This document shows positions 1 to 64,000 of a stretch of 64,000 nucleotides of DNA, piece after piece. Both the position numbers and the translations under genes were made by a program. Under the pieces are notes generated by a model. It did no database searches. It worked only from the letters and a program-made list of their open reading frames with translations, and was not told the origin of the DNA. Within the stretch, counting starts at the first letter, position 1; every line of letters starts with the position of its first letter. The DNA comes from Candidatus Latescibacterota bacterium (lineage in GTDB: Bacteria > Latescibacterota > UBA2968). The stretch spans positions 2,400,001 to 2,464,000 of the forward strand of contig OZ241986.1 in the NCBI GenBank assembly GCA_965204375.1. The letters are read 5' to 3'.

Positions 1-123
1 GGTATTATACCCCAGACGCAACAAATAGAGATTGTACAAAAGGGGATAAATACCGCCAAAAAGGACAAAACCAAACAGCGCATTAGCCGTTAAATAAAGG
101 CGCACATCGCGGGAAAAATGCAC
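1..123 (-). CDS. MFS transporter, N-terminal part (runs off window start)
   Basis: Manual translation from GTG at 123 (or in-frame TTG at 150) gives VHFSRDVRLYLTANALFGFVLFGGIYPLLYNLYLLRLGYNT, resembling an MFS TM1. Not in the ORF track. Confidence 0.5.
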   Translation of the reverse strand, partial: MHFSRDVRLYLTANALFGFVLFGGIYPLLYNLYLLRLGYNT

Positions 124-135
124 ATTTGAAAAGAG

Positions 136-218
136 GATCAGGATTTTCAAGATGAAAGGATTCTCAGGATAATAGGGTTAGTGGTCAGCGAAACAAGCGA
201 TCAGCGGTCAGCTATCAG
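136..218. repeat. Intergenic degenerate short tandem repeats (9-mer CAGGATTTT-like, then 7-mer TCAGCGG/ATCAGC-like)
   Basis: Seen directly: ggatcaggattttcaagatgaaaggattctcaggat, then gatcagcggtcagctatcag. Confidence 0.55.
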
Positions 219-244
219 ACCACCCAACCAGCCCCTCGCCTTTT

Positions 245-1471
245 TCATCTGCGTTTATCTGCGTTCATCTGTGGTTGCTTTTTCCATGCCGCGGGCAGAT
301 CGCCTTGCAGGAGTTCGCTTTGTATGCGGATATGTGCGGTATCTCGATCTGCTGCATGTGCGGCCCAAAAAGAGCTATCTCGCGTGGTCGCCTCTGGAAG
401 AATCACAATTTCCGGTCCTTCAAAAATTGCGGGGGGCAAATCCGTATTGAGATCATAGCGATAGCAACGCGTTGTCGCCTGCGCGGTATAATCGCGTGTC
501 TTAATCGTGCAAATTTGACGTTCGAGCAACCAGTACTCATTGAGATATCGCGTATTTTGTTGATAAACCTGCCAGTGATCTATGCCGCGCAATTGCAAGA
601 GCGCGGGAAAATTGAGACGCAGATCATACCCCACAAGCGAAAAATCATCGCGGGCGATCCACAAATCGCCGAGCAGACCCGGCTTGTGCCCGTGCCGCGG
701 CGACACACCAATGCGCGAAACGTGGAGATCGCCCACCTGCACTGTGGAAATGCGTTCATAGTGGTAGTGTTCAAGCGCGTCGGGAGATAGCGGATGCGGC
801 GCAATTTCAAAAGATTTATCATCTACAATACCCCGCGCAGGACTTTGCGTAAGCCCCGGAGAAACACTCAACCGCCATCTGCCCCAATTGCGTATGCCCG
901 TAATATGCTGCGCGAGACTATCGGGGGATTGGTGATAGCCTTTAATCGTGTATTCAATACCCGCAACAATTTCTTCTGTTTTGCGGTTAATCACCTTCTG
1001 GCTACTGTACGCATCAAATGCATAAGTATCCATATTTGCATAACCAGTGTGGAGATATTCAAAGCGGGTATTTGCGATCAAATGACGGACCAGATCGGTC
1101 GCAGAGTGCTCCTGCACTGTAGTTTCCTCGCGCAGGAGGACAGGGGCGGGTAAAAGTAAAAGTTCCAGCGTGGAGATCAAGCCGCGCGAAAGCACAAGCG
1201 TTGTATCCGATGGGGCATATCCCTGGCGACGTGCCTGGACGTGTGTGATCCCCGGCGCGAGTCCTTCTATCTCAATGCGCCCGTGTAGATCGGTAATGTA
1301 AACGCGGGGAAATTCGTCTGGTCGGCGGAGAACAACAGTGACGTAGGGCAGGCTTGCATCGGTATCGGCATCGCGACACTGCGCGTGAAGAACAGATGTC
1401 GAATCAGTCTGTGCAGACGAGATTGAGGGCCAGAGAAAAGCAGAAAAAAAAAGCGGCAAAAAGCGGATCAT
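245..1471 (-). CDS. Secreted protein with carboxypeptidase-regulatory-like domain plus DUF5686-like region
   Basis: Signal peptide MIRFLPLFFSAFLWPSISSAQ; LPYVTV...TD..G pattern of CarboxypepD_reg; ATG at 1471 overlaps the upstream stop (ATGA). Confidence 0.65.
   Translation of the reverse strand: MIRFLPLFFSAFLWPSISSAQTDSTSVLHAQCRDADTDASLPYVTVVLRRPDEFPRVYITDLHGRIEIEGLAPGITHVQARRQGYAPSDTTLVLSRGLISTLELLLLPAPVLLREETTVQEHSATDLVRHLIANTRFEYLHTGYANMDTYAFDAYSSQKVINRKTEEIVAGIEYTIKGYHQSPDSLAQHITGIRNWGRWRLSVSPGLTQSPARGIVDDKSFEIAPHPLSPDALEHYHYERISTVQVGDLHVSRIGVSPRHGHKPGLLGDLWIARDDFSLVGYDLRLNFPALLQLRGIDHWQVYQQNTRYLNEYWLLERQICTIKTRDYTAQATTRCYRYDLNTDLPPAIFEGPEIVILPEATTRDSSFWAAHAADRDTAHIRIQSELLQGDLPAAWKKQPQMNADKRR
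246..276. repeat. 10-bp tandem repeat (ATCTGCGTTC)x3, dispersed family copy 1
   Basis: atctgcgttt atctgcgttc atctgtggtt; the same unit occurs at 14207-14237 (reverse orientation) and 58797-58824. Confidence 0.8.
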
Positions 1472-2559
1472 TGTTTTTTGCCGCGCGCGAGAATATCCCA
1501 CACAACTTCGACGCGGTCATTGCGCGTGCCGTAAATTTGATCGTGCAAAAATACGGTCATGTCGGAATATCCGGAAATAAATTGAATTTTATCGCCAATT
1601 TTTAAATCGCTATTCGTCAGGCTGAGTAAAGCGTGTTCTGCCGCCAGGCCGGTTACGACAACATCTGTGCGATCTTTGACCTCGGGCAATGAGGGATGGC
1701 TACTCGTCGTCTTGCGACCGGCATCGGCAACTGCGCGGTCGGGAGCCGCGCGACTAATAACCGTGGTCAGCACGAAAAGCGCGTGTTCCAAACCGCGAAC
1801 ATGGAGTCCGTCGCGATAATAAGTATCCATAAAAATGCCCCCGCCAGCCTGTATCTCAGTAATGCCGGGAAAATCGGGAGTAAACGCGAGCGTACCCGTG
1901 CCGCCCGCACTGACAATACCGACGCGCAACCCCACATTCTCAATGAGATTGCGCGTCTTTGACAGTTCCCCTACCGCCTTCTTGCAGGCGGCTTCTTTGG
2001 CGGCATCATCCAGAGACATTGCATGGCCCTCGTAACCCATAATCCCCGCAAAAACCACACCGGGCGCGGCATCAGCTTGCTGTGCCAGCGCGAGGGTCGG
2101 AGCACCCGGCGGCACACCACAGCGTTTCATGCCGACATCTACTTCGATAAGCACGCGCACGTTGACGCCAACATCTGTGGCCGCGTCACTTATCGCTCGG
2201 ATATGAACGGGGTCGTCAACCGCCACCATAACATCGGCGCGGCGGCGCAGGTTAACCAGACGCGCGACTTTTTCTCGCCCGACAACTTGATTGGCGATAA
2301 GTATGTCCGAAATGCCGGCATCGGCCAGCACCTCGGCTTCACCGAGTTTGGCACAGGTAATGCCAATAGCACCTGCGCACAATTGTTTGTGGGCAATAGC
2401 GGGCGTTTTGTGGCCCTTGGCATGGGGCCGCCAGTGCAACCCGCTGTCTCGGCATCGAGCCGCCATCTTCTGGATATTATTTTCCATCTTATCCAGATCA
2501 ATGAGCAGCGCGGGCGTATCGAGTGCCTGTATAGATTGACCAATAGGAGAATAGGGCAT
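1468..2559 (-). CDS. DSD1-family PLP-dependent enzyme (D-threonine aldolase / D-serine dehydratase-like, fold type III)
   Basis: LDTPALLIDLD, RPHAKGHK (PLP lysine), GIMGYEGH, SAGGTGT, EIQAG, DAGRK; start trimmed to MPYSP. Confidence 0.85.
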   Translation of the reverse strand: MPYSPIGQSIQALDTPALLIDLDKMENNIQKMAARCRDSGLHWRPHAKGHKTPAIAHKQLCAGAIGITCAKLGEAEVLADAGISDILIANQVVGREKVARLVNLRRRADVMVAVDDPVHIRAISDAATDVGVNVRVLIEVDVGMKRCGVPPGAPTLALAQQADAAPGVVFAGIMGYEGHAMSLDDAAKEAACKKAVGELSKTRNLIENVGLRVGIVSAGGTGTLAFTPDFPGITEIQAGGGIFMDTYYRDGLHVRGLEHALFVLTTVISRAAPDRAVADAGRKTTSSHPSLPEVKDRTDVVVTGLAAEHALLSLTNSDLKIGDKIQFISGYSDMTVFLHDQIYGTRNDRVEVVWDILARGKKQ

Positions 2560-2570
2560 GATGAACCTTA

Positions 2571-2667
2571 CAAGTAAGAAGTGGGAAGTAAGAAGTGAGA
2601 AGACCTCCCAACACCGCCCCAAAGCGGTTGCCTTTTCACACTTCACATTTCACACTTCACATTTCTC
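2571..2667. repeat. Inverted pair of heptamer arrays (GAAGTGA/GAAGTAA-like and complementary TCACATT/TCACACT-like)
   Basis: aagtaagaagtgggaagtaagaagtgagaag, spacer, then tttcacacttcacatttcacacttcacatttctca; same architecture at 7609-7729. Confidence 0.75.
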
Positions 2668-3676
2668 AAAGATGAACATTGCTATCCCGCCACTCAGAAA
2701 GCGGGGGCAAGATACCGTCGCCAATAGTCTGGTCTCGCAACGCAGTCAGATGGGCGTAGGATTCGCGCAGGGCATTGATATCGTCTTCAGTGCCTTCGGG
2801 CATGGACCAGTTCACGCCCGACGCAGACAGGGTCACGGGCATAGCCATCATAATATGATCAAATTCGCCATCATTGAGATATGCACCGCAGGGCCAATCA
2901 TAAGACTCGCCCACCAGAACGCCGCGCAGCATAAAAACGCTTTGTTGTGCCGGCGACTGAAACGAAGAGCGGCCGCGCAGATCGATAATGCGAGCACCAC
3001 CCCCGCGCACGTGATCTTGAACACCCGCCCATTCATCGGCACTCATACCAACGCCATTAACTGTCTCTCCATTGAGGATATCGGTGAGAGGCGTACCGTC
3101 AATCTGAATACCGCCGATAAACACGGCCATCTGTTCGCCGTGCCCCCCGTACGTGCGGCAACCTGTAACTTTACTTTGCAAAATGTCGAAATGTTGTGCC
3201 AGTCGGGTTTGCAAGCGCGTGCTATCGAGCGCGGCGAGAGTCGTCACGCGCCCGGGTTCGAGTCCCGAATGTACCAGCGTGGTCAACCCCGTAATGTCAG
3301 CCGGATTAAAAATAATGATAACAAACTTACAGTTGGAACAATACTGTTTAATATCAAGACCGAGTTGTTTGGCAATTTCTGCATTGTCGCGCCGCAAGTC
3401 TTCGCGTGTCATGCCTTCTTTGCGCGGCGCACCCCCGGAACTGATGACATAAGAAGCTCCGTCAAGTGCTTTGGCAGCATCGGTTGTCCAGGTAACATCG
3501 GCATTGGGAAAACCGCAGTGATAAACCTCCTCGGCCGCGCCTTCAAGCCCCGGCGCAAAAGGATCGTACATAGATACGCGAGACGCCGTGCCCGAAGACA
3601 AGAGCGTTTGCGCAAGGTTAGAACCAATGGCGCCTGCTGCGCCCATTACAGCAACTTTTTCATCTGTCAGGTACAT
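2666..3676 (-). CDS. mdh: Malate dehydrogenase
   Basis: GAAGAIG Rossmann motif, APRKEGMTREDL substrate loop with MDH-specific Arg, NPAD, LDSTR, GGHG. Confidence 0.9.
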   Translation of the reverse strand: MYLTDEKVAVMGAAGAIGSNLAQTLLSSGTASRVSMYDPFAPGLEGAAEEVYHCGFPNADVTWTTDAAKALDGASYVISSGGAPRKEGMTREDLRRDNAEIAKQLGLDIKQYCSNCKFVIIIFNPADITGLTTLVHSGLEPGRVTTLAALDSTRLQTRLAQHFDILQSKVTGCRTYGGHGEQMAVFIGGIQIDGTPLTDILNGETVNGVGMSADEWAGVQDHVRGGGARIIDLRGRSSFQSPAQQSVFMLRGVLVGESYDWPCGAYLNDGEFDHIMMAMPVTLSASGVNWSMPEGTEDDINALRESYAHLTALRDQTIGDGILPPLSEWRDSNVHL

Positions 3677-3707
3677 CGATACTCCTCTTTCAGGTGAATG
3701 GATGGAG

Positions 3708-3735
3708 AAAACCCCGCACTTTTGTACGGGGTTTT
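3708..3735 (-). terminator. Intrinsic terminator-like hairpin
   Basis: aaaaccccg-N10-cggggtttt, downstream of the TPR gene. Confidence 0.65.
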
Positions 3736-3800
3736 GATGGTTGAATTGTTTATCTAAATACCCACTGTGGTTAGAACGAAACGCGACAGATCTATTACTC

Positions 3801-4982
3801 CTAATTCTGACTCTGAAGCGCCTCGTACATCTGAAATGCCTCAGTTGCTTTTTTTACACATTCTGCGGCAACATCGCCTTCTGAGACTTCGGATTTGCGC
3901 GCATAAACGCGAGATAACGCCGCCCATGCTCTGGCATTACTCGCTTGCAACTCGGTCACTTTTGTAAAAGCGTCAATAGCCCTGTCATAAGAATCTATTT
4001 TATCTGCGAGCAGGCCAAGCTGGTACCACGCATCGGCGTCAGTCGGATTTGCTTCAACGCTTTTTGCAAACAGATCGAGTGCTTTATCGCCTTTGTCGAG
4101 TTGCTTATACGCAATAGCGAGATTGAACAGCGCGTCCATATTATCGGGCTGTATCTCAACCACTTTTTCGAGAATTTCGGCAGATTTTTCGTAGTTCTCG
4201 GCCTGCAAATAAATGGTTGCGGCAATATTTAAAATTTTTGGATCATCACCGGCAATAGCCAGTGCTTTCTCCGCTGAATCCGCCGCGCCTTCTTTGTCGC
4301 CCAGTCGGTATTGGGCAATCGACATGTGCTGCAAAATATTGATTTCTTCGGGATCAATCGCGTGGCCCTTTTTGAACATCTCAAGAGCTTCTTCAATCCG
4401 TTCGACATTCATAAGCGCGCCGCCCAGATTGAAAAAGGACTGCGCTTTTTTGGGATTGAGCTCAATCGCTTTTTGATACATCTCAATACCCGCTTCTGAA
4501 TTGCCCGAATTGAGATGCGTAATAGCCAGCCCTTCATAAGCATCGGCTTCATTGGGATTAATCGTAATGGCGAGATCGAATTGCTCAATGGCAAAATCAA
4601 ACCTCTGGGCATTCATTCCCTTGACGGCCATGTTGTAATACCGCGTCCAGAGCTCTTTGCGATCAGCATCGACTTTCCTTTTCCACTTTCTGTCCGTTGC
4701 CAGATTATAGTGTTCATTCATCTCTTCAAAAAGCTCTTTCTGGCCGTAGAGCCAACCCAAATAATACTGCACCTCGGAATCGTCGGGACGTCCTTCCGCC
4801 GCGATCTGATACTGCTCCATCGCCTTATCGTATTGGCGCTGGTTGATATACAGCTTGCCCGAGCGTTTGGCTACTGAAGCCTGTCCTTTGGTCACTTTTG
4901 CCTCTGCGGTCTGTACGAATAATGGGGCCGCAGCAAAGGCCAGTGCAAGGACAACAATAAATCCGCGCTTAAAAAATGTCAT
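3801..4982 (-). CDS. Exported tetratricopeptide-repeat protein
   Basis: Signal peptide ending AEA; many tandem 34-aa TPR-like units. Confidence 0.85.
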   Translation of the reverse strand: MTFFKRGFIVVLALAFAAAPLFVQTAEAKVTKGQASVAKRSGKLYINQRQYDKAMEQYQIAAEGRPDDSEVQYYLGWLYGQKELFEEMNEHYNLATDRKWKRKVDADRKELWTRYYNMAVKGMNAQRFDFAIEQFDLAITINPNEADAYEGLAITHLNSGNSEAGIEMYQKAIELNPKKAQSFFNLGGALMNVERIEEALEMFKKGHAIDPEEINILQHMSIAQYRLGDKEGAADSAEKALAIAGDDPKILNIAATIYLQAENYEKSAEILEKVVEIQPDNMDALFNLAIAYKQLDKGDKALDLFAKSVEANPTDADAWYQLGLLADKIDSYDRAIDAFTKVTELQASNARAWAALSRVYARKSEVSEGDVAAECVKKATEAFQMYEALQSQN

Positions 4983-5118
4983 GGGAATTTTCCTTTCTCA
5001 ACGCAACCGGCGCGTTCCGGCAGCAGGTTAAATGACAATGTACGCTGCCAATATATGCAGTGTGCAAAATCCTGTCAAGTCTCTGCGCGAAGGCGCGAAC
5101 TGCACACCGCTATTGCCC

Positions 5119-5304
5119 TTATTGTTCCGACAGAAGCGTGCCGCCTCTCGCCCAGTGGTCGCGGGGAATATCTTCAATAACAACCATCGTGCCATCGGCT
5201 TTGGCATTGCAAATATTGACCATCGCATCGGTGATAGCTCTGGCGAGTTCGCGTTTTTGCTCGTGCGTGCGGCCTTCGAGCATTTTAACATTAATGAAAG
5301 GCAT
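5119..5304 (-). CDS. 4-oxalocrotonate tautomerase family protein
   Basis: 61 aa, catalytic N-terminal Pro, GRT.EQK, W..GG. Confidence 0.9.
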   Translation of the reverse strand: MPFINVKMLEGRTHEQKRELARAITDAMVNICNAKADGTMVVIEDIPRDHWARGGTLLSEQ

Positions 5305-5315
5305 TATACCTCCTT

Positions 5316-6650
5316 TTAAAAAATAATCAGTTCTGGACTTTGCAACCTGGGGATCGCGGGTTTGGATGCGCCAAAGGAAAAAGCAACCGGCAGGCTAAAG
5401 CCGCGGATAGTACCCAGAGTTCTATTATTTTCAAGATCGACAATAAAGACCTGCAAATTACCCGTTGTAGCAAAAGCGTCGAGTCTTTCGACTCCGGCGA
5501 CGTACACAGTCTTACCATCGGGTGTGAGACCGATACTGGCCACACTTTCACCGACAAAAATCTCGGCTGTTTGCCTCCAGGTTTGTGTATCGATAACCAC
5601 AATACCGCCCCAGAACGCGGGCACGGAATTGCCCAATGCATCAAAACCAAAAAAGAAACGACCGAGAGAGGCGACAAGGCGCGTGCCATCGGCGGAAAGC
5701 GCGATATCGCGGACTTCAACGCCCAGATCATTGGCCTGACCGAGTGTGAGACTATCCGCAATCGCTCTGGTACTGGTATTAACTTTGAGCACGCGGCCCG
5801 CGCGGGTATTATTGAGATAAAGGCTTTGTCCATCGGGCGAAACAGCCAATCGACTAACGGTTTGGCCCACAGAGATACTGTCGATCAGCGCTGGAATACC
5901 CGTATCAATAACAGACACGGCATTTGTCTCATTGCCGTGCCCAACGTAGAGGCGCGTGCCATCGTGCGAGATGGCAATACCGCTGGGCGTGAGCGGAACA
6001 TCGATGATGCCCAGAGACTGTCCGAACAGCACATCAAAGACTTCGACTGCCGCACCGGATTCTTCGGTCACGTATGCAAACTGGTGATCGGGTGAAAGCG
6101 CAATGCGAAACCCGCCTCGACTCGTGAATGCGCCGCCGGGTGCGATTGGCATTTCGAGCGAGAGTTGAAAGTCGGGCGTTCCATCTTCAGTAAATGCGTG
6201 AAAGGTATCGGTAGCAGCCACATAAAGCCGCTTATTGACATTGGAAAACGCGACACCCCGCGGAAAAGAGACGGGAATCGTCCGGTTAGGGTCGAGCAAA
6301 TTGGTCGAAATGTCAATAACGTGAATACTGCCAATCAAATCGCTAATATAAAGAAACCGAGGCTCAGGTTCTGCAGGTGGAGGTGGAGTCGTCGGACTTG
6401 AAGACCCGCCAAAAGCATTGACAAAAAGCAGAAAATCCGAAAAATCGATTGTACCATTGCCGTCGAGATCGAGTTTTTCATTGAAATCATCCTGACCGAC
6501 AGACTTGCCAAAACCCTGAGCAAACGCCAGAAAGTCAGTGAAATCAACAGTGCCATTACCATCAAAATCTGCCGACTTTGTTTCCTGGGCATTGAGCAAT
6601 GGGGCTGCTAAAATTAGTGTGAGAGACAATACAATCGCGGTATATTTCAT
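5316..6650 (-). CDS. Secreted dockerin/EF-hand-like domain plus YVTN/YncE-type beta-propeller protein
   Basis: Signal peptide; twin DFDGNGTVDFTDF / DLDGNGTIDFSDF Ca-binding loops; Pro-rich linker; SPDG..LYV and VSVID blades. Confidence 0.75.
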   Translation of the reverse strand: MKYTAIVLSLTLILAAPLLNAQETKSADFDGNGTVDFTDFLAFAQGFGKSVGQDDFNEKLDLDGNGTIDFSDFLLFVNAFGGSSSPTTPPPPAEPEPRFLYISDLIGSIHVIDISTNLLDPNRTIPVSFPRGVAFSNVNKRLYVAATDTFHAFTEDGTPDFQLSLEMPIAPGGAFTSRGGFRIALSPDHQFAYVTEESGAAVEVFDVLFGQSLGIIDVPLTPSGIAISHDGTRLYVGHGNETNAVSVIDTGIPALIDSISVGQTVSRLAVSPDGQSLYLNNTRAGRVLKVNTSTRAIADSLTLGQANDLGVEVRDIALSADGTRLVASLGRFFFGFDALGNSVPAFWGGIVVIDTQTWRQTAEIFVGESVASIGLTPDGKTVYVAGVERLDAFATTGNLQVFIVDLENNRTLGTIRGFSLPVAFSFGASKPAIPRLQSPELIIF

Positions 6651-6778
6651 AACATTTCCTTTTTTGAGAATACTTTATGATACATTTCACCGTTGAGGCT
6701 GTCAATCTGAATTGATTACATTTTGGGACGTTTCCCATTTGCTTATAGTTCCCAGTTCTGAATAAAATAGGAGATATT

Positions 6779-7564
6779 GTGTTACCCGATTATCCAATGA
6801 TTTTTTGGATTCTGGCTGTCATTTCTGTAATTTTTGTCGGTATAGCCAAAGCCGGGTTTGGCGGAGGCGTTGGCATTTTGGCAACGCCACTCATGGCACT
6901 TGTCATTCCCGTAGCAGATTCGGCGGCGATTTTGTTGCCACTCTTAATGGTTTGCGATGTATTTGCCGTTGCACACTACCGCAAGCATTTTCATCGGCGC
7001 AGTGTAAAATTGCTCTTGCCCGGTGCTGCAATCGGGATCGGTATAGGAGCATTATTCTTTGGATATTTCAGCGCGAATGAGCGCGTATTGCAACTCGGTT
7101 TGGGGATTTTGAGTTTATTCTTTGTGGTATTCCAGGCTTTGCGCGCAGTGATTACGGGCGCACTTACAAAGCGACACCCACACAGTGCAGAAGGCGTTTT
7201 CATGGGCGCAATAGCGGGCTTTACATCAACCATCGCACATGCCGGCGGTCCCCCCACAACCATCTATTTGCTTCCCCAAAAACTGCCCCGCGACCTCTTT
7301 GTGGGAACAACCGTAATTCTTTTTGCAGCGATCAATCAAATGAAATTAATTCCCTATTTGGGATTGGATATTTTGCGAGCCGAACATCTCGTCACAATCG
7401 CAATCCTATCCCCATTGAGCTACGCGGGCGTGAGATTGGGCATTTTCTTGAACAAGCGTTTCACAGACCACTGGTTTAATCTAATCGTCTATTCAATTCT
7501 ATTTATCGCAGGCGTGCAGTTGATTTCGGGCAAAAACTTAATTCAGTTGTTAGGCATTGTGTAA
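6779..7564 (+). CDS. TauE/SafE (TSUP) family permease
   Basis: Multi-TM; K.GFGGG.G, GFTS..AHAGGPP; GGAG RBS before GTG. Confidence 0.85.
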   Translation: MLPDYPMIFWILAVISVIFVGIAKAGFGGGVGILATPLMALVIPVADSAAILLPLLMVCDVFAVAHYRKHFHRRSVKLLLPGAAIGIGIGALFFGYFSANERVLQLGLGILSLFFVVFQALRAVITGALTKRHPHSAEGVFMGAIAGFTSTIAHAGGPPTTIYLLPQKLPRDLFVGTTVILFAAINQMKLIPYLGLDILRAEHLVTIAILSPLSYAGVRLGIFLNKRFTDHWFNLIVYSILFIAGVQLISGKNLIQLLGIV

Positions 7565-7608
7565 ACTGTAAAATTGCCCTATTTTTAAAAAATAAAGGAC
7601 CGGGGACA

Positions 7609-7729
7609 AAGAAGTGGGAAGGAAGAAGGAAGAAGTGAGAAAGCCGCTCAACCCTGCCCCAAATCTGTTGCTTAATATCGCACTTCTCCCTTCACACTTC
7701 CTACTTCACACTTCCTACTTCACACTTCT
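7609..7729. repeat. Inverted pair of heptamer arrays
   Basis: aagaagtgggaaggaagaaggaagaagtgagaaag ... cttcacacttcctacttcacacttcctacttcacacttc. Confidence 0.75.
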
Positions 7730-7740
7730 AGAGGTTGGCC

Positions 7741-8394
7741 ATGGCATCGCGCATCTGCTTTATACTGACCTGTCTCATTGCTTTTTCCGGGTGTTATACG
7801 CAACTTCGGGCACCGCGCGTTCATCGTGAACAACGCGCTGAATCCCCTGTCAAACCTTCTGAAGATTCTGTAAAGCGGTTTGAATATTACTACTACAATT
7901 ATTGCAATCCATCTCCTCTGCCATTTTACGAATCATACCATCCATATCGCCCGTACCGTCCATATCGGCGATATCCGCGATGGAACCGGCACCGCCTCAT
8001 CTGGAAATATTCGAGTTGGGCAAGCGTGTACGACCCGTGGTGGCGGGGGTGGTCGCCGAGGATTTTGGTGCCTCATATTGTATATGCGCCAGCGCCAGCA
8101 GTAAGACCTCAGATAGAACGCGAACAGGTCAATCCGCGTCCCCGTATCAGATACACGGGTGTGCGTGGCGAACCCGCATCGGCCAGCACAATTCGGTCGG
8201 GCAACACCACAACAGAAAGCACACCCACAACACAACCGGAAAACTCGCGCAGCACCAAAAAGGAAAGCACACAGCAAACTGGAAACTCGCGCAGCACCAA
8301 AACACAATCATCGGAAAAATCAAAAAAAGAAGAAAAATCTGAAAAGCGCGAAGAGAAGCGCTCAACGCAGCGCCGCAGAGGGGAGATGAGATAA
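7741..8394 (+). CDS. Putative lipoprotein with Tyr/Pro/Trp-rich middle and low-complexity tail
   Basis: Lipobox-like FSGC; PYRPYRPY repeat and a duplicated NSRSTK unit; coupled to the downstream OMP gene. Confidence 0.6.
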   Translation: MASRICFILTCLIAFSGCYTQLRAPRVHREQRAESPVKPSEDSVKRFEYYYYNYCNPSPLPFYESYHPYRPYRPYRRYPRWNRHRLIWKYSSWASVYDPWWRGWSPRILVPHIVYAPAPAVRPQIEREQVNPRPRIRYTGVRGEPASASTIRSGNTTTESTPTTQPENSRSTKKESTQQTGNSRSTKTQSSEKSKKEEKSEKREEKRSTQRRRGEMR

Positions 8395-9668
8395 TGTCCA
8401 AATATCTCTGTATCCCGACATTCGTGATTTGCGTCTTCGCGGTATCTATCCCCGCACAAGAAGTCGCTCTCGATAGCTTTTCTGGCATTGGTGCCCGCGC
8501 CATGGGCATGGGCGGTGCTTACATTTCCGTATCCGATGATTTTTCTGGCCTGTTCTGGAACCCCGCGGGATTGGCGCGGATTGAGCGCGGAACCGTAAAT
8601 TGGGGCGTTTCGCACGACCGCTTTCGCAACATATCGCAATTTTTTGACCACTCTTCAACACTCGAATTGCGCAGTACGCGCATTGCATCCCTGGGCTTTG
8701 TTTATCCCGTTCCCGTGTACCGCGGGAGTCTGGTATTCGCCGGAGGATTTGGGCGTAATCAAAATTTTGACGGGGGATTACAGATCGATGCGTATGATAC
8801 CATCGCCAATTTTGATAAAGCGGGATTTTCAAAAGACAAAGGCGCTCTCGGCGCGTGGACATTGGGGGCTGCAATTGATCTGATGCCGCGTTTGTCGGCG
8901 GGGATCTCGTTGTTTCGCTGGGGGGGAACCAATCGCTTTTTACAGGAATTGACCCTTGAGGATGTGCAGCGGGTACACGCCGACACCATCCGCATCTTCC
9001 AGCGTTTTGAATCTGAGGAACGCTATTCTGCCTGGGGCATCCAGGGCGGCATTCGGTATTGGCATCCCACGGGATTTCAATTTGGCATTGTAGCAACAGC
9101 GGCCACGCCATTGCGCGTATCGGCTGAGCTGGCGGATGAATTTGAAGACGAGTTTGAAGACCGCACAGATACCTATCCACGCGAATCTTTTTCGGACGCA
9201 TATAAAATTCGTCAACCCCTGACTTTTGGGATGGGAATTGGATGGTCATCGGGAGGGTTGACGGTGAGCGGCGACGTGAATTACGGCGATTTGCAAGAAG
9301 TGACTTACGAGATTTTGCCACTCAATATTGCACCCAATGTCGATGACTTCCGGCGGCAATATCGCAGCGCGGCGCGGCTGCACCTGGGATGTGAATACGC
9401 TATTTCGCCCTGGGGCATCGCGTTCAGAGGTGGGTACTATCGCGATCCGGTTCGCTATGTGGGGGGCGGCAGTGTCCCGGAAATACAGATTGAGACAGAC
9501 CGCGATGCGTGGACACTCGGTTTTGGCACTGAATTGGAAAAGGCTGTAACCCTGGATTTTGCCGCTGTTATTGGCGGCTACAAAGCCATTGAAGGCAATC
9601 GCGCAGATCGCGTACGTGCCGTGCGAGTACTCGCGTCGGCGCGTTTTTATTTTTTTACAGGACTTTAG
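8394..9668 (+). CDS. Outer-membrane beta-barrel, FadL/OMPP1/TodX-like
   Basis: GARAMGMGGA...D.S.LFWNPAGLA N-terminal signature; amphipathic strands. Confidence 0.75.
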   Translation: MSKYLCIPTFVICVFAVSIPAQEVALDSFSGIGARAMGMGGAYISVSDDFSGLFWNPAGLARIERGTVNWGVSHDRFRNISQFFDHSSTLELRSTRIASLGFVYPVPVYRGSLVFAGGFGRNQNFDGGLQIDAYDTIANFDKAGFSKDKGALGAWTLGAAIDLMPRLSAGISLFRWGGTNRFLQELTLEDVQRVHADTIRIFQRFESEERYSAWGIQGGIRYWHPTGFQFGIVATAATPLRVSAELADEFEDEFEDRTDTYPRESFSDAYKIRQPLTFGMGIGWSSGGLTVSGDVNYGDLQEVTYEILPLNIAPNVDDFRRQYRSAARLHLGCEYAISPWGIAFRGGYYRDPVRYVGGGSVPEIQIETDRDAWTLGFGTELEKAVTLDFAAVIGGYKAIEGNRADRVRAVRVLASARFYFFTGL

Positions 9669-9687
9669 AGATCTCAAAGGAGTTAGC

Positions 9688-10452
9688 ATGGGGCAGCATA
9701 TTTCTGAAGCACAGTGGGCAACATTTGAAGCACAGGGATATCTTCACCTGGGCAATGTGATGGACGATGGAGAACTGGAGGCATTACAGCAGCGAATAGA
9801 CGAGATCATGCTGGGCACGGCGTCTATCGACTACGATCATGTAATGATGCAACTGGATTCCGACCCCGAGAACGATGGAAAACCCGGTCCACAAAGCAAA
9901 GGACATAAATACACGACACTCGGGTATCGCAAAATTCAAAATTTGGAATTGGATCCCCTCTTTCTTTCATTTTTGCAAAAATCGCAATTTCGAGAAATCT
10001 GTGAACACATCTATGGCAAAAATACGCCAGTAGATTGTTTTCGGGCGATGTTCATGAACAAACCCGCACACGATGGCACCCCACTGGTATGGCATCAGGA
10101 CCGCTGGACGGATCTAACCCTCGATCCTCAAATCACGATATGGACGGCACTGGATCCCACATCCGTTGAAAACGGCTGTGTGAAAATTATTCCGGGATCG
10201 CACAACAAGTTGATAAATCCCGAACATGGCTCCGGATTTTTGACCGAAGAACACATCGAGACCATTGTATCCCAATACGAGCCAATCGATTTGATATTAG
10301 AAGCCGGCGACTCGGTTTTGCTCCACAACTGGATGCTGCACAGTTCGGGTATAAATACCACAGATATCGCGCGGCGTGCATTCAGCGTGTGTTATATGCA
10401 CGGTGACACGCGCTCATTGCGCGGCAACACCTTCACCCGTGTCTTTGGATAG
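9688..10452 (+). CDS. Phytanoyl-CoA dioxygenase (PhyH) family 2OG-Fe(II) oxygenase
   Basis: WHQD, W.ALD...ENGC...PGSH, H.SG.N....RR; AAGGAG RBS before ATG 9688. Confidence 0.85.
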   Translation: MGQHISEAQWATFEAQGYLHLGNVMDDGELEALQQRIDEIMLGTASIDYDHVMMQLDSDPENDGKPGPQSKGHKYTTLGYRKIQNLELDPLFLSFLQKSQFREICEHIYGKNTPVDCFRAMFMNKPAHDGTPLVWHQDRWTDLTLDPQITIWTALDPTSVENGCVKIIPGSHNKLINPEHGSGFLTEEHIETIVSQYEPIDLILEAGDSVLLHNWMLHSSGINTTDIARRAFSVCYMHGDTRSLRGNTFTRVFG

Positions 10453-10481
10453 ACGAATAGACGAATAGACGAATAGACGAA
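10449..10481. repeat. 8-bp tandem repeat (ACGAATAG) x~4
   Basis: atagacgaatagacgaatagacgaatagacgaa at the gene end. Confidence 0.8.
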
Positions 10482-10568
10482 CCCCGCCCAACCACCCATC
10501 TGTTTTCGTTGATTCGTTGATGAACTGGCCTGAGAGGCGGCCAGTTATACACCGTTCCGCTGATTTAT

Positions 10569-12302
10569 ATGTCAGAACCCATCGTTTTATTTGAATCGCA
10601 TCGCAAAGGTGCGAGTTTTCGTTTTTGCGACCCGTGCGATACCATTTGCGTATCACATCCCAAAGACGTTGGTCCCGCACTCGACCGCATTGAACGGGCT
10701 GTCCGTTCGGGATTACACGCAGCGGGATTTTTGTCTTATGAAGCCGCATCGGGCCTGGATCCCGTTTTAAAAACGCACGTACCGGGAGATTTTCCACTCA
10801 TGTGGTTCGGCCTGTTTCGGCATCGAGAACATATCCCTGTCGGAACACCGAATAGTGGAAACTACGATCTGGGTGCGTGGCACCCTTCTGTTTCGCGCAC
10901 TGCTTACGATACCGCCCTGAATCGCATTCAGGACCTCATCATTGCCGGCGATACCTATCAGGTTAATTACTCTTTTCGGCTCTGGTCAAATTTTTCGGGC
11001 AATAGCCTGAGCCTTTACCGCGATCTCTGCCGGGCGCAGCGCACGGATTATGCGGCGTATTTGGATATCGGACGTTTTCAAATCCTATCGGCTTCGCCCG
11101 AATTGTTTTTTTGTTTAAAAAACGGCGTCCTGACCGCGCGTCCGATGAAAGGCACTGCACCTCGGGGACGATGGTGGGAAGAAGACAAAACGCGTGCAAA
11201 ACAACTTCAGAAATCCGAGAAAGACCGCGCAGAAAATGTGATGATCGTCGATTTGCTGCGCAACGATTTGGGGCGCGTTTCAAATAGCGTGAAAGTGCCA
11301 ACACTATGGCAGGTCGAGCGTTATGAAACCCTGTTGCAGATGACCTCAACCGTAACATCGCGCATGCGTTGTGGCGTGGGGTTGCGCGAATTGGTGACCG
11401 CACTCTTCCCTTGCGGCTCTGTGACCGGTGCACCAAAAGTGCGCACCATGGAAATCATCAAAGAAGTAGAGCGTGCTCCGCGGGGAATTTATACTGGAAG
11501 CATTGGCTACCTGTCACCGGGGGGAGACATAACCTTTAATGTGGCGATTCGCACAGTCTGCATTGACCGCAAGACGGGCATTGCAGAATTTGGCGTGGGC
11601 AGTGGCATAACCTGCGATTCTTCAAGTGATGGCGAGTATGAAGAGTGTTTGACCAAAGCGCGCATGCTCGCCGATCAACAACCTGTTTTTGACCTGTTTG
11701 AAACCCTGCGATACGATGGCAAAAACGGGTTCTTTTTGATAGATCGTCATATAGATCGGATCGAAGCATCCGCGCGATATTTTGGATTTACTTTTGATCG
11801 GTCAAGCGTCCTATCTGCGCTCGAAAAAGCAGTATCGGGTCTGGAAACATCACACCAGGTGCGCCTTGTCCTATCGCGCAGGGGCTGTGTACAGGTCGAA
11901 ACTGTACCATTGAAAAATGCATCGCAAAATCGCGCACTTTCCGCCCGTATCTCATCGCTACCGGTTGACAGCTGCGATCCCCTATTATTTCACAAAACAA
12001 CGCGCCGCGAACCCTATACCACCCGCTTGAACATGTGCTCAACCTGTGAAGAAATCATTCTCATCAACGAACGCGGTGAAGCAACAGAATGCAGCATTGG
12101 CAATCTCGTCGCCAAATTGGATGGCCTATATGTAACACCTCCCATTTCCTGTGGGCTGTTGGGCGGCACCTTTCGCGCCGAATTATTATCGCGAGGCAAA
12201 GTTACGGAGCAAGTGTTAAAAGTAGATGATTTGAAACGCGCGGAGGTACTCTACATGATCAATTCTGTACGAAAATGGACAAGGCTTAAACTCATAGTTT
12301 AG
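10569..12302 (+). CDS. pabB: Aminodeoxychorismate synthase component I fused to a class IV aminotransferase/ADC lyase domain
   Basis: GDTYQVN, SASPELFF, PMKGT, ENVMIVDLLRND, FPCGSVTGAPK; C-terminal LFET..H..R, HKTT.R, CGLL.GT.R. Confidence 0.9.
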   Translation: MSEPIVLFESHRKGASFRFCDPCDTICVSHPKDVGPALDRIERAVRSGLHAAGFLSYEAASGLDPVLKTHVPGDFPLMWFGLFRHREHIPVGTPNSGNYDLGAWHPSVSRTAYDTALNRIQDLIIAGDTYQVNYSFRLWSNFSGNSLSLYRDLCRAQRTDYAAYLDIGRFQILSASPELFFCLKNGVLTARPMKGTAPRGRWWEEDKTRAKQLQKSEKDRAENVMIVDLLRNDLGRVSNSVKVPTLWQVERYETLLQMTSTVTSRMRCGVGLRELVTALFPCGSVTGAPKVRTMEIIKEVERAPRGIYTGSIGYLSPGGDITFNVAIRTVCIDRKTGIAEFGVGSGITCDSSSDGEYEECLTKARMLADQQPVFDLFETLRYDGKNGFFLIDRHIDRIEASARYFGFTFDRSSVLSALEKAVSGLETSHQVRLVLSRRGCVQVETVPLKNASQNRALSARISSLPVDSCDPLLFHKTTRREPYTTRLNMCSTCEEIILINERGEATECSIGNLVAKLDGLYVTPPISCGLLGGTFRAELLSRGKVTEQVLKVDDLKRAEVLYMINSVRKWTRLKLIV

Positions 12303-12311
12303 GAGATCTTT

Positions 12312-13493
12312 ATGTACCGCATCGGACACCCCGAAATCAAGCGCGTGGAAAAACTCCTGGAAAGCGGTGAAATTTTTCGCTATGGCAAGGGGGGAGAATG
12401 CGATCAGTTTGAAGCCGATTGGGGAAAGCGATTGGGCGGTTTGCAGGTCCGCATGACCACCAGCGGCACGACATCGCTCTATTGCGCCCTCATTGGCCTG
12501 AAAGTTGGACCGGGCGATTCGGTCATTGTGCCATCGTGTACGTATATGGCGACCGCACTCGCCGTTGTTGCCGCAGGAGCCATGCCCATTATTGCCGAAG
12601 TAGATGAATCAATCACCCTCTCGCCCAAAGATGTCGAACAAAAAATTGCCCCGCACACAAAAGCCATCATTCCCGTGCATATGTGGGGATTACCCTGTAA
12701 TATGGACGCGCTGATGGATATAGCAGAAAAACGCGGGATAAAAGTATTAGAAGATGCATGCCAGGCCGTAGGTGGTGGATACAAAGGGCGCGAACTCGGT
12801 TCCATCGGACATGCCGGGGCATTCAGTTTTAACTATTTCAAAAACATGACCAGCGGCGAAGGCGGCGCGTTTGTCTCTGCCGATGAATCTGTATTTCGGC
12901 GCGGATCAGTAGCAGCGGATTGTTGTTCTTATTACTGGAATCCCGACGAGCACCGCCCAGATGAACAATTTGCCGGATTGAATTTCAGAGCCACTGAAAT
13001 CTCGGGTGCCATTCTCAACGCACAACTCGAGCGCATCGACGAAATGCTGGATCGCATGCGCGGACACAAACGAACCCTGACAAAAGTGGGCGAAGACGCG
13101 GGCCTGACATCTATTACAAACAACAGTCTGGATTGCGAATGCGGCACCCATGTCGGCTTTATTTTCGATTCTGAAAAAAATGCTCGCGCCTTTGCCAAAC
13201 AGATATCGGAATCGAAAGGACGCGCCTTTTTGCCCATCGATACCGGGCGACACGTTTACACGCGATGGGATCCCATTATGCGGAAGCAGGGGGCACACCA
13301 TCCCGCGCTCGACCCATTTAATCTGCCGCAAAACAAGGCATTGAACATCGAATATTCAATGGACATGTGCCCCAAATCGCTGGATATTTTGAGCCGCGCA
13401 GTACTCATTGGCATGCACCCGGACAACGACCGGGAAAAAATAGATGAACTCGCAGACGCTATTCGGGATGCATCACAGGTCCTGAGTGCCTGA
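12312..13493 (+). CDS. DegT/DnrJ/EryC1/StrS-family aminotransferase
   Basis: SGT, VHM.G.P, EDACQA.G, FSFNYFKNMTSGEGG. Confidence 0.88.
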   Translation: MYRIGHPEIKRVEKLLESGEIFRYGKGGECDQFEADWGKRLGGLQVRMTTSGTTSLYCALIGLKVGPGDSVIVPSCTYMATALAVVAAGAMPIIAEVDESITLSPKDVEQKIAPHTKAIIPVHMWGLPCNMDALMDIAEKRGIKVLEDACQAVGGGYKGRELGSIGHAGAFSFNYFKNMTSGEGGAFVSADESVFRRGSVAADCCSYYWNPDEHRPDEQFAGLNFRATEISGAILNAQLERIDEMLDRMRGHKRTLTKVGEDAGLTSITNNSLDCECGTHVGFIFDSEKNARAFAKQISESKGRAFLPIDTGRHVYTRWDPIMRKQGAHHPALDPFNLPQNKALNIEYSMDMCPKSLDILSRAVLIGMHPDNDREKIDELADAIRDASQVLSA

Positions 13494-13525
13494 CGCTTCA
13501 CCTCCCTCACAACCTACAACAAAAT

Positions 13526-13562
13526 AATCCGTGAAATCCGCGTAATCCGTATAATCCGCGAT
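13526..13562. repeat. 9-bp degenerate tandem repeat (AATCCGyGw) x4
   Basis: aatccgtga aatccgcgt aatccgtat aatccgcga. Confidence 0.75.
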
Positions 13563-13581
13563 CAACAAAGGAGATTCTGGC

Positions 13582-14205
13582 ATGAAAATACAATGGATGT
13601 TGATTCTGATTTTAACCCTGAGTAGCAGCGTATTGGCTGCGCCGAGCAAACCCGCACCTCGCAAACCGAAAGAAGGCCAAAACGAAGCCGCGATCCGTCA
13701 CCACAAAGAAGGCTTGCGCCACCGGGATGCGGCCTGGGTCTATGAAGAAAAAATGTCGGGCACAGAAGGCGAAGAGCGAGAAACGTACGCGCGGTTTATC
13801 CAGGACCTGTACAATCGCGCACTGGGAGAGTTTGCGAAAGCGACCGAGCAGGACTCAACGTATTACCAGGCATTTAGCAGTTTGGGATATGTCAAGCGCA
13901 AAACCGGAGATATGGACGGAGCAATGGCAGCGTACAATCGCGCTTTGACATTAAATCCAAACTATGCAGAAGCCATTGAATATCGCGCAGAAGCGTATTT
14001 GATCATGGGACAGGTGGAAAAAATGAAAAAAGCTTATGGGGTATTGGCCGCCCTGAACCGCCCTCACGCAGCGCGATTGTTGACCTTTGTAACACAATGG
14101 GCAGATAGCGCAACCGATGCAGATATGGCGACCTCTTTGCGGACATGGGCATCTGAACAAAAAGAAAAACTCGGCGAGGTAAAAACATTTGTCGAGAAGT
14201 GGTGA
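13582..14205 (+). CDS. Exported TPR protein
   Basis: Signal peptide; AFSSLGY..RK.G....A...Y..AL.LNP.YAEA.EY TPR units. Confidence 0.75.
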   Translation: MKIQWMLILILTLSSSVLAAPSKPAPRKPKEGQNEAAIRHHKEGLRHRDAAWVYEEKMSGTEGEERETYARFIQDLYNRALGEFAKATEQDSTYYQAFSSLGYVKRKTGDMDGAMAAYNRALTLNPNYAEAIEYRAEAYLIMGQVEKMKKAYGVLAALNRPHAARLLTFVTQWADSATDADMATSLRTWASEQKEKLGEVKTFVEKW

Positions 14206-14206
14206 T

Positions 14207-14237
14207 CCGCAGATGAACGCAGATGAACGCAGATGAA
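14207..14237. repeat. 10-bp tandem repeat family copy 2 (AGATGAACGC)x3
   Basis: Reverse complement of the unit at 246-276. Confidence 0.8.
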
Positions 14238-14260
14238 AGGCGAGGGACTGGGTGAACTGA

Positions 14261-14974
14261 CTAAAAACTCCAGACTAATGAAGTAATCAAACCAATAAAA
14301 CCGCCGAAAACCCCGCCCCAAACGACCAGCCAGCCCAGATGTTTGTGAATCATATCCTGGACAATGGTCTTAACCATTTCGGGCGTCAACTCGTTTAGAC
14401 GCTGCATAACAATGGCGTCAACCTTATCAATCATTTCGTCCGCATAACTCGCGGTATTCAACCCTCTCTGGATGGCATCGAGAAATTTGGGGGAGGATAG
14501 CAAAAGGCGGATTTCTACCTGGACTTTTTCGACAAAAGGATCTCTGAGAGGCTGCAATGCCGCTGCACCGCCGAACATATTGATCACGCTGCCAAAAGGA
14601 GAAGTCATAACAGCCTCCATCAGGCGGCTGAAGATGCGGTCGCAGTCAACGGCCTCAATAACGGGATCGGCATCGAATTCATCTGGGATTTTTTGTTCGG
14701 CGAGAAATTTTTTAACATTTTCAATGGTAAAGAACTGATTCATAATCAAAGCGTGGATACCCGTCTTAAATTCTTCGAACCGGCTCGGCACAACGCCAGA
14801 ACCGTATAGTCCCGGCACTTTCTCAAAAAGCATGTGAACCGCCAACCAGTTGGTCAGGGCACCTGACGTTGCAAAAAGGCCAACCGCGAGCAAATGGTCG
14901 GAATAAACAGGACTGACATAACCCACACCGATCAGGCTGACCGCGAGCAGATTTGTCACAAGACTTTTATTCAT
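14261..14974 (-). CDS. DUF445 family membrane protein
   Basis: GALTNWLAVHMLFEKVPGLYGSGV; C-terminal HLGWLVVWGGVFGG. Confidence 0.85.
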   Translation of the reverse strand: MNKSLVTNLLAVSLIGVGYVSPVYSDHLLAVGLFATSGALTNWLAVHMLFEKVPGLYGSGVVPSRFEEFKTGIHALIMNQFFTIENVKKFLAEQKIPDEFDADPVIEAVDCDRIFSRLMEAVMTSPFGSVINMFGGAAALQPLRDPFVEKVQVEIRLLLSSPKFLDAIQRGLNTASYADEMIDKVDAIVMQRLNELTPEMVKTIVQDMIHKHLGWLVVWGGVFGGFIGLITSLVWSF

Positions 14975-15009
14975 AATGGCGTCCTTACAGGGAGCGAGCG
15001 GGAAAAATC

Positions 15010-16086
15010 TCAAGCGTGGAGATAAGAAAACAAAGAGGCAATCAGATTGTCAAAAACGCTCAGACGACAAACCTCATATCCGTGAGAATTTTCTCGCGGA
15101 TACCCAATAGTTCCAGCCCGGGGTGCCTGGCCCGTCTGAAGAACGCCCGAGGCATCGGACGCCGCGCGATCGTACACGGCGTATTGCAACTCTGTACCCG
15201 CGCGTTGTGCCGCTGCCGAGAGATCGGCAATCAGACCCTGATCGAAATGCATCTGGCTATCTCTTGACCAGACCGCCGGACGACCATCGAGTTGAAGTTG
15301 CTGGTTACGCGGCATGGGAGCAGAATCAACCGCGATAAAAATTTCGACCGGGTTGCGCGCAGTCCAGCCGCGTGCCCCAATCAATCCGGTCTCTTCCTGA
15401 ACGAGAAAACACAAACAGGTCGTGCGATTGGGTATTGTCTTTTCCTCCGCAACGCGCTGAAGCAGGCGCAGAAGGGTGAGACTCCCGCCCCGGTTATCAA
15501 ATAACCACGCTGAAATGAGCGGATCGTCGGGCGGGCCAAAAAAATGAGGGCCTCGCACGCCGGCCACTGGTACAGCAGTTGAGCCAACGCGCACACCTGC
15601 GCGGGAGAGTTGATCGGGTGTCAGACCTGTGAGCAAATGACAATAGGGCCAGGTAATACCGCTTTGCCCCGTTGCAAATTGCGTGTTGGGATCCGACGGA
15701 TCAGTCGTATGCGTAGAACCAAAACAGAGGTGTGCCGGAACCGTCTCTGCCCCATCTGAAATGATCTCAACAGGGCATTCACCGATTTTCCAAGGATGCA
15801 ACCCACCGCTCGGACGCACCTGCAACGTACCATCGGCATTAATCTCGGTAATCACCATCGCGAGTTCATCCATGTGACTCGCAAGCGCGACACGCCCCAA
15901 ATCGGGCTCTTGCCCGGGGACTTCCACCCAAACATTGCCCTGCTGGTCTTGTTTCGGCGCATGCCCCAAAGCGGCAATGCGATCCATGATAAAACGGGCC
16001 ATTCGTTCTTCGCGGCCCGATGGCGCGGGAACGCGCAAAAGATCTGACAGCAGAAATACATTGGGATCATCTTGAGGATAGGACAT
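15010..16086 (-). CDS. M42-family metallopeptidase/hydrolase
   Basis: PSGRE, SHMDEL, FDNR, QEE.G..GA, D, H.YE metal ligands. Confidence 0.85.
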   Translation of the reverse strand: MSYPQDDPNVFLLSDLLRVPAPSGREERMARFIMDRIAALGHAPKQDQQGNVWVEVPGQEPDLGRVALASHMDELAMVITEINADGTLQVRPSGGLHPWKIGECPVEIISDGAETVPAHLCFGSTHTTDPSDPNTQFATGQSGITWPYCHLLTGLTPDQLSRAGVRVGSTAVPVAGVRGPHFFGPPDDPLISAWLFDNRGGSLTLLRLLQRVAEEKTIPNRTTCLCFLVQEETGLIGARGWTARNPVEIFIAVDSAPMPRNQQLQLDGRPAVWSRDSQMHFDQGLIADLSAAAQRAGTELQYAVYDRAASDASGVLQTGQAPRAGTIGYPRENSHGYEVCRLSVFDNLIASLFSYLHA

Positions 16087-16244
16087 AGAACATCACCTTT
16101 TCGTTTCAGGATTTTTAACGACCATTAAGAATACGCTGGCGTGTACAATTTATCAAGTGCTTTCAAAATTCCTGAAGCCCTTTTGACGATTTATACGTCC
16201 AATGATTTGACATAAAATCTTACCCCCTTCCGCGTGAGAAAACC

Positions 16245-19200
16245 ATGAACCGCCAATCCGCCCTGTTACCGCGCATCTCAGTAAATCGCCCCGTTACGGT
16301 TGCGATGTGCCTGGTCGCGTTATTACTGGTGGGTATTATGGCCTATTTCCGCGTACCGGTGAAATTTTTCCCATCGGGATTTACACCGGCTTTTTTATAT
16401 GTAGATATTGAATACAATCACCGCAACGCCTCGCCCCAGGAAGCCGAACAACAAATCGCCCATCCGCTGGAAGAACAGTTGCGCGCAGTAAAGGGAATAA
16501 AGAAAATTCGCACGTACAGCGCGTCTTACGGCGTGGATGCGCCCATTGAATTCCAGCCCGATACAGATATGGTCCTGGCTTATAATCAGGTGGTTGACCG
16601 CCTCGAACGTCTCAAATTAGAATTGCCAGAAGATGTGCGCGATCAAGTCTATGTGTATAAATTCAATGTAGATAGCTGGTCCATTATGTGGGCGGGTGTC
16701 TCTCTGGATCCATCCATTACCGATCCCCATAAGTTCTTAAACCTGCATGTGAAACGGCGTTTGGAACGGGTCGAGGGTGTGGGCAGAGTCAGCTTTTGGG
16801 GTGTGGATGAAAAAGAAATCATGATTGAACTCAGCCACGAGCGATTGATGACCCGGGGGGTGGATTTGGGAACGGTGGTGCAATCGCTGCGATCGGACAA
16901 CTTCGCGCTTTCGGTCGGGCATGTGCGCGAAGGCGGCAAGCGATTTTTCGTGCGATCACTCGCCAAATATCAAAGTATAGATGAAATCAAAAATATCCTC
17001 ATCCGCACCCCCCAGAGCGAAGTCCGCCTCGGAGATATATCAGACGTAGTTTACGATATCCCTGGACGGTCCTGGTATCAGCGCATTGATGGACGAGAAG
17101 CCGTATCAATCGCAATTTATCAAGAATCAGGTGCCAATATTGTAGAAGTATGCGCGCGCGTGGTAGCTGCCTTGCAAGAGATCGAAAACGATCCGCTAAT
17201 GGGGAAACAGATCGCTTTTAATGTATTTTTTAATCAGGGCGAATACATCAACGATTCGATTCGCAATTTGGAAACCACAGGACTTTGGGGCGGGCTATTT
17301 GCCGCGATGGTCTTACTATTCTTTTTGCGAACAGTGCGGATGACGGCGATTATCACCCTATCTATCCCTCTGTGTGTGATGATCACAATTACGGCACTTT
17401 ATTTTCTCGGCTGGTCACTCAATGTCCTGACCATGATGGGACTGATGGTGGGCGTGGGGATGGTGGTCGATAATGCCATTGTGATCCTGGAAAATATCTA
17501 TCGCATGCGCGGCAAAGGGCTGCCCACAAAAGAAGCGGCCATCGCAGGTGCCGGCGAAGTCGGGCTGGCGATCACCATGGCGACGCTGACAACCGTTGTG
17601 GTATTTTTGCCGCTGATGCTGATGAGTGGCAGTGTAGAACTGACCTTTTTCCTCGCGCGTATTGGCGTTCCGGTTGTGGTCGCACTTGTTGGATCGCTAT
17701 TTGTGGCACTTATTTTTATTCCTCAGGCGGCATTGCGTTTTGGCGGTTCCCAGGTCAAATCCGACCCCGCGATCATTCAACGCATGCGCCATTATTACGC
17801 GCGCATGCTAAACTGGACGCTCGCCCATCGGCGCGATGCATTTTTGATCGCCCTCGTCCTGCTCGGAAGCATCAGCTATCCGATGAACGAACTCAAACGC
17901 GGCGACTCAGACGGCAGCATGCTCAACGATTTTCGCATCGAGTTTAGTTTTCCAAAGGATTTTAGCATTCGAGATGCCAGCGACACAATCGCAGAAGTCG
18001 AGGATTTTTTGGAGCCTCGTCGAGAGAAATACGGGATTGAAACCATGCGCGTGTGGTTCAGATCTACGTATGGCTCCATTCACGTCTTTCTGAAAAAGAC
18101 CGATGAGACGTGGTGGCAGACAACCTATAAATCCGTACGCACATTGATCGGTATTCCCATACAACAGCACTTACCGCGCAACGCCGTCATCGAAGACATG
18201 AAAAAGCATGCCCCCCAATTTGTAGGCGTCAAAGTAGCTGTACAGGGGCAAGGCAGGAGCGGTAGCGAAGGCGGCGATTCATCCATATCACTCATGCTCT
18301 ATGGGGATAATGTCGATGTACTCGCGGATCTGGTGGAAGAGGTTGAGCGACGGCTGAGAAATATCCCTTCGGTCATAAGCGTAGATTCCGACCTGGAACG
18401 CGCCAATGATGAAGTACAGGTCATTATCGACCGGGAACGCGCACAAAAATTTGGACTCGTAGCGCGAGACGTGGGGCGCAGCATTGGTTTCGCGCTCCAG
18501 GGCGTACAATTGCCCTATCTCCAGTCTGACAACCACGAAATCAGAGTGCGATTGTATTTGGAAAAATTGAATCAGCAAACACTGCAACGCCTGAAGCGTT
18601 TGACTTTTCCGTCTGAAACGGGCGCACAGGTTTCATTGCTGGACTTTGCCACCCTGCGCGTAGATCAAGGACGCGGCACCATCAGGCGAGAAGATGGCAA
18701 AACGCGGTTGCGGGTGCGGGCTTTCACTACCGAAGAAGATATCAAAGAACTGTATGGAGAAATTGACCGCGCAATGGAAGGATTTGAGATGCCGCGCGGT
18801 TATACCTGGGACAAAGGAGAAAGATATTCCAAGCTGCGGGAAGAAGATTATACCATGTATTTTGCCGCGATTATGGCTGTGACCTGCGTATTCCTTTTAA
18901 TGGGCGTTTTGTTCGAGTCTTTTATCCTGCCATTTTCCGTTTTGTTTTCCATCCCCTTTGCCCTTCTGGGAGTTTATTGGACGCTATTTGCGACCCAAAC
19001 ACCTATGGCCGGGTTGGCCATGGTGGGTATAATTGTACTCATCGGTGTGGTCGTCAACAACGCGATTGTACTGGTCGATATGGTGAATCGCCTGCGCGCA
19101 GAAGGCCTGAATCGAACGGCCGCAATCATGGAGGCGGGTGCAAATCGCTTTCGCCCCATTATGATGACGACATTTACAACCGTCTGTGGCCTTTTGCCAA

Positions 19201-19418
19201 TGGCTTTGGGAAGCAGTAAAGTTTTGGGACAGCCCTATGCACCTATGGGATTCACCATGATCGGCGGCCTGCTCTCTTCGACCCTGCTCACCCTGCTACT
19301 CGTCCCCCTGTTTTACACATTTTTAGATGACTTGCGCTCAGCTCTCAAAAGGCTGACAAATAGTGCCCTCAACGCGCTGAAAATTGGCGATACACAGGCG
19401 GCGGACATGGCGGATTAA
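16245..19418 (+). CDS. RND efflux permease, AcrB/AcrD/AcrF family
   Basis: 1057 aa; RPV, GMVVDNAIVILENI, GVVVNNAIVLVD, R.RPIMMTT. Confidence 0.9.
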   Translation: MNRQSALLPRISVNRPVTVAMCLVALLLVGIMAYFRVPVKFFPSGFTPAFLYVDIEYNHRNASPQEAEQQIAHPLEEQLRAVKGIKKIRTYSASYGVDAPIEFQPDTDMVLAYNQVVDRLERLKLELPEDVRDQVYVYKFNVDSWSIMWAGVSLDPSITDPHKFLNLHVKRRLERVEGVGRVSFWGVDEKEIMIELSHERLMTRGVDLGTVVQSLRSDNFALSVGHVREGGKRFFVRSLAKYQSIDEIKNILIRTPQSEVRLGDISDVVYDIPGRSWYQRIDGREAVSIAIYQESGANIVEVCARVVAALQEIENDPLMGKQIAFNVFFNQGEYINDSIRNLETTGLWGGLFAAMVLLFFLRTVRMTAIITLSIPLCVMITITALYFLGWSLNVLTMMGLMVGVGMVVDNAIVILENIYRMRGKGLPTKEAAIAGAGEVGLAITMATLTTVVVFLPLMLMSGSVELTFFLARIGVPVVVALVGSLFVALIFIPQAALRFGGSQVKSDPAIIQRMRHYYARMLNWTLAHRRDAFLIALVLLGSISYPMNELKRGDSDGSMLNDFRIEFSFPKDFSIRDASDTIAEVEDFLEPRREKYGIETMRVWFRSTYGSIHVFLKKTDETWWQTTYKSVRTLIGIPIQQHLPRNAVIEDMKKHAPQFVGVKVAVQGQGRSGSEGGDSSISLMLYGDNVDVLADLVEEVERRLRNIPSVISVDSDLERANDEVQVIIDRERAQKFGLVARDVGRSIGFALQGVQLPYLQSDNHEIRVRLYLEKLNQQTLQRLKRLTFPSETGAQVSLLDFATLRVDQGRGTIRREDGKTRLRVRAFTTEEDIKELYGEIDRAMEGFEMPRGYTWDKGERYSKLREEDYTMYFAAIMAVTCVFLLMGVLFESFILPFSVLFSIPFALLGVYWTLFATQTPMAGLAMVGIIVLIGVVVNNAIVLVDMVNRLRAEGLNRTAAIMEAGANRFRPIMMTTFTTVCGLLPMALGSSKVLGQPYAPMGFTMIGGLLSSTLLTLLLVPLFYTFLDDLRSALKRLTNSALNALKIGDTQAADMAD

Positions 19419-19453
19419 AAAGGTGAGACGTAAAAGGTAAGACGTAAAACTCG

Positions 19454-19484
19454 AAACGCACCCACGGCGCAGGTGGGTGCGTTT
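19454..19484. terminator. Hairpin terminator between convergent genes
   Basis: Perfect 12-bp stem aaacgcacccac / gtgggtgcgttt; preceded by a duplicated aaaaggtragacgt unit (19418-19449). Confidence 0.75.
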
Positions 19485-19486
19485 AT

Positions 19487-20818
19487 TTATTCAATCACAC
19501 TCCGCAAACTCTGCTCATGCACCTCAGCTTCCGGCCAATGCGTATTCAGAATATCTCTAATATTATCCCTCGGTCCACGAAAGACCATGATCATGTTATT
19601 CGACACAAAAAATTTTTCGAGAAAAGAACGCACTTCCTCATCAGTAACCGAATCATAACCGCCTTCGCGTCTTGGCGTGTTATAAATGGCTCTATATACG
19701 TCACGGTTAAGGCTTCTCTGTGGTGTCTGGTTGTGGACATCTGACACCTTGAGAATTTCACGCCGCTCTTTGAGTGCTTCCCAAAAGCGCGGATTGTCGG
19801 GGAGTTCTCGGAGGAAATCGGACATTTTCTGTATCAGTTCTTCGCTATTGTGGAGTTGAGGATCGGCGTAAATTTCAAAATATATAACCTCTTCTGATGC
19901 CCTCACCCTACAAGAAGGACTATAGGTCAATCCCAATTCTTCTCTAAAATATTTGGGAATTAGACCATGAATATCCCCCCTAAGCGCATTTGCTATAAGT
20001 GCCGGAACATACCCTTCTGCACCGAGATTTCCAAAGGGGATCAACCAGTGACAAAAAACACTCTTTATACTCGAATTAAACACAAAAGCCGTAGGACCAA
20101 TTTTAGAATCGGTTTTTAAATGCGCCAATGAATGCACAAACCCGCCCGTCTCCCGTTCTTTTGTAATTGGATGAAGCAACTTCGCCACCTCAGTGGAATC
20201 AAGGTCTGAGATCACCTTAAAAAACACCACGTCTGTTTTCAGAAGCTGATCATAATATTGTCTGATATCCTCAAGCGAGAGATTCTTAAGCGTTTTTAAG
20301 GATCTTTGTTTCTTTATACCCATTGTTTGTTCAAGAGCAAATGTTCTCCTCATCATAGAGGCATTCCTTCGCACATCATTTTGGTAGATAGTCGTCAGTT
20401 GTTCTTTCACCTCTTTCAAATCGAGATCGGAAAATTCTAAATTCTGTATCAAATCCGCGACTATTTTTATAGACTCACCGCAATTCCTGGACAGGGCAGA
20501 AATGGATATGGTCTGGTAGTATGTACTGGTACTGGTACTGGTATTGAACACGGCCCCTGATGCAGATAACCGATCCATGTATCCTCGTCTTTTTGCAGCA
20601 TCCCAAATCATTCTCCAGACTGTTGTTGCAAGCCCAATTTGAGAAGGCTGGTCCTGATTTCTCCCGGCTCCGAGGAAGACAATATCAATTTTTGTCAACG
20701 GAGCGCGTGTGTCATTGCGATAAAAAATATGGTGGTTGGGAATTTCTGCAAAAGCAGACAGGACACCAACCACGTAACACAGGGCAAAACTAAGCGTCAC
20801 TTTTAGAAACATATTCAT
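19487..20818 (-). CDS. M16 (insulinase) family non-catalytic subunit
   Basis: Signal peptide; GLA and REELGLTYS M16 motifs; no HxxEH; paired with the catalytic partner. Confidence 0.65.
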   Translation of the reverse strand: MNMFLKVTLSFALCYVVGVLSAFAEIPNHHIFYRNDTRAPLTKIDIVFLGAGRNQDQPSQIGLATTVWRMIWDAAKRRGYMDRLSASGAVFNTSTSTSTYYQTISISALSRNCGESIKIVADLIQNLEFSDLDLKEVKEQLTTIYQNDVRRNASMMRRTFALEQTMGIKKQRSLKTLKNLSLEDIRQYYDQLLKTDVVFFKVISDLDSTEVAKLLHPITKERETGGFVHSLAHLKTDSKIGPTAFVFNSSIKSVFCHWLIPFGNLGAEGYVPALIANALRGDIHGLIPKYFREELGLTYSPSCRVRASEEVIYFEIYADPQLHNSEELIQKMSDFLRELPDNPRFWEALKERREILKVSDVHNQTPQRSLNRDVYRAIYNTPRREGGYDSVTDEEVRSFLEKFFVSNNMIMVFRGPRDNIRDILNTHWPEAEVHEQSLRSVIE

Positions 20819-20884
20819 TGGCCTTTCGGGAAAATTTCTGGTGCAACTTTCTGATATCAACTTGCCTGGAGACCGACTTGCATC

Positions 20885-22204
20885 CTATTTTGAAGTTTTT
20901 GTATCCTGTCTTAATCTCAAGGACAGGGTTATGGAATTGTCATCTGCCATGTACCGGTCTATGATGCGCCGAATATCTTCAGTGCTAACAGATCCGATAT
21001 CCTTGATCAATTTCGGATACAGCATCGGATCGTTAGTATGGGCGAATGCCAGCCCGAATGAATTAGCCATGCTTGAGCGGTTGTAAAATGCGGAATACAT
21101 GCTCTGCAATTGTTCATTGCGGGCTGCATTGAGCTCATCTTTAGAGATCGACTTTATCTTCTCCAACTCGATACGAATAATATCATGGACAGCATCTGAA
21201 GACGTAGAATGAGGCAGGTCTGCCGCACAAGTCATCAAACTAAATCCTCTATAATGGTTGAGTCCCATACTAAAAACCTTCGCAAGCCCAGAATCAACGA
21301 TATAAGACCTCAATGAATTTGAACTTTTATTCAAAATGCGGGCAAGAATGAACAATCCCGCATAGTCGCGATGGCCTAAACCGGGCAGATACCAGCTTTT
21401 CCTGAATCTGGCAGCACTGAGACCTCTTGAAGTAATCGTAAACTTTTTTCCCAAAACTTTGGGCTTAGAAAATTGAGGAGATGACAATGCGCCCGGTGTT
21501 TGCTCATTGCCATAAGCTTCGTCCAATTTGGCCAGAACATAGTCAATATCTACATCGCCGATTATGACAATCAATCTCTTTTGGCGGCGCAGAAAATTCT
21601 CATGGTACGCTCTCAAACCAACGGGTTCGAGTTGTTTAATAAAATCCTCAGTACCCAGGCTAATAAAGTTCTTCTTTCCATAGATTAAGCTGGAAAAAGA
21701 ATAAATAAATCTTGCTGTTGGACTTGCCAGTCTGCGGCTTCGTTCTGTCAGTACAATTTTCTTTTCCATTTCAACGACTTCTTCATTAATCACTGTGTTA
21801 TAATATCTTTCCGAATCTATCTCAACAGCGAGATCAAATTTGTCTTTTGGAAATCTCAGCATAAAGCGCGTAACATGATAAGAAACAGCTGCGCTTTTTT
21901 GCCCTCCATTCTTGCTAACGATTTCGTCCTGGCCTCCGGTGCCTGAGATGAGATGCTCTAAGAAGTGTATTCGTCCTTGTTTACCCTCTTCCTCATCTGC
22001 CGCCCCAGCACTGTAGTAGGTATGGTATTCAAATGTCGGGATTGTCCGATCTACAACAATCACGGCGTCGAGATTTGGATTGATGGTATAATGCTGCGCG
22101 GTGAGTTCTTTGGACATCACCTCCGTCTCAATAAGCTCATAAGCTGCGCAATGACCCGACAAGCCCCATACGATAAATAAAATAAAAACATAAATTTTCT
22201 TCAT
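20885..22204 (-). CDS. M16 (pitrilysin/insulinase) zinc protease subunit
   Basis: Signal peptide; GAADE..GK.G.IHFLEHL; E...V..E. Confidence 0.8.
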   Translation of the reverse strand: MKKIYVFILFIVWGLSGHCAAYELIETEVMSKELTAQHYTINPNLDAVIVVDRTIPTFEYHTYYSAGAADEEEGKQGRIHFLEHLISGTGGQDEIVSKNGGQKSAAVSYHVTRFMLRFPKDKFDLAVEIDSERYYNTVINEEVVEMEKKIVLTERSRRLASPTARFIYSFSSLIYGKKNFISLGTEDFIKQLEPVGLRAYHENFLRRQKRLIVIIGDVDIDYVLAKLDEAYGNEQTPGALSSPQFSKPKVLGKKFTITSRGLSAARFRKSWYLPGLGHRDYAGLFILARILNKSSNSLRSYIVDSGLAKVFSMGLNHYRGFSLMTCAADLPHSTSSDAVHDIIRIELEKIKSISKDELNAARNEQLQSMYSAFYNRSSMANSFGLAFAHTNDPMLYPKLIKDIGSVSTEDIRRIIDRYMADDNSITLSLRLRQDTKTSK

Positions 22205-22213
22205 ATTTAAACC

Positions 22214-23239
22214 TCACGAAAGTTCGACATCCACCGGCGCTTTTCGCTCAATACTATCGCAAATCGCCTCGCATACCACCATCGCCTGACACGCATCTCT
22301 CAGAGTTGGTGAATCTGACGCACCCTTTTGTACAGCCCGTGCAAAAGCCTGCATTTGCCCCCAGTATCCACCTCGTTTTTCCGCATTGTCGCGCACCGCG
22401 GGTGAATACGATTGAGATGGAATACCGGGCGAAGGTTGGTATCCCCCTTCGGGCGAGTGGGGTTCAAAATCCAACGTGTGCAAATTATCCAAACGCAAAT
22501 GTGCTCGCGCATCGCCCGCCGCTTCAATTTTACACGTCCAATTTGGAGTACAGCCCGTCAGGGTAATGGTTCCAGTGGCACCACTATCAAAATGCGCGGT
22601 ACAGGCAATTGCAAATCGCCCGCCCTCACCAACCGATAAATCCGCGTAAACCCGCTCGATTTCCCCACCCAAAAAACGCGCGAGATCTACCGCGTGTGTT
22701 GACTGAAAAATCATATACTGCCAACCCGCACGATAGTCCATATCATCCTGCCACATCGGGCTGGGCATAAAATATCTGCTCTCTAAAAAAAGCAATTTAC
22801 CAAACTCGGGCGTCGCCATCAACTCTCGAAATTTTTGCACCCCGGGCGCGTGTCGCATATTGTGACCGATCTGCGTAATCAACCCTCGCCCCTCTGCCAT
22901 ATCGGCCAATTCCTGTGCCTGGGCTGTTAAACGCGCCGGAGGCTTCTCCATCATCAACGGCAACCCCGCCGCCAGCACCTGCTTGCCGCACTCAAAATGC
23001 ATATCTGGCGGCCCCACGACCATCACGGCATCCAGATCTTCTTTTTCGATCATATCGGACAAATCTGTGTACCATCTTCTTGCCCCAAAAAACCGCGCAT
23101 TGCGCTCGGCTAACGCCGCTTGCAAATCACAGCAGGCGTACAGATCCAATTCCGGTATGGTTGCAAAATTGGGATACCACGATGCACTCGCCTGTTTTCC
23201 ACAGCCTACAAACCCAACGCGAACAGGAGCGTCACTCAT
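22214..23239 (-). CDS. Gfo/Idh/MocA oxidoreductase
   Basis: VGFVGCG, EKP, H.VD..RFL. Confidence 0.85.
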   Translation of the reverse strand: MSDAPVRVGFVGCGKQASASWYPNFATIPELDLYACCDLQAALAERNARFFGARRWYTDLSDMIEKEDLDAVMVVGPPDMHFECGKQVLAAGLPLMMEKPPARLTAQAQELADMAEGRGLITQIGHNMRHAPGVQKFRELMATPEFGKLLFLESRYFMPSPMWQDDMDYRAGWQYMIFQSTHAVDLARFLGGEIERVYADLSVGEGGRFAIACTAHFDSGATGTITLTGCTPNWTCKIEAAGDARAHLRLDNLHTLDFEPHSPEGGYQPSPGIPSQSYSPAVRDNAEKRGGYWGQMQAFARAVQKGASDSPTLRDACQAMVVCEAICDSIERKAPVDVELS

Positions 23240-23784
23240 TTCTCACCTCTCAGTTTATCGCGAAACGACTTGCGAAACTTTTGCACCTTGGGATTGATAA
23301 CAAAGATGCAATACGGTTGATACGGATTCTCCACAAAATAATTCTGATGATAATCTTCCCCTTCATAAAATATTGGAAGCGGCGCAATCTCCGTCACAAT
23401 CGGATCGGGCCACAAATCCGATGCATCCGCCTCTGCCTTTGACTGCTCGGCAATGCTCTTCTGCTGTTCATCGTGATAAAAAATTACCGACCGATACTGC
23501 GTCCCCACGTCATTCCCCTGGCGATTCAATGTCGTTGGATCATGCGTACACCAAAAAATAAACAGTATCTCCTCAAACGAAATCACAGTCGGATCAAACA
23601 CAATCTGCACCACCTCAGCGTGCCCTGTGGTACCTGAACACACCTCCTGGTACGTCGGATTCTCTATCGTTCCCCCTGCATATCCCGACACGACTTTATG
23701 CACGCCAATCACATCTTGATAAATCGCCTCCACGCACCAAAAACACCCGCCCCCGAGCGTCGCGGTCTCCATTGTACTGGACAT
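23236..23784 (-). CDS. msrA: Peptide methionine sulfoxide reductase A
   Basis: GGGCFWCVE, GY.GG, GHAE, QYRS, E.YHQNY. Confidence 0.95.
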   Translation of the reverse strand: MSSTMETATLGGGCFWCVEAIYQDVIGVHKVVSGYAGGTIENPTYQEVCSGTTGHAEVVQIVFDPTVISFEEILFIFWCTHDPTTLNRQGNDVGTQYRSVIFYHDEQQKSIAEQSKAEADASDLWPDPIVTEIAPLPIFYEGEDYHQNYFVENPYQPYCIFVINPKVQKFRKSFRDKLRGEK

Positions 23785-23979
23785 ATTAATACTCCTTCGT
23801 GGTTATTTGAACTCTGTAATTTTCATCCATCATATTCCCCCCCACACCTTTTGTCAAGGCGAAATCAGAATCCCATCGCGCAACAGATAGCGATTTTCTA
23901 TTTGACACACGCACGCGATCCTGTCAAATTAAACCTTTGTCTTATACCGTTATTTTTTTCAACCTTAAAGGAGATTTAC

Positions 23980-24804
23980 ATGCCCCAACGGGAATTCAAG
24001 CTCAAATACGCCCCGCATTACGGCCATTTCTCAAACAGCGCGGGCGACGACTATCTCGACCAGCTCAAATACGCTGCGGATCAGGGCTTTACAGCCTGGG
24101 AAGACAATGGCATGCCCAAACGCGACATAGGAATGCAAGAAAAAATCGCCGCAGAAATGACCCGATTAAACCTCGAAATGGGTGTTTTTGTCGCCACGGG
24201 ATCTTTTTCAGATGTCACATTTGCCGGCGACGACGAAGACGCAAAACAGGCCGTTCTAAAAGACATCAAAGCCGCCATTGAAGTTGCCAAGCGCGTAAAT
24301 GCAAAATGGTGTACGGTCGTGCCCGGACTTTACGATTTAAAACTCGCGTGGGATTATCAAACAGCCAATGTGATCGAACTGCTCAAACGATGCTGCGACA
24401 TCCTCGAAGAATCGGGTCTGGTAATGGTATTGGAACCGCTCAACCGCCTGACGAACCACCCCCGCGTTTATCTGGCTGGCTCGCCACAAGCATATCTGGT
24501 CTGTCAGGCCGTCAACCACCCGTGTTGCAAAATCCTTTTTGACATCTACCACCAGCAAATCACCGAAGGCAATCTCATACCCAACATCGACCGCTGCTGG
24601 TCTGAAATCGGCGTTTTTCAAGTGGGCGACAACCCCGGTCGCAAAGAACCCACCACTGGTGAGATCAACTACAAAAGTATCTTCAAGCATCTACACGAAA
24701 AAGGCTGCACGAGCATCGTCGGCATGGAACACGGCATCAGCCTGCCCGGCAAAGAAGGCGAAGACCGCCTGATCCAGGCTTATGTCGAATCGGATGATTT
24801 TTAG
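23980..24804 (+). CDS. Hydroxypyruvate isomerase / xylose-isomerase-like TIM barrel
   Basis: LEPLN, FDIYHQQI.EGN, DNPGR.EP.TGEINY, GMEH; AAGGAG RBS before ATG 23980. Confidence 0.85.
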   Translation: MPQREFKLKYAPHYGHFSNSAGDDYLDQLKYAADQGFTAWEDNGMPKRDIGMQEKIAAEMTRLNLEMGVFVATGSFSDVTFAGDDEDAKQAVLKDIKAAIEVAKRVNAKWCTVVPGLYDLKLAWDYQTANVIELLKRCCDILEESGLVMVLEPLNRLTNHPRVYLAGSPQAYLVCQAVNHPCCKILFDIYHQQITEGNLIPNIDRCWSEIGVFQVGDNPGRKEPTTGEINYKSIFKHLHEKGCTSIVGMEHGISLPGKEGEDRLIQAYVESDDF

Positions 24805-24820
24805 GTAAGGAGTCTATTTC

Positions 24821-25819
24821 ATGAAAGCAATTCTCGTCGGCCTCGGTGGTCGTGCGCGTCACTGGCAAGCCGCGTGTGAAGCACATCCCGAAGTCGAATT
24901 GGTCGCCTATGTTGAACCCTCAGAAGAAAACAAAAAACGCGCGATAGAAGAACGCGGTGTACCCGAGGATCTCATCTTCGACGACCTCAGCGATGCCGCC
25001 TCAATAGAAGCCGACTTTGTCGTAGATGTCACCCCACCCGCTGTTCACGAAACCATCGCGATGAAAGCCTTTGATGCGGGCCTCAATCTACTGGGCGAAA
25101 AACCCTTGAGCGATAATTTCGAAGCGGCTAAACGCATCGTTGAAGCGGGCAAAAAAGCAGGTGCCAAACACATGATCACACAGAACTATCGCTTTAATGA
25201 ACTGCCCCGCACCACAAGGCGCTTGCTCGAAACCAGACATATTGGCGACGTGGCGCAACTCGACGTATCGCTTTATGTCGATTGGGCAGACAACCCGGGC
25301 AGTCACTATGTGACGGAACCCTATATGTTCCTCACCGACATGGGCATCCACCACTTTGACATGATGCGCTACACCCTCAATGCCGACCCCGTCAGCGCGC
25401 AGGCCATCACCTGGAACTTGCCCTGGGGCTGGCATCAGGGCGATGCCTGCCAGATTATCGTCTTCAAATTTGAAAATGGCATTGTCGCCACACATCGCGG
25501 TATTGGCTGCACAATGGGACATGTACCTGCGGGACACAACGGCGAATGGCGCTACGAGGGGCCAAAAGGCACATTGACGTGGGAGGGCTTTGACCTCTTT
25601 TACACACTCAAGCACAAACAAAGTCCACAAATCCGCGAACAAATCGAACTCGACGAAATCGACGGACCAAATCCCGTGCTCAACGAATTTGTTCGCGCCC
25701 TTCAGGAAGACCGCCAACCCGAATGCAATGCCGAAGACAATCTGAAATCCATGTCCATGGTCTTCGGAGCCGTCACAAGTGCAAAGGAAGGCCGAGAAGT
25801 ACAGCTATCGGAACTATAA
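24821..25819 (+). CDS. Gfo/Idh/MocA oxidoreductase
   Basis: VGLGG, EKPLS, QNYR, DMGIHHFD. Confidence 0.88.
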   Translation: MKAILVGLGGRARHWQAACEAHPEVELVAYVEPSEENKKRAIEERGVPEDLIFDDLSDAASIEADFVVDVTPPAVHETIAMKAFDAGLNLLGEKPLSDNFEAAKRIVEAGKKAGAKHMITQNYRFNELPRTTRRLLETRHIGDVAQLDVSLYVDWADNPGSHYVTEPYMFLTDMGIHHFDMMRYTLNADPVSAQAITWNLPWGWHQGDACQIIVFKFENGIVATHRGIGCTMGHVPAGHNGEWRYEGPKGTLTWEGFDLFYTLKHKQSPQIREQIELDEIDGPNPVLNEFVRALQEDRQPECNAEDNLKSMSMVFGAVTSAKEGREVQLSEL

Positions 25820-25873
25820 AAAAGGGTCTGTGAGATTCTTGAACTGACATCAAAACAGATTTCTCAATCTCGA

Positions 25874-26065
25874 GTGATCGCCAAAGGCAATCGCATTCGC
25901 GATGTTCAACGTCTGGTTCATACTTATGGTGGTCGCGCATCAAGATGGATTAAAAAGAGCAGTCCCCGCTTTGAAATGGCTGGGTATCAATACGAAATTC
26001 ACTGGTATGAACATCCCGATATCGGGCGCATTGAGTTAAAACAAAAACGAGTTAACCCGCTATGA
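25874..26065 (+). CDS. Small basic protein, candidate toxin (IA.G..IRD..RL...YG / EIHWYE..IG family)
   Basis: 63 aa, basic; ATGA overlap with an acidic partner gene. Confidence 0.55.
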   Translation: MIAKGNRIRDVQRLVHTYGGRASRWIKKSSPRFEMAGYQYEIHWYEHPDIGRIELKQKRVNPL

Positions 26066-26397
26066 TTGTCCAATTTAGAGAACAGAATACTGAATATCCC
26101 GATCTCACACCCAATCAATATTATGTTGTAATTGGGATAGAAGCCGATGATTTCAGAATCTTGAACGACGCTGGCAGACCCTTTCTCTATGATGCTTCAT
26201 TATTTGAGGTAGTCGATTCCAAGGAACCTGACGATTGGGTAATAGAGATTGGCGAAGATGGCGAGCGTTATGCCTATCCATTGCCGTTAAATTCGGTTGG
26301 TTTCTTTGAGGACTTTTTTGACGGGAAGAAAGACGCAGTCGTCACATTCTGGCGGATTGTCAATCATCAACTTGCTGCTGCATCGGAAACTGTTTAA
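26062..26397 (+). CDS. Acidic hypothetical protein, candidate immunity/antitoxin
   Basis: LT....Y.VIGIE.D.FRI.ND.G.P.LY...F pattern; coupled to the upstream ORF. Confidence 0.6.
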   Translation: MIVQFREQNTEYPDLTPNQYYVVIGIEADDFRILNDAGRPFLYDASLFEVVDSKEPDDWVIEIGEDGERYAYPLPLNSVGFFEDFFDGKKDAVVTFWRIVNHQLAAASETV

Positions 26398-26412
26398 GAT
26401 AAAGGAGACCAC

Positions 26413-27720
26413 ATGTCAGACCTGCAGGGTGACACGAGTTGGTTTACACATGATCGATTTGGATTGTTCATCCACTGGGGATTGTACGCACTGCCCGCAC
26501 GGCACGAGTGGGTAAAGCAGCGAGAAGAAATACCCGACGCGCAATACGACCAGTATCTGAAATACTTTGATCCGGATTTGTACGACCCCGAAGCGTGGGC
26601 AGATGCGGCAGCCAACGCGGGCATGAAGTATTTTTGTGTCACCACCAAACACCACGAAGGCTTCGCGCTGTGGGACTCCAAACTGACGGAATACAAAGCG
26701 ACCAATACACCCGCGCGCAGGGATTTGTTAAAACCCATGGTAGAAGCGTTTCGATCCCGGGGGATGAAGGTCGGTTTTTACCATTCCCTGATCGACTGGC
26801 ACCATCCGCATTTCAGAATTGACGCCATTCACAGCATGCGGAACCATCCCGATAAGGACAAACTGAATGAGCCGCGCGATCAGGCCCAATACGCGGCGTA
26901 TTTGCGCGGCCAAGTCCGCGAGTTGCTCACCGAATACGGCAAAGTGGATATGCTATTTTACGATTTCAGCTATCCGGCTGGCGCAAGGGGCAGACCCGAG
27001 GGTTTTGACGGCAAGGGACGAGATGATTGGAACAGCATCGAACTAATGAAAATGACGCGCGAGTTGCAGCCGGGTATTGTGATTAACGACCGACTGGATC
27101 TCGACGATGTGGAAGGTGGATGGGATTATCGCACACCCGAACAATTTATGCCGCGCGAGTGGGTCACCTATCAAGGCGAACGCGTGTTGTGGGAGACCTG
27201 TCAAACATTTTCGGGGTCGTGGGGTTATCACCGCGATGAAACAAGTTGGAAGAGCACCGAGCAACTGGTGCAAATGCTGGTCGGCGTGGTAAGCCGCGGA
27301 GGCAATTTATTGCTCAATGTCGGACCGACCGGGCGCGGAGTATTTGACGATCGCGCATTGAATTGCCTGAGCGGAATGGGCGAATGGATGAAATGGCACA
27401 GCCGATCCATTTACGGATGTACTGCCGCGCCAGAGGAATTTCAGACGCCAGAGGATTGCCGCTTGACCTATAATCCCGAGACCAATCGAATGTACGTACA
27501 CCTGTTCACCTATCCATTTCGCCATCTGCATCTCGACGGATTTGCCGGCAAGGTAGAATACGCCCAGTTATTAAACGATGCGTCAGAAGTGCAATTCCAC
27601 CAACCCCGCGCTGGACACACGGGAGATAGCAGTCTCGAAAGAGAAACCCTGACACTGGAATTACCCGTACAAAAACCCAATGTTACAGTACCTGTGGTCG
27701 AGTTATTTCTAAAGGAGTAA
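26413..27720 (+). CDS. Alpha-L-fucosidase (GH29), no signal peptide
   Basis: RFGLFIHWGLY, TKHHEGF.LW, W.Y, GGNLLLNVGP. Confidence 0.92.
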   Translation: MSDLQGDTSWFTHDRFGLFIHWGLYALPARHEWVKQREEIPDAQYDQYLKYFDPDLYDPEAWADAAANAGMKYFCVTTKHHEGFALWDSKLTEYKATNTPARRDLLKPMVEAFRSRGMKVGFYHSLIDWHHPHFRIDAIHSMRNHPDKDKLNEPRDQAQYAAYLRGQVRELLTEYGKVDMLFYDFSYPAGARGRPEGFDGKGRDDWNSIELMKMTRELQPGIVINDRLDLDDVEGGWDYRTPEQFMPREWVTYQGERVLWETCQTFSGSWGYHRDETSWKSTEQLVQMLVGVVSRGGNLLLNVGPTGRGVFDDRALNCLSGMGEWMKWHSRSIYGCTAAPEEFQTPEDCRLTYNPETNRMYVHLFTYPFRHLHLDGFAGKVEYAQLLNDASEVQFHQPRAGHTGDSSLERETLTLELPVQKPNVTVPVVELFLKE

Positions 27721-27723
27721 AAA

Positions 27724-28431
27724 ATGACAATGACTGAAACGGACTTGCGAAAACTCAATGCCGACGAGTTGGCGATCTATCGCGAACAGGGCTATGTGAT
27801 TGTGCCAGATATCTTTCCGCTGGAGGAACTCGCGGAAATCGACCGCGAGATCGACCGACTTCAGGACGCACAAAGAAATACGGGACGCAACAAGGGATGG
27901 ATCATGCAGTTGGGATTGCGCTCAGAAATAACCCGTCAATTTGTACAGGATGAGCGGGTATTGACACTGATCGAAGATATAGTAAACCCCGGCATCTCAA
28001 TTTATTCAGCCAAATTGACAGCAAAAGTGCCGCATTCCAATGACATCTGTCACTGGCATCAGGACAATGCGTATTACAACACCCGCGTCCTGAGCAAAAC
28101 GCGCATGTCCACCTGGATACCGCTACAGGATGCGGATGAGACAAATGGGTGTTTGTGGGTGGTGCCACAAAGCCACAAGGGCGGCGTGGTCACGCATGGG
28201 CCATTTGGCGGACAATGCCCAAAGTGTATGGGCCCAGCCGATCTCATGTTCGACGATGCAATTCCCTGTCCTGTAAAAGCCGGAGATATCCTTTTATTCC
28301 ACGCCTGTTTGTGGCATCATTCCAAAGGCAACCAGACAGACCATGTGCGGCGGGCGTTTATCGTCTCGTATCAAGAAGCTACCGTCCCGCGTGGCAATGG
28401 CGATCAGTATAAAATTTTGAGACCAGCTTAG
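27724..28431 (+). CDS. PhyH family dioxygenase
   Basis: WHQDNAY, WIPL.D..E.NGCL..VP.SH, H.S..N.T..RRA. Confidence 0.88.
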   Translation: MTMTETDLRKLNADELAIYREQGYVIVPDIFPLEELAEIDREIDRLQDAQRNTGRNKGWIMQLGLRSEITRQFVQDERVLTLIEDIVNPGISIYSAKLTAKVPHSNDICHWHQDNAYYNTRVLSKTRMSTWIPLQDADETNGCLWVVPQSHKGGVVTHGPFGGQCPKCMGPADLMFDDAIPCPVKAGDILLFHACLWHHSKGNQTDHVRRAFIVSYQEATVPRGNGDQYKILRPA

Positions 28432-28555
28432 AACAATACTTCGGACAGTTTTTTTTAAAGGTTACAAAAAATCATAGACAAAAAAGTGCCGTTCACGCAG
28501 ATTGGATGTCAAAGATATCCAAATCAACGACAATCCAAACAAGTGAGACGGCACA

Positions 28556-29824
28556 ATGGAACTGGCAGAAAAGATACTCAATCGGATAAACTTATGCAAA
28601 CCCCAAAAAAAGTTTCTCATCACGCTTTTTACTACCATACTCATTGCACGAGGCAAAATCAATTTTCGCAACCTTTCACGTTATTCCCATTACAGTGAGC
28701 GCACATACGCACGCCAATTTGACAAATCCTTTAACTTTATGGCGTTCAACCGTGCCATCATCAATGACTGTATAGATCAAGATCAAGATCAAGACCAAAA
28801 TCAAGATCAAGACCAAGACCAAGCACCTGCGCGTATCCTGGCCTTAGATGCCTCTTTTATCCCCAAATCTGGGAACAAAACTTATGGCTTAGACTACTTT
28901 TTCAATGGCTGTCATTGCAAAACAGAAAAGGGCTTAGAAATCAGTGGGGTGGCACTTGTTGATGTGGAAGAAAACACAGCCTATCCTCTTTCGGTTCGAC
29001 AAACCGCCCCTATCTCTGAGACTGAAAACAGCCAACAAGGTGATGGTGATAGTGATGGTGAAAACCGTATTGACCAGTATTTACAACACTTACGAGAGAT
29101 AACACCTTACCTCAACGCGGATGAAACCTATCTGTGTGTGGATGGCTTCTTCTCGAAGAAGAAATTTATTGATGGCGTGACCTCCCGCCACCTCCACCAA
29201 ATTGGCAGATTGCGATACGATGCCAACATGCGCTATCTTTATACAGGCCCCAAAAGGGAGAAAGGCTCTGGCAATCAGAAAACATACGACGGCAAAGTTG
29301 ATTGGCAGGACTTATCGCGCTTTACCTATCACCACACACAAGACGGCATTGCCTTGTATAGCCAGATACTCAATCACCAATGCTTTAAAAGAAATCTCAA
29401 AGTCGTTGTCCTACTCAATGAGAAGATCAAGAGCAAGAAAAATTATGTCCTCTTGTTTTCTACCGATCCGCATTTAGAGGCCCAAAGCGTGGTCACCTAT
29501 TACAAAGCACGCTTCCAGATTGAATTTATTTTTCGTGATGCCAAACAATTTACTGGCCTATCCGATGCGCAAACCCGGGATCAAAAACGCCTCGACTTCC
29601 ATTTTAATGCGTCCTTGACAACGCTGAATCTATCCAAAGCAGAGCACTTGAAAACCCAGTCAGATACCCCGACAAAGCCTTTTTCGATGACCAGCATAAA
29701 AGCCTGTTATTTCAACACTTTTTTCCTTGAAAAGTTTTTTTCAATGTTTGATCTTGACCCTAAGCACATAAAAAAATCACCCAAATACAAATATCTTATC
29801 AATTATGGCAATATTGCCGCTTAA
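28556..29824 (+). CDS. DDE transposase
   Basis: ALDASFI.KSG.KT.G, VDG.F, Y..RFQIEF.FRD.KQ.TGL. Confidence 0.92.
   Translation: MELAEKILNRINLCKPQKKFLITLFTTILIARGKINFRNLSRYSHYSERTYARQFDKSFNFMAFNRAIINDCIDQDQDQDQNQDQDQDQAPARILALDASFIPKSGNKTYGLDYFFNGCHCKTEKGLEISGVALVDVEENTAYPLSVRQTAPISETENSQQGDGDSDGENRIDQYLQHLREITPYLNADETYLCVDGFFSKKKFIDGVTSRHLHQIGRLRYDANMRYLYTGPKREKGSGNQKTYDGKVDWQDLSRFTYHHTQDGIALYSQILNHQCFKRNLKVVVLLNEKIKSKKNYVLLFSTDPHLEAQSVVTYYKARFQIEFIFRDAKQFTGLSDAQTRDQKRLDFHFNASLTTLNLSKAEHLKTQSDTPTKPFSMTSIKACYFNTFFLEKFFSMFDLDPKHIKKSPKYKYLINYGNIAA
28775..28822 (+). repeat. In-frame hexamer microsatellite (GAYCAA)x8 encoding DQDQDQDQNQDQDQDQ
   Basis: gatcaa gatcaa gatcaa gaccaa aatcaa gatcaa gaccaa gaccaa. 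Confidence 0.9.
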
Positions 29825-29855
29825 TTCTGTCCGAACCATTGCTTAGAACTGAGCT

Positions 29856-32800
29856 ATGACTCGCCTTCACACCTCAATCCGCGTCTTATCCTTCCTTTTC
29901 TTGTGCGCTACCCTATTGCACGCACCCACATGGGCGCAATCTCAGGCAACCACCGGTGTTATCCGCGGCTTTGTATGGGACCAGTTCGACAACCCCATAA
30001 GCAACGCCACCATCGCCCTCAAAGAAACCAGCACCAATTACCAGCGAACCCTCACATCATCCGATCTCGGGCAGTTCACCGCGACCCTGTTGCCCCTGGG
30101 TTTTTACGACATAACAGTACAGGCGGCGGGACAGGCAGAAGTGCGCCAAACAGGGGTACAGGTGCGGGTTGGCGAGACAGTGGAACTCGTCATTAAAATG
30201 GCATTGCAAATGGACGAGGTCCTCATCGAAGCGACGAGACCCACCGTTGACATTGCCCAGAGCGAAACAGCCACGCGCCTGCCCGAAGCAGCCGTGCAGG
30301 ACTTGCCCAACAACGGGCGCAATTTCCTCAACCTCACGCTGTTGACCCCGGGCGTTAGCATCGTGCAAGGACCTGACGGCGACGAATTGACCATTGCCGG
30401 TCAGCGCGGCATACACAACAACATCTCGGTAGATGGCGCGGATTTCAACAACCCCTTCTTCGGCGAACAGCGCGGCGGACAGCGCCCCGCCTTCACCTTT
30501 AATTTGAACGCAGTAGCGGAAATGGTGGTTGTACCTCAGGGCGCCAATGCCGAATTTGGACGCTCCAGCGGCGGCTTTGTCAATGTCATCACCAAATCGG
30601 GCACCAACCAATTCCACGGCTCCGTGCATTTTTTTGGCAAACACGACGCCCTGTCCAGCACAGTTAGGCACAACGGGATAGAACGCACGCCCAATTTCAA
30701 ACAGGGGCAATTCGGCTTCACCCTGGGGGGTCCGCTAAAAAAGGACAGGGCATTTTTCTTTGCAGCGTACGACCAGCAGATTTTTAGAGATACGAAACAG
30801 AACAATATCGAACGCGGAGATGCCCGCCTGCGCCGCTTCATGGCCTCCGCGTTCAACCTATCCGACGACTACGGTGCCATAGACCGCACCAACGATGCCC
30901 GCGCTTTTCTGCTCAAAATCGATTATCACTTGTCGGAGGAACACTCCGCCACCTTCAAATACAATTACACCTGGTCCGAACAGGAAAACGGCACCTTTGA
31001 TGTTGACTCCTGGGCGCGCAGCGCCAATGCGATTGAAAGGGACTGGTCACACGCCTTCAACGGCAGTTTGATCTCACTTCTATCTACCAGCACGGTTAAC
31101 GAATTCCGTTTCCAAATCGCCCGCGAAGATCGTCCCCGCCCCTACGGCGGACCGCACAACCCCAACACCGGGCGCCCCTTTCCCGACACGGGCATGGATT
31201 TTCTACACGGCTATCGCTTTGGCATGCCCTTCTTCATCCCGGTCGAATACTACGACACACGCATCCAGCTACTCAACAATATCTCCATAAGCAAAGGCGA
31301 TCATCTAATCAAAGCCGGGATCGAATGGAACCGCGTCGAATCCGTACAAACCTTTATCGGTTTTGCCAATGGGCGTTACATCTTCAATTCCGTGGATGGC
31401 TTTCTCAACTTCGTCGAACAGGGCAATACCTATGTCGAATGCTCCGACGGCAGCACCAGCACCACCGGGACCTGTCCCGACGGAACGGAAATTACCGGAC
31501 CTGTCCTCATTTACTTGCAGCAGTCCGGCGTCGGCGGCCTGAGCGTGGAAGAAGCTGGCACCCAGAATATTCCCCAGCACGAATTGGCTCTGTTTGTACA
31601 GGACAGTTGGCAACCCTCAAACAAGCTCACACTCAATTACGGTTTGCGCTGGGAGGCGCAGATCCAGCCCGATGTGATCACCGATCCAGACGAGGTCTTC
31701 TTCGCCGACTTCATTGGTAAAACTGTCACCAATCAGACAGGTACATACTCATTCCCCTCCAATGGCAAAATCCCCTCTGCCTGGGATATGTTTCAGCCTC
31801 GGTTGGGCATAGCTTACGATGTACACGGCGACAACAAAATCCTGTTGCGAGGCAGCGCGGGGATCTACTACGCCCGCATCCCGGGCTTGAACCTGGCGAG
31901 TACCCGCTCAACCAATGGCTCGCGCGGACAATCCATCTTTCGCTCCAGCGCACTGACGCCCATTTTGGGCCCGCCCCCGACCTATGGTGAATTATTGCCC
32001 TCCCCCACAGGCGATCCCTTCCGCCCCAATATCTTTGTCTTCGACAAAAATTTTAAAAACCCCCGTACCATCAGCACACATCTCGGCCTCGAACGCGAAC
32101 TGCATGCAAAGGGAGTCGTCGGTACCTTCGGTTATACATACTCCCGCACCGATAATCTGACGCGCTTTATCAACCGCAACGACGCGGTCTTCGGTTCTCC
32201 CTGGTCAACGGGTCTGGGTCCTAATGGCAGCAACGGCGTCGGTGACTTGACCGTGGTCGAGAGCACCGCCAAATCGCGCTACCACGGCCTCAGCTTTGGG
32301 CTGCGCCAGATGGTGCAAGACGATTTCCAATTCCAGATGAACTATACCCTATCCTGGGACAAATCCGACGACGACAACGAGCGCGATCCCTTCACCTTCC
32401 GCTACGTCGATCCCACACAATTGGACCGCGAATGGGGCTATTCAGACCGCGATCAGCGCCACCGCTTCAATCTGTGGACTCTGACCAGATTGCCCGGCGA
32501 TATATTCCTCAACAATCGCGTAAGCTACTATTCGGCACAACCGACCTCAGCATCCTGCAAGGGCCAACCCACGACCAATCCCTGGGGCGCAACCTCTGAT
32601 CGTATATGCGCCGACGGCAGCATTATCCAGCGCAACACCCTCCGCAAAGACAACGCATTTTTCTCATGGGACACGCGCCTGTCCCGCCCCATCCCGCTCG
32701 GCAACGGCCATCTGGAAGCCATCGTCGAGATCTTCAACCTGCTCAACACAGACAACTTCCGCGACCCCTCCAGCGCGGGCCTGCTCTTCAACTTTGACGG

Positions 32801-32864
32801 CACCGTACAATCGGGACTCGGCGACCCCCGCGAAGTGCAAATCGGCATGCGCTATGTTTTTTGA
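29856..32864 (+). CDS. TonB-dependent receptor (Oar-like, N-terminal carboxypeptidase-regulatory domain)
   Basis: Signal peptide; LP.NGRNF..L..L.PG; AEFGR..GG.VN..TKSGTN.FHG; QD.W....LTLN.GLR; C-terminal RYVF. Confidence 0.9.
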   Translation: MTRLHTSIRVLSFLFLCATLLHAPTWAQSQATTGVIRGFVWDQFDNPISNATIALKETSTNYQRTLTSSDLGQFTATLLPLGFYDITVQAAGQAEVRQTGVQVRVGETVELVIKMALQMDEVLIEATRPTVDIAQSETATRLPEAAVQDLPNNGRNFLNLTLLTPGVSIVQGPDGDELTIAGQRGIHNNISVDGADFNNPFFGEQRGGQRPAFTFNLNAVAEMVVVPQGANAEFGRSSGGFVNVITKSGTNQFHGSVHFFGKHDALSSTVRHNGIERTPNFKQGQFGFTLGGPLKKDRAFFFAAYDQQIFRDTKQNNIERGDARLRRFMASAFNLSDDYGAIDRTNDARAFLLKIDYHLSEEHSATFKYNYTWSEQENGTFDVDSWARSANAIERDWSHAFNGSLISLLSTSTVNEFRFQIAREDRPRPYGGPHNPNTGRPFPDTGMDFLHGYRFGMPFFIPVEYYDTRIQLLNNISISKGDHLIKAGIEWNRVESVQTFIGFANGRYIFNSVDGFLNFVEQGNTYVECSDGSTSTTGTCPDGTEITGPVLIYLQQSGVGGLSVEEAGTQNIPQHELALFVQDSWQPSNKLTLNYGLRWEAQIQPDVITDPDEVFFADFIGKTVTNQTGTYSFPSNGKIPSAWDMFQPRLGIAYDVHGDNKILLRGSAGIYYARIPGLNLASTRSTNGSRGQSIFRSSALTPILGPPPTYGELLPSPTGDPFRPNIFVFDKNFKNPRTISTHLGLERELHAKGVVGTFGYTYSRTDNLTRFINRNDAVFGSPWSTGLGPNGSNGVGDLTVVESTAKSRYHGLSFGLRQMVQDDFQFQMNYTLSWDKSDDDNERDPFTFRYVDPTQLDREWGYSDRDQRHRFNLWTLTRLPGDIFLNNRVSYYSAQPTSASCKGQPTTNPWGATSDRICADGSIIQRNTLRKDNAFFSWDTRLSRPIPLGNGHLEAIVEIFNLLNTDNFRDPSSAGLLFNFDGTVQSGLGDPREVQIGMRYVF

Positions 32865-32892
32865 TTGCGTGAAAAGGCTTTAAAGACTCACA

Positions 32893-35217
32893 ATGAATAA
32901 AAAGACCCTGAACGAAACAGAAATATGCGACCTCTTCATTACCCCTGCGATCAGCAAGGCCGGATGGGATCAGCACACTCAGATCCGCCGTGAATACACC
33001 TTCACTGCTGGTCAGGTCTGCCTCCAAGGCAATCTAGCTTCGCGTGACAGGAGAAGGCGGGCCGACTACGTGCTATTCTACCGACCAAATCTACCGCTGG
33101 CTGTGGTTGAAGCTAAGGATAACCGTCATTTAGTCGGATATGGGATGCGGCAAGCACTTGATTACGCTGAAGCTCTTGATGTGCCGTTTGTATTTTCATC
33201 AAACGGCGACGCCTTCCTGTTCCACGACCGTACCGGCCGGTCCTCCCCAATAGAAAAGCAACTTAGCCTGGACCAGTTCCCCTCCCCGGACGATTTGTGG
33301 CAGCAATACCGGATATGGAAGGAACTTGACGATACCTCTGACAAACTCGCGAGGCAGCCTTACCACGAAGACTTTGAAGGTAAAAATCTTCGCTACTATC
33401 AGCGCATCGCTATTCAGCGGGCAGTTGAGGCTATCGCACAGGGACAGCGTCGAGTGCTGCTGGTCATGGCTACCGGTACGGGCAAGACATTCACTGTATT
33501 TCAGATTATATGGCGACTATGGAAAGCCGAGAAGGTCAAGCGGGTACTGTTTCTCGTGGACCGAAACATTCTCGCAGATCAAGCCGTCACCAACGACTTC
33601 AAGCCCTTCGGGTCGGTAATGACCAAGGTGGGGAATCGCAATATGGACCCAAGCTATGAGGTCTATGTCGCACTCTACCAGGCCGTCAGCGGTAGCGAGG
33701 AAGAGAAGAACGTCTATCGTCAGTTCAGTCGAGGTTTTTTTGACCTTGTTGTCATTGATGAGTGTCACCGGGGCAGTGCCCGAGAGGACAGCGCGTGGCG
33801 GGAAATCCTCGATTACTTTGAACCTGCCATCCAACTCGGCCTTACGGCAACACCAAAGGAGACCACGGAGGTCAGCACACTTACCTACTTTGGGGAACCC
33901 ATTTACAGCTACAGCCTTAAGCAAGGCATTGAAGACGGCTTTCTCGCACCGTTTAAGGTTATGCGTATCGACCTCGACAGAGACTTACAAGGCTGGCGCC
34001 CTCCAGCGGGCATGACCGATGATCTCGGACAAGAGATTGAAGATCGCATCTACAACCAGCACGACATGGACCGGGTGCTAATCCTGAATGAGCGCACTCA
34101 GCGCGTCGCCGAGAAAGTCGTTGAGTATATGTTATCCACCGATCCCTACGGCAAAACTATTGTCTTTTGCGAAAATATTGACCATGCCGAAAGAATGCGT
34201 TCAGCACTGGTCAACGAAGTCGCTAAACATCTGCCAGAGGAGGCCGGTAATATTTCAAAATTTGTAGTCCGCATTACTGGCGATAGCGACGAGGGCCGAC
34301 TCGCACTCGATGACTTCATCCACCCCGAACGACGCTATCCGGTCATTGCCACTACCTCAAAGCTGTTGACGACAGGCGTGGACGTCAGGACCTGCAAACT
34401 CATTGTGATAGACCAGCGCATTGAGTCGTTGATTGAGTTCAAACAGATCATTGGACGTGGAACGCGCATCCACGAAGATATGGGCAAGCTCTGGTTCACT
34501 ATCATGGACTTCAGAAAGGCAACGGAGCAGTTTGCTGATCCGGACTTCGATGGAACTCCGATAGTTATCTACGAACCTCATAGAGACTATCCCATTCTGT
34601 CAGATGATAACGAGAAAAATGGAGACGATAAAGATTTACCGATAGAAGGTGGGACACGATACATAGTTAGCGACGTTGAAGTGCAAGTCTTAGCCGAACG
34701 CGTTCATTACCTGGATCGGAACGGCAAGCTCATCACCGAGTCGTTGACCGACTACACTCGAAAGACCGTCCAGCAGGAGTATGCCACGCTCAACGATTTT
34801 CTAAAGCGATGGAACGAGGCTGATCGGAAGGCGGCCATCATAGACGAGTTGGGCAATCAAGGCGTCCTGTTTGAAGAGTTGCGGTCGCAGGTCGGCAGAG
34901 AATACGATGCATTCGACTTGATATGCCACATAGTGTACGATCAGCCTCTGCTTACTCGACGCCAGCGAGCTAAGAAGGTCAAAGAACGGGACGTTTTCAC
35001 TCGTTACGGCACACAAGCCCGCGCTGTCCTCAACGCTCTAATCGACAAGTACGCGGACGAGGGGCTAACTGCTGTTGAAGACCTCGGCATCCTGCGCGTA
35101 CAACCTATATCCGACCTCGGCACCCCAGTAGAATTAGTCCGGCACTTCGGTGGTAAAGACGAATATATTGCCGCTGTGCAGGCACTTGCCGAAGCCCTCT
35201 ACGACCAAGTAGCATAA
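32893..35217 (+). CDS. hsdR: Type I restriction endonuclease R subunit (EcoAI/EcoEI-like)
   Basis: ADYVL...VVEAK nuclease motif; MATGTGKT; DECHRGS; TATP; LTTGVD; QIIGRGTR. Confidence 0.93.
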   Translation: MNKKTLNETEICDLFITPAISKAGWDQHTQIRREYTFTAGQVCLQGNLASRDRRRRADYVLFYRPNLPLAVVEAKDNRHLVGYGMRQALDYAEALDVPFVFSSNGDAFLFHDRTGRSSPIEKQLSLDQFPSPDDLWQQYRIWKELDDTSDKLARQPYHEDFEGKNLRYYQRIAIQRAVEAIAQGQRRVLLVMATGTGKTFTVFQIIWRLWKAEKVKRVLFLVDRNILADQAVTNDFKPFGSVMTKVGNRNMDPSYEVYVALYQAVSGSEEEKNVYRQFSRGFFDLVVIDECHRGSAREDSAWREILDYFEPAIQLGLTATPKETTEVSTLTYFGEPIYSYSLKQGIEDGFLAPFKVMRIDLDRDLQGWRPPAGMTDDLGQEIEDRIYNQHDMDRVLILNERTQRVAEKVVEYMLSTDPYGKTIVFCENIDHAERMRSALVNEVAKHLPEEAGNISKFVVRITGDSDEGRLALDDFIHPERRYPVIATTSKLLTTGVDVRTCKLIVIDQRIESLIEFKQIIGRGTRIHEDMGKLWFTIMDFRKATEQFADPDFDGTPIVIYEPHRDYPILSDDNEKNGDDKDLPIEGGTRYIVSDVEVQVLAERVHYLDRNGKLITESLTDYTRKTVQQEYATLNDFLKRWNEADRKAAIIDELGNQGVLFEELRSQVGREYDAFDLICHIVYDQPLLTRRQRAKKVKERDVFTRYGTQARAVLNALIDKYADEGLTAVEDLGILRVQPISDLGTPVELVRHFGGKDEYIAAVQALAEALYDQVA

Positions 35218-35280
35218 GGTGAAGACGCTTGATCAATGCGTAATACTATCCACCAAACTGAACAAAGGAGAGCCTGACCT

Positions 35281-36783
35281 ATGGCCCTATCCACCACTAT
35301 CAAATCCATCCAGGACATCATGCGTAAGGATGTGGGCGTCGATGGTGACGCTCAGCGCATTGGTCAACTTGTCTGGCTGCTATTTCTCAAAATATGGGAT
35401 GATCGAGAGCAGGAATTAGAGATGCTCGAAGACCATTTCAGGTCTCCTTTGATCGACGTAACCTGGATGGAGGAAGGCGAGACCCGCACCGCTGCGGACT
35501 TGCGCTGGAGTGCCTGGGCCGCTGATCCGGAGGGTGATACTGGCGATAAACTGCTCAGCTTTGTCAACGATACGCTATTTCCCGCGCTCAAGGGCATGGA
35601 GGTCGGATCGCTCGCAGAGGATGCGCGTGTGCTCCGCTGTCGCCTGGTGCGCAGCGTCTTTGAGGACGCTTACCAGTACATGAAATCCGGCACCCTGCTG
35701 CGACAGGTCATCAACAAAATCCAATCCGACATCGACTTCAACGACGCCACGAACCGGCACTTATTCGGAAATATCTACGAGCAACTCCTCAAAGATCTCC
35801 AGGGAGCCGGGAACGCTGGTGAATATTACACGCCGAGGGCAGTGACCCAATTCGCGGTGGATATGATCAATCCTCGCCTCGGTGAATCCATTCTGGACCC
35901 GGCCTGTGGAACTGGTGGCTTTTTGTCGTGTGCCATTGAGCACATTCGCCGGCAGGACGTAAAGACACCCGAACAAGAGGCTCAACTACAAGAAAGTATT
36001 CAGGGCGTAGAGAAGAAGCCTCTACCACACTTGCTTTGCACCACCAACATGATTGTGCATGGCATTGACGTACCAACTGGCATTCAGCACAAAAACTCTC
36101 TGTCCCGTCCACTACACGATATCGGCATGAGTGACCGGGTCGATGTGGTGCTTACCAATCCGCCATTTGGCGGCATGGAGGAGGACGGAATTGAGGGTAA
36201 CTTTCCAGCCCAGTTCCGTACCCGTGAGACCGCAGATCTGTTCCTGGTATTGATCGTGGAGTTACTCAAGCCCGGTGGCCGTGCCGCAGTAGTTCTACCG
36301 GACGGGACCTTATTCGGCGAGGGCGTGAAGACGCGCCTGAAAGAACGCCTGCTCACCGAATGCGAATTGCACACCATCGTGCGCCTGCCCAACGGGGTAT
36401 TCGCACCGTACACCAGCATCAAAACCAACCTGCTATTTTTTGAGAAAGGGAGACCGACCACCGAGGTTTGGTACTACGAGCACCCCTACCCGGAAGGCTA
36501 CAAGTCCTACTCCAAGACCAAACCGATGCGGATTGAAGAGTTTGAGCCAGAAAAAGCGTGGTGGGACAATCGGGTCGAAAGTGAGTTCGCGTGGAAAGTC
36601 GGCATTGACGAGATACGCGAGCGTGGCTTCAATCTCGACATCGCCAACCCCAACGCGGTTGAGAGCGGCCACGGCGATCCGGATAAACTATTGGCATTAT
36701 ATAAAAAGGAACAAATAGAGATGGCAAAAGTGCGGGATCAACTAAAGCAGGCGTTGTCCGAGGCATTGGAGAGAACAGCATGA
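35281..36783 (+). CDS. hsdM: Type I m6A methyltransferase M subunit
   Basis: GEYYTPR, DPACGTGGFL, TNPPFGG. Confidence 0.95.
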   Translation: MALSTTIKSIQDIMRKDVGVDGDAQRIGQLVWLLFLKIWDDREQELEMLEDHFRSPLIDVTWMEEGETRTAADLRWSAWAADPEGDTGDKLLSFVNDTLFPALKGMEVGSLAEDARVLRCRLVRSVFEDAYQYMKSGTLLRQVINKIQSDIDFNDATNRHLFGNIYEQLLKDLQGAGNAGEYYTPRAVTQFAVDMINPRLGESILDPACGTGGFLSCAIEHIRRQDVKTPEQEAQLQESIQGVEKKPLPHLLCTTNMIVHGIDVPTGIQHKNSLSRPLHDIGMSDRVDVVLTNPPFGGMEEDGIEGNFPAQFRTRETADLFLVLIVELLKPGGRAAVVLPDGTLFGEGVKTRLKERLLTECELHTIVRLPNGVFAPYTSIKTNLLFFEKGRPTTEVWYYEHPYPEGYKSYSKTKPMRIEEFEPEKAWWDNRVESEFAWKVGIDEIRERGFNLDIANPNAVESGHGDPDKLLALYKKEQIEMAKVRDQLKQALSEALERTA

Positions 36784-37622
36784 CGACGCGGGAATTTATA
36801 GAGGTCTTTGATACGATTGTGGAGGCGCCGGGGGGGATTGATCGGTTGAGGGAGTTGGTACTCCATCTTGCGGTGCGCGGGCGGCTGGTGCCGCAGAACC
36901 CGAATGATGAACCGGTGAGTATGTTGATTGCTGAAATTAAGGCAGAAAAAGAACGGCTCCTTAGTAAAAAAATCATTACCAAATCCCGCTACCCCTCCGG
37001 AGTCTCTATTGAACCAAAACCCTTTGAAGTTCCCGAAAAGTGGCAATGGTTTCGCTTGGGTGATGTCGGCGCAATAGTGGGGGGTGGCACTCCGAAGAGC
37101 AGTGAGCCTTCTTTCTGGAGTGATGGTCAAGATATTCCTTGGCTTACACCAGCGGACATGCGAGGACAGTCCTCTCGTTATATCTTGCGAGGGGCTCGCG
37201 ACATTACATCCGAGGGCCTCAATAGATCGTCCGCTCAGATGCTACCAGCAGGGTCAGTTTTGTTTTCAAGTCGGGCGCCGATTGGATATGTTGGTATTGC
37301 AGCCAATCCGCTCAGTACTAACCAAGGCTTCAAATCCTGTGTACCCTATATTCCAGCCATGTCGAATTATCTGTACGTATTTCTCAAGTATGCCGGGCCA
37401 GGAATTGACAAGCAAGCTACGGGAACGACATTTAAGGAAGTGCCAGGCAAAGAATTTGCACTTATTCCGGTACCGATCCCACCTCTTGCTGAACAGCATC
37501 GCATCGTCGCCAAGGTTGATGAGCTTATGGAACTGATTGACCGGTTGGAGCAACACCTCGTTGCCAAAGGGAAGTATCACGAAGCCTTCGCAGCGGCTGC
37601 CATACACCACACAGAAGATTGA
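36780..37622 (+). CDS. hsdS: Type I specificity subunit, half-size (single TRD)
   Basis: LRELVL.LAVRGRLVPQ, PFE.P..W.W..LG, one TRD, PPLAEQ.RIV.KVDELM, then stop at 280 aa; ATGA overlap with hsdM. Confidence 0.85.
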   Translation: MTTREFIEVFDTIVEAPGGIDRLRELVLHLAVRGRLVPQNPNDEPVSMLIAEIKAEKERLLSKKIITKSRYPSGVSIEPKPFEVPEKWQWFRLGDVGAIVGGGTPKSSEPSFWSDGQDIPWLTPADMRGQSSRYILRGARDITSEGLNRSSAQMLPAGSVLFSSRAPIGYVGIAANPLSTNQGFKSCVPYIPAMSNYLYVFLKYAGPGIDKQATGTTFKEVPGKEFALIPVPIPPLAEQHRIVAKVDELMELIDRLEQHLVAKGKYHEAFAAAAIHHTED

Positions 37623-37712
37623 TCTAATTCAGATTTGTCCAAGGTAAGCGATCTTCATAGCTTAGGCGACATCGTTCACATTTTCCTTTTTTATGTCCCA
37701 AGGTGGATAAAC

Positions 37713-39089
37713 TCAACACAATGCAGTCGTATATCCAGGGTTGAGAGACAGAAAGTTTTGGGGATTGGGAACGGCTAAGCGATGATCAACAGAGAGCAGA
37801 TCGAGATCAATCAACTGATAGGGATTCTCGCCGTTTAGAAGGCGTAGCACTTGGGACAATACCAGCGTAGCAGCCACGGTGCCTACGAAGGGTGCGCCGA
37901 CCGCTTTGCCAGCCAGAAGTGTAACGCCGCAACGATCCAGTTCGCCACTTTTGAGCATTTCTTGATAGGCCGGGCGATCCTCAACTGTTTCGGAGAATGC
38001 CGTCGGTTTCCAAATCTCCTTTGCCGAACGTGAACCCGGTAGTACGTGCAGACGTATGGTACGGAAATTTTGTTGTCCTCTACCAAGCCCTGCTTCAACA
38101 ACCAGATCAAATCCTACTTGATCAAGTGCTCGCCTTCCAAGCGCATTATCCAAACCACACAACGCGATAGCTGGTTCTTCATCTTGGCGGTGGAAACTGT
38201 CATCAAACCGTCGCTCTTGTACCGCTGTCGCAAACCCGCGCCGTTCTGCCCAAGCAGCCATGGCACGGGTCTTTTTTTCACCCACCATTGTCGCGTTGCT
38301 CAAAATAGATGTGCTTTCAGTTGATGGAGTAATCTCGTCTATATCTTGCAGCACAAGAGAGAGATTTTCTGGATCCTTATAAGGCAGTAACCCAAGTCCC
38401 CAAAGATACGCTTGTCCTAGATGTCCAAGCCCAATCATCCAAAGTCGCGATGGAAGATAGGTTATCTGAGGTTCGTTTGGGTCAGATGCGAGCCAATTGT
38501 TATCTACTGTGGGTTGCCACAGCGATAGTCCTATCGGTCTTCTCCCCGCTGCAGAATCGCCTCTGTCCACAAACAGGAAGGCTTCATTGATCGCAAGGCC
38601 AGCGGACAGCATAGCCGCCAGTGGTATAGTAGGTCCAGGGGCTGGCTTTAGCACTGAATGAACTGGAAGGATGCCACCTCGCCAACCAGCGGCTGCCGTG
38701 CGGATATGAAATCTAGAGCATCTTGGTTGAGGACCTCCGCCGATAACAATGGTCGGCGTTCCATCATCAGAAGGTTCAAACGAGCCACCGAGTTCTGTCA
38801 CGGCCTCATGGAGCCTGCCCGGTAAAGGTAGTGGTAATTTCAGTGGCACATCTAAGTCGCCTTCTACGGAAACCCCGCCGAGGAATACACGCCGTCCAAG
38901 TGCAACCGCTGTCAACAACGCAATTTGATTGAGTGAATTTTGCGACTCAACTCCGTGGATGGTAAGCGCAAGGCGATAGCCTTGAAAGAGATTCTCAGCC
39001 TCGGCGAGAGTTCGGGCTTTTCCGCTATCAAGTGCGTACTTGACTAAGCGGTGTAGGTAATTGGCGTCTGGTTTGGTATTCATGGACAA
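37713..39089 (-). CDS. bilD: E1-like (ThiF-family) Ubl-activating enzyme of a Bil/ISG15-like system
   Basis: C-terminal adenylation domain with IGLGHLG, D.D, KT, CGLDN..R; candidate catalytic Cys in LDRCGVT; divergent N-terminal half. Confidence 0.8.
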   Translation of the reverse strand: MSMNTKPDANYLHRLVKYALDSGKARTLAEAENLFQGYRLALTIHGVESQNSLNQIALLTAVALGRRVFLGGVSVEGDLDVPLKLPLPLPGRLHEAVTELGGSFEPSDDGTPTIVIGGGPQPRCSRFHIRTAAAGWRGGILPVHSVLKPAPGPTIPLAAMLSAGLAINEAFLFVDRGDSAAGRRPIGLSLWQPTVDNNWLASDPNEPQITYLPSRLWMIGLGHLGQAYLWGLGLLPYKDPENLSLVLQDIDEITPSTESTSILSNATMVGEKKTRAMAAWAERRGFATAVQERRFDDSFHRQDEEPAIALCGLDNALGRRALDQVGFDLVVEAGLGRGQQNFRTIRLHVLPGSRSAKEIWKPTAFSETVEDRPAYQEMLKSGELDRCGVTLLAGKAVGAPFVGTVAATLVLSQVLRLLNGENPYQLIDLDLLSVDHRLAVPNPQNFLSLNPGYTTALC

Positions 39090-39095
39090 ATCTCT

Positions 39096-39614
39096 CTATA
39101 GACCGATGTGAAAAAAAGCCCTGCGAGCAGCGGGCGTAATGGTTTCCCAATGCTTCGCACCTTGGTAGCGATAGATACCGATTTGGCGCTTTGATATGGG
39201 ACCTGTAGCGAAGTGAGGAAGAATTAGTGCCAAATGACCTGCCTGTGCAATCATGGGATAAGCGCGATCTGACTCACTCTGCTGCGATCCACCAGGATGG
39301 ACATGAATATCGGCCACGACAACCAACCCTCTCTCTTTGCAAAGTGTCCAGAGCATCCCGAAGTATCGCCCGTCGAAGCGGACTATGCCGGTATCAAGGC
39401 AATGTGGATCGAGATCATCATACAGGACAAAATCAGTGATACGAGCACGTTGATCGTTTTGGTGACCTAGTAGAAAAGCACCGCTTTCCCTAGACTTACC
39501 GTGTCCCCGCTCCCGTAAGCAGACCAGCAAACGCCGCCAAAGAAACCAAGAACAGGACAACTCATGTCGCGGTGCAAAGAGGCGACGTATAGTCTCCGCT
39601 ATGAAGAAGTTCAT
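39096..39614 (-). CDS. bilC: JAB/MPN+ metallo-isopeptidase
   Basis: RESGAFLLG catalytic Glu; HVHP....QS.SD JAMM motif. Confidence 0.88.
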
Positions 39615-40035
39615 GGACGATCTCCAAGTATTGAACAATGCCTTCTACCGGACGCCAGATTTTTGACGGTATCTCGGTTCTCCAGTTTTCATGCCCAGCG
39701 AAGCTTTCACGATCACAAGGCAGGTACAACGCAGAGCCATTCTTCCAGTCAGGGCGAAAAACTGCAGAAACGCGGCCACCTTGGCCTTGTGGCCAGAGAC
39801 TGAATTCCAAGATGGTATTTTGCTCGGGATCCCATGGGCCACCCGTAGGCGGGGTTTGTGGATACCCCTCGCAGTTGAAGCGCAACACATATTGACGCTT
39901 ATCCTTCGCGGTCACTGAGATCAAGGCAAAGGGCCAGTCAATACGAATCAGGCACCAGCGTCCTTCTACTTGTCCAAGGCGGAACGCAGCCTTGGACAAG
40001 TCAGACTCGAATGCCCGCTGGTCGGGGGTACTCAA
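39562..40035 (-). CDS. bilB: E2-like Ubl-conjugating protein
   Basis: GYP..PP..WD E2 signature; candidate catalytic Cys in LYLPCDR; TTG start with GGAGG RBS overlapping the bilA stop. Confidence 0.78.
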
Positions 40036-40541
40036 GCTATGCCTCCAGTTGAGCCGTTCACCCTCTCGTCAGGAGTAAGGTCAAATGCCTGGCTGCAATC
40101 AAGACAATCCACCAGTGTGCCGATATGCGTCCCAGGGGTCGGCCTTTCGTGAGTGCCTACGATTTGCAGAGCATACTCACCGGCGTCTTTTGGCTCCATT
40201 CCAAATGCCTTTTCTGCTGCCCAACACTTGACACGGGCGATGGTCGCACTTGGCCCGAAACTGTGATCAACTGTGTGGCCATTGAAGGTCACGCTGACTT
40301 TGACGAGACAACAGCGATTCAGGTGGATCTTTATACCCGTCTCCTCAACGCAATCAATCACCTTCCAGTCTTCGTCAAGTGGTTCATCTTTGTCCTCCAA
40401 GAAGAGACACACGTCGCTGGCGAGGCTGTGCTTGTCGATCAACTCAGCCTTGACTATTGCGAATGTAGCGTCGTCTTCAACTTCGACATGCTGGATCTCG
40501 CGGATCCCTTCACACTGGTAAAACAGATCGAGTGTATCCAT
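40032..40541 (-). CDS. bilA: Di-ubiquitin-like (ISG15-like) protein with a 6-aa tail after Gly163
   Basis: Two ~80-aa beta-grasp-like halves; ends [13 protein letters not shown]; AGGAGG RBS; first gene of the Ubl-E2-JAB-E1 order. Confidence 0.75.
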
Positions 40542-40601
40542 AATACTATCCTCCTAAGAGCTAGAGCGAAGCTCCATTGCCCGTCTCTGCTCTTCACTTT
40601 A

Positions 40602-40633
40602 TTAATCGAATGAACAGACAGAAAGCGGAAAGC
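40602..40633 (-). promoter_or_regulatory. Candidate alternative-sigma promoter of bilABCD: GCTTTCCG-N17-CGATTAA
   Basis: Plus strand ttaatcg (40602-40608), 17 nt, cggaaagc (40626-40633); identical boxes and spacing at 45612-45643. Confidence 0.7.
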
Positions 40634-40646
40634 TTTAAAAAAATTT

Positions 40647-43600
40647 TTATGGGAGAGTTAGTGGTCCGCGAGGCGTAGCAGCACAGACAAAAAAATGCGG
40701 GCATCGCGGGCATGTAAATTCGTCGATATTGGAGGGAAACCATCCTTGCGTAATCTCAGCCAACATTTCATTAATCTTACGTCGGTGATTTTGGAGTCTT
40801 GTCGACGAGATCGGCACATTGTCGGATATCCCATCTACAAGGTGCAGCGCTCGAATCACCGCATCGGTACCAAAGTGTTCTTGACCGGCCAACATGTATA
40901 ATATGTAGTCAAGACGGCTATATTCATTACTACGCTTGTGACCAGGGCGAACCTTATATAAAGCGACTTTTTTGTTAGGTAAATCGGTGATCTCATTTGG
41001 TTTTACAAACACGCGACCATTTGGAAAATCTACTGCTAACGGTTCAGCCTCACGGGAATGCCATCCAGTTCTGGCTCTAATTAGGGTACCGACTAATTGC
41101 AAGGCGAGGCGGCGGTATTCGTCAGCGTAAGTATGTGCAACGGGCCCGTGTTTGCTCCAGATTATGTCGAATGTGGCTTCAGCTTCGGCGAGCGTCGGTT
41201 TGACTTCGCGCCAGCGCTCGGATACCCATTGTATTAGTTTGTAGAGACAATCATGGGCTTGCGAATAGGCAGTCGATTTACGAGCACTACCAAGGCCCAA
41301 TATATGGGTGTAGAAGAAACGGCGAGGACATTTCTCATAGGAAATAAGCTGACTGTCTGTGACGTGCCATTCGGTAGATTGCTCCACTTGGATAGGTATC
41401 GGACTTTGTATGTTAGCTGGCCGCGGCAAGACCACCGGATGGACAATTTTGTCGATTGTCCTATCTGGTAGCCAATCTAAGAAAGGAGATGATGATCGGT
41501 TCTTGCCACTGACACTTCGACGTGCTAAGTGGAGGCGCAGATAGGTCCGCGCTCGCGAGAGCGCAACGAAAAACAGGCATTCCTCCTCGTTTTGGTGGTT
41601 CAGCTTGGCCTCTTTAGTGACTGAAAAACCATCTACCCCTTCAATCATGCCGACTGGCGGTGGGCATCGCACGCCGCGGTACGACGTTGGCAAGCTCGAA
41701 ACCGTCAGTCCGGGTACATGGACCGCTTCAAACTCCAGACCTTTACTACCATGAATGGTCATCAGCCTCACTGCATTCATACGGAGTGCGGCGACAGGCA
41801 CTTGACGTAAATCTCGCTCTTCAGCGAGTAGTACGAGCCGACGGATACGTTCTAGCGTTCGCTGAATCAGTAAACCCGTGCCACTCGGAATCTGCTCGCG
41901 GATAAAATTAAGGAACTGCCAAACTGCAATACTCCGAATGCGGTCAGTGACCATCGTAGCTTGGGCCATCTCACGGACGAGGCTAGTGCGGTCAAGCAGA
42001 TACGTTGAAAGAAACTCCCAAGCGGACAAGTTAGTAGAGAGTCCCGATAGGTCCTGCGCGAGACGAGTAAGTGCTGACGCACCTTCAGGAGAGATACCTT
42101 GAGCCTTAGCGAGTGTTTCTATACCCGAAAGGGCTGGCTGATTGCTCTCTCGCAAATAGCGCGAGGCGGTATAGGCATCTTGCAACGAGAGACCGTAGCG
42201 CGGCATTGCTCCTACCCGCGTAAGACCATCACCAAATGGATCAACCGCAAGGCTTAGAAGTGCTAGTAAATCACGCACTTCCTCGCGCTCAAACAAGCTA
42301 CCGAGATGAAGAGAAGGAATGCCGTATGCTTCAAGTGCTGTGGCGATTTCACTAAGACGACGGTTTGAGCGACAGAGTACGGCCTGATCGCGAAGGGGAA
42401 CGCCAGCACATTCGAGTTCTCGAATGCTTCCGGCGATACCTCCGACTTCGTCGTCGGGTGTGTTGTAACATCGGACTTCTGGTTTTCCGGGACCAATGCC
42501 TCGGTCAGCATCAAGGTTGAGTGGTAACATGTCCTTGGATTTGGATGCACCCATCTGGGGAGCTACAGCAACGAAACTCGCAACAATCTGCTCCGTTGAT
42601 CTGTAGTTGGTAGTAAGTTGATCAATTACGGCCCCAGGATAGTCGTCGCAAAAACGAGCCATGTTGGTAGAGGACGCTCCCCGGAAGCGGTATATGGACT
42701 GGCGTGAGTCTCCAACTACCCACAGACGCTTGCCATCACCGGCGACTGCTTTCAACAAGCGTGCGCTCGCCCGGTTTACATCTTGGTACTCATCAACCAG
42801 AAGATGTCGGTGCCGCAATTGAACTGCGTGCTTGATTGCCGGATCGGATTCCAATAGTAGTACAGGTTGCATAATGAGATCGCCAAAGTCGATAGCATCT
42901 TGTTCACTCATAACGCTTTCATAGAGGTCGTATATATCGGCGATTTCCAAACACTTCTCGGCTGCTATGCGAGCTTCATCGTCGCATGCAGATGATCGCA
43001 TAGCCTCAGCGAGCTTGCGATAGTGGAACCGATCAGCAAGTTCATCCTTAGCCCGCGAGATGGCAGGAATTACATCTCGTAGTACTATCGTTGGGTCCCA
43101 GAAGTTGCGGTAGTGGACAAGGGGCAAAGTCGGAAGGATATCTTCAAGCATCTCAATCGCATCACTGCGGTCTAACAAAATTGGATCAGGGGATAAGCCA
43201 AGGCGGTCATGGTGTCGACGTATCAGATCAAGCCCGAAAGCATGGAATGTCCCAATCCAAATACGTTCAGCGGCCTCGGGCACTATGGCCATAAGTCGTT
43301 CCAGCAGTTCGCCAGCGGCTCGGTTTGAGAAGGTCAGGACGAGCAAAGCGGAAGGATCAATACCCTCTGCTATAAGTGATTCTACACGCTTTACTAACGT
43401 CCGCGTTTTTCCCGTTCCCGGCCCAGCCTGAAGCAGAAACGGGGCGTTGCGGTGTGTAGCTGCACGGTCCTGTGATGGATCCGAGATCAATGTCTGGATT
43501 GAAGCCATGGTAGAAGTTTCACCTTCTACTGTTTCATCTTCTACCGTGGGAAGTAAACAGGCATCAAATATCTGCTGCCGAACGAGTGCCTTTGGCAGAT

Positions 43601-44093
43601 TCATTTGCGAAGCGATAGCCGAGGCGGTCATTTTCTCTTTAAGATGAAGCCGACGTGCGAGACTCCGAGGTAATAGAAATTCCCGAGCGAAAACATCGGC
43701 CTGTAGTTCGCGTCGCTCCCGCGTACCATAGTCTTCGACACGTTGCAAACCAACGGGTACCGTCTCTGTTGAACGGGATGGGTCAATGTCACTCTCAGTA
43801 CAAGCCATCGAACCAGTGTGGGCATGTGCATGTCCAAGTTCATGAGCCACTAACAACGCACGTTTAATGACATCCTCTGTCTGTTCACAGCAGATTGTCC
43901 TGCTCTGTTCGTCAAACACAGCCCGGGCATTTTTAAGAGCTGGATCACCTGGTTCAAGCCAGAAGAGTTCAAGGTCGAGGTAAGCCACAGCAGCAGTAAT
44001 AAGTGCCGTAGTATCCAAAGGGTCTATCCCCCCTGAGATAATCTTATCGTGTAGATGTGCCGCGGACTTTCGAATTGGCTCAAATGCGTCCAT
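40647..44093 (-). CDS. Fusion of ImmA/IrrE Zn-protease domain, UvrD/Rep SF1 helicase and degenerate PD-(D/E)XK Fe-S domain
   Basis: AHELGH...E.QAD.FA..FLLP; AGPGTGKT, VDEYQD, GD.RQSIY.FRGA, NYRS, TIHGSKGLEF, VALSRAR; S....YE.CPRRF.Y and CPRCPHFFVC. Confidence 0.88.
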   Translation of the reverse strand: MDAFEPIRKSAAHLHDKIISGGIDPLDTTALITAAVAYLDLELFWLEPGDPALKNARAVFDEQSRTICCEQTEDVIKRALLVAHELGHAHAHTGSMACTESDIDPSRSTETVPVGLQRVEDYGTRERRELQADVFAREFLLPRSLARRLHLKEKMTASAIASQMNLPKALVRQQIFDACLLPTVEDETVEGETSTMASIQTLISDPSQDRAATHRNAPFLLQAGPGTGKTRTLVKRVESLIAEGIDPSALLVLTFSNRAAGELLERLMAIVPEAAERIWIGTFHAFGLDLIRRHHDRLGLSPDPILLDRSDAIEMLEDILPTLPLVHYRNFWDPTIVLRDVIPAISRAKDELADRFHYRKLAEAMRSSACDDEARIAAEKCLEIADIYDLYESVMSEQDAIDFGDLIMQPVLLLESDPAIKHAVQLRHRHLLVDEYQDVNRASARLLKAVAGDGKRLWVVGDSRQSIYRFRGASSTNMARFCDDYPGAVIDQLTTNYRSTEQIVASFVAVAPQMGASKSKDMLPLNLDADRGIGPGKPEVRCYNTPDDEVGGIAGSIRELECAGVPLRDQAVLCRSNRRLSEIATALEAYGIPSLHLGSLFEREEVRDLLALLSLAVDPFGDGLTRVGAMPRYGLSLQDAYTASRYLRESNQPALSGIETLAKAQGISPEGASALTRLAQDLSGLSTNLSAWEFLSTYLLDRTSLVREMAQATMVTDRIRSIAVWQFLNFIREQIPSGTGLLIQRTLERIRRLVLLAEERDLRQVPVAALRMNAVRLMTIHGSKGLEFEAVHVPGLTVSSLPTSYRGVRCPPPVGMIEGVDGFSVTKEAKLNHQNEEECLFFVALSRARTYLRLHLARRSVSGKNRSSSPFLDWLPDRTIDKIVHPVVLPRPANIQSPIPIQVEQSTEWHVTDSQLISYEKCPRRFFYTHILGLGSARKSTAYSQAHDCLYKLIQWVSERWREVKPTLAEAEATFDIIWSKHGPVAHTYADEYRRLALQLVGTLIRARTGWHSREAEPLAVDFPNGRVFVKPNEITDLPNKKVALYKVRPGHKRSNEYSRLDYILYMLAGQEHFGTDAVIRALHLVDGISDNVPISSTRLQNHRRKINEMLAEITQGWFPSNIDEFTCPRCPHFFVCAATPRGPLTLP

Positions 44094-44096
44094 AGA

Positions 44097-44750
44097 TTAG
44101 AACCTCAGAAGTTGATGCTTTTGTCCCTCGTTGAGAGCCGAACTCTGAATAGCCTCGACAAAGCTCTGTTGCTGGCTGCTCTCAGGCTTATTGTCAGCCT
44201 TGTAAAACTGATGACTAGCACTCACACTTGGTGCAGCAAAGTGGGCAGTTAATAGGTTAGGTGTAATCCCTAGTACATCTGCAAGGTACTGTAGAAAACT
44301 ACGTGGAATGGTATCCGGCTTGATTTGGCGATCTCGCAGCTTGATAACGAAAACAGTGTTCACGTCGATTCGATCCGCTAAAGCTCGAAAATCTACCTGG
44401 CTTAGTTCAGCGATGGGATTGGGAGCATCTGTAACTCCCAGCAAAGGAACGTGGTCACTTGGCGCCCTGGTCGCTTGGCGCACCGTGTGTAAACGATTCT
44501 GGAATCGACTTATTGCGCGCGAGACGGCGGGACTCACATAGTTTAGATCAATCTCCGCCTCCGCGTCGACTTCTAGCTCAGGTCGGAGAACGTCCATAGC
44601 GAGTTCAATAGCGAATTCCGTGAGTGAATCGGCATACTGAGGGAACCGCCGAACGAAATCGTCAAGAAGTTCTGCGTCGGGTACACTCTTCGCTAGCGAA
44701 AGATCATACAACACATCACGCAATGGTGCCCCGCTGGGGATCAGGGTCAA
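44097..44750 (-). CDS. Hypothetical protein with C-terminal XRE-like HTH; candidate anti-sigma factor / protease substrate
   Basis: TTG start with strong AGGAGG RBS, 2 nt after the sigma stop; ALADRIDVN...KLRDRQI...LADVLG resembles an XRE HTH; FYKAD..P motif. Confidence 0.6.
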   Translation of the reverse strand: MTLIPSGAPLRDVLYDLSLAKSVPDAELLDDFVRRFPQYADSLTEFAIELAMDVLRPELEVDAEAEIDLNYVSPAVSRAISRFQNRLHTVRQATRAPSDHVPLLGVTDAPNPIAELSQVDFRALADRIDVNTVFVIKLRDRQIKPDTIPRSFLQYLADVLGITPNLLTAHFAAPSVSASHQFYKADNKPESSQQQSFVEAIQSSALNEGQKHQLLRF

Positions 44751-44752
44751 GG

Positions 44753-45553
44753 TTATACCTCCTCCTTAAATATAGAAAGTTTTACTGCTGCCCTTGACAG
44801 GCGGTTACGAATAGTTCGGCCAGAGACTTTGCAGATAGTCGCTACTGTCACTTCATCGGGGTTCCGAGATTCAATCTTGTATCCCATTACATGGCAGAGT
44901 ATGACAGCCTCACGCTCGTCATCCGGCAAGGTATCAATCGCTTCGTAAATCTCTTTTAGTAGAGCAGCACTGTCGGTTTTCTCTGGACTCTGCAAGGCTT
45001 CTATGAGTCGGGCGGGAATTTCCTTATGGGTGTGAGACTCGGGCGCATCGGCTTGACTCGGAAGGGGTCTGAATCGCTTGAGACGAGTTCTTTCACTTCG
45101 GATCAGATCTTTGTAAAAAGCACGAAACGCCAGATTGAAACGACATTCGAAATAGTCAAGACGGTCACGATTTTCTTCCGTACCATCGGTGGCAAATAAC
45201 TCGCTGAACTGCCCAAGTACTTCTTCCCGGACATATGCCGCGTTTGAAAGTTCGTTATCCTGTATTTTGGCCAACAACATTTTTTCACATCGGGTGAGCA
45301 AAATAGGAAACACTGCATTTAATATAGCGTCGTCGTTATTTCGACAAGCATTCCGGATTAGATATACCAGACATTCAGAAAGTAAATAGTTGGGTAACTG
45401 AGCGTCAGTGACAGTGAGGCGGTGCTTAAGCGTTGCCAACTTCTGGGAAAGAATCTTATTGATCTGTGCCTCTACTCGCTCCGGACGGACGTATAAATTT
45501 CCGTCTGAATTTCTTTTCGTCAATGGGCGAGCCATTATCTTCTTTTTACGCAT
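44753..45553 (-). CDS. ECF-like sigma-70 family factor (start 45553 or 45535)
   Basis: Region 4-like AIDTLPDDEREAVIL....GY...VATIC.VS.RTIRNRLSRA..KL; region 2-like E.RF......Y.D.IR. Confidence 0.7.
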   Translation of the reverse strand: MRKKKIMARPLTKRNSDGNLYVRPERVEAQINKILSQKLATLKHRLTVTDAQLPNYLLSECLVYLIRNACRNNDDAILNAVFPILLTRCEKMLLAKIQDNELSNAAYVREEVLGQFSELFATDGTEENRDRLDYFECRFNLAFRAFYKDLIRSERTRLKRFRPLPSQADAPESHTHKEIPARLIEALQSPEKTDSAALLKEIYEAIDTLPDDEREAVILCHVMGYKIESRNPDEVTVATICKVSGRTIRNRLSRAAVKLSIFKEEV

Positions 45554-45611
45554 ATCTTCCTTTCTTTTTTTATGCAACATCAGATAGCGAGTAGGGTTTC
45601 TTCCTACTCTT

Positions 45612-45643
45612 TTAATCGTATTGTAATGGAAAAGCCGGAAAGC
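45612..45643 (-). promoter_or_regulatory. Candidate autoregulatory sigma promoter GCTTTCCG-N17-CGATTAA
   Basis: ttaatcg (45612-45618), 17 nt, cggaaagc (45636-45643); twin of 40602-40633. Confidence 0.7.
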
Positions 45644-45745
45644 GATCTTCACTATCGTTCATTATGATCGTCAACCTCTAATAAAAATCGCATAATAAAT
45701 GTTAGCCGATTAACCACTTGCGGCTAAAGGCTCTGTTGTGTTATC

Positions 45746-45774
45746 TTTACAAATAGAAGATACCAGATTATAAT
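45746..45774 (+). promoter_or_regulatory. Sigma70-type promoter for the XRE-IrrE operon
   Basis: TTTACA (45746-45751)-N17-TATAAT (45769-45774). Confidence 0.65.
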
Positions 45775-45785
45775 ATTTTCGTCAA
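45757..45785 (-). promoter_or_regulatory. Sigma70-type promoter for the sigma/anti-sigma/helicase operon
   Basis: TTGACG (45785-45780)-N17-TATCTT (45762-45757), overlapping the opposite promoter. Confidence 0.6.
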
Positions 45786-45809
45786 TCCCCTATTTCCGAA
45801 ATCGACAAC

Positions 45810-46181
45810 ATGAAAAGAAAAATTTCATCTAAACCATCTGAGGTCTTCAAGGACCGCCTTCGAGCGGCACGGGAAAATCTCCGTCAAATGACTCAGGTTG
45901 ATCTCGCCAGAGCAATCGGTCTGCCGCCAAGTTCCATTGCTCATTTCGAGAGTGGTAATAGAAAGCCCTCGTTTGATAATCTACACAAGATAGCCAACGC
46001 GCTAAACGTGACGACCGATTATCTCGTTGGTCGAGCGGATGATCCAAACACCACCGCGTCGGCCGATCCGATCTATCGGCACGTTGCGAATCTCACGGAT
46101 CAGAACCGCAGAACCGCCGAGGACTTTCTCCGTTTTCTCTCCGAACAAGACCGGAGACAACGCGAGGGCGATCATCAATGA
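45810..46181 (+). CDS. XRE-family HTH repressor (CapH/ImmR-like)
   Basis: RL..AR....MTQ.DLA...G...S.I.HFESG.RKPS..NL..IA.AL.VT.DYLVGR. Confidence 0.9.
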   Translation: MKRKISSKPSEVFKDRLRAARENLRQMTQVDLARAIGLPPSSIAHFESGNRKPSFDNLHKIANALNVTTDYLVGRADDPNTTASADPIYRHVANLTDQNRRTAEDFLRFLSEQDRRQREGDHQ

Positions 46182-47065
46182 GGAAAGTATCCAGCCATCG
46201 TCAAAAGTCGCTGGTGCGAAGAGCTGAACGGTTACTCCAAGACGAAAGCCTTTTGGAGTTGCCTGTTGACCTTGAAGCCCTGGCCCAGACCCGAGGGATA
46301 TTCGTTCAGGAAATGGAGTCGGACGAGGAAGGGGTATCGGGCATGCTCCTGCGCTATGGTGACACATTTGGGATCCTATATTCTACTCAAATTCCGAACA
46401 TAGGATTTCAGCAGTTCAGTATCGCCCACGAACTCGGTCACTACTTTATTGACGGCCATCTGGACCAAATTCCATTCGACGGTAATATGCACCGTTCACG
46501 GGCAGGTTTCGTCTCCAATAATTATTACGAACGCGAGGCCGACCACTTCGCCGCCGGTCTCTTGATGCCAATTACACCCGTTCGCAGGATTATTGACAGA
46601 TCTCCCGGCGGTTTTGGCAGCATCGAAGCTATTCAGCAGGAAACGAATGCCTCTCTTACAGCCGCAGCTATCCGCTATGTTGGAATGACAGACGAGGCTG
46701 TGGCCATCATTGTCAGTAGCGATGGAATCGTCGATTATTGTTTTATGTCCGAGACTATGAGGTCGTTAGAAGGAATAGAGTGGCTACATAAAGGTACGCT
46801 GGTCCCATCAGATACCACTACAGAGTCTATTTGGAATAAATCGGAAGAAGAGCAGCGCGAGGCTTATGCCGAAGACGACGTCGATATCACGGCTTGGTTT
46901 GGGGGCCACAGGTCAGTTGCAGCCTGGGAGGAAGTAATCGGACTCGGAACCTATGGACGAATACTAACAGTTCTGACCTGTCCTGATCTAATCGATGATG
47001 ACTATATGGACGAGGTCTCTGACGAGGCATTGGAGGAGAGTTGGACACCTCGGTTTCGGCGTTAA
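46178..47065 (+). CDS. ImmA/IrrE-family metalloprotease (CapP-like)
   Basis: FSIAHELGH, EREADHFAAGLLMP, SLTA.AIR, C-terminal GAF-like extension; ATGA overlap with the XRE gene. Confidence 0.9.
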   Translation: MRKVSSHRQKSLVRRAERLLQDESLLELPVDLEALAQTRGIFVQEMESDEEGVSGMLLRYGDTFGILYSTQIPNIGFQQFSIAHELGHYFIDGHLDQIPFDGNMHRSRAGFVSNNYYEREADHFAAGLLMPITPVRRIIDRSPGGFGSIEAIQQETNASLTAAAIRYVGMTDEAVAIIVSSDGIVDYCFMSETMRSLEGIEWLHKGTLVPSDTTTESIWNKSEEEQREAYAEDDVDITAWFGGHRSVAAWEEVIGLGTYGRILTVLTCPDLIDDDYMDEVSDEALEESWTPRFRR

Positions 47066-47162
47066 GCAACCGTTAGGCTATATCCATGCATACTGTAATG
47101 GAATTACTTGAATACATGCGTCGTGTAAAACAGTGGGTAAAGGAGTTTTAAAAATACTTCTT

Positions 47163-48590
47163 ATGGAAAAGTTTAAAAAAATAAAACAACTTTCAGAACT
47201 AAACTTTTCAAATAGAGGAGAATCATTTGTTGAGTCTAAGTTTTTGACGCCTCTATTAGATTGTTTAGGCTATGAGAGTCATAATGACTATGAGGTTCGC
47301 CGACACGGTGATACAGGAACATCTTTCAAACTTAATTATCCCCCAGTAGAGAAAGGAGCAAAAAAAGTAAAGTACTACAACCCAGATTATATGCCTACAA
47401 TCCGCAAGAAGATATTTTGGATTATAGAAGCAAAATCGCCTAAATTGGTGCCTTACCCTTTTGAGTATAAGTACATTGTGCAAGGACTTCAGTACTGTAT
47501 TCATCCCGAAATCCAAGCAAAATACCTTGTTCTGAGTAACGGTAAACACACCTGTATATATGATCCTCATTCAGCGATATTCTTTAATGAGAACATCTAT
47601 GAGCCAGTGTTTGAGTTTAGAAGTAATGAAGTTTATGAAAAATGGGAGGAAGTATATAATTTTTTAGGCGTTGAGAAGCTAAGATCAAAAATAGAAGACA
47701 GCCTAAAAAGTTATTATGAAAAACTGTGCCTATCTTCTCTTGATGAGGACTATCCTGAAAAAGTTGGAAAAAAAATAACTAGCGAGCAATCCGCACTAAA
47801 ACATCAAATACGGAACCACGTAGCAAAGCTATATGTTAAAATGACAGATGACGACTACTCCCGGCTTCAACATAAGTACGAAAACTTTTCATTAGCTAAT
47901 CTAGAGAATTATATGAAGAATCCTGTAACAAGAGGTAAAGAGCCATCCCAACATTATGTAGAAAAGTTGCTCAAAGAAAAGCCGCCTGATGAGATATTTT
48001 CTTTGCTTATTTCTAATTACAACGATTTCAGTTTTTTCCAAAAACAACACTCTATGGTTGCGGTCTGCCACTTGCATAATCTAATAGGTAATTCTCAATT
48101 GAAACAGACTATAAAGGCTTATGTCCTTCGCAAAATATCAGACAAGATTCCCATACTGAATAAAGCAGAAAGTGCCTTTCTAAGAGTGATTAGAAAACTA
48201 TTAATTATCGGAGAATATCCCAAAATAAGACAAGTGCTATCTGAGTATTTAAGGTCGCTTCCTGAAATAGATAGATTTGTCAATCCGCCAACGCCTCTAT
48301 ACTACACATATCCAATTGAGCTAATACTTCACGATCATTATTTTAAGATTCTTAAGAATATGACTTCAGAAGAGTTAGAGTTGTTAACCCAAAAACTGCT
48401 TAAAGAAGAAGCCGAAATTGAACAAGCCTTTACAGAAGCTTGGGAATCACTACCAGGTAATGAAAAAGAAATAAATGGTTTCGAGTCTTATGGATTGGGG
48501 GACAAAATGTATACACTTGGAAATATAGCTAAGAATTTTGGTATAATCTCACGAGAACACTTAGACTCTTTGCGAATTATTCGACACTAA
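47163..48590 (+). CDS. HsdR-N-like PD-(D/E)XK nuclease domain plus helical C-terminus; candidate defence protein
   Basis: E..VE..F..PLL..LGY, PDY.......WIIEAK, Q...Y, VLSNG; visibly AT-rich. Confidence 0.7.
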   Translation: MEKFKKIKQLSELNFSNRGESFVESKFLTPLLDCLGYESHNDYEVRRHGDTGTSFKLNYPPVEKGAKKVKYYNPDYMPTIRKKIFWIIEAKSPKLVPYPFEYKYIVQGLQYCIHPEIQAKYLVLSNGKHTCIYDPHSAIFFNENIYEPVFEFRSNEVYEKWEEVYNFLGVEKLRSKIEDSLKSYYEKLCLSSLDEDYPEKVGKKITSEQSALKHQIRNHVAKLYVKMTDDDYSRLQHKYENFSLANLENYMKNPVTRGKEPSQHYVEKLLKEKPPDEIFSLLISNYNDFSFFQKQHSMVAVCHLHNLIGNSQLKQTIKAYVLRKISDKIPILNKAESAFLRVIRKLLIIGEYPKIRQVLSEYLRSLPEIDRFVNPPTPLYYTYPIELILHDHYFKILKNMTSEELELLTQKLLKEEAEIEQAFTEAWESLPGNEKEINGFESYGLGDKMYTLGNIAKNFGIISREHLDSLRIIRH

Positions 48591-48742
48591 CAGTTGGGGA
48601 ACCTGTAGTCATTGCTTCTATTTTGTTATCTAGGGATGATAAGGTGTTGTAGATAATCAATGCCTCGCTGGAACAGGATCATGGCAGGAACGAAATCTCG
48701 CTTTTATATACACGGCTCAATCAGAGATAGAGGACGACAACC

Positions 48743-49291
48743 ATGGCTATCCCAAATCCTATCATCAAGTTTACCTACGAAGATTACCTGAACACGCCGG
48801 ACGACAAGCGTTACGAACTTTTGGACGGAGAGTTAGTTATGCCCCCTGCCCCAGGAGAATTTCATCAAAGTGTCTCTATCCAACTGGGGGCAAAACTGTT
48901 CCTATTCACATCTGAGCATAGCCTGGGCCGGATCTATCACGCGCCCTTCGACGTGGTGCTATCAGATATGGATGTGGTGCAGCCCGACCTGATCTTCGTC
49001 TCCAATGAACGTGCCGATATCATCACTCCTGCGAATATTCAAGGTGCACCAGACCTCGTCGTCGAAATTCTGTCTCCTTCCACAGCAACACGAGACAAGA
49101 CCTTCAAGCGTAGCCTGTATGCCAGGCACGGTATAACCGAGTACTGGATGGTCGATCTAACCGAAAAAAACATAACAATCCTGCGCCTTGGCGAGCGCGG
49201 ATTCGAGGTAGTCAATACCTATGGTGAAGGGGAAACATTGACTTCGCCCACATTGCAAGGATTCACTTTGAACCTCGACGACATATTTTAA
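48743..49291 (+). CDS. Uma2 (DUF820) family endonuclease
   Basis: RYEL.DGEL, HQ, QPDL.FV, APDLVVEILSPST..RD...K..LY. Confidence 0.92.
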   Translation: MAIPNPIIKFTYEDYLNTPDDKRYELLDGELVMPPAPGEFHQSVSIQLGAKLFLFTSEHSLGRIYHAPFDVVLSDMDVVQPDLIFVSNERADIITPANIQGAPDLVVEILSPSTATRDKTFKRSLYARHGITEYWMVDLTEKNITILRLGERGFEVVNTYGEGETLTSPTLQGFTLNLDDIF

Positions 49292-49316
49292 GTGCTCGCA
49301 GCAGGGCCACCGAATT

Positions 49317-49757
49317 ATGACTATCAATACAACTCGCTGGGATTCAGCAGAGTACCTCAAAACGGAAGAAGATGTGCAGTTATACCTGGAAGCCTGCCTT
49401 GAAGAAGCAGGAGATGATCCCGTTTTTATAGCCCATGCATTGGGTGTAATTAATCGAGCCAAAAATATGAGCCAGTTCGAGAGCATCAAACAAGGATTAA
49501 CAGAAGCGATTGAACACGCGGCAGGCCGGGTAAGTGAGGCGGTTGTGCATTTTCCACCCACCCCTGATGTGAAATCCATACGGAAGCAAGTTGGGATGAC
49601 GCAAACGGCCTTTGCAGCCACGTTTGGCGTTAGTCTCAGTACGCTACGTCGCTGGGAGCGCGGTGACCGAACCCCTCAGGGACCCGCACGAGTGTTGCTA
49701 CATTTGGTCGCCCACGAACCTCAGGCGGTTTTGAGGGCGTTGGAGAAAGTGCGTTGA
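49317..49757 (+). CDS. Chimeric antitoxin: HI1420-like addiction-antidote N-terminus fused to a HigA-like XRE protein
   Basis: WD.AEYL.TEED...YL.A..E...D...IA.ALG...RAK.MSQ joined to FESIKQGL.EA...DVK.IR....TQ..FA.......LR.WE.G.R.P.GPA..LL. Confidence 0.7.
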   Translation: MTINTTRWDSAEYLKTEEDVQLYLEACLEEAGDDPVFIAHALGVINRAKNMSQFESIKQGLTEAIEHAAGRVSEAVVHFPPTPDVKSIRKQVGMTQTAFAATFGVSLSTLRRWERGDRTPQGPARVLLHLVAHEPQAVLRALEKVR

Positions 49758-49924
49758 ACGACCGACCCGTATCGCGTCTCGTTCCCGGTCACGAGGAGAA
49801 ACCGAGCATGTTTGGCAGGGACCGGCATAAAATTCGCATCCTCGGCGACATTATTGAACCGATCGGCGTAACATGGGAGGCAGAAAAGGGGAAGTCGTGG
49901 AAGGAGGAAGATGATACTGCTTGA
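49757..49924 (+). pseudogene. Phd/YefM antitoxin, C-terminal fragment
   Basis: Manual translation NDRPVSRLVP...MFGRDR.KI.ILGDIIEPI...WEA; N-terminal DNA-binding part missing; overlaps the vapC start. Confidence 0.65.
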
Positions 49925-50075
49925 TACCCATGTGCTACTGTGGCTAAGAACAGGGGACGCTCGACTGGGGCCAATGACTCGCCGAGTGATTGGTCGTGCA
50001 GAAAACGAAGGCGAAGTAGCGGTCTCCGCTGAACCTACCGTCTCTAACCGCCCGGCAGTGGAACGTTTTGGCTGA
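49911..50075 (+). pseudogene. Truncated VapC/PIN toxin
   Basis: AAGGAGG RBS; MILLDTHVLLW......LG...R..I.......VAVSA, then unrelated sequence and stop at 54 aa. Confidence 0.75.
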
Positions 50076-50128
50076 ATAGAAAGGCGTTGAGTTCGGGTTT
50101 GAGTAGATGTTTGCTTTGGATAAATTTC

Positions 50129-50160
50129 AATGGGGTCGCTCTCTGCAGAGCGACCCCATT
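50129..50160. terminator. 14-bp perfect hairpin between convergent units
   Basis: aatggggtcgctct-ctgc-agagcgaccccatt. Confidence 0.7.
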
Positions 50161-50234
50161 TCAAATCAAGTTACTCGGGCTTACTTACTATAGGGAGAAG
50201 AAAAAGTCGTTCTGATCCCACAAAATTGAGAATA

Positions 50235-50609
50235 TCAACCCGTGCCCGTATTGGCGAGCTCTTCTGGACTCTTACTCGTCCATTCAGGAGCATGGAGAAG
50301 GACCGGCGCACGGTCTTCCTCCGACCAAATGGGCATAGAAAGTCCCCAGTATAAAAAATGGATCCTATGCCCATTTTCTTCTATCTCGTTTTCGCGACCA
50401 TCTTTTGTGTAAACCACTACGATGTCACCCGTTTTTACTCTTTTATCGGGAAACCAATAGGTGTTGTACGCATGCGTGGTTAAGCCGCTGTCGTAAACCG
50501 TTTGGAGCAATATATATTCACCAATATCTGTATTGGCACGCACATTAAGGATCAGGCGTTCCTTTTTCAGATCCCCCTTATTTTCTAAGGAAAGAATAGC
50601 CAGTCTCAT
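50235..50609 (-). CDS. Hypothetical protein, lamin-tail-domain-like beta-sandwich
   Basis: ER.......DIG.Y, YWFP...V..GD.V.VYT..G, YWG....IW pattern; no signal peptide. Confidence 0.5.
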   Translation of the reverse strand: MRLAILSLENKGDLKKERLILNVRANTDIGEYILLQTVYDSGLTTHAYNTYWFPDKRVKTGDIVVVYTKDGRENEIEENGHRIHFLYWGLSMPIWSEEDRAPVLLHAPEWTSKSPEELANTGTG

Positions 50610-50704
50610 GACTTCACCACCTTCTCACTTTAGCGGCAATACCGCCGAGAATCAATTCTCTTTCGGCACTAATTTTTAGGGCACTATGTAGCAGAGTGCC
50701 GGTC

Positions 50705-50974
50705 CTAAACAATTTCACTATTGACCAGGTGCTTGTAATAGCTTTCTTGAGACATGTTGCAAGAGGCAATCTCTTGATATTGCTGTTTCGTGATATGCAG
50801 TTGTTTACAAAATGATTTCAGAAGGCCGTGTCCAACATCTCCATTTCCGTGACTTACACCTGTTTTTACACGCTTTGTTTCTTTTGGAAATACCCATTTT
50901 TCATGTTTTTTCCCTCCATCGTGAACAAATCCGAGCTTTCTAAGAACCTTTCGTCTATGTTCTGCCAAAGTCAT
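50705..50974 (-). CDS. HicA-like toxin
   Basis: L.KLGF....G.KH, T.VSHG..DV..GLL....KQL. Confidence 0.65.
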   Translation of the reverse strand: MTLAEHRRKVLRKLGFVHDGGKKHEKWVFPKETKRVKTGVSHGNGDVGHGLLKSFCKQLHITKQQYQEIASCNMSQESYYKHLVNSEIV

Positions 50975-51405
50975 ACCTTGAAGACCTCTTTTAAGAATTT
51001 ATATCGCCTTTTCTGATATGGGGAACTATCGTTGTCTTTGGATTTTTTGAGTTCTTTAATATCTTGAATATCGTCGCAAACAATCTCGACCAAGACATCC
51101 AACGCATCTTCCCAACTATCATTGCTACCACCAATAATGCTCGGAAAATCTTCAAAAAACACCGCCCATGATCCGTCTCGAAATTCCTCAAAGGTAACAA
51201 TGTGATGTCCGCCAGGTAAAGGCAAATTAGCCTTTATCCAGCGAACTGGTTCGTCCTCTTGTGGTGGTGCAAGGGATTCAGGTTCTTTGCGGGAATAATC
51301 ATCCAGACAAGCATGACCTTTTTCCTCAAAACGGCTTAGTAATGATTGACGAACTAACCAAGAGGCTTCAGTCTCCTCTGGTGGACCTGCTGACATCATA
51401 GACAT
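50971..51405 (-). CDS. HicB-like antitoxin with N-terminal extension
   Basis: F....DGSW....EDFP...G....EDAL..L.E; ATGA overlap with the downstream hicA-like gene. Confidence 0.55.
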   Translation of the reverse strand: MSMMSAGPPEETEASWLVRQSLLSRFEEKGHACLDDYSRKEPESLAPPQEDEPVRWIKANLPLPGGHHIVTFEEFRDGSWAVFFEDFPSIIGGSNDSWEDALDVLVEIVCDDIQDIKELKKSKDNDSSPYQKRRYKFLKEVFKV

Positions 51406-51477
51406 GTTAGGCTCCTTGTGTTAAGTAAAAAAACGATATAGTATAATATCACACAGGTCAAGCGATTTTCCGGCACT

Positions 51478-51587
51478 ATCCTGCATAATCCCCACTGATG
51501 CAGGATGTTACTTGAAAAGGCATGTCTGACAGCCTTGACAACACCTGAATTTTCGGCTATTTTGCAATCCCACTGCAAAATAGCCGA
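51478..51587. repeat. Two hairpins with near-identical loops
   Basis: atcctgcat-aatccccactg-atgcaggat (51478-51506); tcggctattttgca-atcccac-tgcaaaatagccga (51553-51587). Confidence 0.65.
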
Positions 51588-51664
51588 GTTTTTCATCTCA
51601 AAATGTACATTTTCCGTACACTTGAACTCTTTGTCGCACCTTCCCGATTTTCCATCTCACCTTA

Positions 51665-52624
51665 ATGATACCCGACCTCTTACCCTTAAAACCCTACCTC
51701 CGCGAAACCGTCTGGGGAGGGCGCAGCCTGGGGACACACTACAACAAAGCACTACCTCCAGATGTGCCCATTGGCGAATCGTGGGAAGTCTCGGCATACA
51801 GTGGAATGGAAAGCATTGTTGCAGACGGTCCCTTTGCCGGACAAAACCTCGCAGACCTCGTCACAAATTACGGCGCAGACCTCCTCGGACAGCGCGTTAT
51901 CCAGCGTTACGGCACCGAATTTCCATTGCTCATCAAACTCCTCGATGCGCGTGACGACCTCTCCATCCAGGTACACCCCGACGACACCTATGCCCGTGCA
52001 GAAAACCTGGGCACGTATGGCAAAACAGAAGCGTGGTACGTACTCAAATCAGACCACGGGCGCGTGGCGTGTGGCCTGAAAAACGGCGTCGATAAACACA
52101 GCTTGAAATTATCCATCCGGGAAAACCGCGTGCAGGACACCGTGCAATTCTTCGATGTACAGGAAGGCGATGTGATCTTCGTGCCCCCCGGCACAGTACA
52201 CGCCCTGTGCCAGAACGTCATGATCTACGAAGTACAACAATCCAGCGACCTCACCTTTCGCATCTACGACTACAACCGCCCCGGCACCGATGGCAAACCG
52301 CGCGAACTGCACATTGACCGCGCCCTCGATGTCATCGCCTTTGACGCACCCGCGCCAGAACCGCGACACTCGCGCCACGATGCAAACGCCACACTCATAG
52401 GAGCGGAAGACACCGAATACTTCCGCCTCGAACGCTTCGCCCCTGCGAGCACCATCCAGCACACCTATCCCACATTCGCAGCACTCACCATCCTCGCCGG
52501 TCAAGCCCACTTAAACAAAACCTTCACTGCCCAAACAGGCGACACCTTCTTCATCCCCGCCAATCGCACCATCACCATCTCGCCCGAAGAACAGGTGGAA
52601 TATTTGATCTCATCATGTGGGTAA
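51665..52624 (+). CDS. manA: Mannose-6-phosphate isomerase, class I
   Basis: VWGG, GESWE.S, FPLL.K.LDA...LS.QVHPDD, K.EAWY, GTVHA, EVQQ.SD.T.R.YDY. Confidence 0.92.
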   Translation: MIPDLLPLKPYLRETVWGGRSLGTHYNKALPPDVPIGESWEVSAYSGMESIVADGPFAGQNLADLVTNYGADLLGQRVIQRYGTEFPLLIKLLDARDDLSIQVHPDDTYARAENLGTYGKTEAWYVLKSDHGRVACGLKNGVDKHSLKLSIRENRVQDTVQFFDVQEGDVIFVPPGTVHALCQNVMIYEVQQSSDLTFRIYDYNRPGTDGKPRELHIDRALDVIAFDAPAPEPRHSRHDANATLIGAEDTEYFRLERFAPASTIQHTYPTFAALTILAGQAHLNKTFTAQTGDTFFIPANRTITISPEEQVEYLISSCG

Positions 52625-52628
52625 ATCG

Positions 52629-52895
52629 CTAAACCTGAGCTTCGCCGTAGAGGTCAATACGAGCGCGGAGGGAGGGCTTAATGAAAACATCGTCGAGGGA
52701 CAATTGGGAAAAAGCGTGTGCGAGAATATCGACCTGCGTGGGCACATCGAGGCGGTAATCGAGAATCAGACGCTGTTCGCCGCGCACGACACACAGACCA
52801 CCTGTACCACCCATGAGGTCTTCGCGGAAGAGGGGAATATTCAGACGATGGGCAAGAGCTTCAAATTCTTGCAGAAGTTGGGAATCGGTCATCAT
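52629..52895 (-). CDS. Conserved-looking small hypothetical protein
   Basis: L.EFE.LA..L.I....E.....GGLC.V.G......D..L; D.VFIKP.LR; start trimmed to MMTDS. Confidence 0.6.
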   Translation of the reverse strand: MMTDSQLLQEFEALAHRLNIPLFREDLMGGTGGLCVVRGEQRLILDYRLDVPTQVDILAHAFSQLSLDDVFIKPSLRARIDLYGEAQV

Positions 52896-53003
52896 GTAAA
52901 AATCAAGGACTGAAACTTGAGGAAAGTCGCATCTGATATTTGCAAATATAGCGAAATTAAAAAAATGCACAACTGGATCGGCGAAGGTCGGTCCAGTTTT
53001 TTA

Positions 53004-54620
53004 TCAAAGAATATGTCCTTTGATATATGCTTTCAGATCGGATAACGTATTCGCATCGCCCGGCAAGAGCGGAAGGCCGCCAATGCCATGGGAAAGGCTG
53101 GTATAAAAAGCGTGGATCTGATACGCGGGATCTACCTGAGCGGGAAACAGAACAACAGCACTTTTGAGAATGCGCTGAAAATCTGTGTCTATCACCTGGC
53201 CAATAGCATCCCGGTAGGCGTGCATCTTATCAATATCTTCGCGCATGGGAATCCACGTCCCATTGTAATCTTCGCGGCGATATTTGGCGTCAAATGCATA
53301 AATAGCGCGTTCTCTACTGGATTTAGGCATTCCAGCACATGCATTCGAGTTATAGACTTCAATAATGACATCGGGTCTCAGATCATGTGTGAGCGCGCGT
53401 CCCGACGAAGTGGTATAGGTCATATTGTAGAGACAACGGATGCGGCACTCGCCGCGCCGAAGATATATCGCAGAGGATTCGCCCTGCGCGGGAGAAACGC
53501 TCAGACCGCGGTTGGTCAGATGAAAAAGGTTATCATCGCGGATCGGAACAAAGCCCATATCGCACAGAGAGTGAACGAGCGTAAAATAGACCCAGTATTC
53601 GTAAAGAGCGTGCGTATCGCGATAAGACAGATCAAATGGACCACCCGTACAGGGCGCGAGCGCGCGATTGAGATCGCGGATGAGCGCAAAAGCCATCTGG
53701 TAACGCACATCGAGATGAACGGGCAAAGCGTCATCGCGTCGCGCAGGCGGCAAAGGGAGCAACCGCAAGCAGCGATCGACGTATATTTTCAGGCGATGCC
53801 CCAGATCAGTATATGCGATCGGTCTCGCACGCAGGGACAGGCGCTTTAAGCGTGCAACCAGATGGCGATTGAGTGGCGTATCAATATCGGAATGGCGATG
53901 GGTCTCGCGCAAATGCGTACAGACGATACCGTCCGCTATGGGCAAGTGTGGGAGATCGGTTCCGCTATGTGTCCAGAATTGTGGAGAGCGAATCATATCG
54001 ACAATAGCATCGGGATCGCGGCCCTGTGCGCGATCAACCGCGCGGATGCGTTGAACGGTTTTGAGATGGCGGTGCGGACGTTTGAGAATCGCATGCAAAG
54101 TGTGGACGAGTTGATTCAGAAGACGATTCAGCACTTGATGAAAGTCTAAATTGCTACCCTTATCATCTGTCAGACGCGTTGAGATACGGGTTTGATCGGG
54201 CAGAAGATAAACGAGTTCGCGGCTGACACGCTCGAGATCGGCACGCATGAATTGATAATCGGTTTCGTAGTCGAGATGCGAGGGACGCACATCGAGTTCG
54301 GCATAGAGCAGGTCGGCCTGATCTGAGCGAATGCAAAAACGGATATGCCCAGGATGATCGCCCGTTGCGAGCCGCCCCCACAGCGCGTTCCCGTCGCGGA
54401 GAAAACCGAGCGTCTCCGCGGGTTGATCGTCTATATAGACCGAAATATCTTTCTCATTGAGCGGACGGATGAGGCAGTTGCACTCAGTGGCTTCTACCAG
54501 ATGATCAGCAATCACATTGCACTGCACTGGAGAGAGCAAAATGCGGGCCTGGTCGTTTTCTGCGACAAGACCATCGGATGTCTGCGCAAAAGAAGCGCGG
54601 ATGTGTTGACCTGAGTCCAT
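53004..54620 (-). CDS. DUF2357 plus PD-(D/E)XK nuclease (McrC-like)
   Basis: LDYE.DY..M..D, DT..N, LYEYW.Y, RPD.......FDAKYR, DIDKMHAYRDAI. Confidence 0.82.
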   Translation of the reverse strand: MDSGQHIRASFAQTSDGLVAENDQARILLSPVQCNVIADHLVEATECNCLIRPLNEKDISVYIDDQPAETLGFLRDGNALWGRLATGDHPGHIRFCIRSDQADLLYAELDVRPSHLDYETDYQFMRADLERVSRELVYLLPDQTRISTRLTDDKGSNLDFHQVLNRLLNQLVHTLHAILKRPHRHLKTVQRIRAVDRAQGRDPDAIVDMIRSPQFWTHSGTDLPHLPIADGIVCTHLRETHRHSDIDTPLNRHLVARLKRLSLRARPIAYTDLGHRLKIYVDRCLRLLPLPPARRDDALPVHLDVRYQMAFALIRDLNRALAPCTGGPFDLSYRDTHALYEYWVYFTLVHSLCDMGFVPIRDDNLFHLTNRGLSVSPAQGESSAIYLRRGECRIRCLYNMTYTTSSGRALTHDLRPDVIIEVYNSNACAGMPKSSRERAIYAFDAKYRREDYNGTWIPMREDIDKMHAYRDAIGQVIDTDFQRILKSAVVLFPAQVDPAYQIHAFYTSLSHGIGGLPLLPGDANTLSDLKAYIKGHIL

Positions 54621-54699
54621 TGTTCACGTAGATTTCAAAGGTGTTTGTTTTCAACCATTTTACGGAGGTCGCCTGCGATAATGAATATAAGGAGGAGTT

Positions 54700-55338
54700 G
54701 TGATTCGTGCAATTTTGTGGGACAATGATGGCGTGCTGGTAGATACCGAAGGTCTGTACTTTCAGGCGGGATATGAAGTATTGGCAACACAGGGGGTTGA
54801 ACTAACGCCTGAGGATTTTGCCGAACAATCTCTTAAAAAAGGGCTGAGTGTATTCGATTTTCTGCCCGATCAAAATGCCGAATTGATCGAGCAGTTGCGC
54901 TTGAAACGCAATGCGCGGTACAGCGCATTATTAGCCGAAGGTGTACAGATCGTGGATGGCGTGATAGAAACACTCGAAACATTCCAGGGCCGCGTACAAA
55001 TGGGCATTGTAACGGGTTCTCGCAGAGATCACTTCGACATTGTTCACGCAAAGACGGATTTGCTCCCATTCTTCGACTTTGTGCTGGCAAGAGAAGATTA
55101 CGAAGAAGCAAAGCCACACCCAGACGCGTATTTAACGGCCATGCGATTGCACGGGCTACAACCCAATGACTGTGTAGTTGTAGAAGATTCTGAGCGCGGA
55201 TGTGTCGCGGCAGCAGCGGCCGGCTTGCGCGTACTCGCTGTGCCAAATGCGCTGTCGAAATACGGAGACTTTTCATCTGCGTACAAAATACTGAACTCTG
55301 TGCGAGATGTGGTAAATGAGATAGAGAAGTTGAACTGA
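54700..55338 (+). CDS. HAD-superfamily phosphatase
   Basis: WDNDGVLVDTE, T.S, KP.PD.Y, EDS..G. Confidence 0.88.
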   Translation: MIRAILWDNDGVLVDTEGLYFQAGYEVLATQGVELTPEDFAEQSLKKGLSVFDFLPDQNAELIEQLRLKRNARYSALLAEGVQIVDGVIETLETFQGRVQMGIVTGSRRDHFDIVHAKTDLLPFFDFVLAREDYEEAKPHPDAYLTAMRLHGLQPNDCVVVEDSERGCVAAAAAGLRVLAVPNALSKYGDFSSAYKILNSVRDVVNEIEKLN

Positions 55339-55376
55339 GTCTATTTTTAAGCTCTTAACAAAACGAGGTATATGTA

Positions 55377-57449
55377 ATGAGTGAATTAAAAAACAATCCC
55401 CTCCTGGTCAAAGAGGGATTGCCGAGGTACGACGAAATTAAACCAGAGCACGTTGTACCGGGCGTAAAACATATGATATCAGAAGCAGAGAAACAGATTG
55501 CGGCATTAGAGCAAAACATGACCCCATCGTGGGATGGGTTGCTTGCCCCCCTCGAAGAACTCGACGTACCCTTTTCTTATGCCTGGGGACCGGTGGGCCA
55601 TCTGCTAAGTGTAAAAAATTCGGATGATTTGCGCGAAGCACACGAGGCAGTCCTGCAAGATGTCGTGGCTTATGGTCTGCGCGTGCGGCAAAGCCGGCCC
55701 ATTTACGAAGGCCTGGTGGCAATTCGAAACGGCGAGGAATGGGCAAAGCTGAATGAGGCTCAAAAGCGATGTATCGAGCTGAAAATTCGCACAGCAGAAC
55801 ACGCCGGAGTAGGCTTAGAGGGCACATCAAAGGAACGCTTTAACGAAATCGCCAAAGAATTGTCGCAAATCAGCACAGATTTTTCTAACCACGTACTGGA
55901 TGCGACCAAAGATTATGAACTAATCATTGAAAATAAAAAAGATACGAAGGACTGGCCGAACAGTTTGCGACAAGTAGCCGCGCAGTCTTATGCACAAGCC
56001 AATGAGGGCAGCGAAGCCACACCGAAAAATGGTCCCTGGCGCATTACACTGGATTTCCCGAGCTTTTATCCCTTTATGCAACACCACCGCGTGCGAGACC
56101 ACCGCGAGCAAGTGTACAAAGCCTATGTCCAGCGCGCATCCTCTGGCGAATGGGACAACAGCGATCTGATTGCGCGCACCTTAAAATTGCGCAAAGAGCA
56201 ATCCGTGCTCCTGGGGTTTGCGACCTATGCAGACAGGAGCCTGGATGTCAAAATGGCCCCCGATGTCGCATCTGTAGAGCGCATGATCGGCGAATTGCAG
56301 GCGGCTTCGCAGCCCCATAGCGAAAATGACTTTGGCGCGCTGGAAGCCCTGGCAAAGGAAAGTGGTCAGGAAGAGCCAGTCATGCACTGGGATACGTCCT
56401 TCTGGTCCGAGCGGTGGCGCGAGCAAAAATTCGATTATACCGACGACCAGCTACGCCCTTATTTTCCACTTCCCAGAGTACTCGATGGCATGTTTGCATT
56501 GGCAGAACGCCTTTTTGATATTGAGATCGCGCGGGCCGATGATGAAGACGCGCACAAATGGCATGAAGATGTGCAGTTCTTCAAAGTACTCCGCGATGGC
56601 GAGCGCATCGCGTCGTTTTATCTGGACCCCTATTCCCGTCCAGCAGAAAAGCGCGGTGGCGCGTGGATGAACGACTGTCTGGGACGGCGATGGCTCAACG
56701 GCGAACTACGCTTGCCCGTAGTACATCTCGTGTGCAACGGCACGCCACCCGTGGGTGACACGCCATCGCTGATGAGTTTTTCAGAAGTAGAAACCCTGTT
56801 CCACGAGTTTGGCCACGGGTTGCAGGGCATGTTGACAACCGTTGATTACGCCGATGTAGCGGGATTGCACGGTGTGGAATGGGATGCCGTGGAAATTGCC
56901 AGTCAGTTCATGGAAAACTGGTGTTATCAAAAACCCACGCTAATTGGAATGACCGCACACGTAGAAACGGGAGAGCCTCTGCCAGATGACCTGTTTGAGA
57001 AAATCGTCGCCGCGCGCACATTTCAGGCGGGGTCTCTGATGATGCGTCAGTTATCCTTTGGAAAAACAGACATGCTACTGCATTCTGCCTACGATCCAGA
57101 TGGCGAAGAAACGGCTTTTGATGTGGAGCGCAGGGTAACCGAAGAAATGTCCGTATTGCCCCCGCTGCCAGAAAGTCGCTTCTTGTGCTCATTCTCCCAT
57201 ATTTTTTCCGGAGGCTATGCCGCCGGATACTACAGCTACAAATGGTCAGAGGTACTGAGCGCAGATGCATTCGGCGCGTTTGAAGAAGCCGGACTGGACG
57301 ATGAAGAAGCCGTAAAAGCAACCGGGTGCAAATTCCGCGACACAATTCTCGCCCTGGGCGGTAGCAAACACCCCATGGATGTGTACCGAGAATTTCGCGG
57401 ACGCGAACCGAGCACAGAGGCATTGCTACGGCACAATGGCCTGTTGTAA
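55377..57449 (+). CDS. prlC: Oligopeptidase A (M3)
   Basis: NPLL, KRGGAWM, FHEFGHGL, VEWDAVE..SQ.MENW, GGYAAGYYSYKW. Confidence 0.93.
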   Translation: MSELKNNPLLVKEGLPRYDEIKPEHVVPGVKHMISEAEKQIAALEQNMTPSWDGLLAPLEELDVPFSYAWGPVGHLLSVKNSDDLREAHEAVLQDVVAYGLRVRQSRPIYEGLVAIRNGEEWAKLNEAQKRCIELKIRTAEHAGVGLEGTSKERFNEIAKELSQISTDFSNHVLDATKDYELIIENKKDTKDWPNSLRQVAAQSYAQANEGSEATPKNGPWRITLDFPSFYPFMQHHRVRDHREQVYKAYVQRASSGEWDNSDLIARTLKLRKEQSVLLGFATYADRSLDVKMAPDVASVERMIGELQAASQPHSENDFGALEALAKESGQEEPVMHWDTSFWSERWREQKFDYTDDQLRPYFPLPRVLDGMFALAERLFDIEIARADDEDAHKWHEDVQFFKVLRDGERIASFYLDPYSRPAEKRGGAWMNDCLGRRWLNGELRLPVVHLVCNGTPPVGDTPSLMSFSEVETLFHEFGHGLQGMLTTVDYADVAGLHGVEWDAVEIASQFMENWCYQKPTLIGMTAHVETGEPLPDDLFEKIVAARTFQAGSLMMRQLSFGKTDMLLHSAYDPDGEETAFDVERRVTEEMSVLPPLPESRFLCSFSHIFSGGYAAGYYSYKWSEVLSADAFGAFEEAGLDDEEAVKATGCKFRDTILALGGSKHPMDVYREFRGREPSTEALLRHNGLL

Positions 57450-57473
57450 AGCTCAGGAGATGAGGAAATCATA

Positions 57474-58766
57474 ATGTTAGAATTCATTTTCAACTGGTTA
57501 CTCAGCCTGGGTGTCGAACCAGAGATGACTAAAACCTGGGCCGCACCACTATTGGTGGGGCTGTGCATTCTGGTGCTCAGTGTGATTGCCGATTTTATAG
57601 TGAAGCGCATAGCTCTGCGAACGCTGAAATACCTGATTGAAAAAACGACAACACCCTGGGATGATGCATTTGTAGAGCATCGGGTTCTGGACCGATTGGC
57701 GCATCTGGCTCCCGCAGTGGTCATCTACCTTTTAGCCGACTTGCCATTTGCGGGAATGACAGAAGCAGACCGGGATTATTGCGTAGCAATTGTTCGGGAT
57801 GCCGTGCAAATTTTTGTCGTGATCGTCAGTGTCTGGAGCATTGGGGCATTTCTCAATGCCGCGCTATCTGTCTATCAGACATTTGAGATCTCCCGAGAAG
57901 TCCCTGGCAGGGGTTTTGTGCAGGTTTTGAAAATACTGACGTATTTTGTAGGCGGCATTTTGATTTTGTCAATTTTGTTAGACCGCAATCCCGTATATTT
58001 TCTGAGCGGATTGGGCGCATTGATGGCCATACTTTTGCTGGTATTTAAAGATGCCATCATGGGACTGGTCGCGGGCATACAACTGAGTGCTAATAAAATG
58101 GTCGCCGTGGGCGATTGGATTGAGATGCCGAAATACGGTGCTGATGGGGATGTCATTGAAGTGGCATTGACCACCGTAAAGGTGCAAAACTGGGACAAAA
58201 CGATTACCTCGATCCCTGCGTATTCATTGATCAGCGAATCGTTTAAAAACTGGCGCGGGATGCAAGAATCGGGTGGGCGTCGGATCAAGCGGTCAATTTT
58301 AATAGATATTCAAACAATCAAATTTTGCGACGAAGAGATGTTGGCCCGGTTTTCAAAAATCAAATACATCGCTGCCTATATCGAACATAAGAAAGACGAA
58401 CTGGCAAAATTCAACCAGACGCAAGAGATAGATGAGTCGAGTCTCGTAAATGGGCGGCGCATGACCAATGTGGGCACGTTTCGGGCATACATCGTCGCGT
58501 ATTTGAGACACCATCCAAAAGTCAACCTGGAAATGACATTTTTGGTGCGACAACTACCGCCACAAGAACACGGCTTACCAATAGAAATATACGTTTTCTG
58601 CAGCGATACGGTATGGGCGAATTACGAGGCGATTCAGGCGGATATTTTCGACCACATCCTATCCGTAGTACCCGAGTTTGATCTCAGCGTATTTCAGGCA
58701 CCAACAGGGCATGATTTTAAGCATCTCAGTAAAAGATTTATACCACCACCGGGCCGAAGAGGCTGA
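57474..58766 (+). CDS. MscS-family mechanosensitive channel (YbdG/MscM-like)
   Basis: FKD.I.GLVAGIQ, GDWIEMPKY.ADGDV, NWDKTI, GGRRIKRS, TN.G.FRAY. Confidence 0.9.
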   Translation: MLEFIFNWLLSLGVEPEMTKTWAAPLLVGLCILVLSVIADFIVKRIALRTLKYLIEKTTTPWDDAFVEHRVLDRLAHLAPAVVIYLLADLPFAGMTEADRDYCVAIVRDAVQIFVVIVSVWSIGAFLNAALSVYQTFEISREVPGRGFVQVLKILTYFVGGILILSILLDRNPVYFLSGLGALMAILLLVFKDAIMGLVAGIQLSANKMVAVGDWIEMPKYGADGDVIEVALTTVKVQNWDKTITSIPAYSLISESFKNWRGMQESGGRRIKRSILIDIQTIKFCDEEMLARFSKIKYIAAYIEHKKDELAKFNQTQEIDESSLVNGRRMTNVGTFRAYIVAYLRHHPKVNLEMTFLVRQLPPQEHGLPIEIYVFCSDTVWANYEAIQADIFDHILSVVPEFDLSVFQAPTGHDFKHLSKRFIPPPGRRG

Positions 58767-58796
58767 AAACCCAATTCGCAAATATTAAATCGTTTT

Positions 58797-58824
58797 ATCT
58801 GTGTTCATCTGCGTTCATCTGCGG
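58797..58824. repeat. 10-bp tandem repeat family copy 3
   Basis: atctgtgttc atctgcgttc atctgcgg. Confidence 0.8.
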
Positions 58825-58832
58825 ATACTTTT

Positions 58833-64000: not shown

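Follow-up and report, generated by a model that had tools for sequence, protein, structure and literature searches.

The described systems closest to the locus reported here are CalpL-CalpT-CalpS and Csx29-Csx30-CASP-sigma, in which, in the parts of those reports drawn on here (10.1101/2024.05.08.593097; PMC10028731), a defence-linked protease is combined with a soluble anti-sigma factor bound N-terminally and an ECF sigma factor that has motif copies in its own locus; the proteases are CRISPR-triggered and of the Lon or CHAT type. A second set comprises CapH/CapP (Lau et al., 10.1101/2022.04.27.489752), ImmR/ImmA and DdrO/IrrE, where an M78 peptidase and an XRE-HTH protein with an aromatic-basic site past the HTH are encoded before immune operons. 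In the sections of Lau et al. used here, CapH is a repressor, CapP is a stand-alone peptidase that is activated by ssDNA and cuts CapH at Phe82-Arg83, and a sigma70 gene lies beside capH/capP in 24 CBASS systems. Among ECF sigma factors, group 4, as covered in parts of Todor et al. (10.1101/2020.06.23.168245) and Casas-Pastor et al. (PMC7826278), has an adjacent anti-sigma factor, an Asp for -13C/-12G and, preceding both the sigma gene and its targets, a bipartite promoter motif with a spacer of 16-18 nt. The cargo regulated here is type I BilABCD (Hor et al., 10.1101/2023.09.04.556158; Chambers et al., 10.1101/2023.09.26.559546) or Bub (Ye et al., 10.1101/2024.11.21.623953), and the regulators named in the portions of the Bil/Bub literature covered (Hor, Chambers, Ye, PMC13373217) are CapW, CapH/CapP and CapK/CapS, with neither a sigma factor nor a helicase found there.

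In a window of 64,000 nucleotides from a Candidatus Latescibacterota bacterium (contig OZ241986.1, positions 2,400,001 to 2,464,000; coordinates below count from its first letter), a conserved ECF-type promoter marks what is, judged from sequence, an undescribed switch for ubiquitin-like operons, made of known parts in a new arrangement. The motif very probably acts as the on-switch for ubiquitin-like antiviral genes in many species, being read by a dedicated sigma factor, as yet unclassified, that acts with a partner inhibitor and a protease-helicase. On the minus strand, the genes for the sigma factor, a 217-aa protein and a peptidase-helicase are followed by bilA (40032..40541; ubiquitin-like, 169 aa, PADLOC BilA E 2e-52), bilB (39562..40035; E2 with Cys107), bilC (39096..39638; JAB peptidase) and bilD (37713..39089; E1, E 1e-165), that is, the Ubl-E2-DUB-E1 order with the matching profiles of type I BilABCD. 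In the part of Chambers et al. (10.1101/2023.09.26.559546) consulted, the Glu and His of the E2 CEHH motif mark type II, and since BilB lacks both, the cargo resembles type I. The genes of a type I restriction-modification set run towards the cassette.

The cassette shares with the CalpL and Csx29 systems the defence-linked protease, a putative soluble anti-sigma factor and a sigma factor whose own locus holds motif copies, whereas its peptidase is of the M78 family, fused to a UvrD helicase, rather than a cOA- or RNA-activated Lon or CHAT protease, it has no cas genes, and its cargo is Bil or Bub. With CapH/CapP, ImmR/ImmA and DdrO/IrrE it shares the M78 peptidase, the XRE-like HTH protein and the aromatic-basic site ahead of an immune operon; unlike the stand-alone XRE repressor and stand-alone peptidase of CapH/CapP, the HTH protein here has a predicted sigma-binding domain, and a helicase is joined to the peptidase. 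The promoter layout is that of ECF group 4, but a motif copy within the sigma coding sequence sets this family apart. We found no description of a sigma/anti-sigma/peptidase-helicase switch in the portions of the literature covered, including Iyer 2006, 10.1101/2025.11.14.688446, PMC13434031 and PMC11601603, although the Bil/Bub operon tables and the sigma70 table of Lau et al. may record the sigma gene, and no ECF group with such a gene context appeared in the portion of the Casas-Pastor supplement searched (PMC7826278).

Both motif copies lie on the minus strand, one before bilA (40602..40633; -35-like box 40626-40633, -10-like box 40602-40608) and one before the sigma gene (45612..45643; boxes 45636-45643 and 45612-45618). 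The first-pass annotation had reported two copies in the same orientation with identical boxes, unlike spacers of exactly 17 nt and about 60 nt to a start codon (ATG 40541 for bilA, ATG 45553 for the sigma gene), and our check of the sequence agrees to the letter. It had also proposed scanning the genome for further copies and allowed that the motif might be frequent by chance; in the 6,340,849-base genome there are two exact matches, none with one mismatch and ten with two, while box counts predict 0.01 exact matches genome-wide for this pattern, which was picked after the fact. Because the pattern was so chosen, the two intergenic regions were tested by shuffling instead, and the 15 box positions they have in common were reached by 0/400 shuffled pairs (maximum 14). 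With a scoring matrix built from 107 homologous sites, the window and all Latescibacterota excluded, the two copies rank first and third genome-wide and are the only strong intergenic sites, which suggests that the regulon is the cassette itself. The second-ranked site (C1:3667132) is antisense within a gene, lacks the CG and was rejected as a regulon member. One short-read contig (n=1), which may derive from the source sample, covers 40000-46300 with zero differences. Short-read contigs of relatives show a one-base spacer insertion at 40611 that is not separable from alignment noise.

We assembled 95 related loci, in which the gene order is retained wherever contigs are long enough. The pattern CTTTCCG-N16-18-CGAT, with at most one mismatch, precedes the sigma gene in 73 of 81 loci (the window counted; 6 loci left out for short upstream sequence and 8 as duplicates) and, past the helicase stop, the ubiquitin-like operon in 40 of 47 (the window counted; 5 duplicates removed), against 76 of 2160 background windows. 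The motif thus persists in related loci, and the recurrence before the cargo supports the earlier proposal that the sigma factor controls the Bil operon. At family level the core reads CTTTCCG(G)-N17-CGATYA; neither the first G nor the final A of the window motif is conserved. The boxes carry information close to 2 bits per position and the spacer mostly below 0.5, and spacers and flanks vary among loci while the boxes stay constant. Loci missed by the pattern hold sequence variants of the motif. When the C of CGAT is taken as -13, a purine falls at +1 in 37/37 bil sites and 56/67 sigma sites, and a pyrimidine at -1 in 35/37 and 40/67; in the window the predicted starts are 40595 (G, with T before it) and 45605 (A, with T before it). 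The layout, a bipartite motif with a 16-18 nt spacer before a sigma operon, is that of an ECF promoter. A reading of the -35 box as a palindromic operator was rejected, as CCGG is followed by G/T-T-T, not AAA.

A search of 20 genomes from the same genus gave no copy of the sigma gene, so the locus appears to be an island. Family-level kin gave one partial match (G024), where the cassette is not found, a bilA search in 401 genomes of the G001 class returned the seed alone, and the count for viral contigs was 0 of 76 candidates. Plasmids carry 21 bilA records; a sigma-like gene lies upstream in 11 of the 12 examined (one truncated, one without the helicase), and at the twelfth only the helicase tail and the promoter remain of the cassette.

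The sigma gene (44753..45553, minus strand) encodes an ECF-like protein of 266 aa, or 260 from the conserved Met; most homologues begin at the MARPL Met (45535), so that 45553 is one of two possible starts. Its sigma4 is recognisable: Pfam Sigma70_r4_2 is above cut-off in the window protein and present in 102/102 members. Compared with other ECF sigmas, sigma2 is divergent and escapes the Pfam model used in the ECF collection (the 25 families listed for the 102 members do not include Sigma70_r2), the N terminus is longer by about 55 aa, and sigma4 carries an insertion. The family profile can be aligned over its whole length with 12 ECF-like proteins encoded in the genome (probability 88.6, E 2.6e-6). 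In the structure model (pLDDT 82), two helical domains are joined by a low-confidence linker (162-176), with neither sigma3 nor region 1.1; the top 10 Foldseek matches are all ECF sigmas at E 0.01-0.03, with none at E<=0.001. Clustering at 90% leaves 315 relatives. In the profile alignment to the genome's ECF proteins, Asp149 falls on the D of IAVNxxxD (the ECF N-x-x-x-D) and Glu118 on the K of FLKAF. We take these positions to correspond to RpoE Asn84 and Lys56. According to the part of Todor et al. used here (10.1101/2020.06.23.168245), Asp at the former position selects -13C/-12G and an acidic residue at the Lys56 position goes with -11A; under that code Asp149 and acidic 118 predict C-G-A at -10, as in the motif. 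From position, conservation and code together, the motif is very likely the -35/-10 promoter of the adjacent sigma factor, which would transcribe its own gene, the 217-aa gene and the peptidase-helicase from one copy and bilABCD from the second.

The 217-aa protein (44097..44750, minus strand) is a good candidate for the anti-sigma factor. It comprises an N-terminal helical, putatively sigma-binding part, an XRE-like HTH (about 108-172) and a conserved F-Y-K-A-x-x-K-P linker, its gene always accompanies the motif across the related loci, and relatives number 335 at 90% clustering and 588 representatives at E<=1e-10. Pfam, PADLOC and NCBIfam gave zero matches to it, no solved relative was found by sequence, and all fold matches stay below Z 8; residues 108-172 resemble XRE HTH domains weakly (Z 4-5.5), with ImmR, CapH and DdrO among the weak matches. 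The predicted complex of sigma residues 7-266 with residues 1-100 of the 217-aa protein scores 0.75 against 0.00 for the best of 3 controls, the mark used being reached by 116/157 solved and 2/215 mismatched pairs; contacts agree in at least 76%, partner pLDDT is at least 74, and both sigma2 and sigma4 are touched. Likeness to solved sigma/anti-sigma pairs could contribute to this score. On this modelling, the protein probably holds sigma2 and sigma4 at rest. The third protein (40647..44093, minus strand) is an 1148-aa fusion of an IrrE/ImmA (M78) peptidase, a UvrD helicase and a PD-(D/E)XK domain with four invariant Cys. HExxH, Glu129, Walker A/B and the four Cys are invariant in 52/52 helicase fusions and the nuclease motif is degenerate, a pattern fitting a putative sensor-protease.

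We consider it likely that the parts form one device, an ECF-like sigma factor, an anti-sigma factor and an IrrE-type peptidase-UvrD sensor ahead of type I Bil and Bub operons. For its operation, by analogy with CapP/CapH, CalpT and Csx30, we lean slightly towards the following course. The 217-aa protein would bind sigma2 and sigma4 at rest; the UvrD fusion would engage single-stranded or broken DNA arising from phage replication or damage; its peptidase would cut the anti-sigma factor past the XRE-like HTH, with the conserved aromatic-Lys site as the probable point; and host proteases would complete the breakdown, the freed sigma then inducing Bil. By itself, a cut on the C-terminal side of the sigma-binding part leaves sigma release unexplained. 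Release could alternatively proceed from the same promoter and anti-sigma factor with no cleavage, the peptidase-helicase remodelling or sequestering the 217-aa protein or being a sigma-transcribed effector while the signal enters elsewhere. This we regard as unlikely: the sigma-binding region (1-100) does precede the putative cut, the helicase gene is absent at L012, where both motif copies are kept, and the linker resembles the CapH cut site only weakly (hhalign E 0.05, probability 1%), but the peptidase residues are invariant in all 52 fusions, the partner carries an XRE-like HTH as IrrE-family substrates do, weak as that match is, Lys/Arg stands at position 184, after the HTH, in 233/242 sequences, and Csx30 and CalpT are likewise cut outside their sigma-binding part and can act via later degradation, as the parts consulted of PMC10028731 and 10.1101/2024.05.08.593097 describe.

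Variation among relatives bears on which protein reads the motif. In the near clade, compared on a quick tree, -10 CG is found at 97/97 sites with Asp149, while of the sites lacking Asp149, 11 lose CG and 5 keep it (N, A, T and S at residue 149 keep CG); the eight CG-loss loci need one change on the tree and may share a single origin, L113 and L124 being separate lineages. Residue 118 is acidic in only 64/93 sigmas. At L113 (Lys at 149), both copies have changed to GTTCCG-N17-GAATTA, L114 has CTTCCG..CGAT twice, and among sigmas of 13-22% identity, paired variants occur at L124 (register set by eye), L125, L128 and L129; at L127, with a truncated sigma, no copy was recognised, and at L126 the motif is known as a de novo candidate only. 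Five loci found without use of the motif in the 401-genome sample all have the cargo copy (5/5), which in three is a TTACCG copy before bubA that recurs within the sigma gene with 0-1 mismatch; the other two are L113 and L114. These sequences support a picture in which the motif copies of one locus drift together and -10 CG follows sigma Asp149 as the ECF code predicts, with few independent origins. They can be set against a reading already raised in the first-pass annotation, in which the HTH of the 217-aa protein binds the motif as its operator and no sigma promoter is present. That protein does carry an XRE-like HTH, is the motif's constant company, and has one column, Q195, that separates the CG-loss loci as well as D149 does (0.96 each). 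Yet Q195 is not part of the HTH, within which K137 scores best (0.84) but fails on L113; the motif consists of two unlike boxes 17 nt apart that are oriented to the genes and show a start-site signature, and the -10 bases are predicted by sigma residues, so we consider the operator reading very unlikely.

A host sigma factor could also read the motif, the cassette sigma having another role, and the genome does encode at least 12 ordinary ECF-like proteins; this is exceedingly unlikely, as there is no host regulon beyond the two strong intergenic sites and the motif is the same across several phyla and varies with the cassette sigma. That the motif is a CapH operator, or a relic of chance or duplication, has negligible probability, since capH/capP adjoin one copy but occur at 0/95 motif-keeping loci, the motif is absent from CapP-type operons, the boxes are fixed while spacers and flanks differ, and 0/400 shuffles matched them. 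The pair itself, capH (45810-46181) and capP (46178-47065), lies divergently on the plus strand (45810..47065) as a separate CapH/CapP-type unit, a local addition outside the conserved cassette. Its absence from the 95 loci, many on short contigs, indicates that the motif goes with the sigma cassette and not with the XRE protein, and the XRE alternative of the earlier annotation was dropped. In agreement with a cognate sigma promoter, a check of three ubiquitin-like operons of the CapH/CapP type found no motif upstream of any; two of them are bilA loci flanked by CapP-like genes, and the third is the XRE/peptidase-linked Bub operon present in this genome. Overlapping divergent sigma70-like matches lie at 45746..45785 (plus strand 45746-45774, 11/12; minus strand 45785-45757, 9/12 with TG) and are a candidate CapH-controlled priming promoter; they rest on consensus only, with 9 such matches in the region against 13.5 in shuffles.

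A third copy of the motif within the sigma coding sequence of many relatives is newly recognised here from sequence comparison. In the window it has decayed (44935..44964, minus strand; -10 kept, -35 lost, matrix score -9.7), whereas many relatives have an intact copy from which the 217-aa gene and the helicase would be transcribed. Distant relatives, plasmid sigmas of 27-31% identity (75 records, 16 fetched), stand before Bil or Bub operons (multiubiquitin, ThiF, DUF6527); in 13 such loci the cargo copy is present in 13/13, mostly as TTACCG-N17-CGATT, a copy upstream of the sigma gene in only 2, and a perfect internal copy in 12/13, lying 184-193 nt before the sigma stop in a single frame, where its codons give the F/Y-R and A-I with which sigma4 begins. 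In 12/12 loci having both, the internal and the cargo copy carry the same third -35 base (T or A), with two changes on the tree. Of 93 different sigmas, 38 have F/Y-R; 30 of these show T as the last base of the codon before it (7.2 expected), 32/37 use GCG for Ala (13.1 expected) and 33 use CGG for Arg. The bias is also raised in the 55 sigmas without F/Y-R (T in 26/55 against 11.1, GCG in 31/49 against 15.0), so part of it reflects shared ancestry, and kin are not independent. We tentatively suggest that the internal copy yields more anti-sigma factor and sensor in relatives, a negative feedback, and that in the window, where it has decayed, capH/capP may prime sigma expression instead. The internal copy, the proposed anti-sigma role of the 217-aa protein and the Bub cargo go beyond the first-pass annotation.

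A broader reading, in which we place somewhat less than even confidence, is that the cassette adds a fourth class to the regulators of immune operons and is the switch that type I Bil natively uses as a rule. In it, a helicase-coupled IrrE peptidase would read DNA structure, destroy an HTH-bearing anti-sigma factor and free a sigma family absent from ECF catalogues, with the promoter within sigma4 codons giving negative feedback. If true, this reading would supply the trigger for the Bil and Bub operons, certain of which have no phenotype when cloned alone; the part of Ye et al. covered (10.1101/2024.11.21.623953) reports no phage protection for Bub, and both systems are currently studied without their native control. 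An exact promoter, predicted starts, a candidate anti-sigma factor and a candidate cut site make the inducing signal testable by a simple reporter. Protease/anti-sigma/sigma signalling in defence would be extended past CRISPR, and a sigma family that escapes standard ECF searches provides naturally varied sigma-promoter pairs as well as an internal promoter with dual coding.

The predicted bil transcript may also be structured at its 5′ end. Rfam gave no match near threshold for the stem-loop there, two sub-threshold matches being dismissed, and a 5′ hairpin at the sigma copy is not conserved (z<=-2 in 4/67). The bil stem-loop itself (40556..40594, minus strand) has a z of -3.6 in the window, 24/37 bil leaders reach z<=-2, and 5 of 7 of its pairs show two-sided change.

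Between capH and the sigma gene, matches to sigma70-like promoters lie back-to-back (window 45746-45785), and contigs of related sequence from other runs also span the sigma promoter into capH. CapH/CapP control may be stacked on the sigma cassette in the Candidatus Latescibacterota genome. On the bilA side, a 5′ stem-loop (window 40556-40594) is conserved in homologous bilA leaders, with some compensatory changes in their alignment (A3). It has a GGCA-type inner loop, its 3′ end falls immediately before the ribosome-binding site, and it matches no Rfam family.

The cassette takes variant forms in other genomes. The Cupriavidus locus (L012, 10001-15716) lacks the peptidase-helicase, whose position is occupied by an inverted 295-aa gene, and retains both promoter copies. 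In Sinorhizobium medicae (L123, 5304-5501), a bil operon with the promoter is present and the sigma cassette is gone except for the helicase tail, possibly leaving an orphaned operon. A Bub-linked form (L015:10004-17211) is found on Acinetobacter megaplasmids (44 records).

Elsewhere in the genome containing the window, a separate Bub-like operon of type II (G000:C1:4048485-4051778) has XRE and peptidase-like genes and an adjoining transposase; the sigma motif was not found upstream of it. The second-best genome match to the promoter-motif matrix lies on the antisense strand within a two-gene pair (G000:C1:3665803-3669398), which we take to resemble McrB/McrC.

Further genes neighbor the island. 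A type I restriction-modification set (window 32893-37622) converges on bilD; the related loci L002 and L003 have the same neighbor, but their HsdS is two-domain, whereas that of the window is short and single-domain (280 aa). A low-GC 485-aa ORF 3′ of capP (window 47133-48590), with weak HSDR_N and ABC-3C CTD11 matches, is a possible defense nuclease, and Uma2 nuclease genes cluster with HTH antitoxin-like and HicA-like ones at window 48743-51405.
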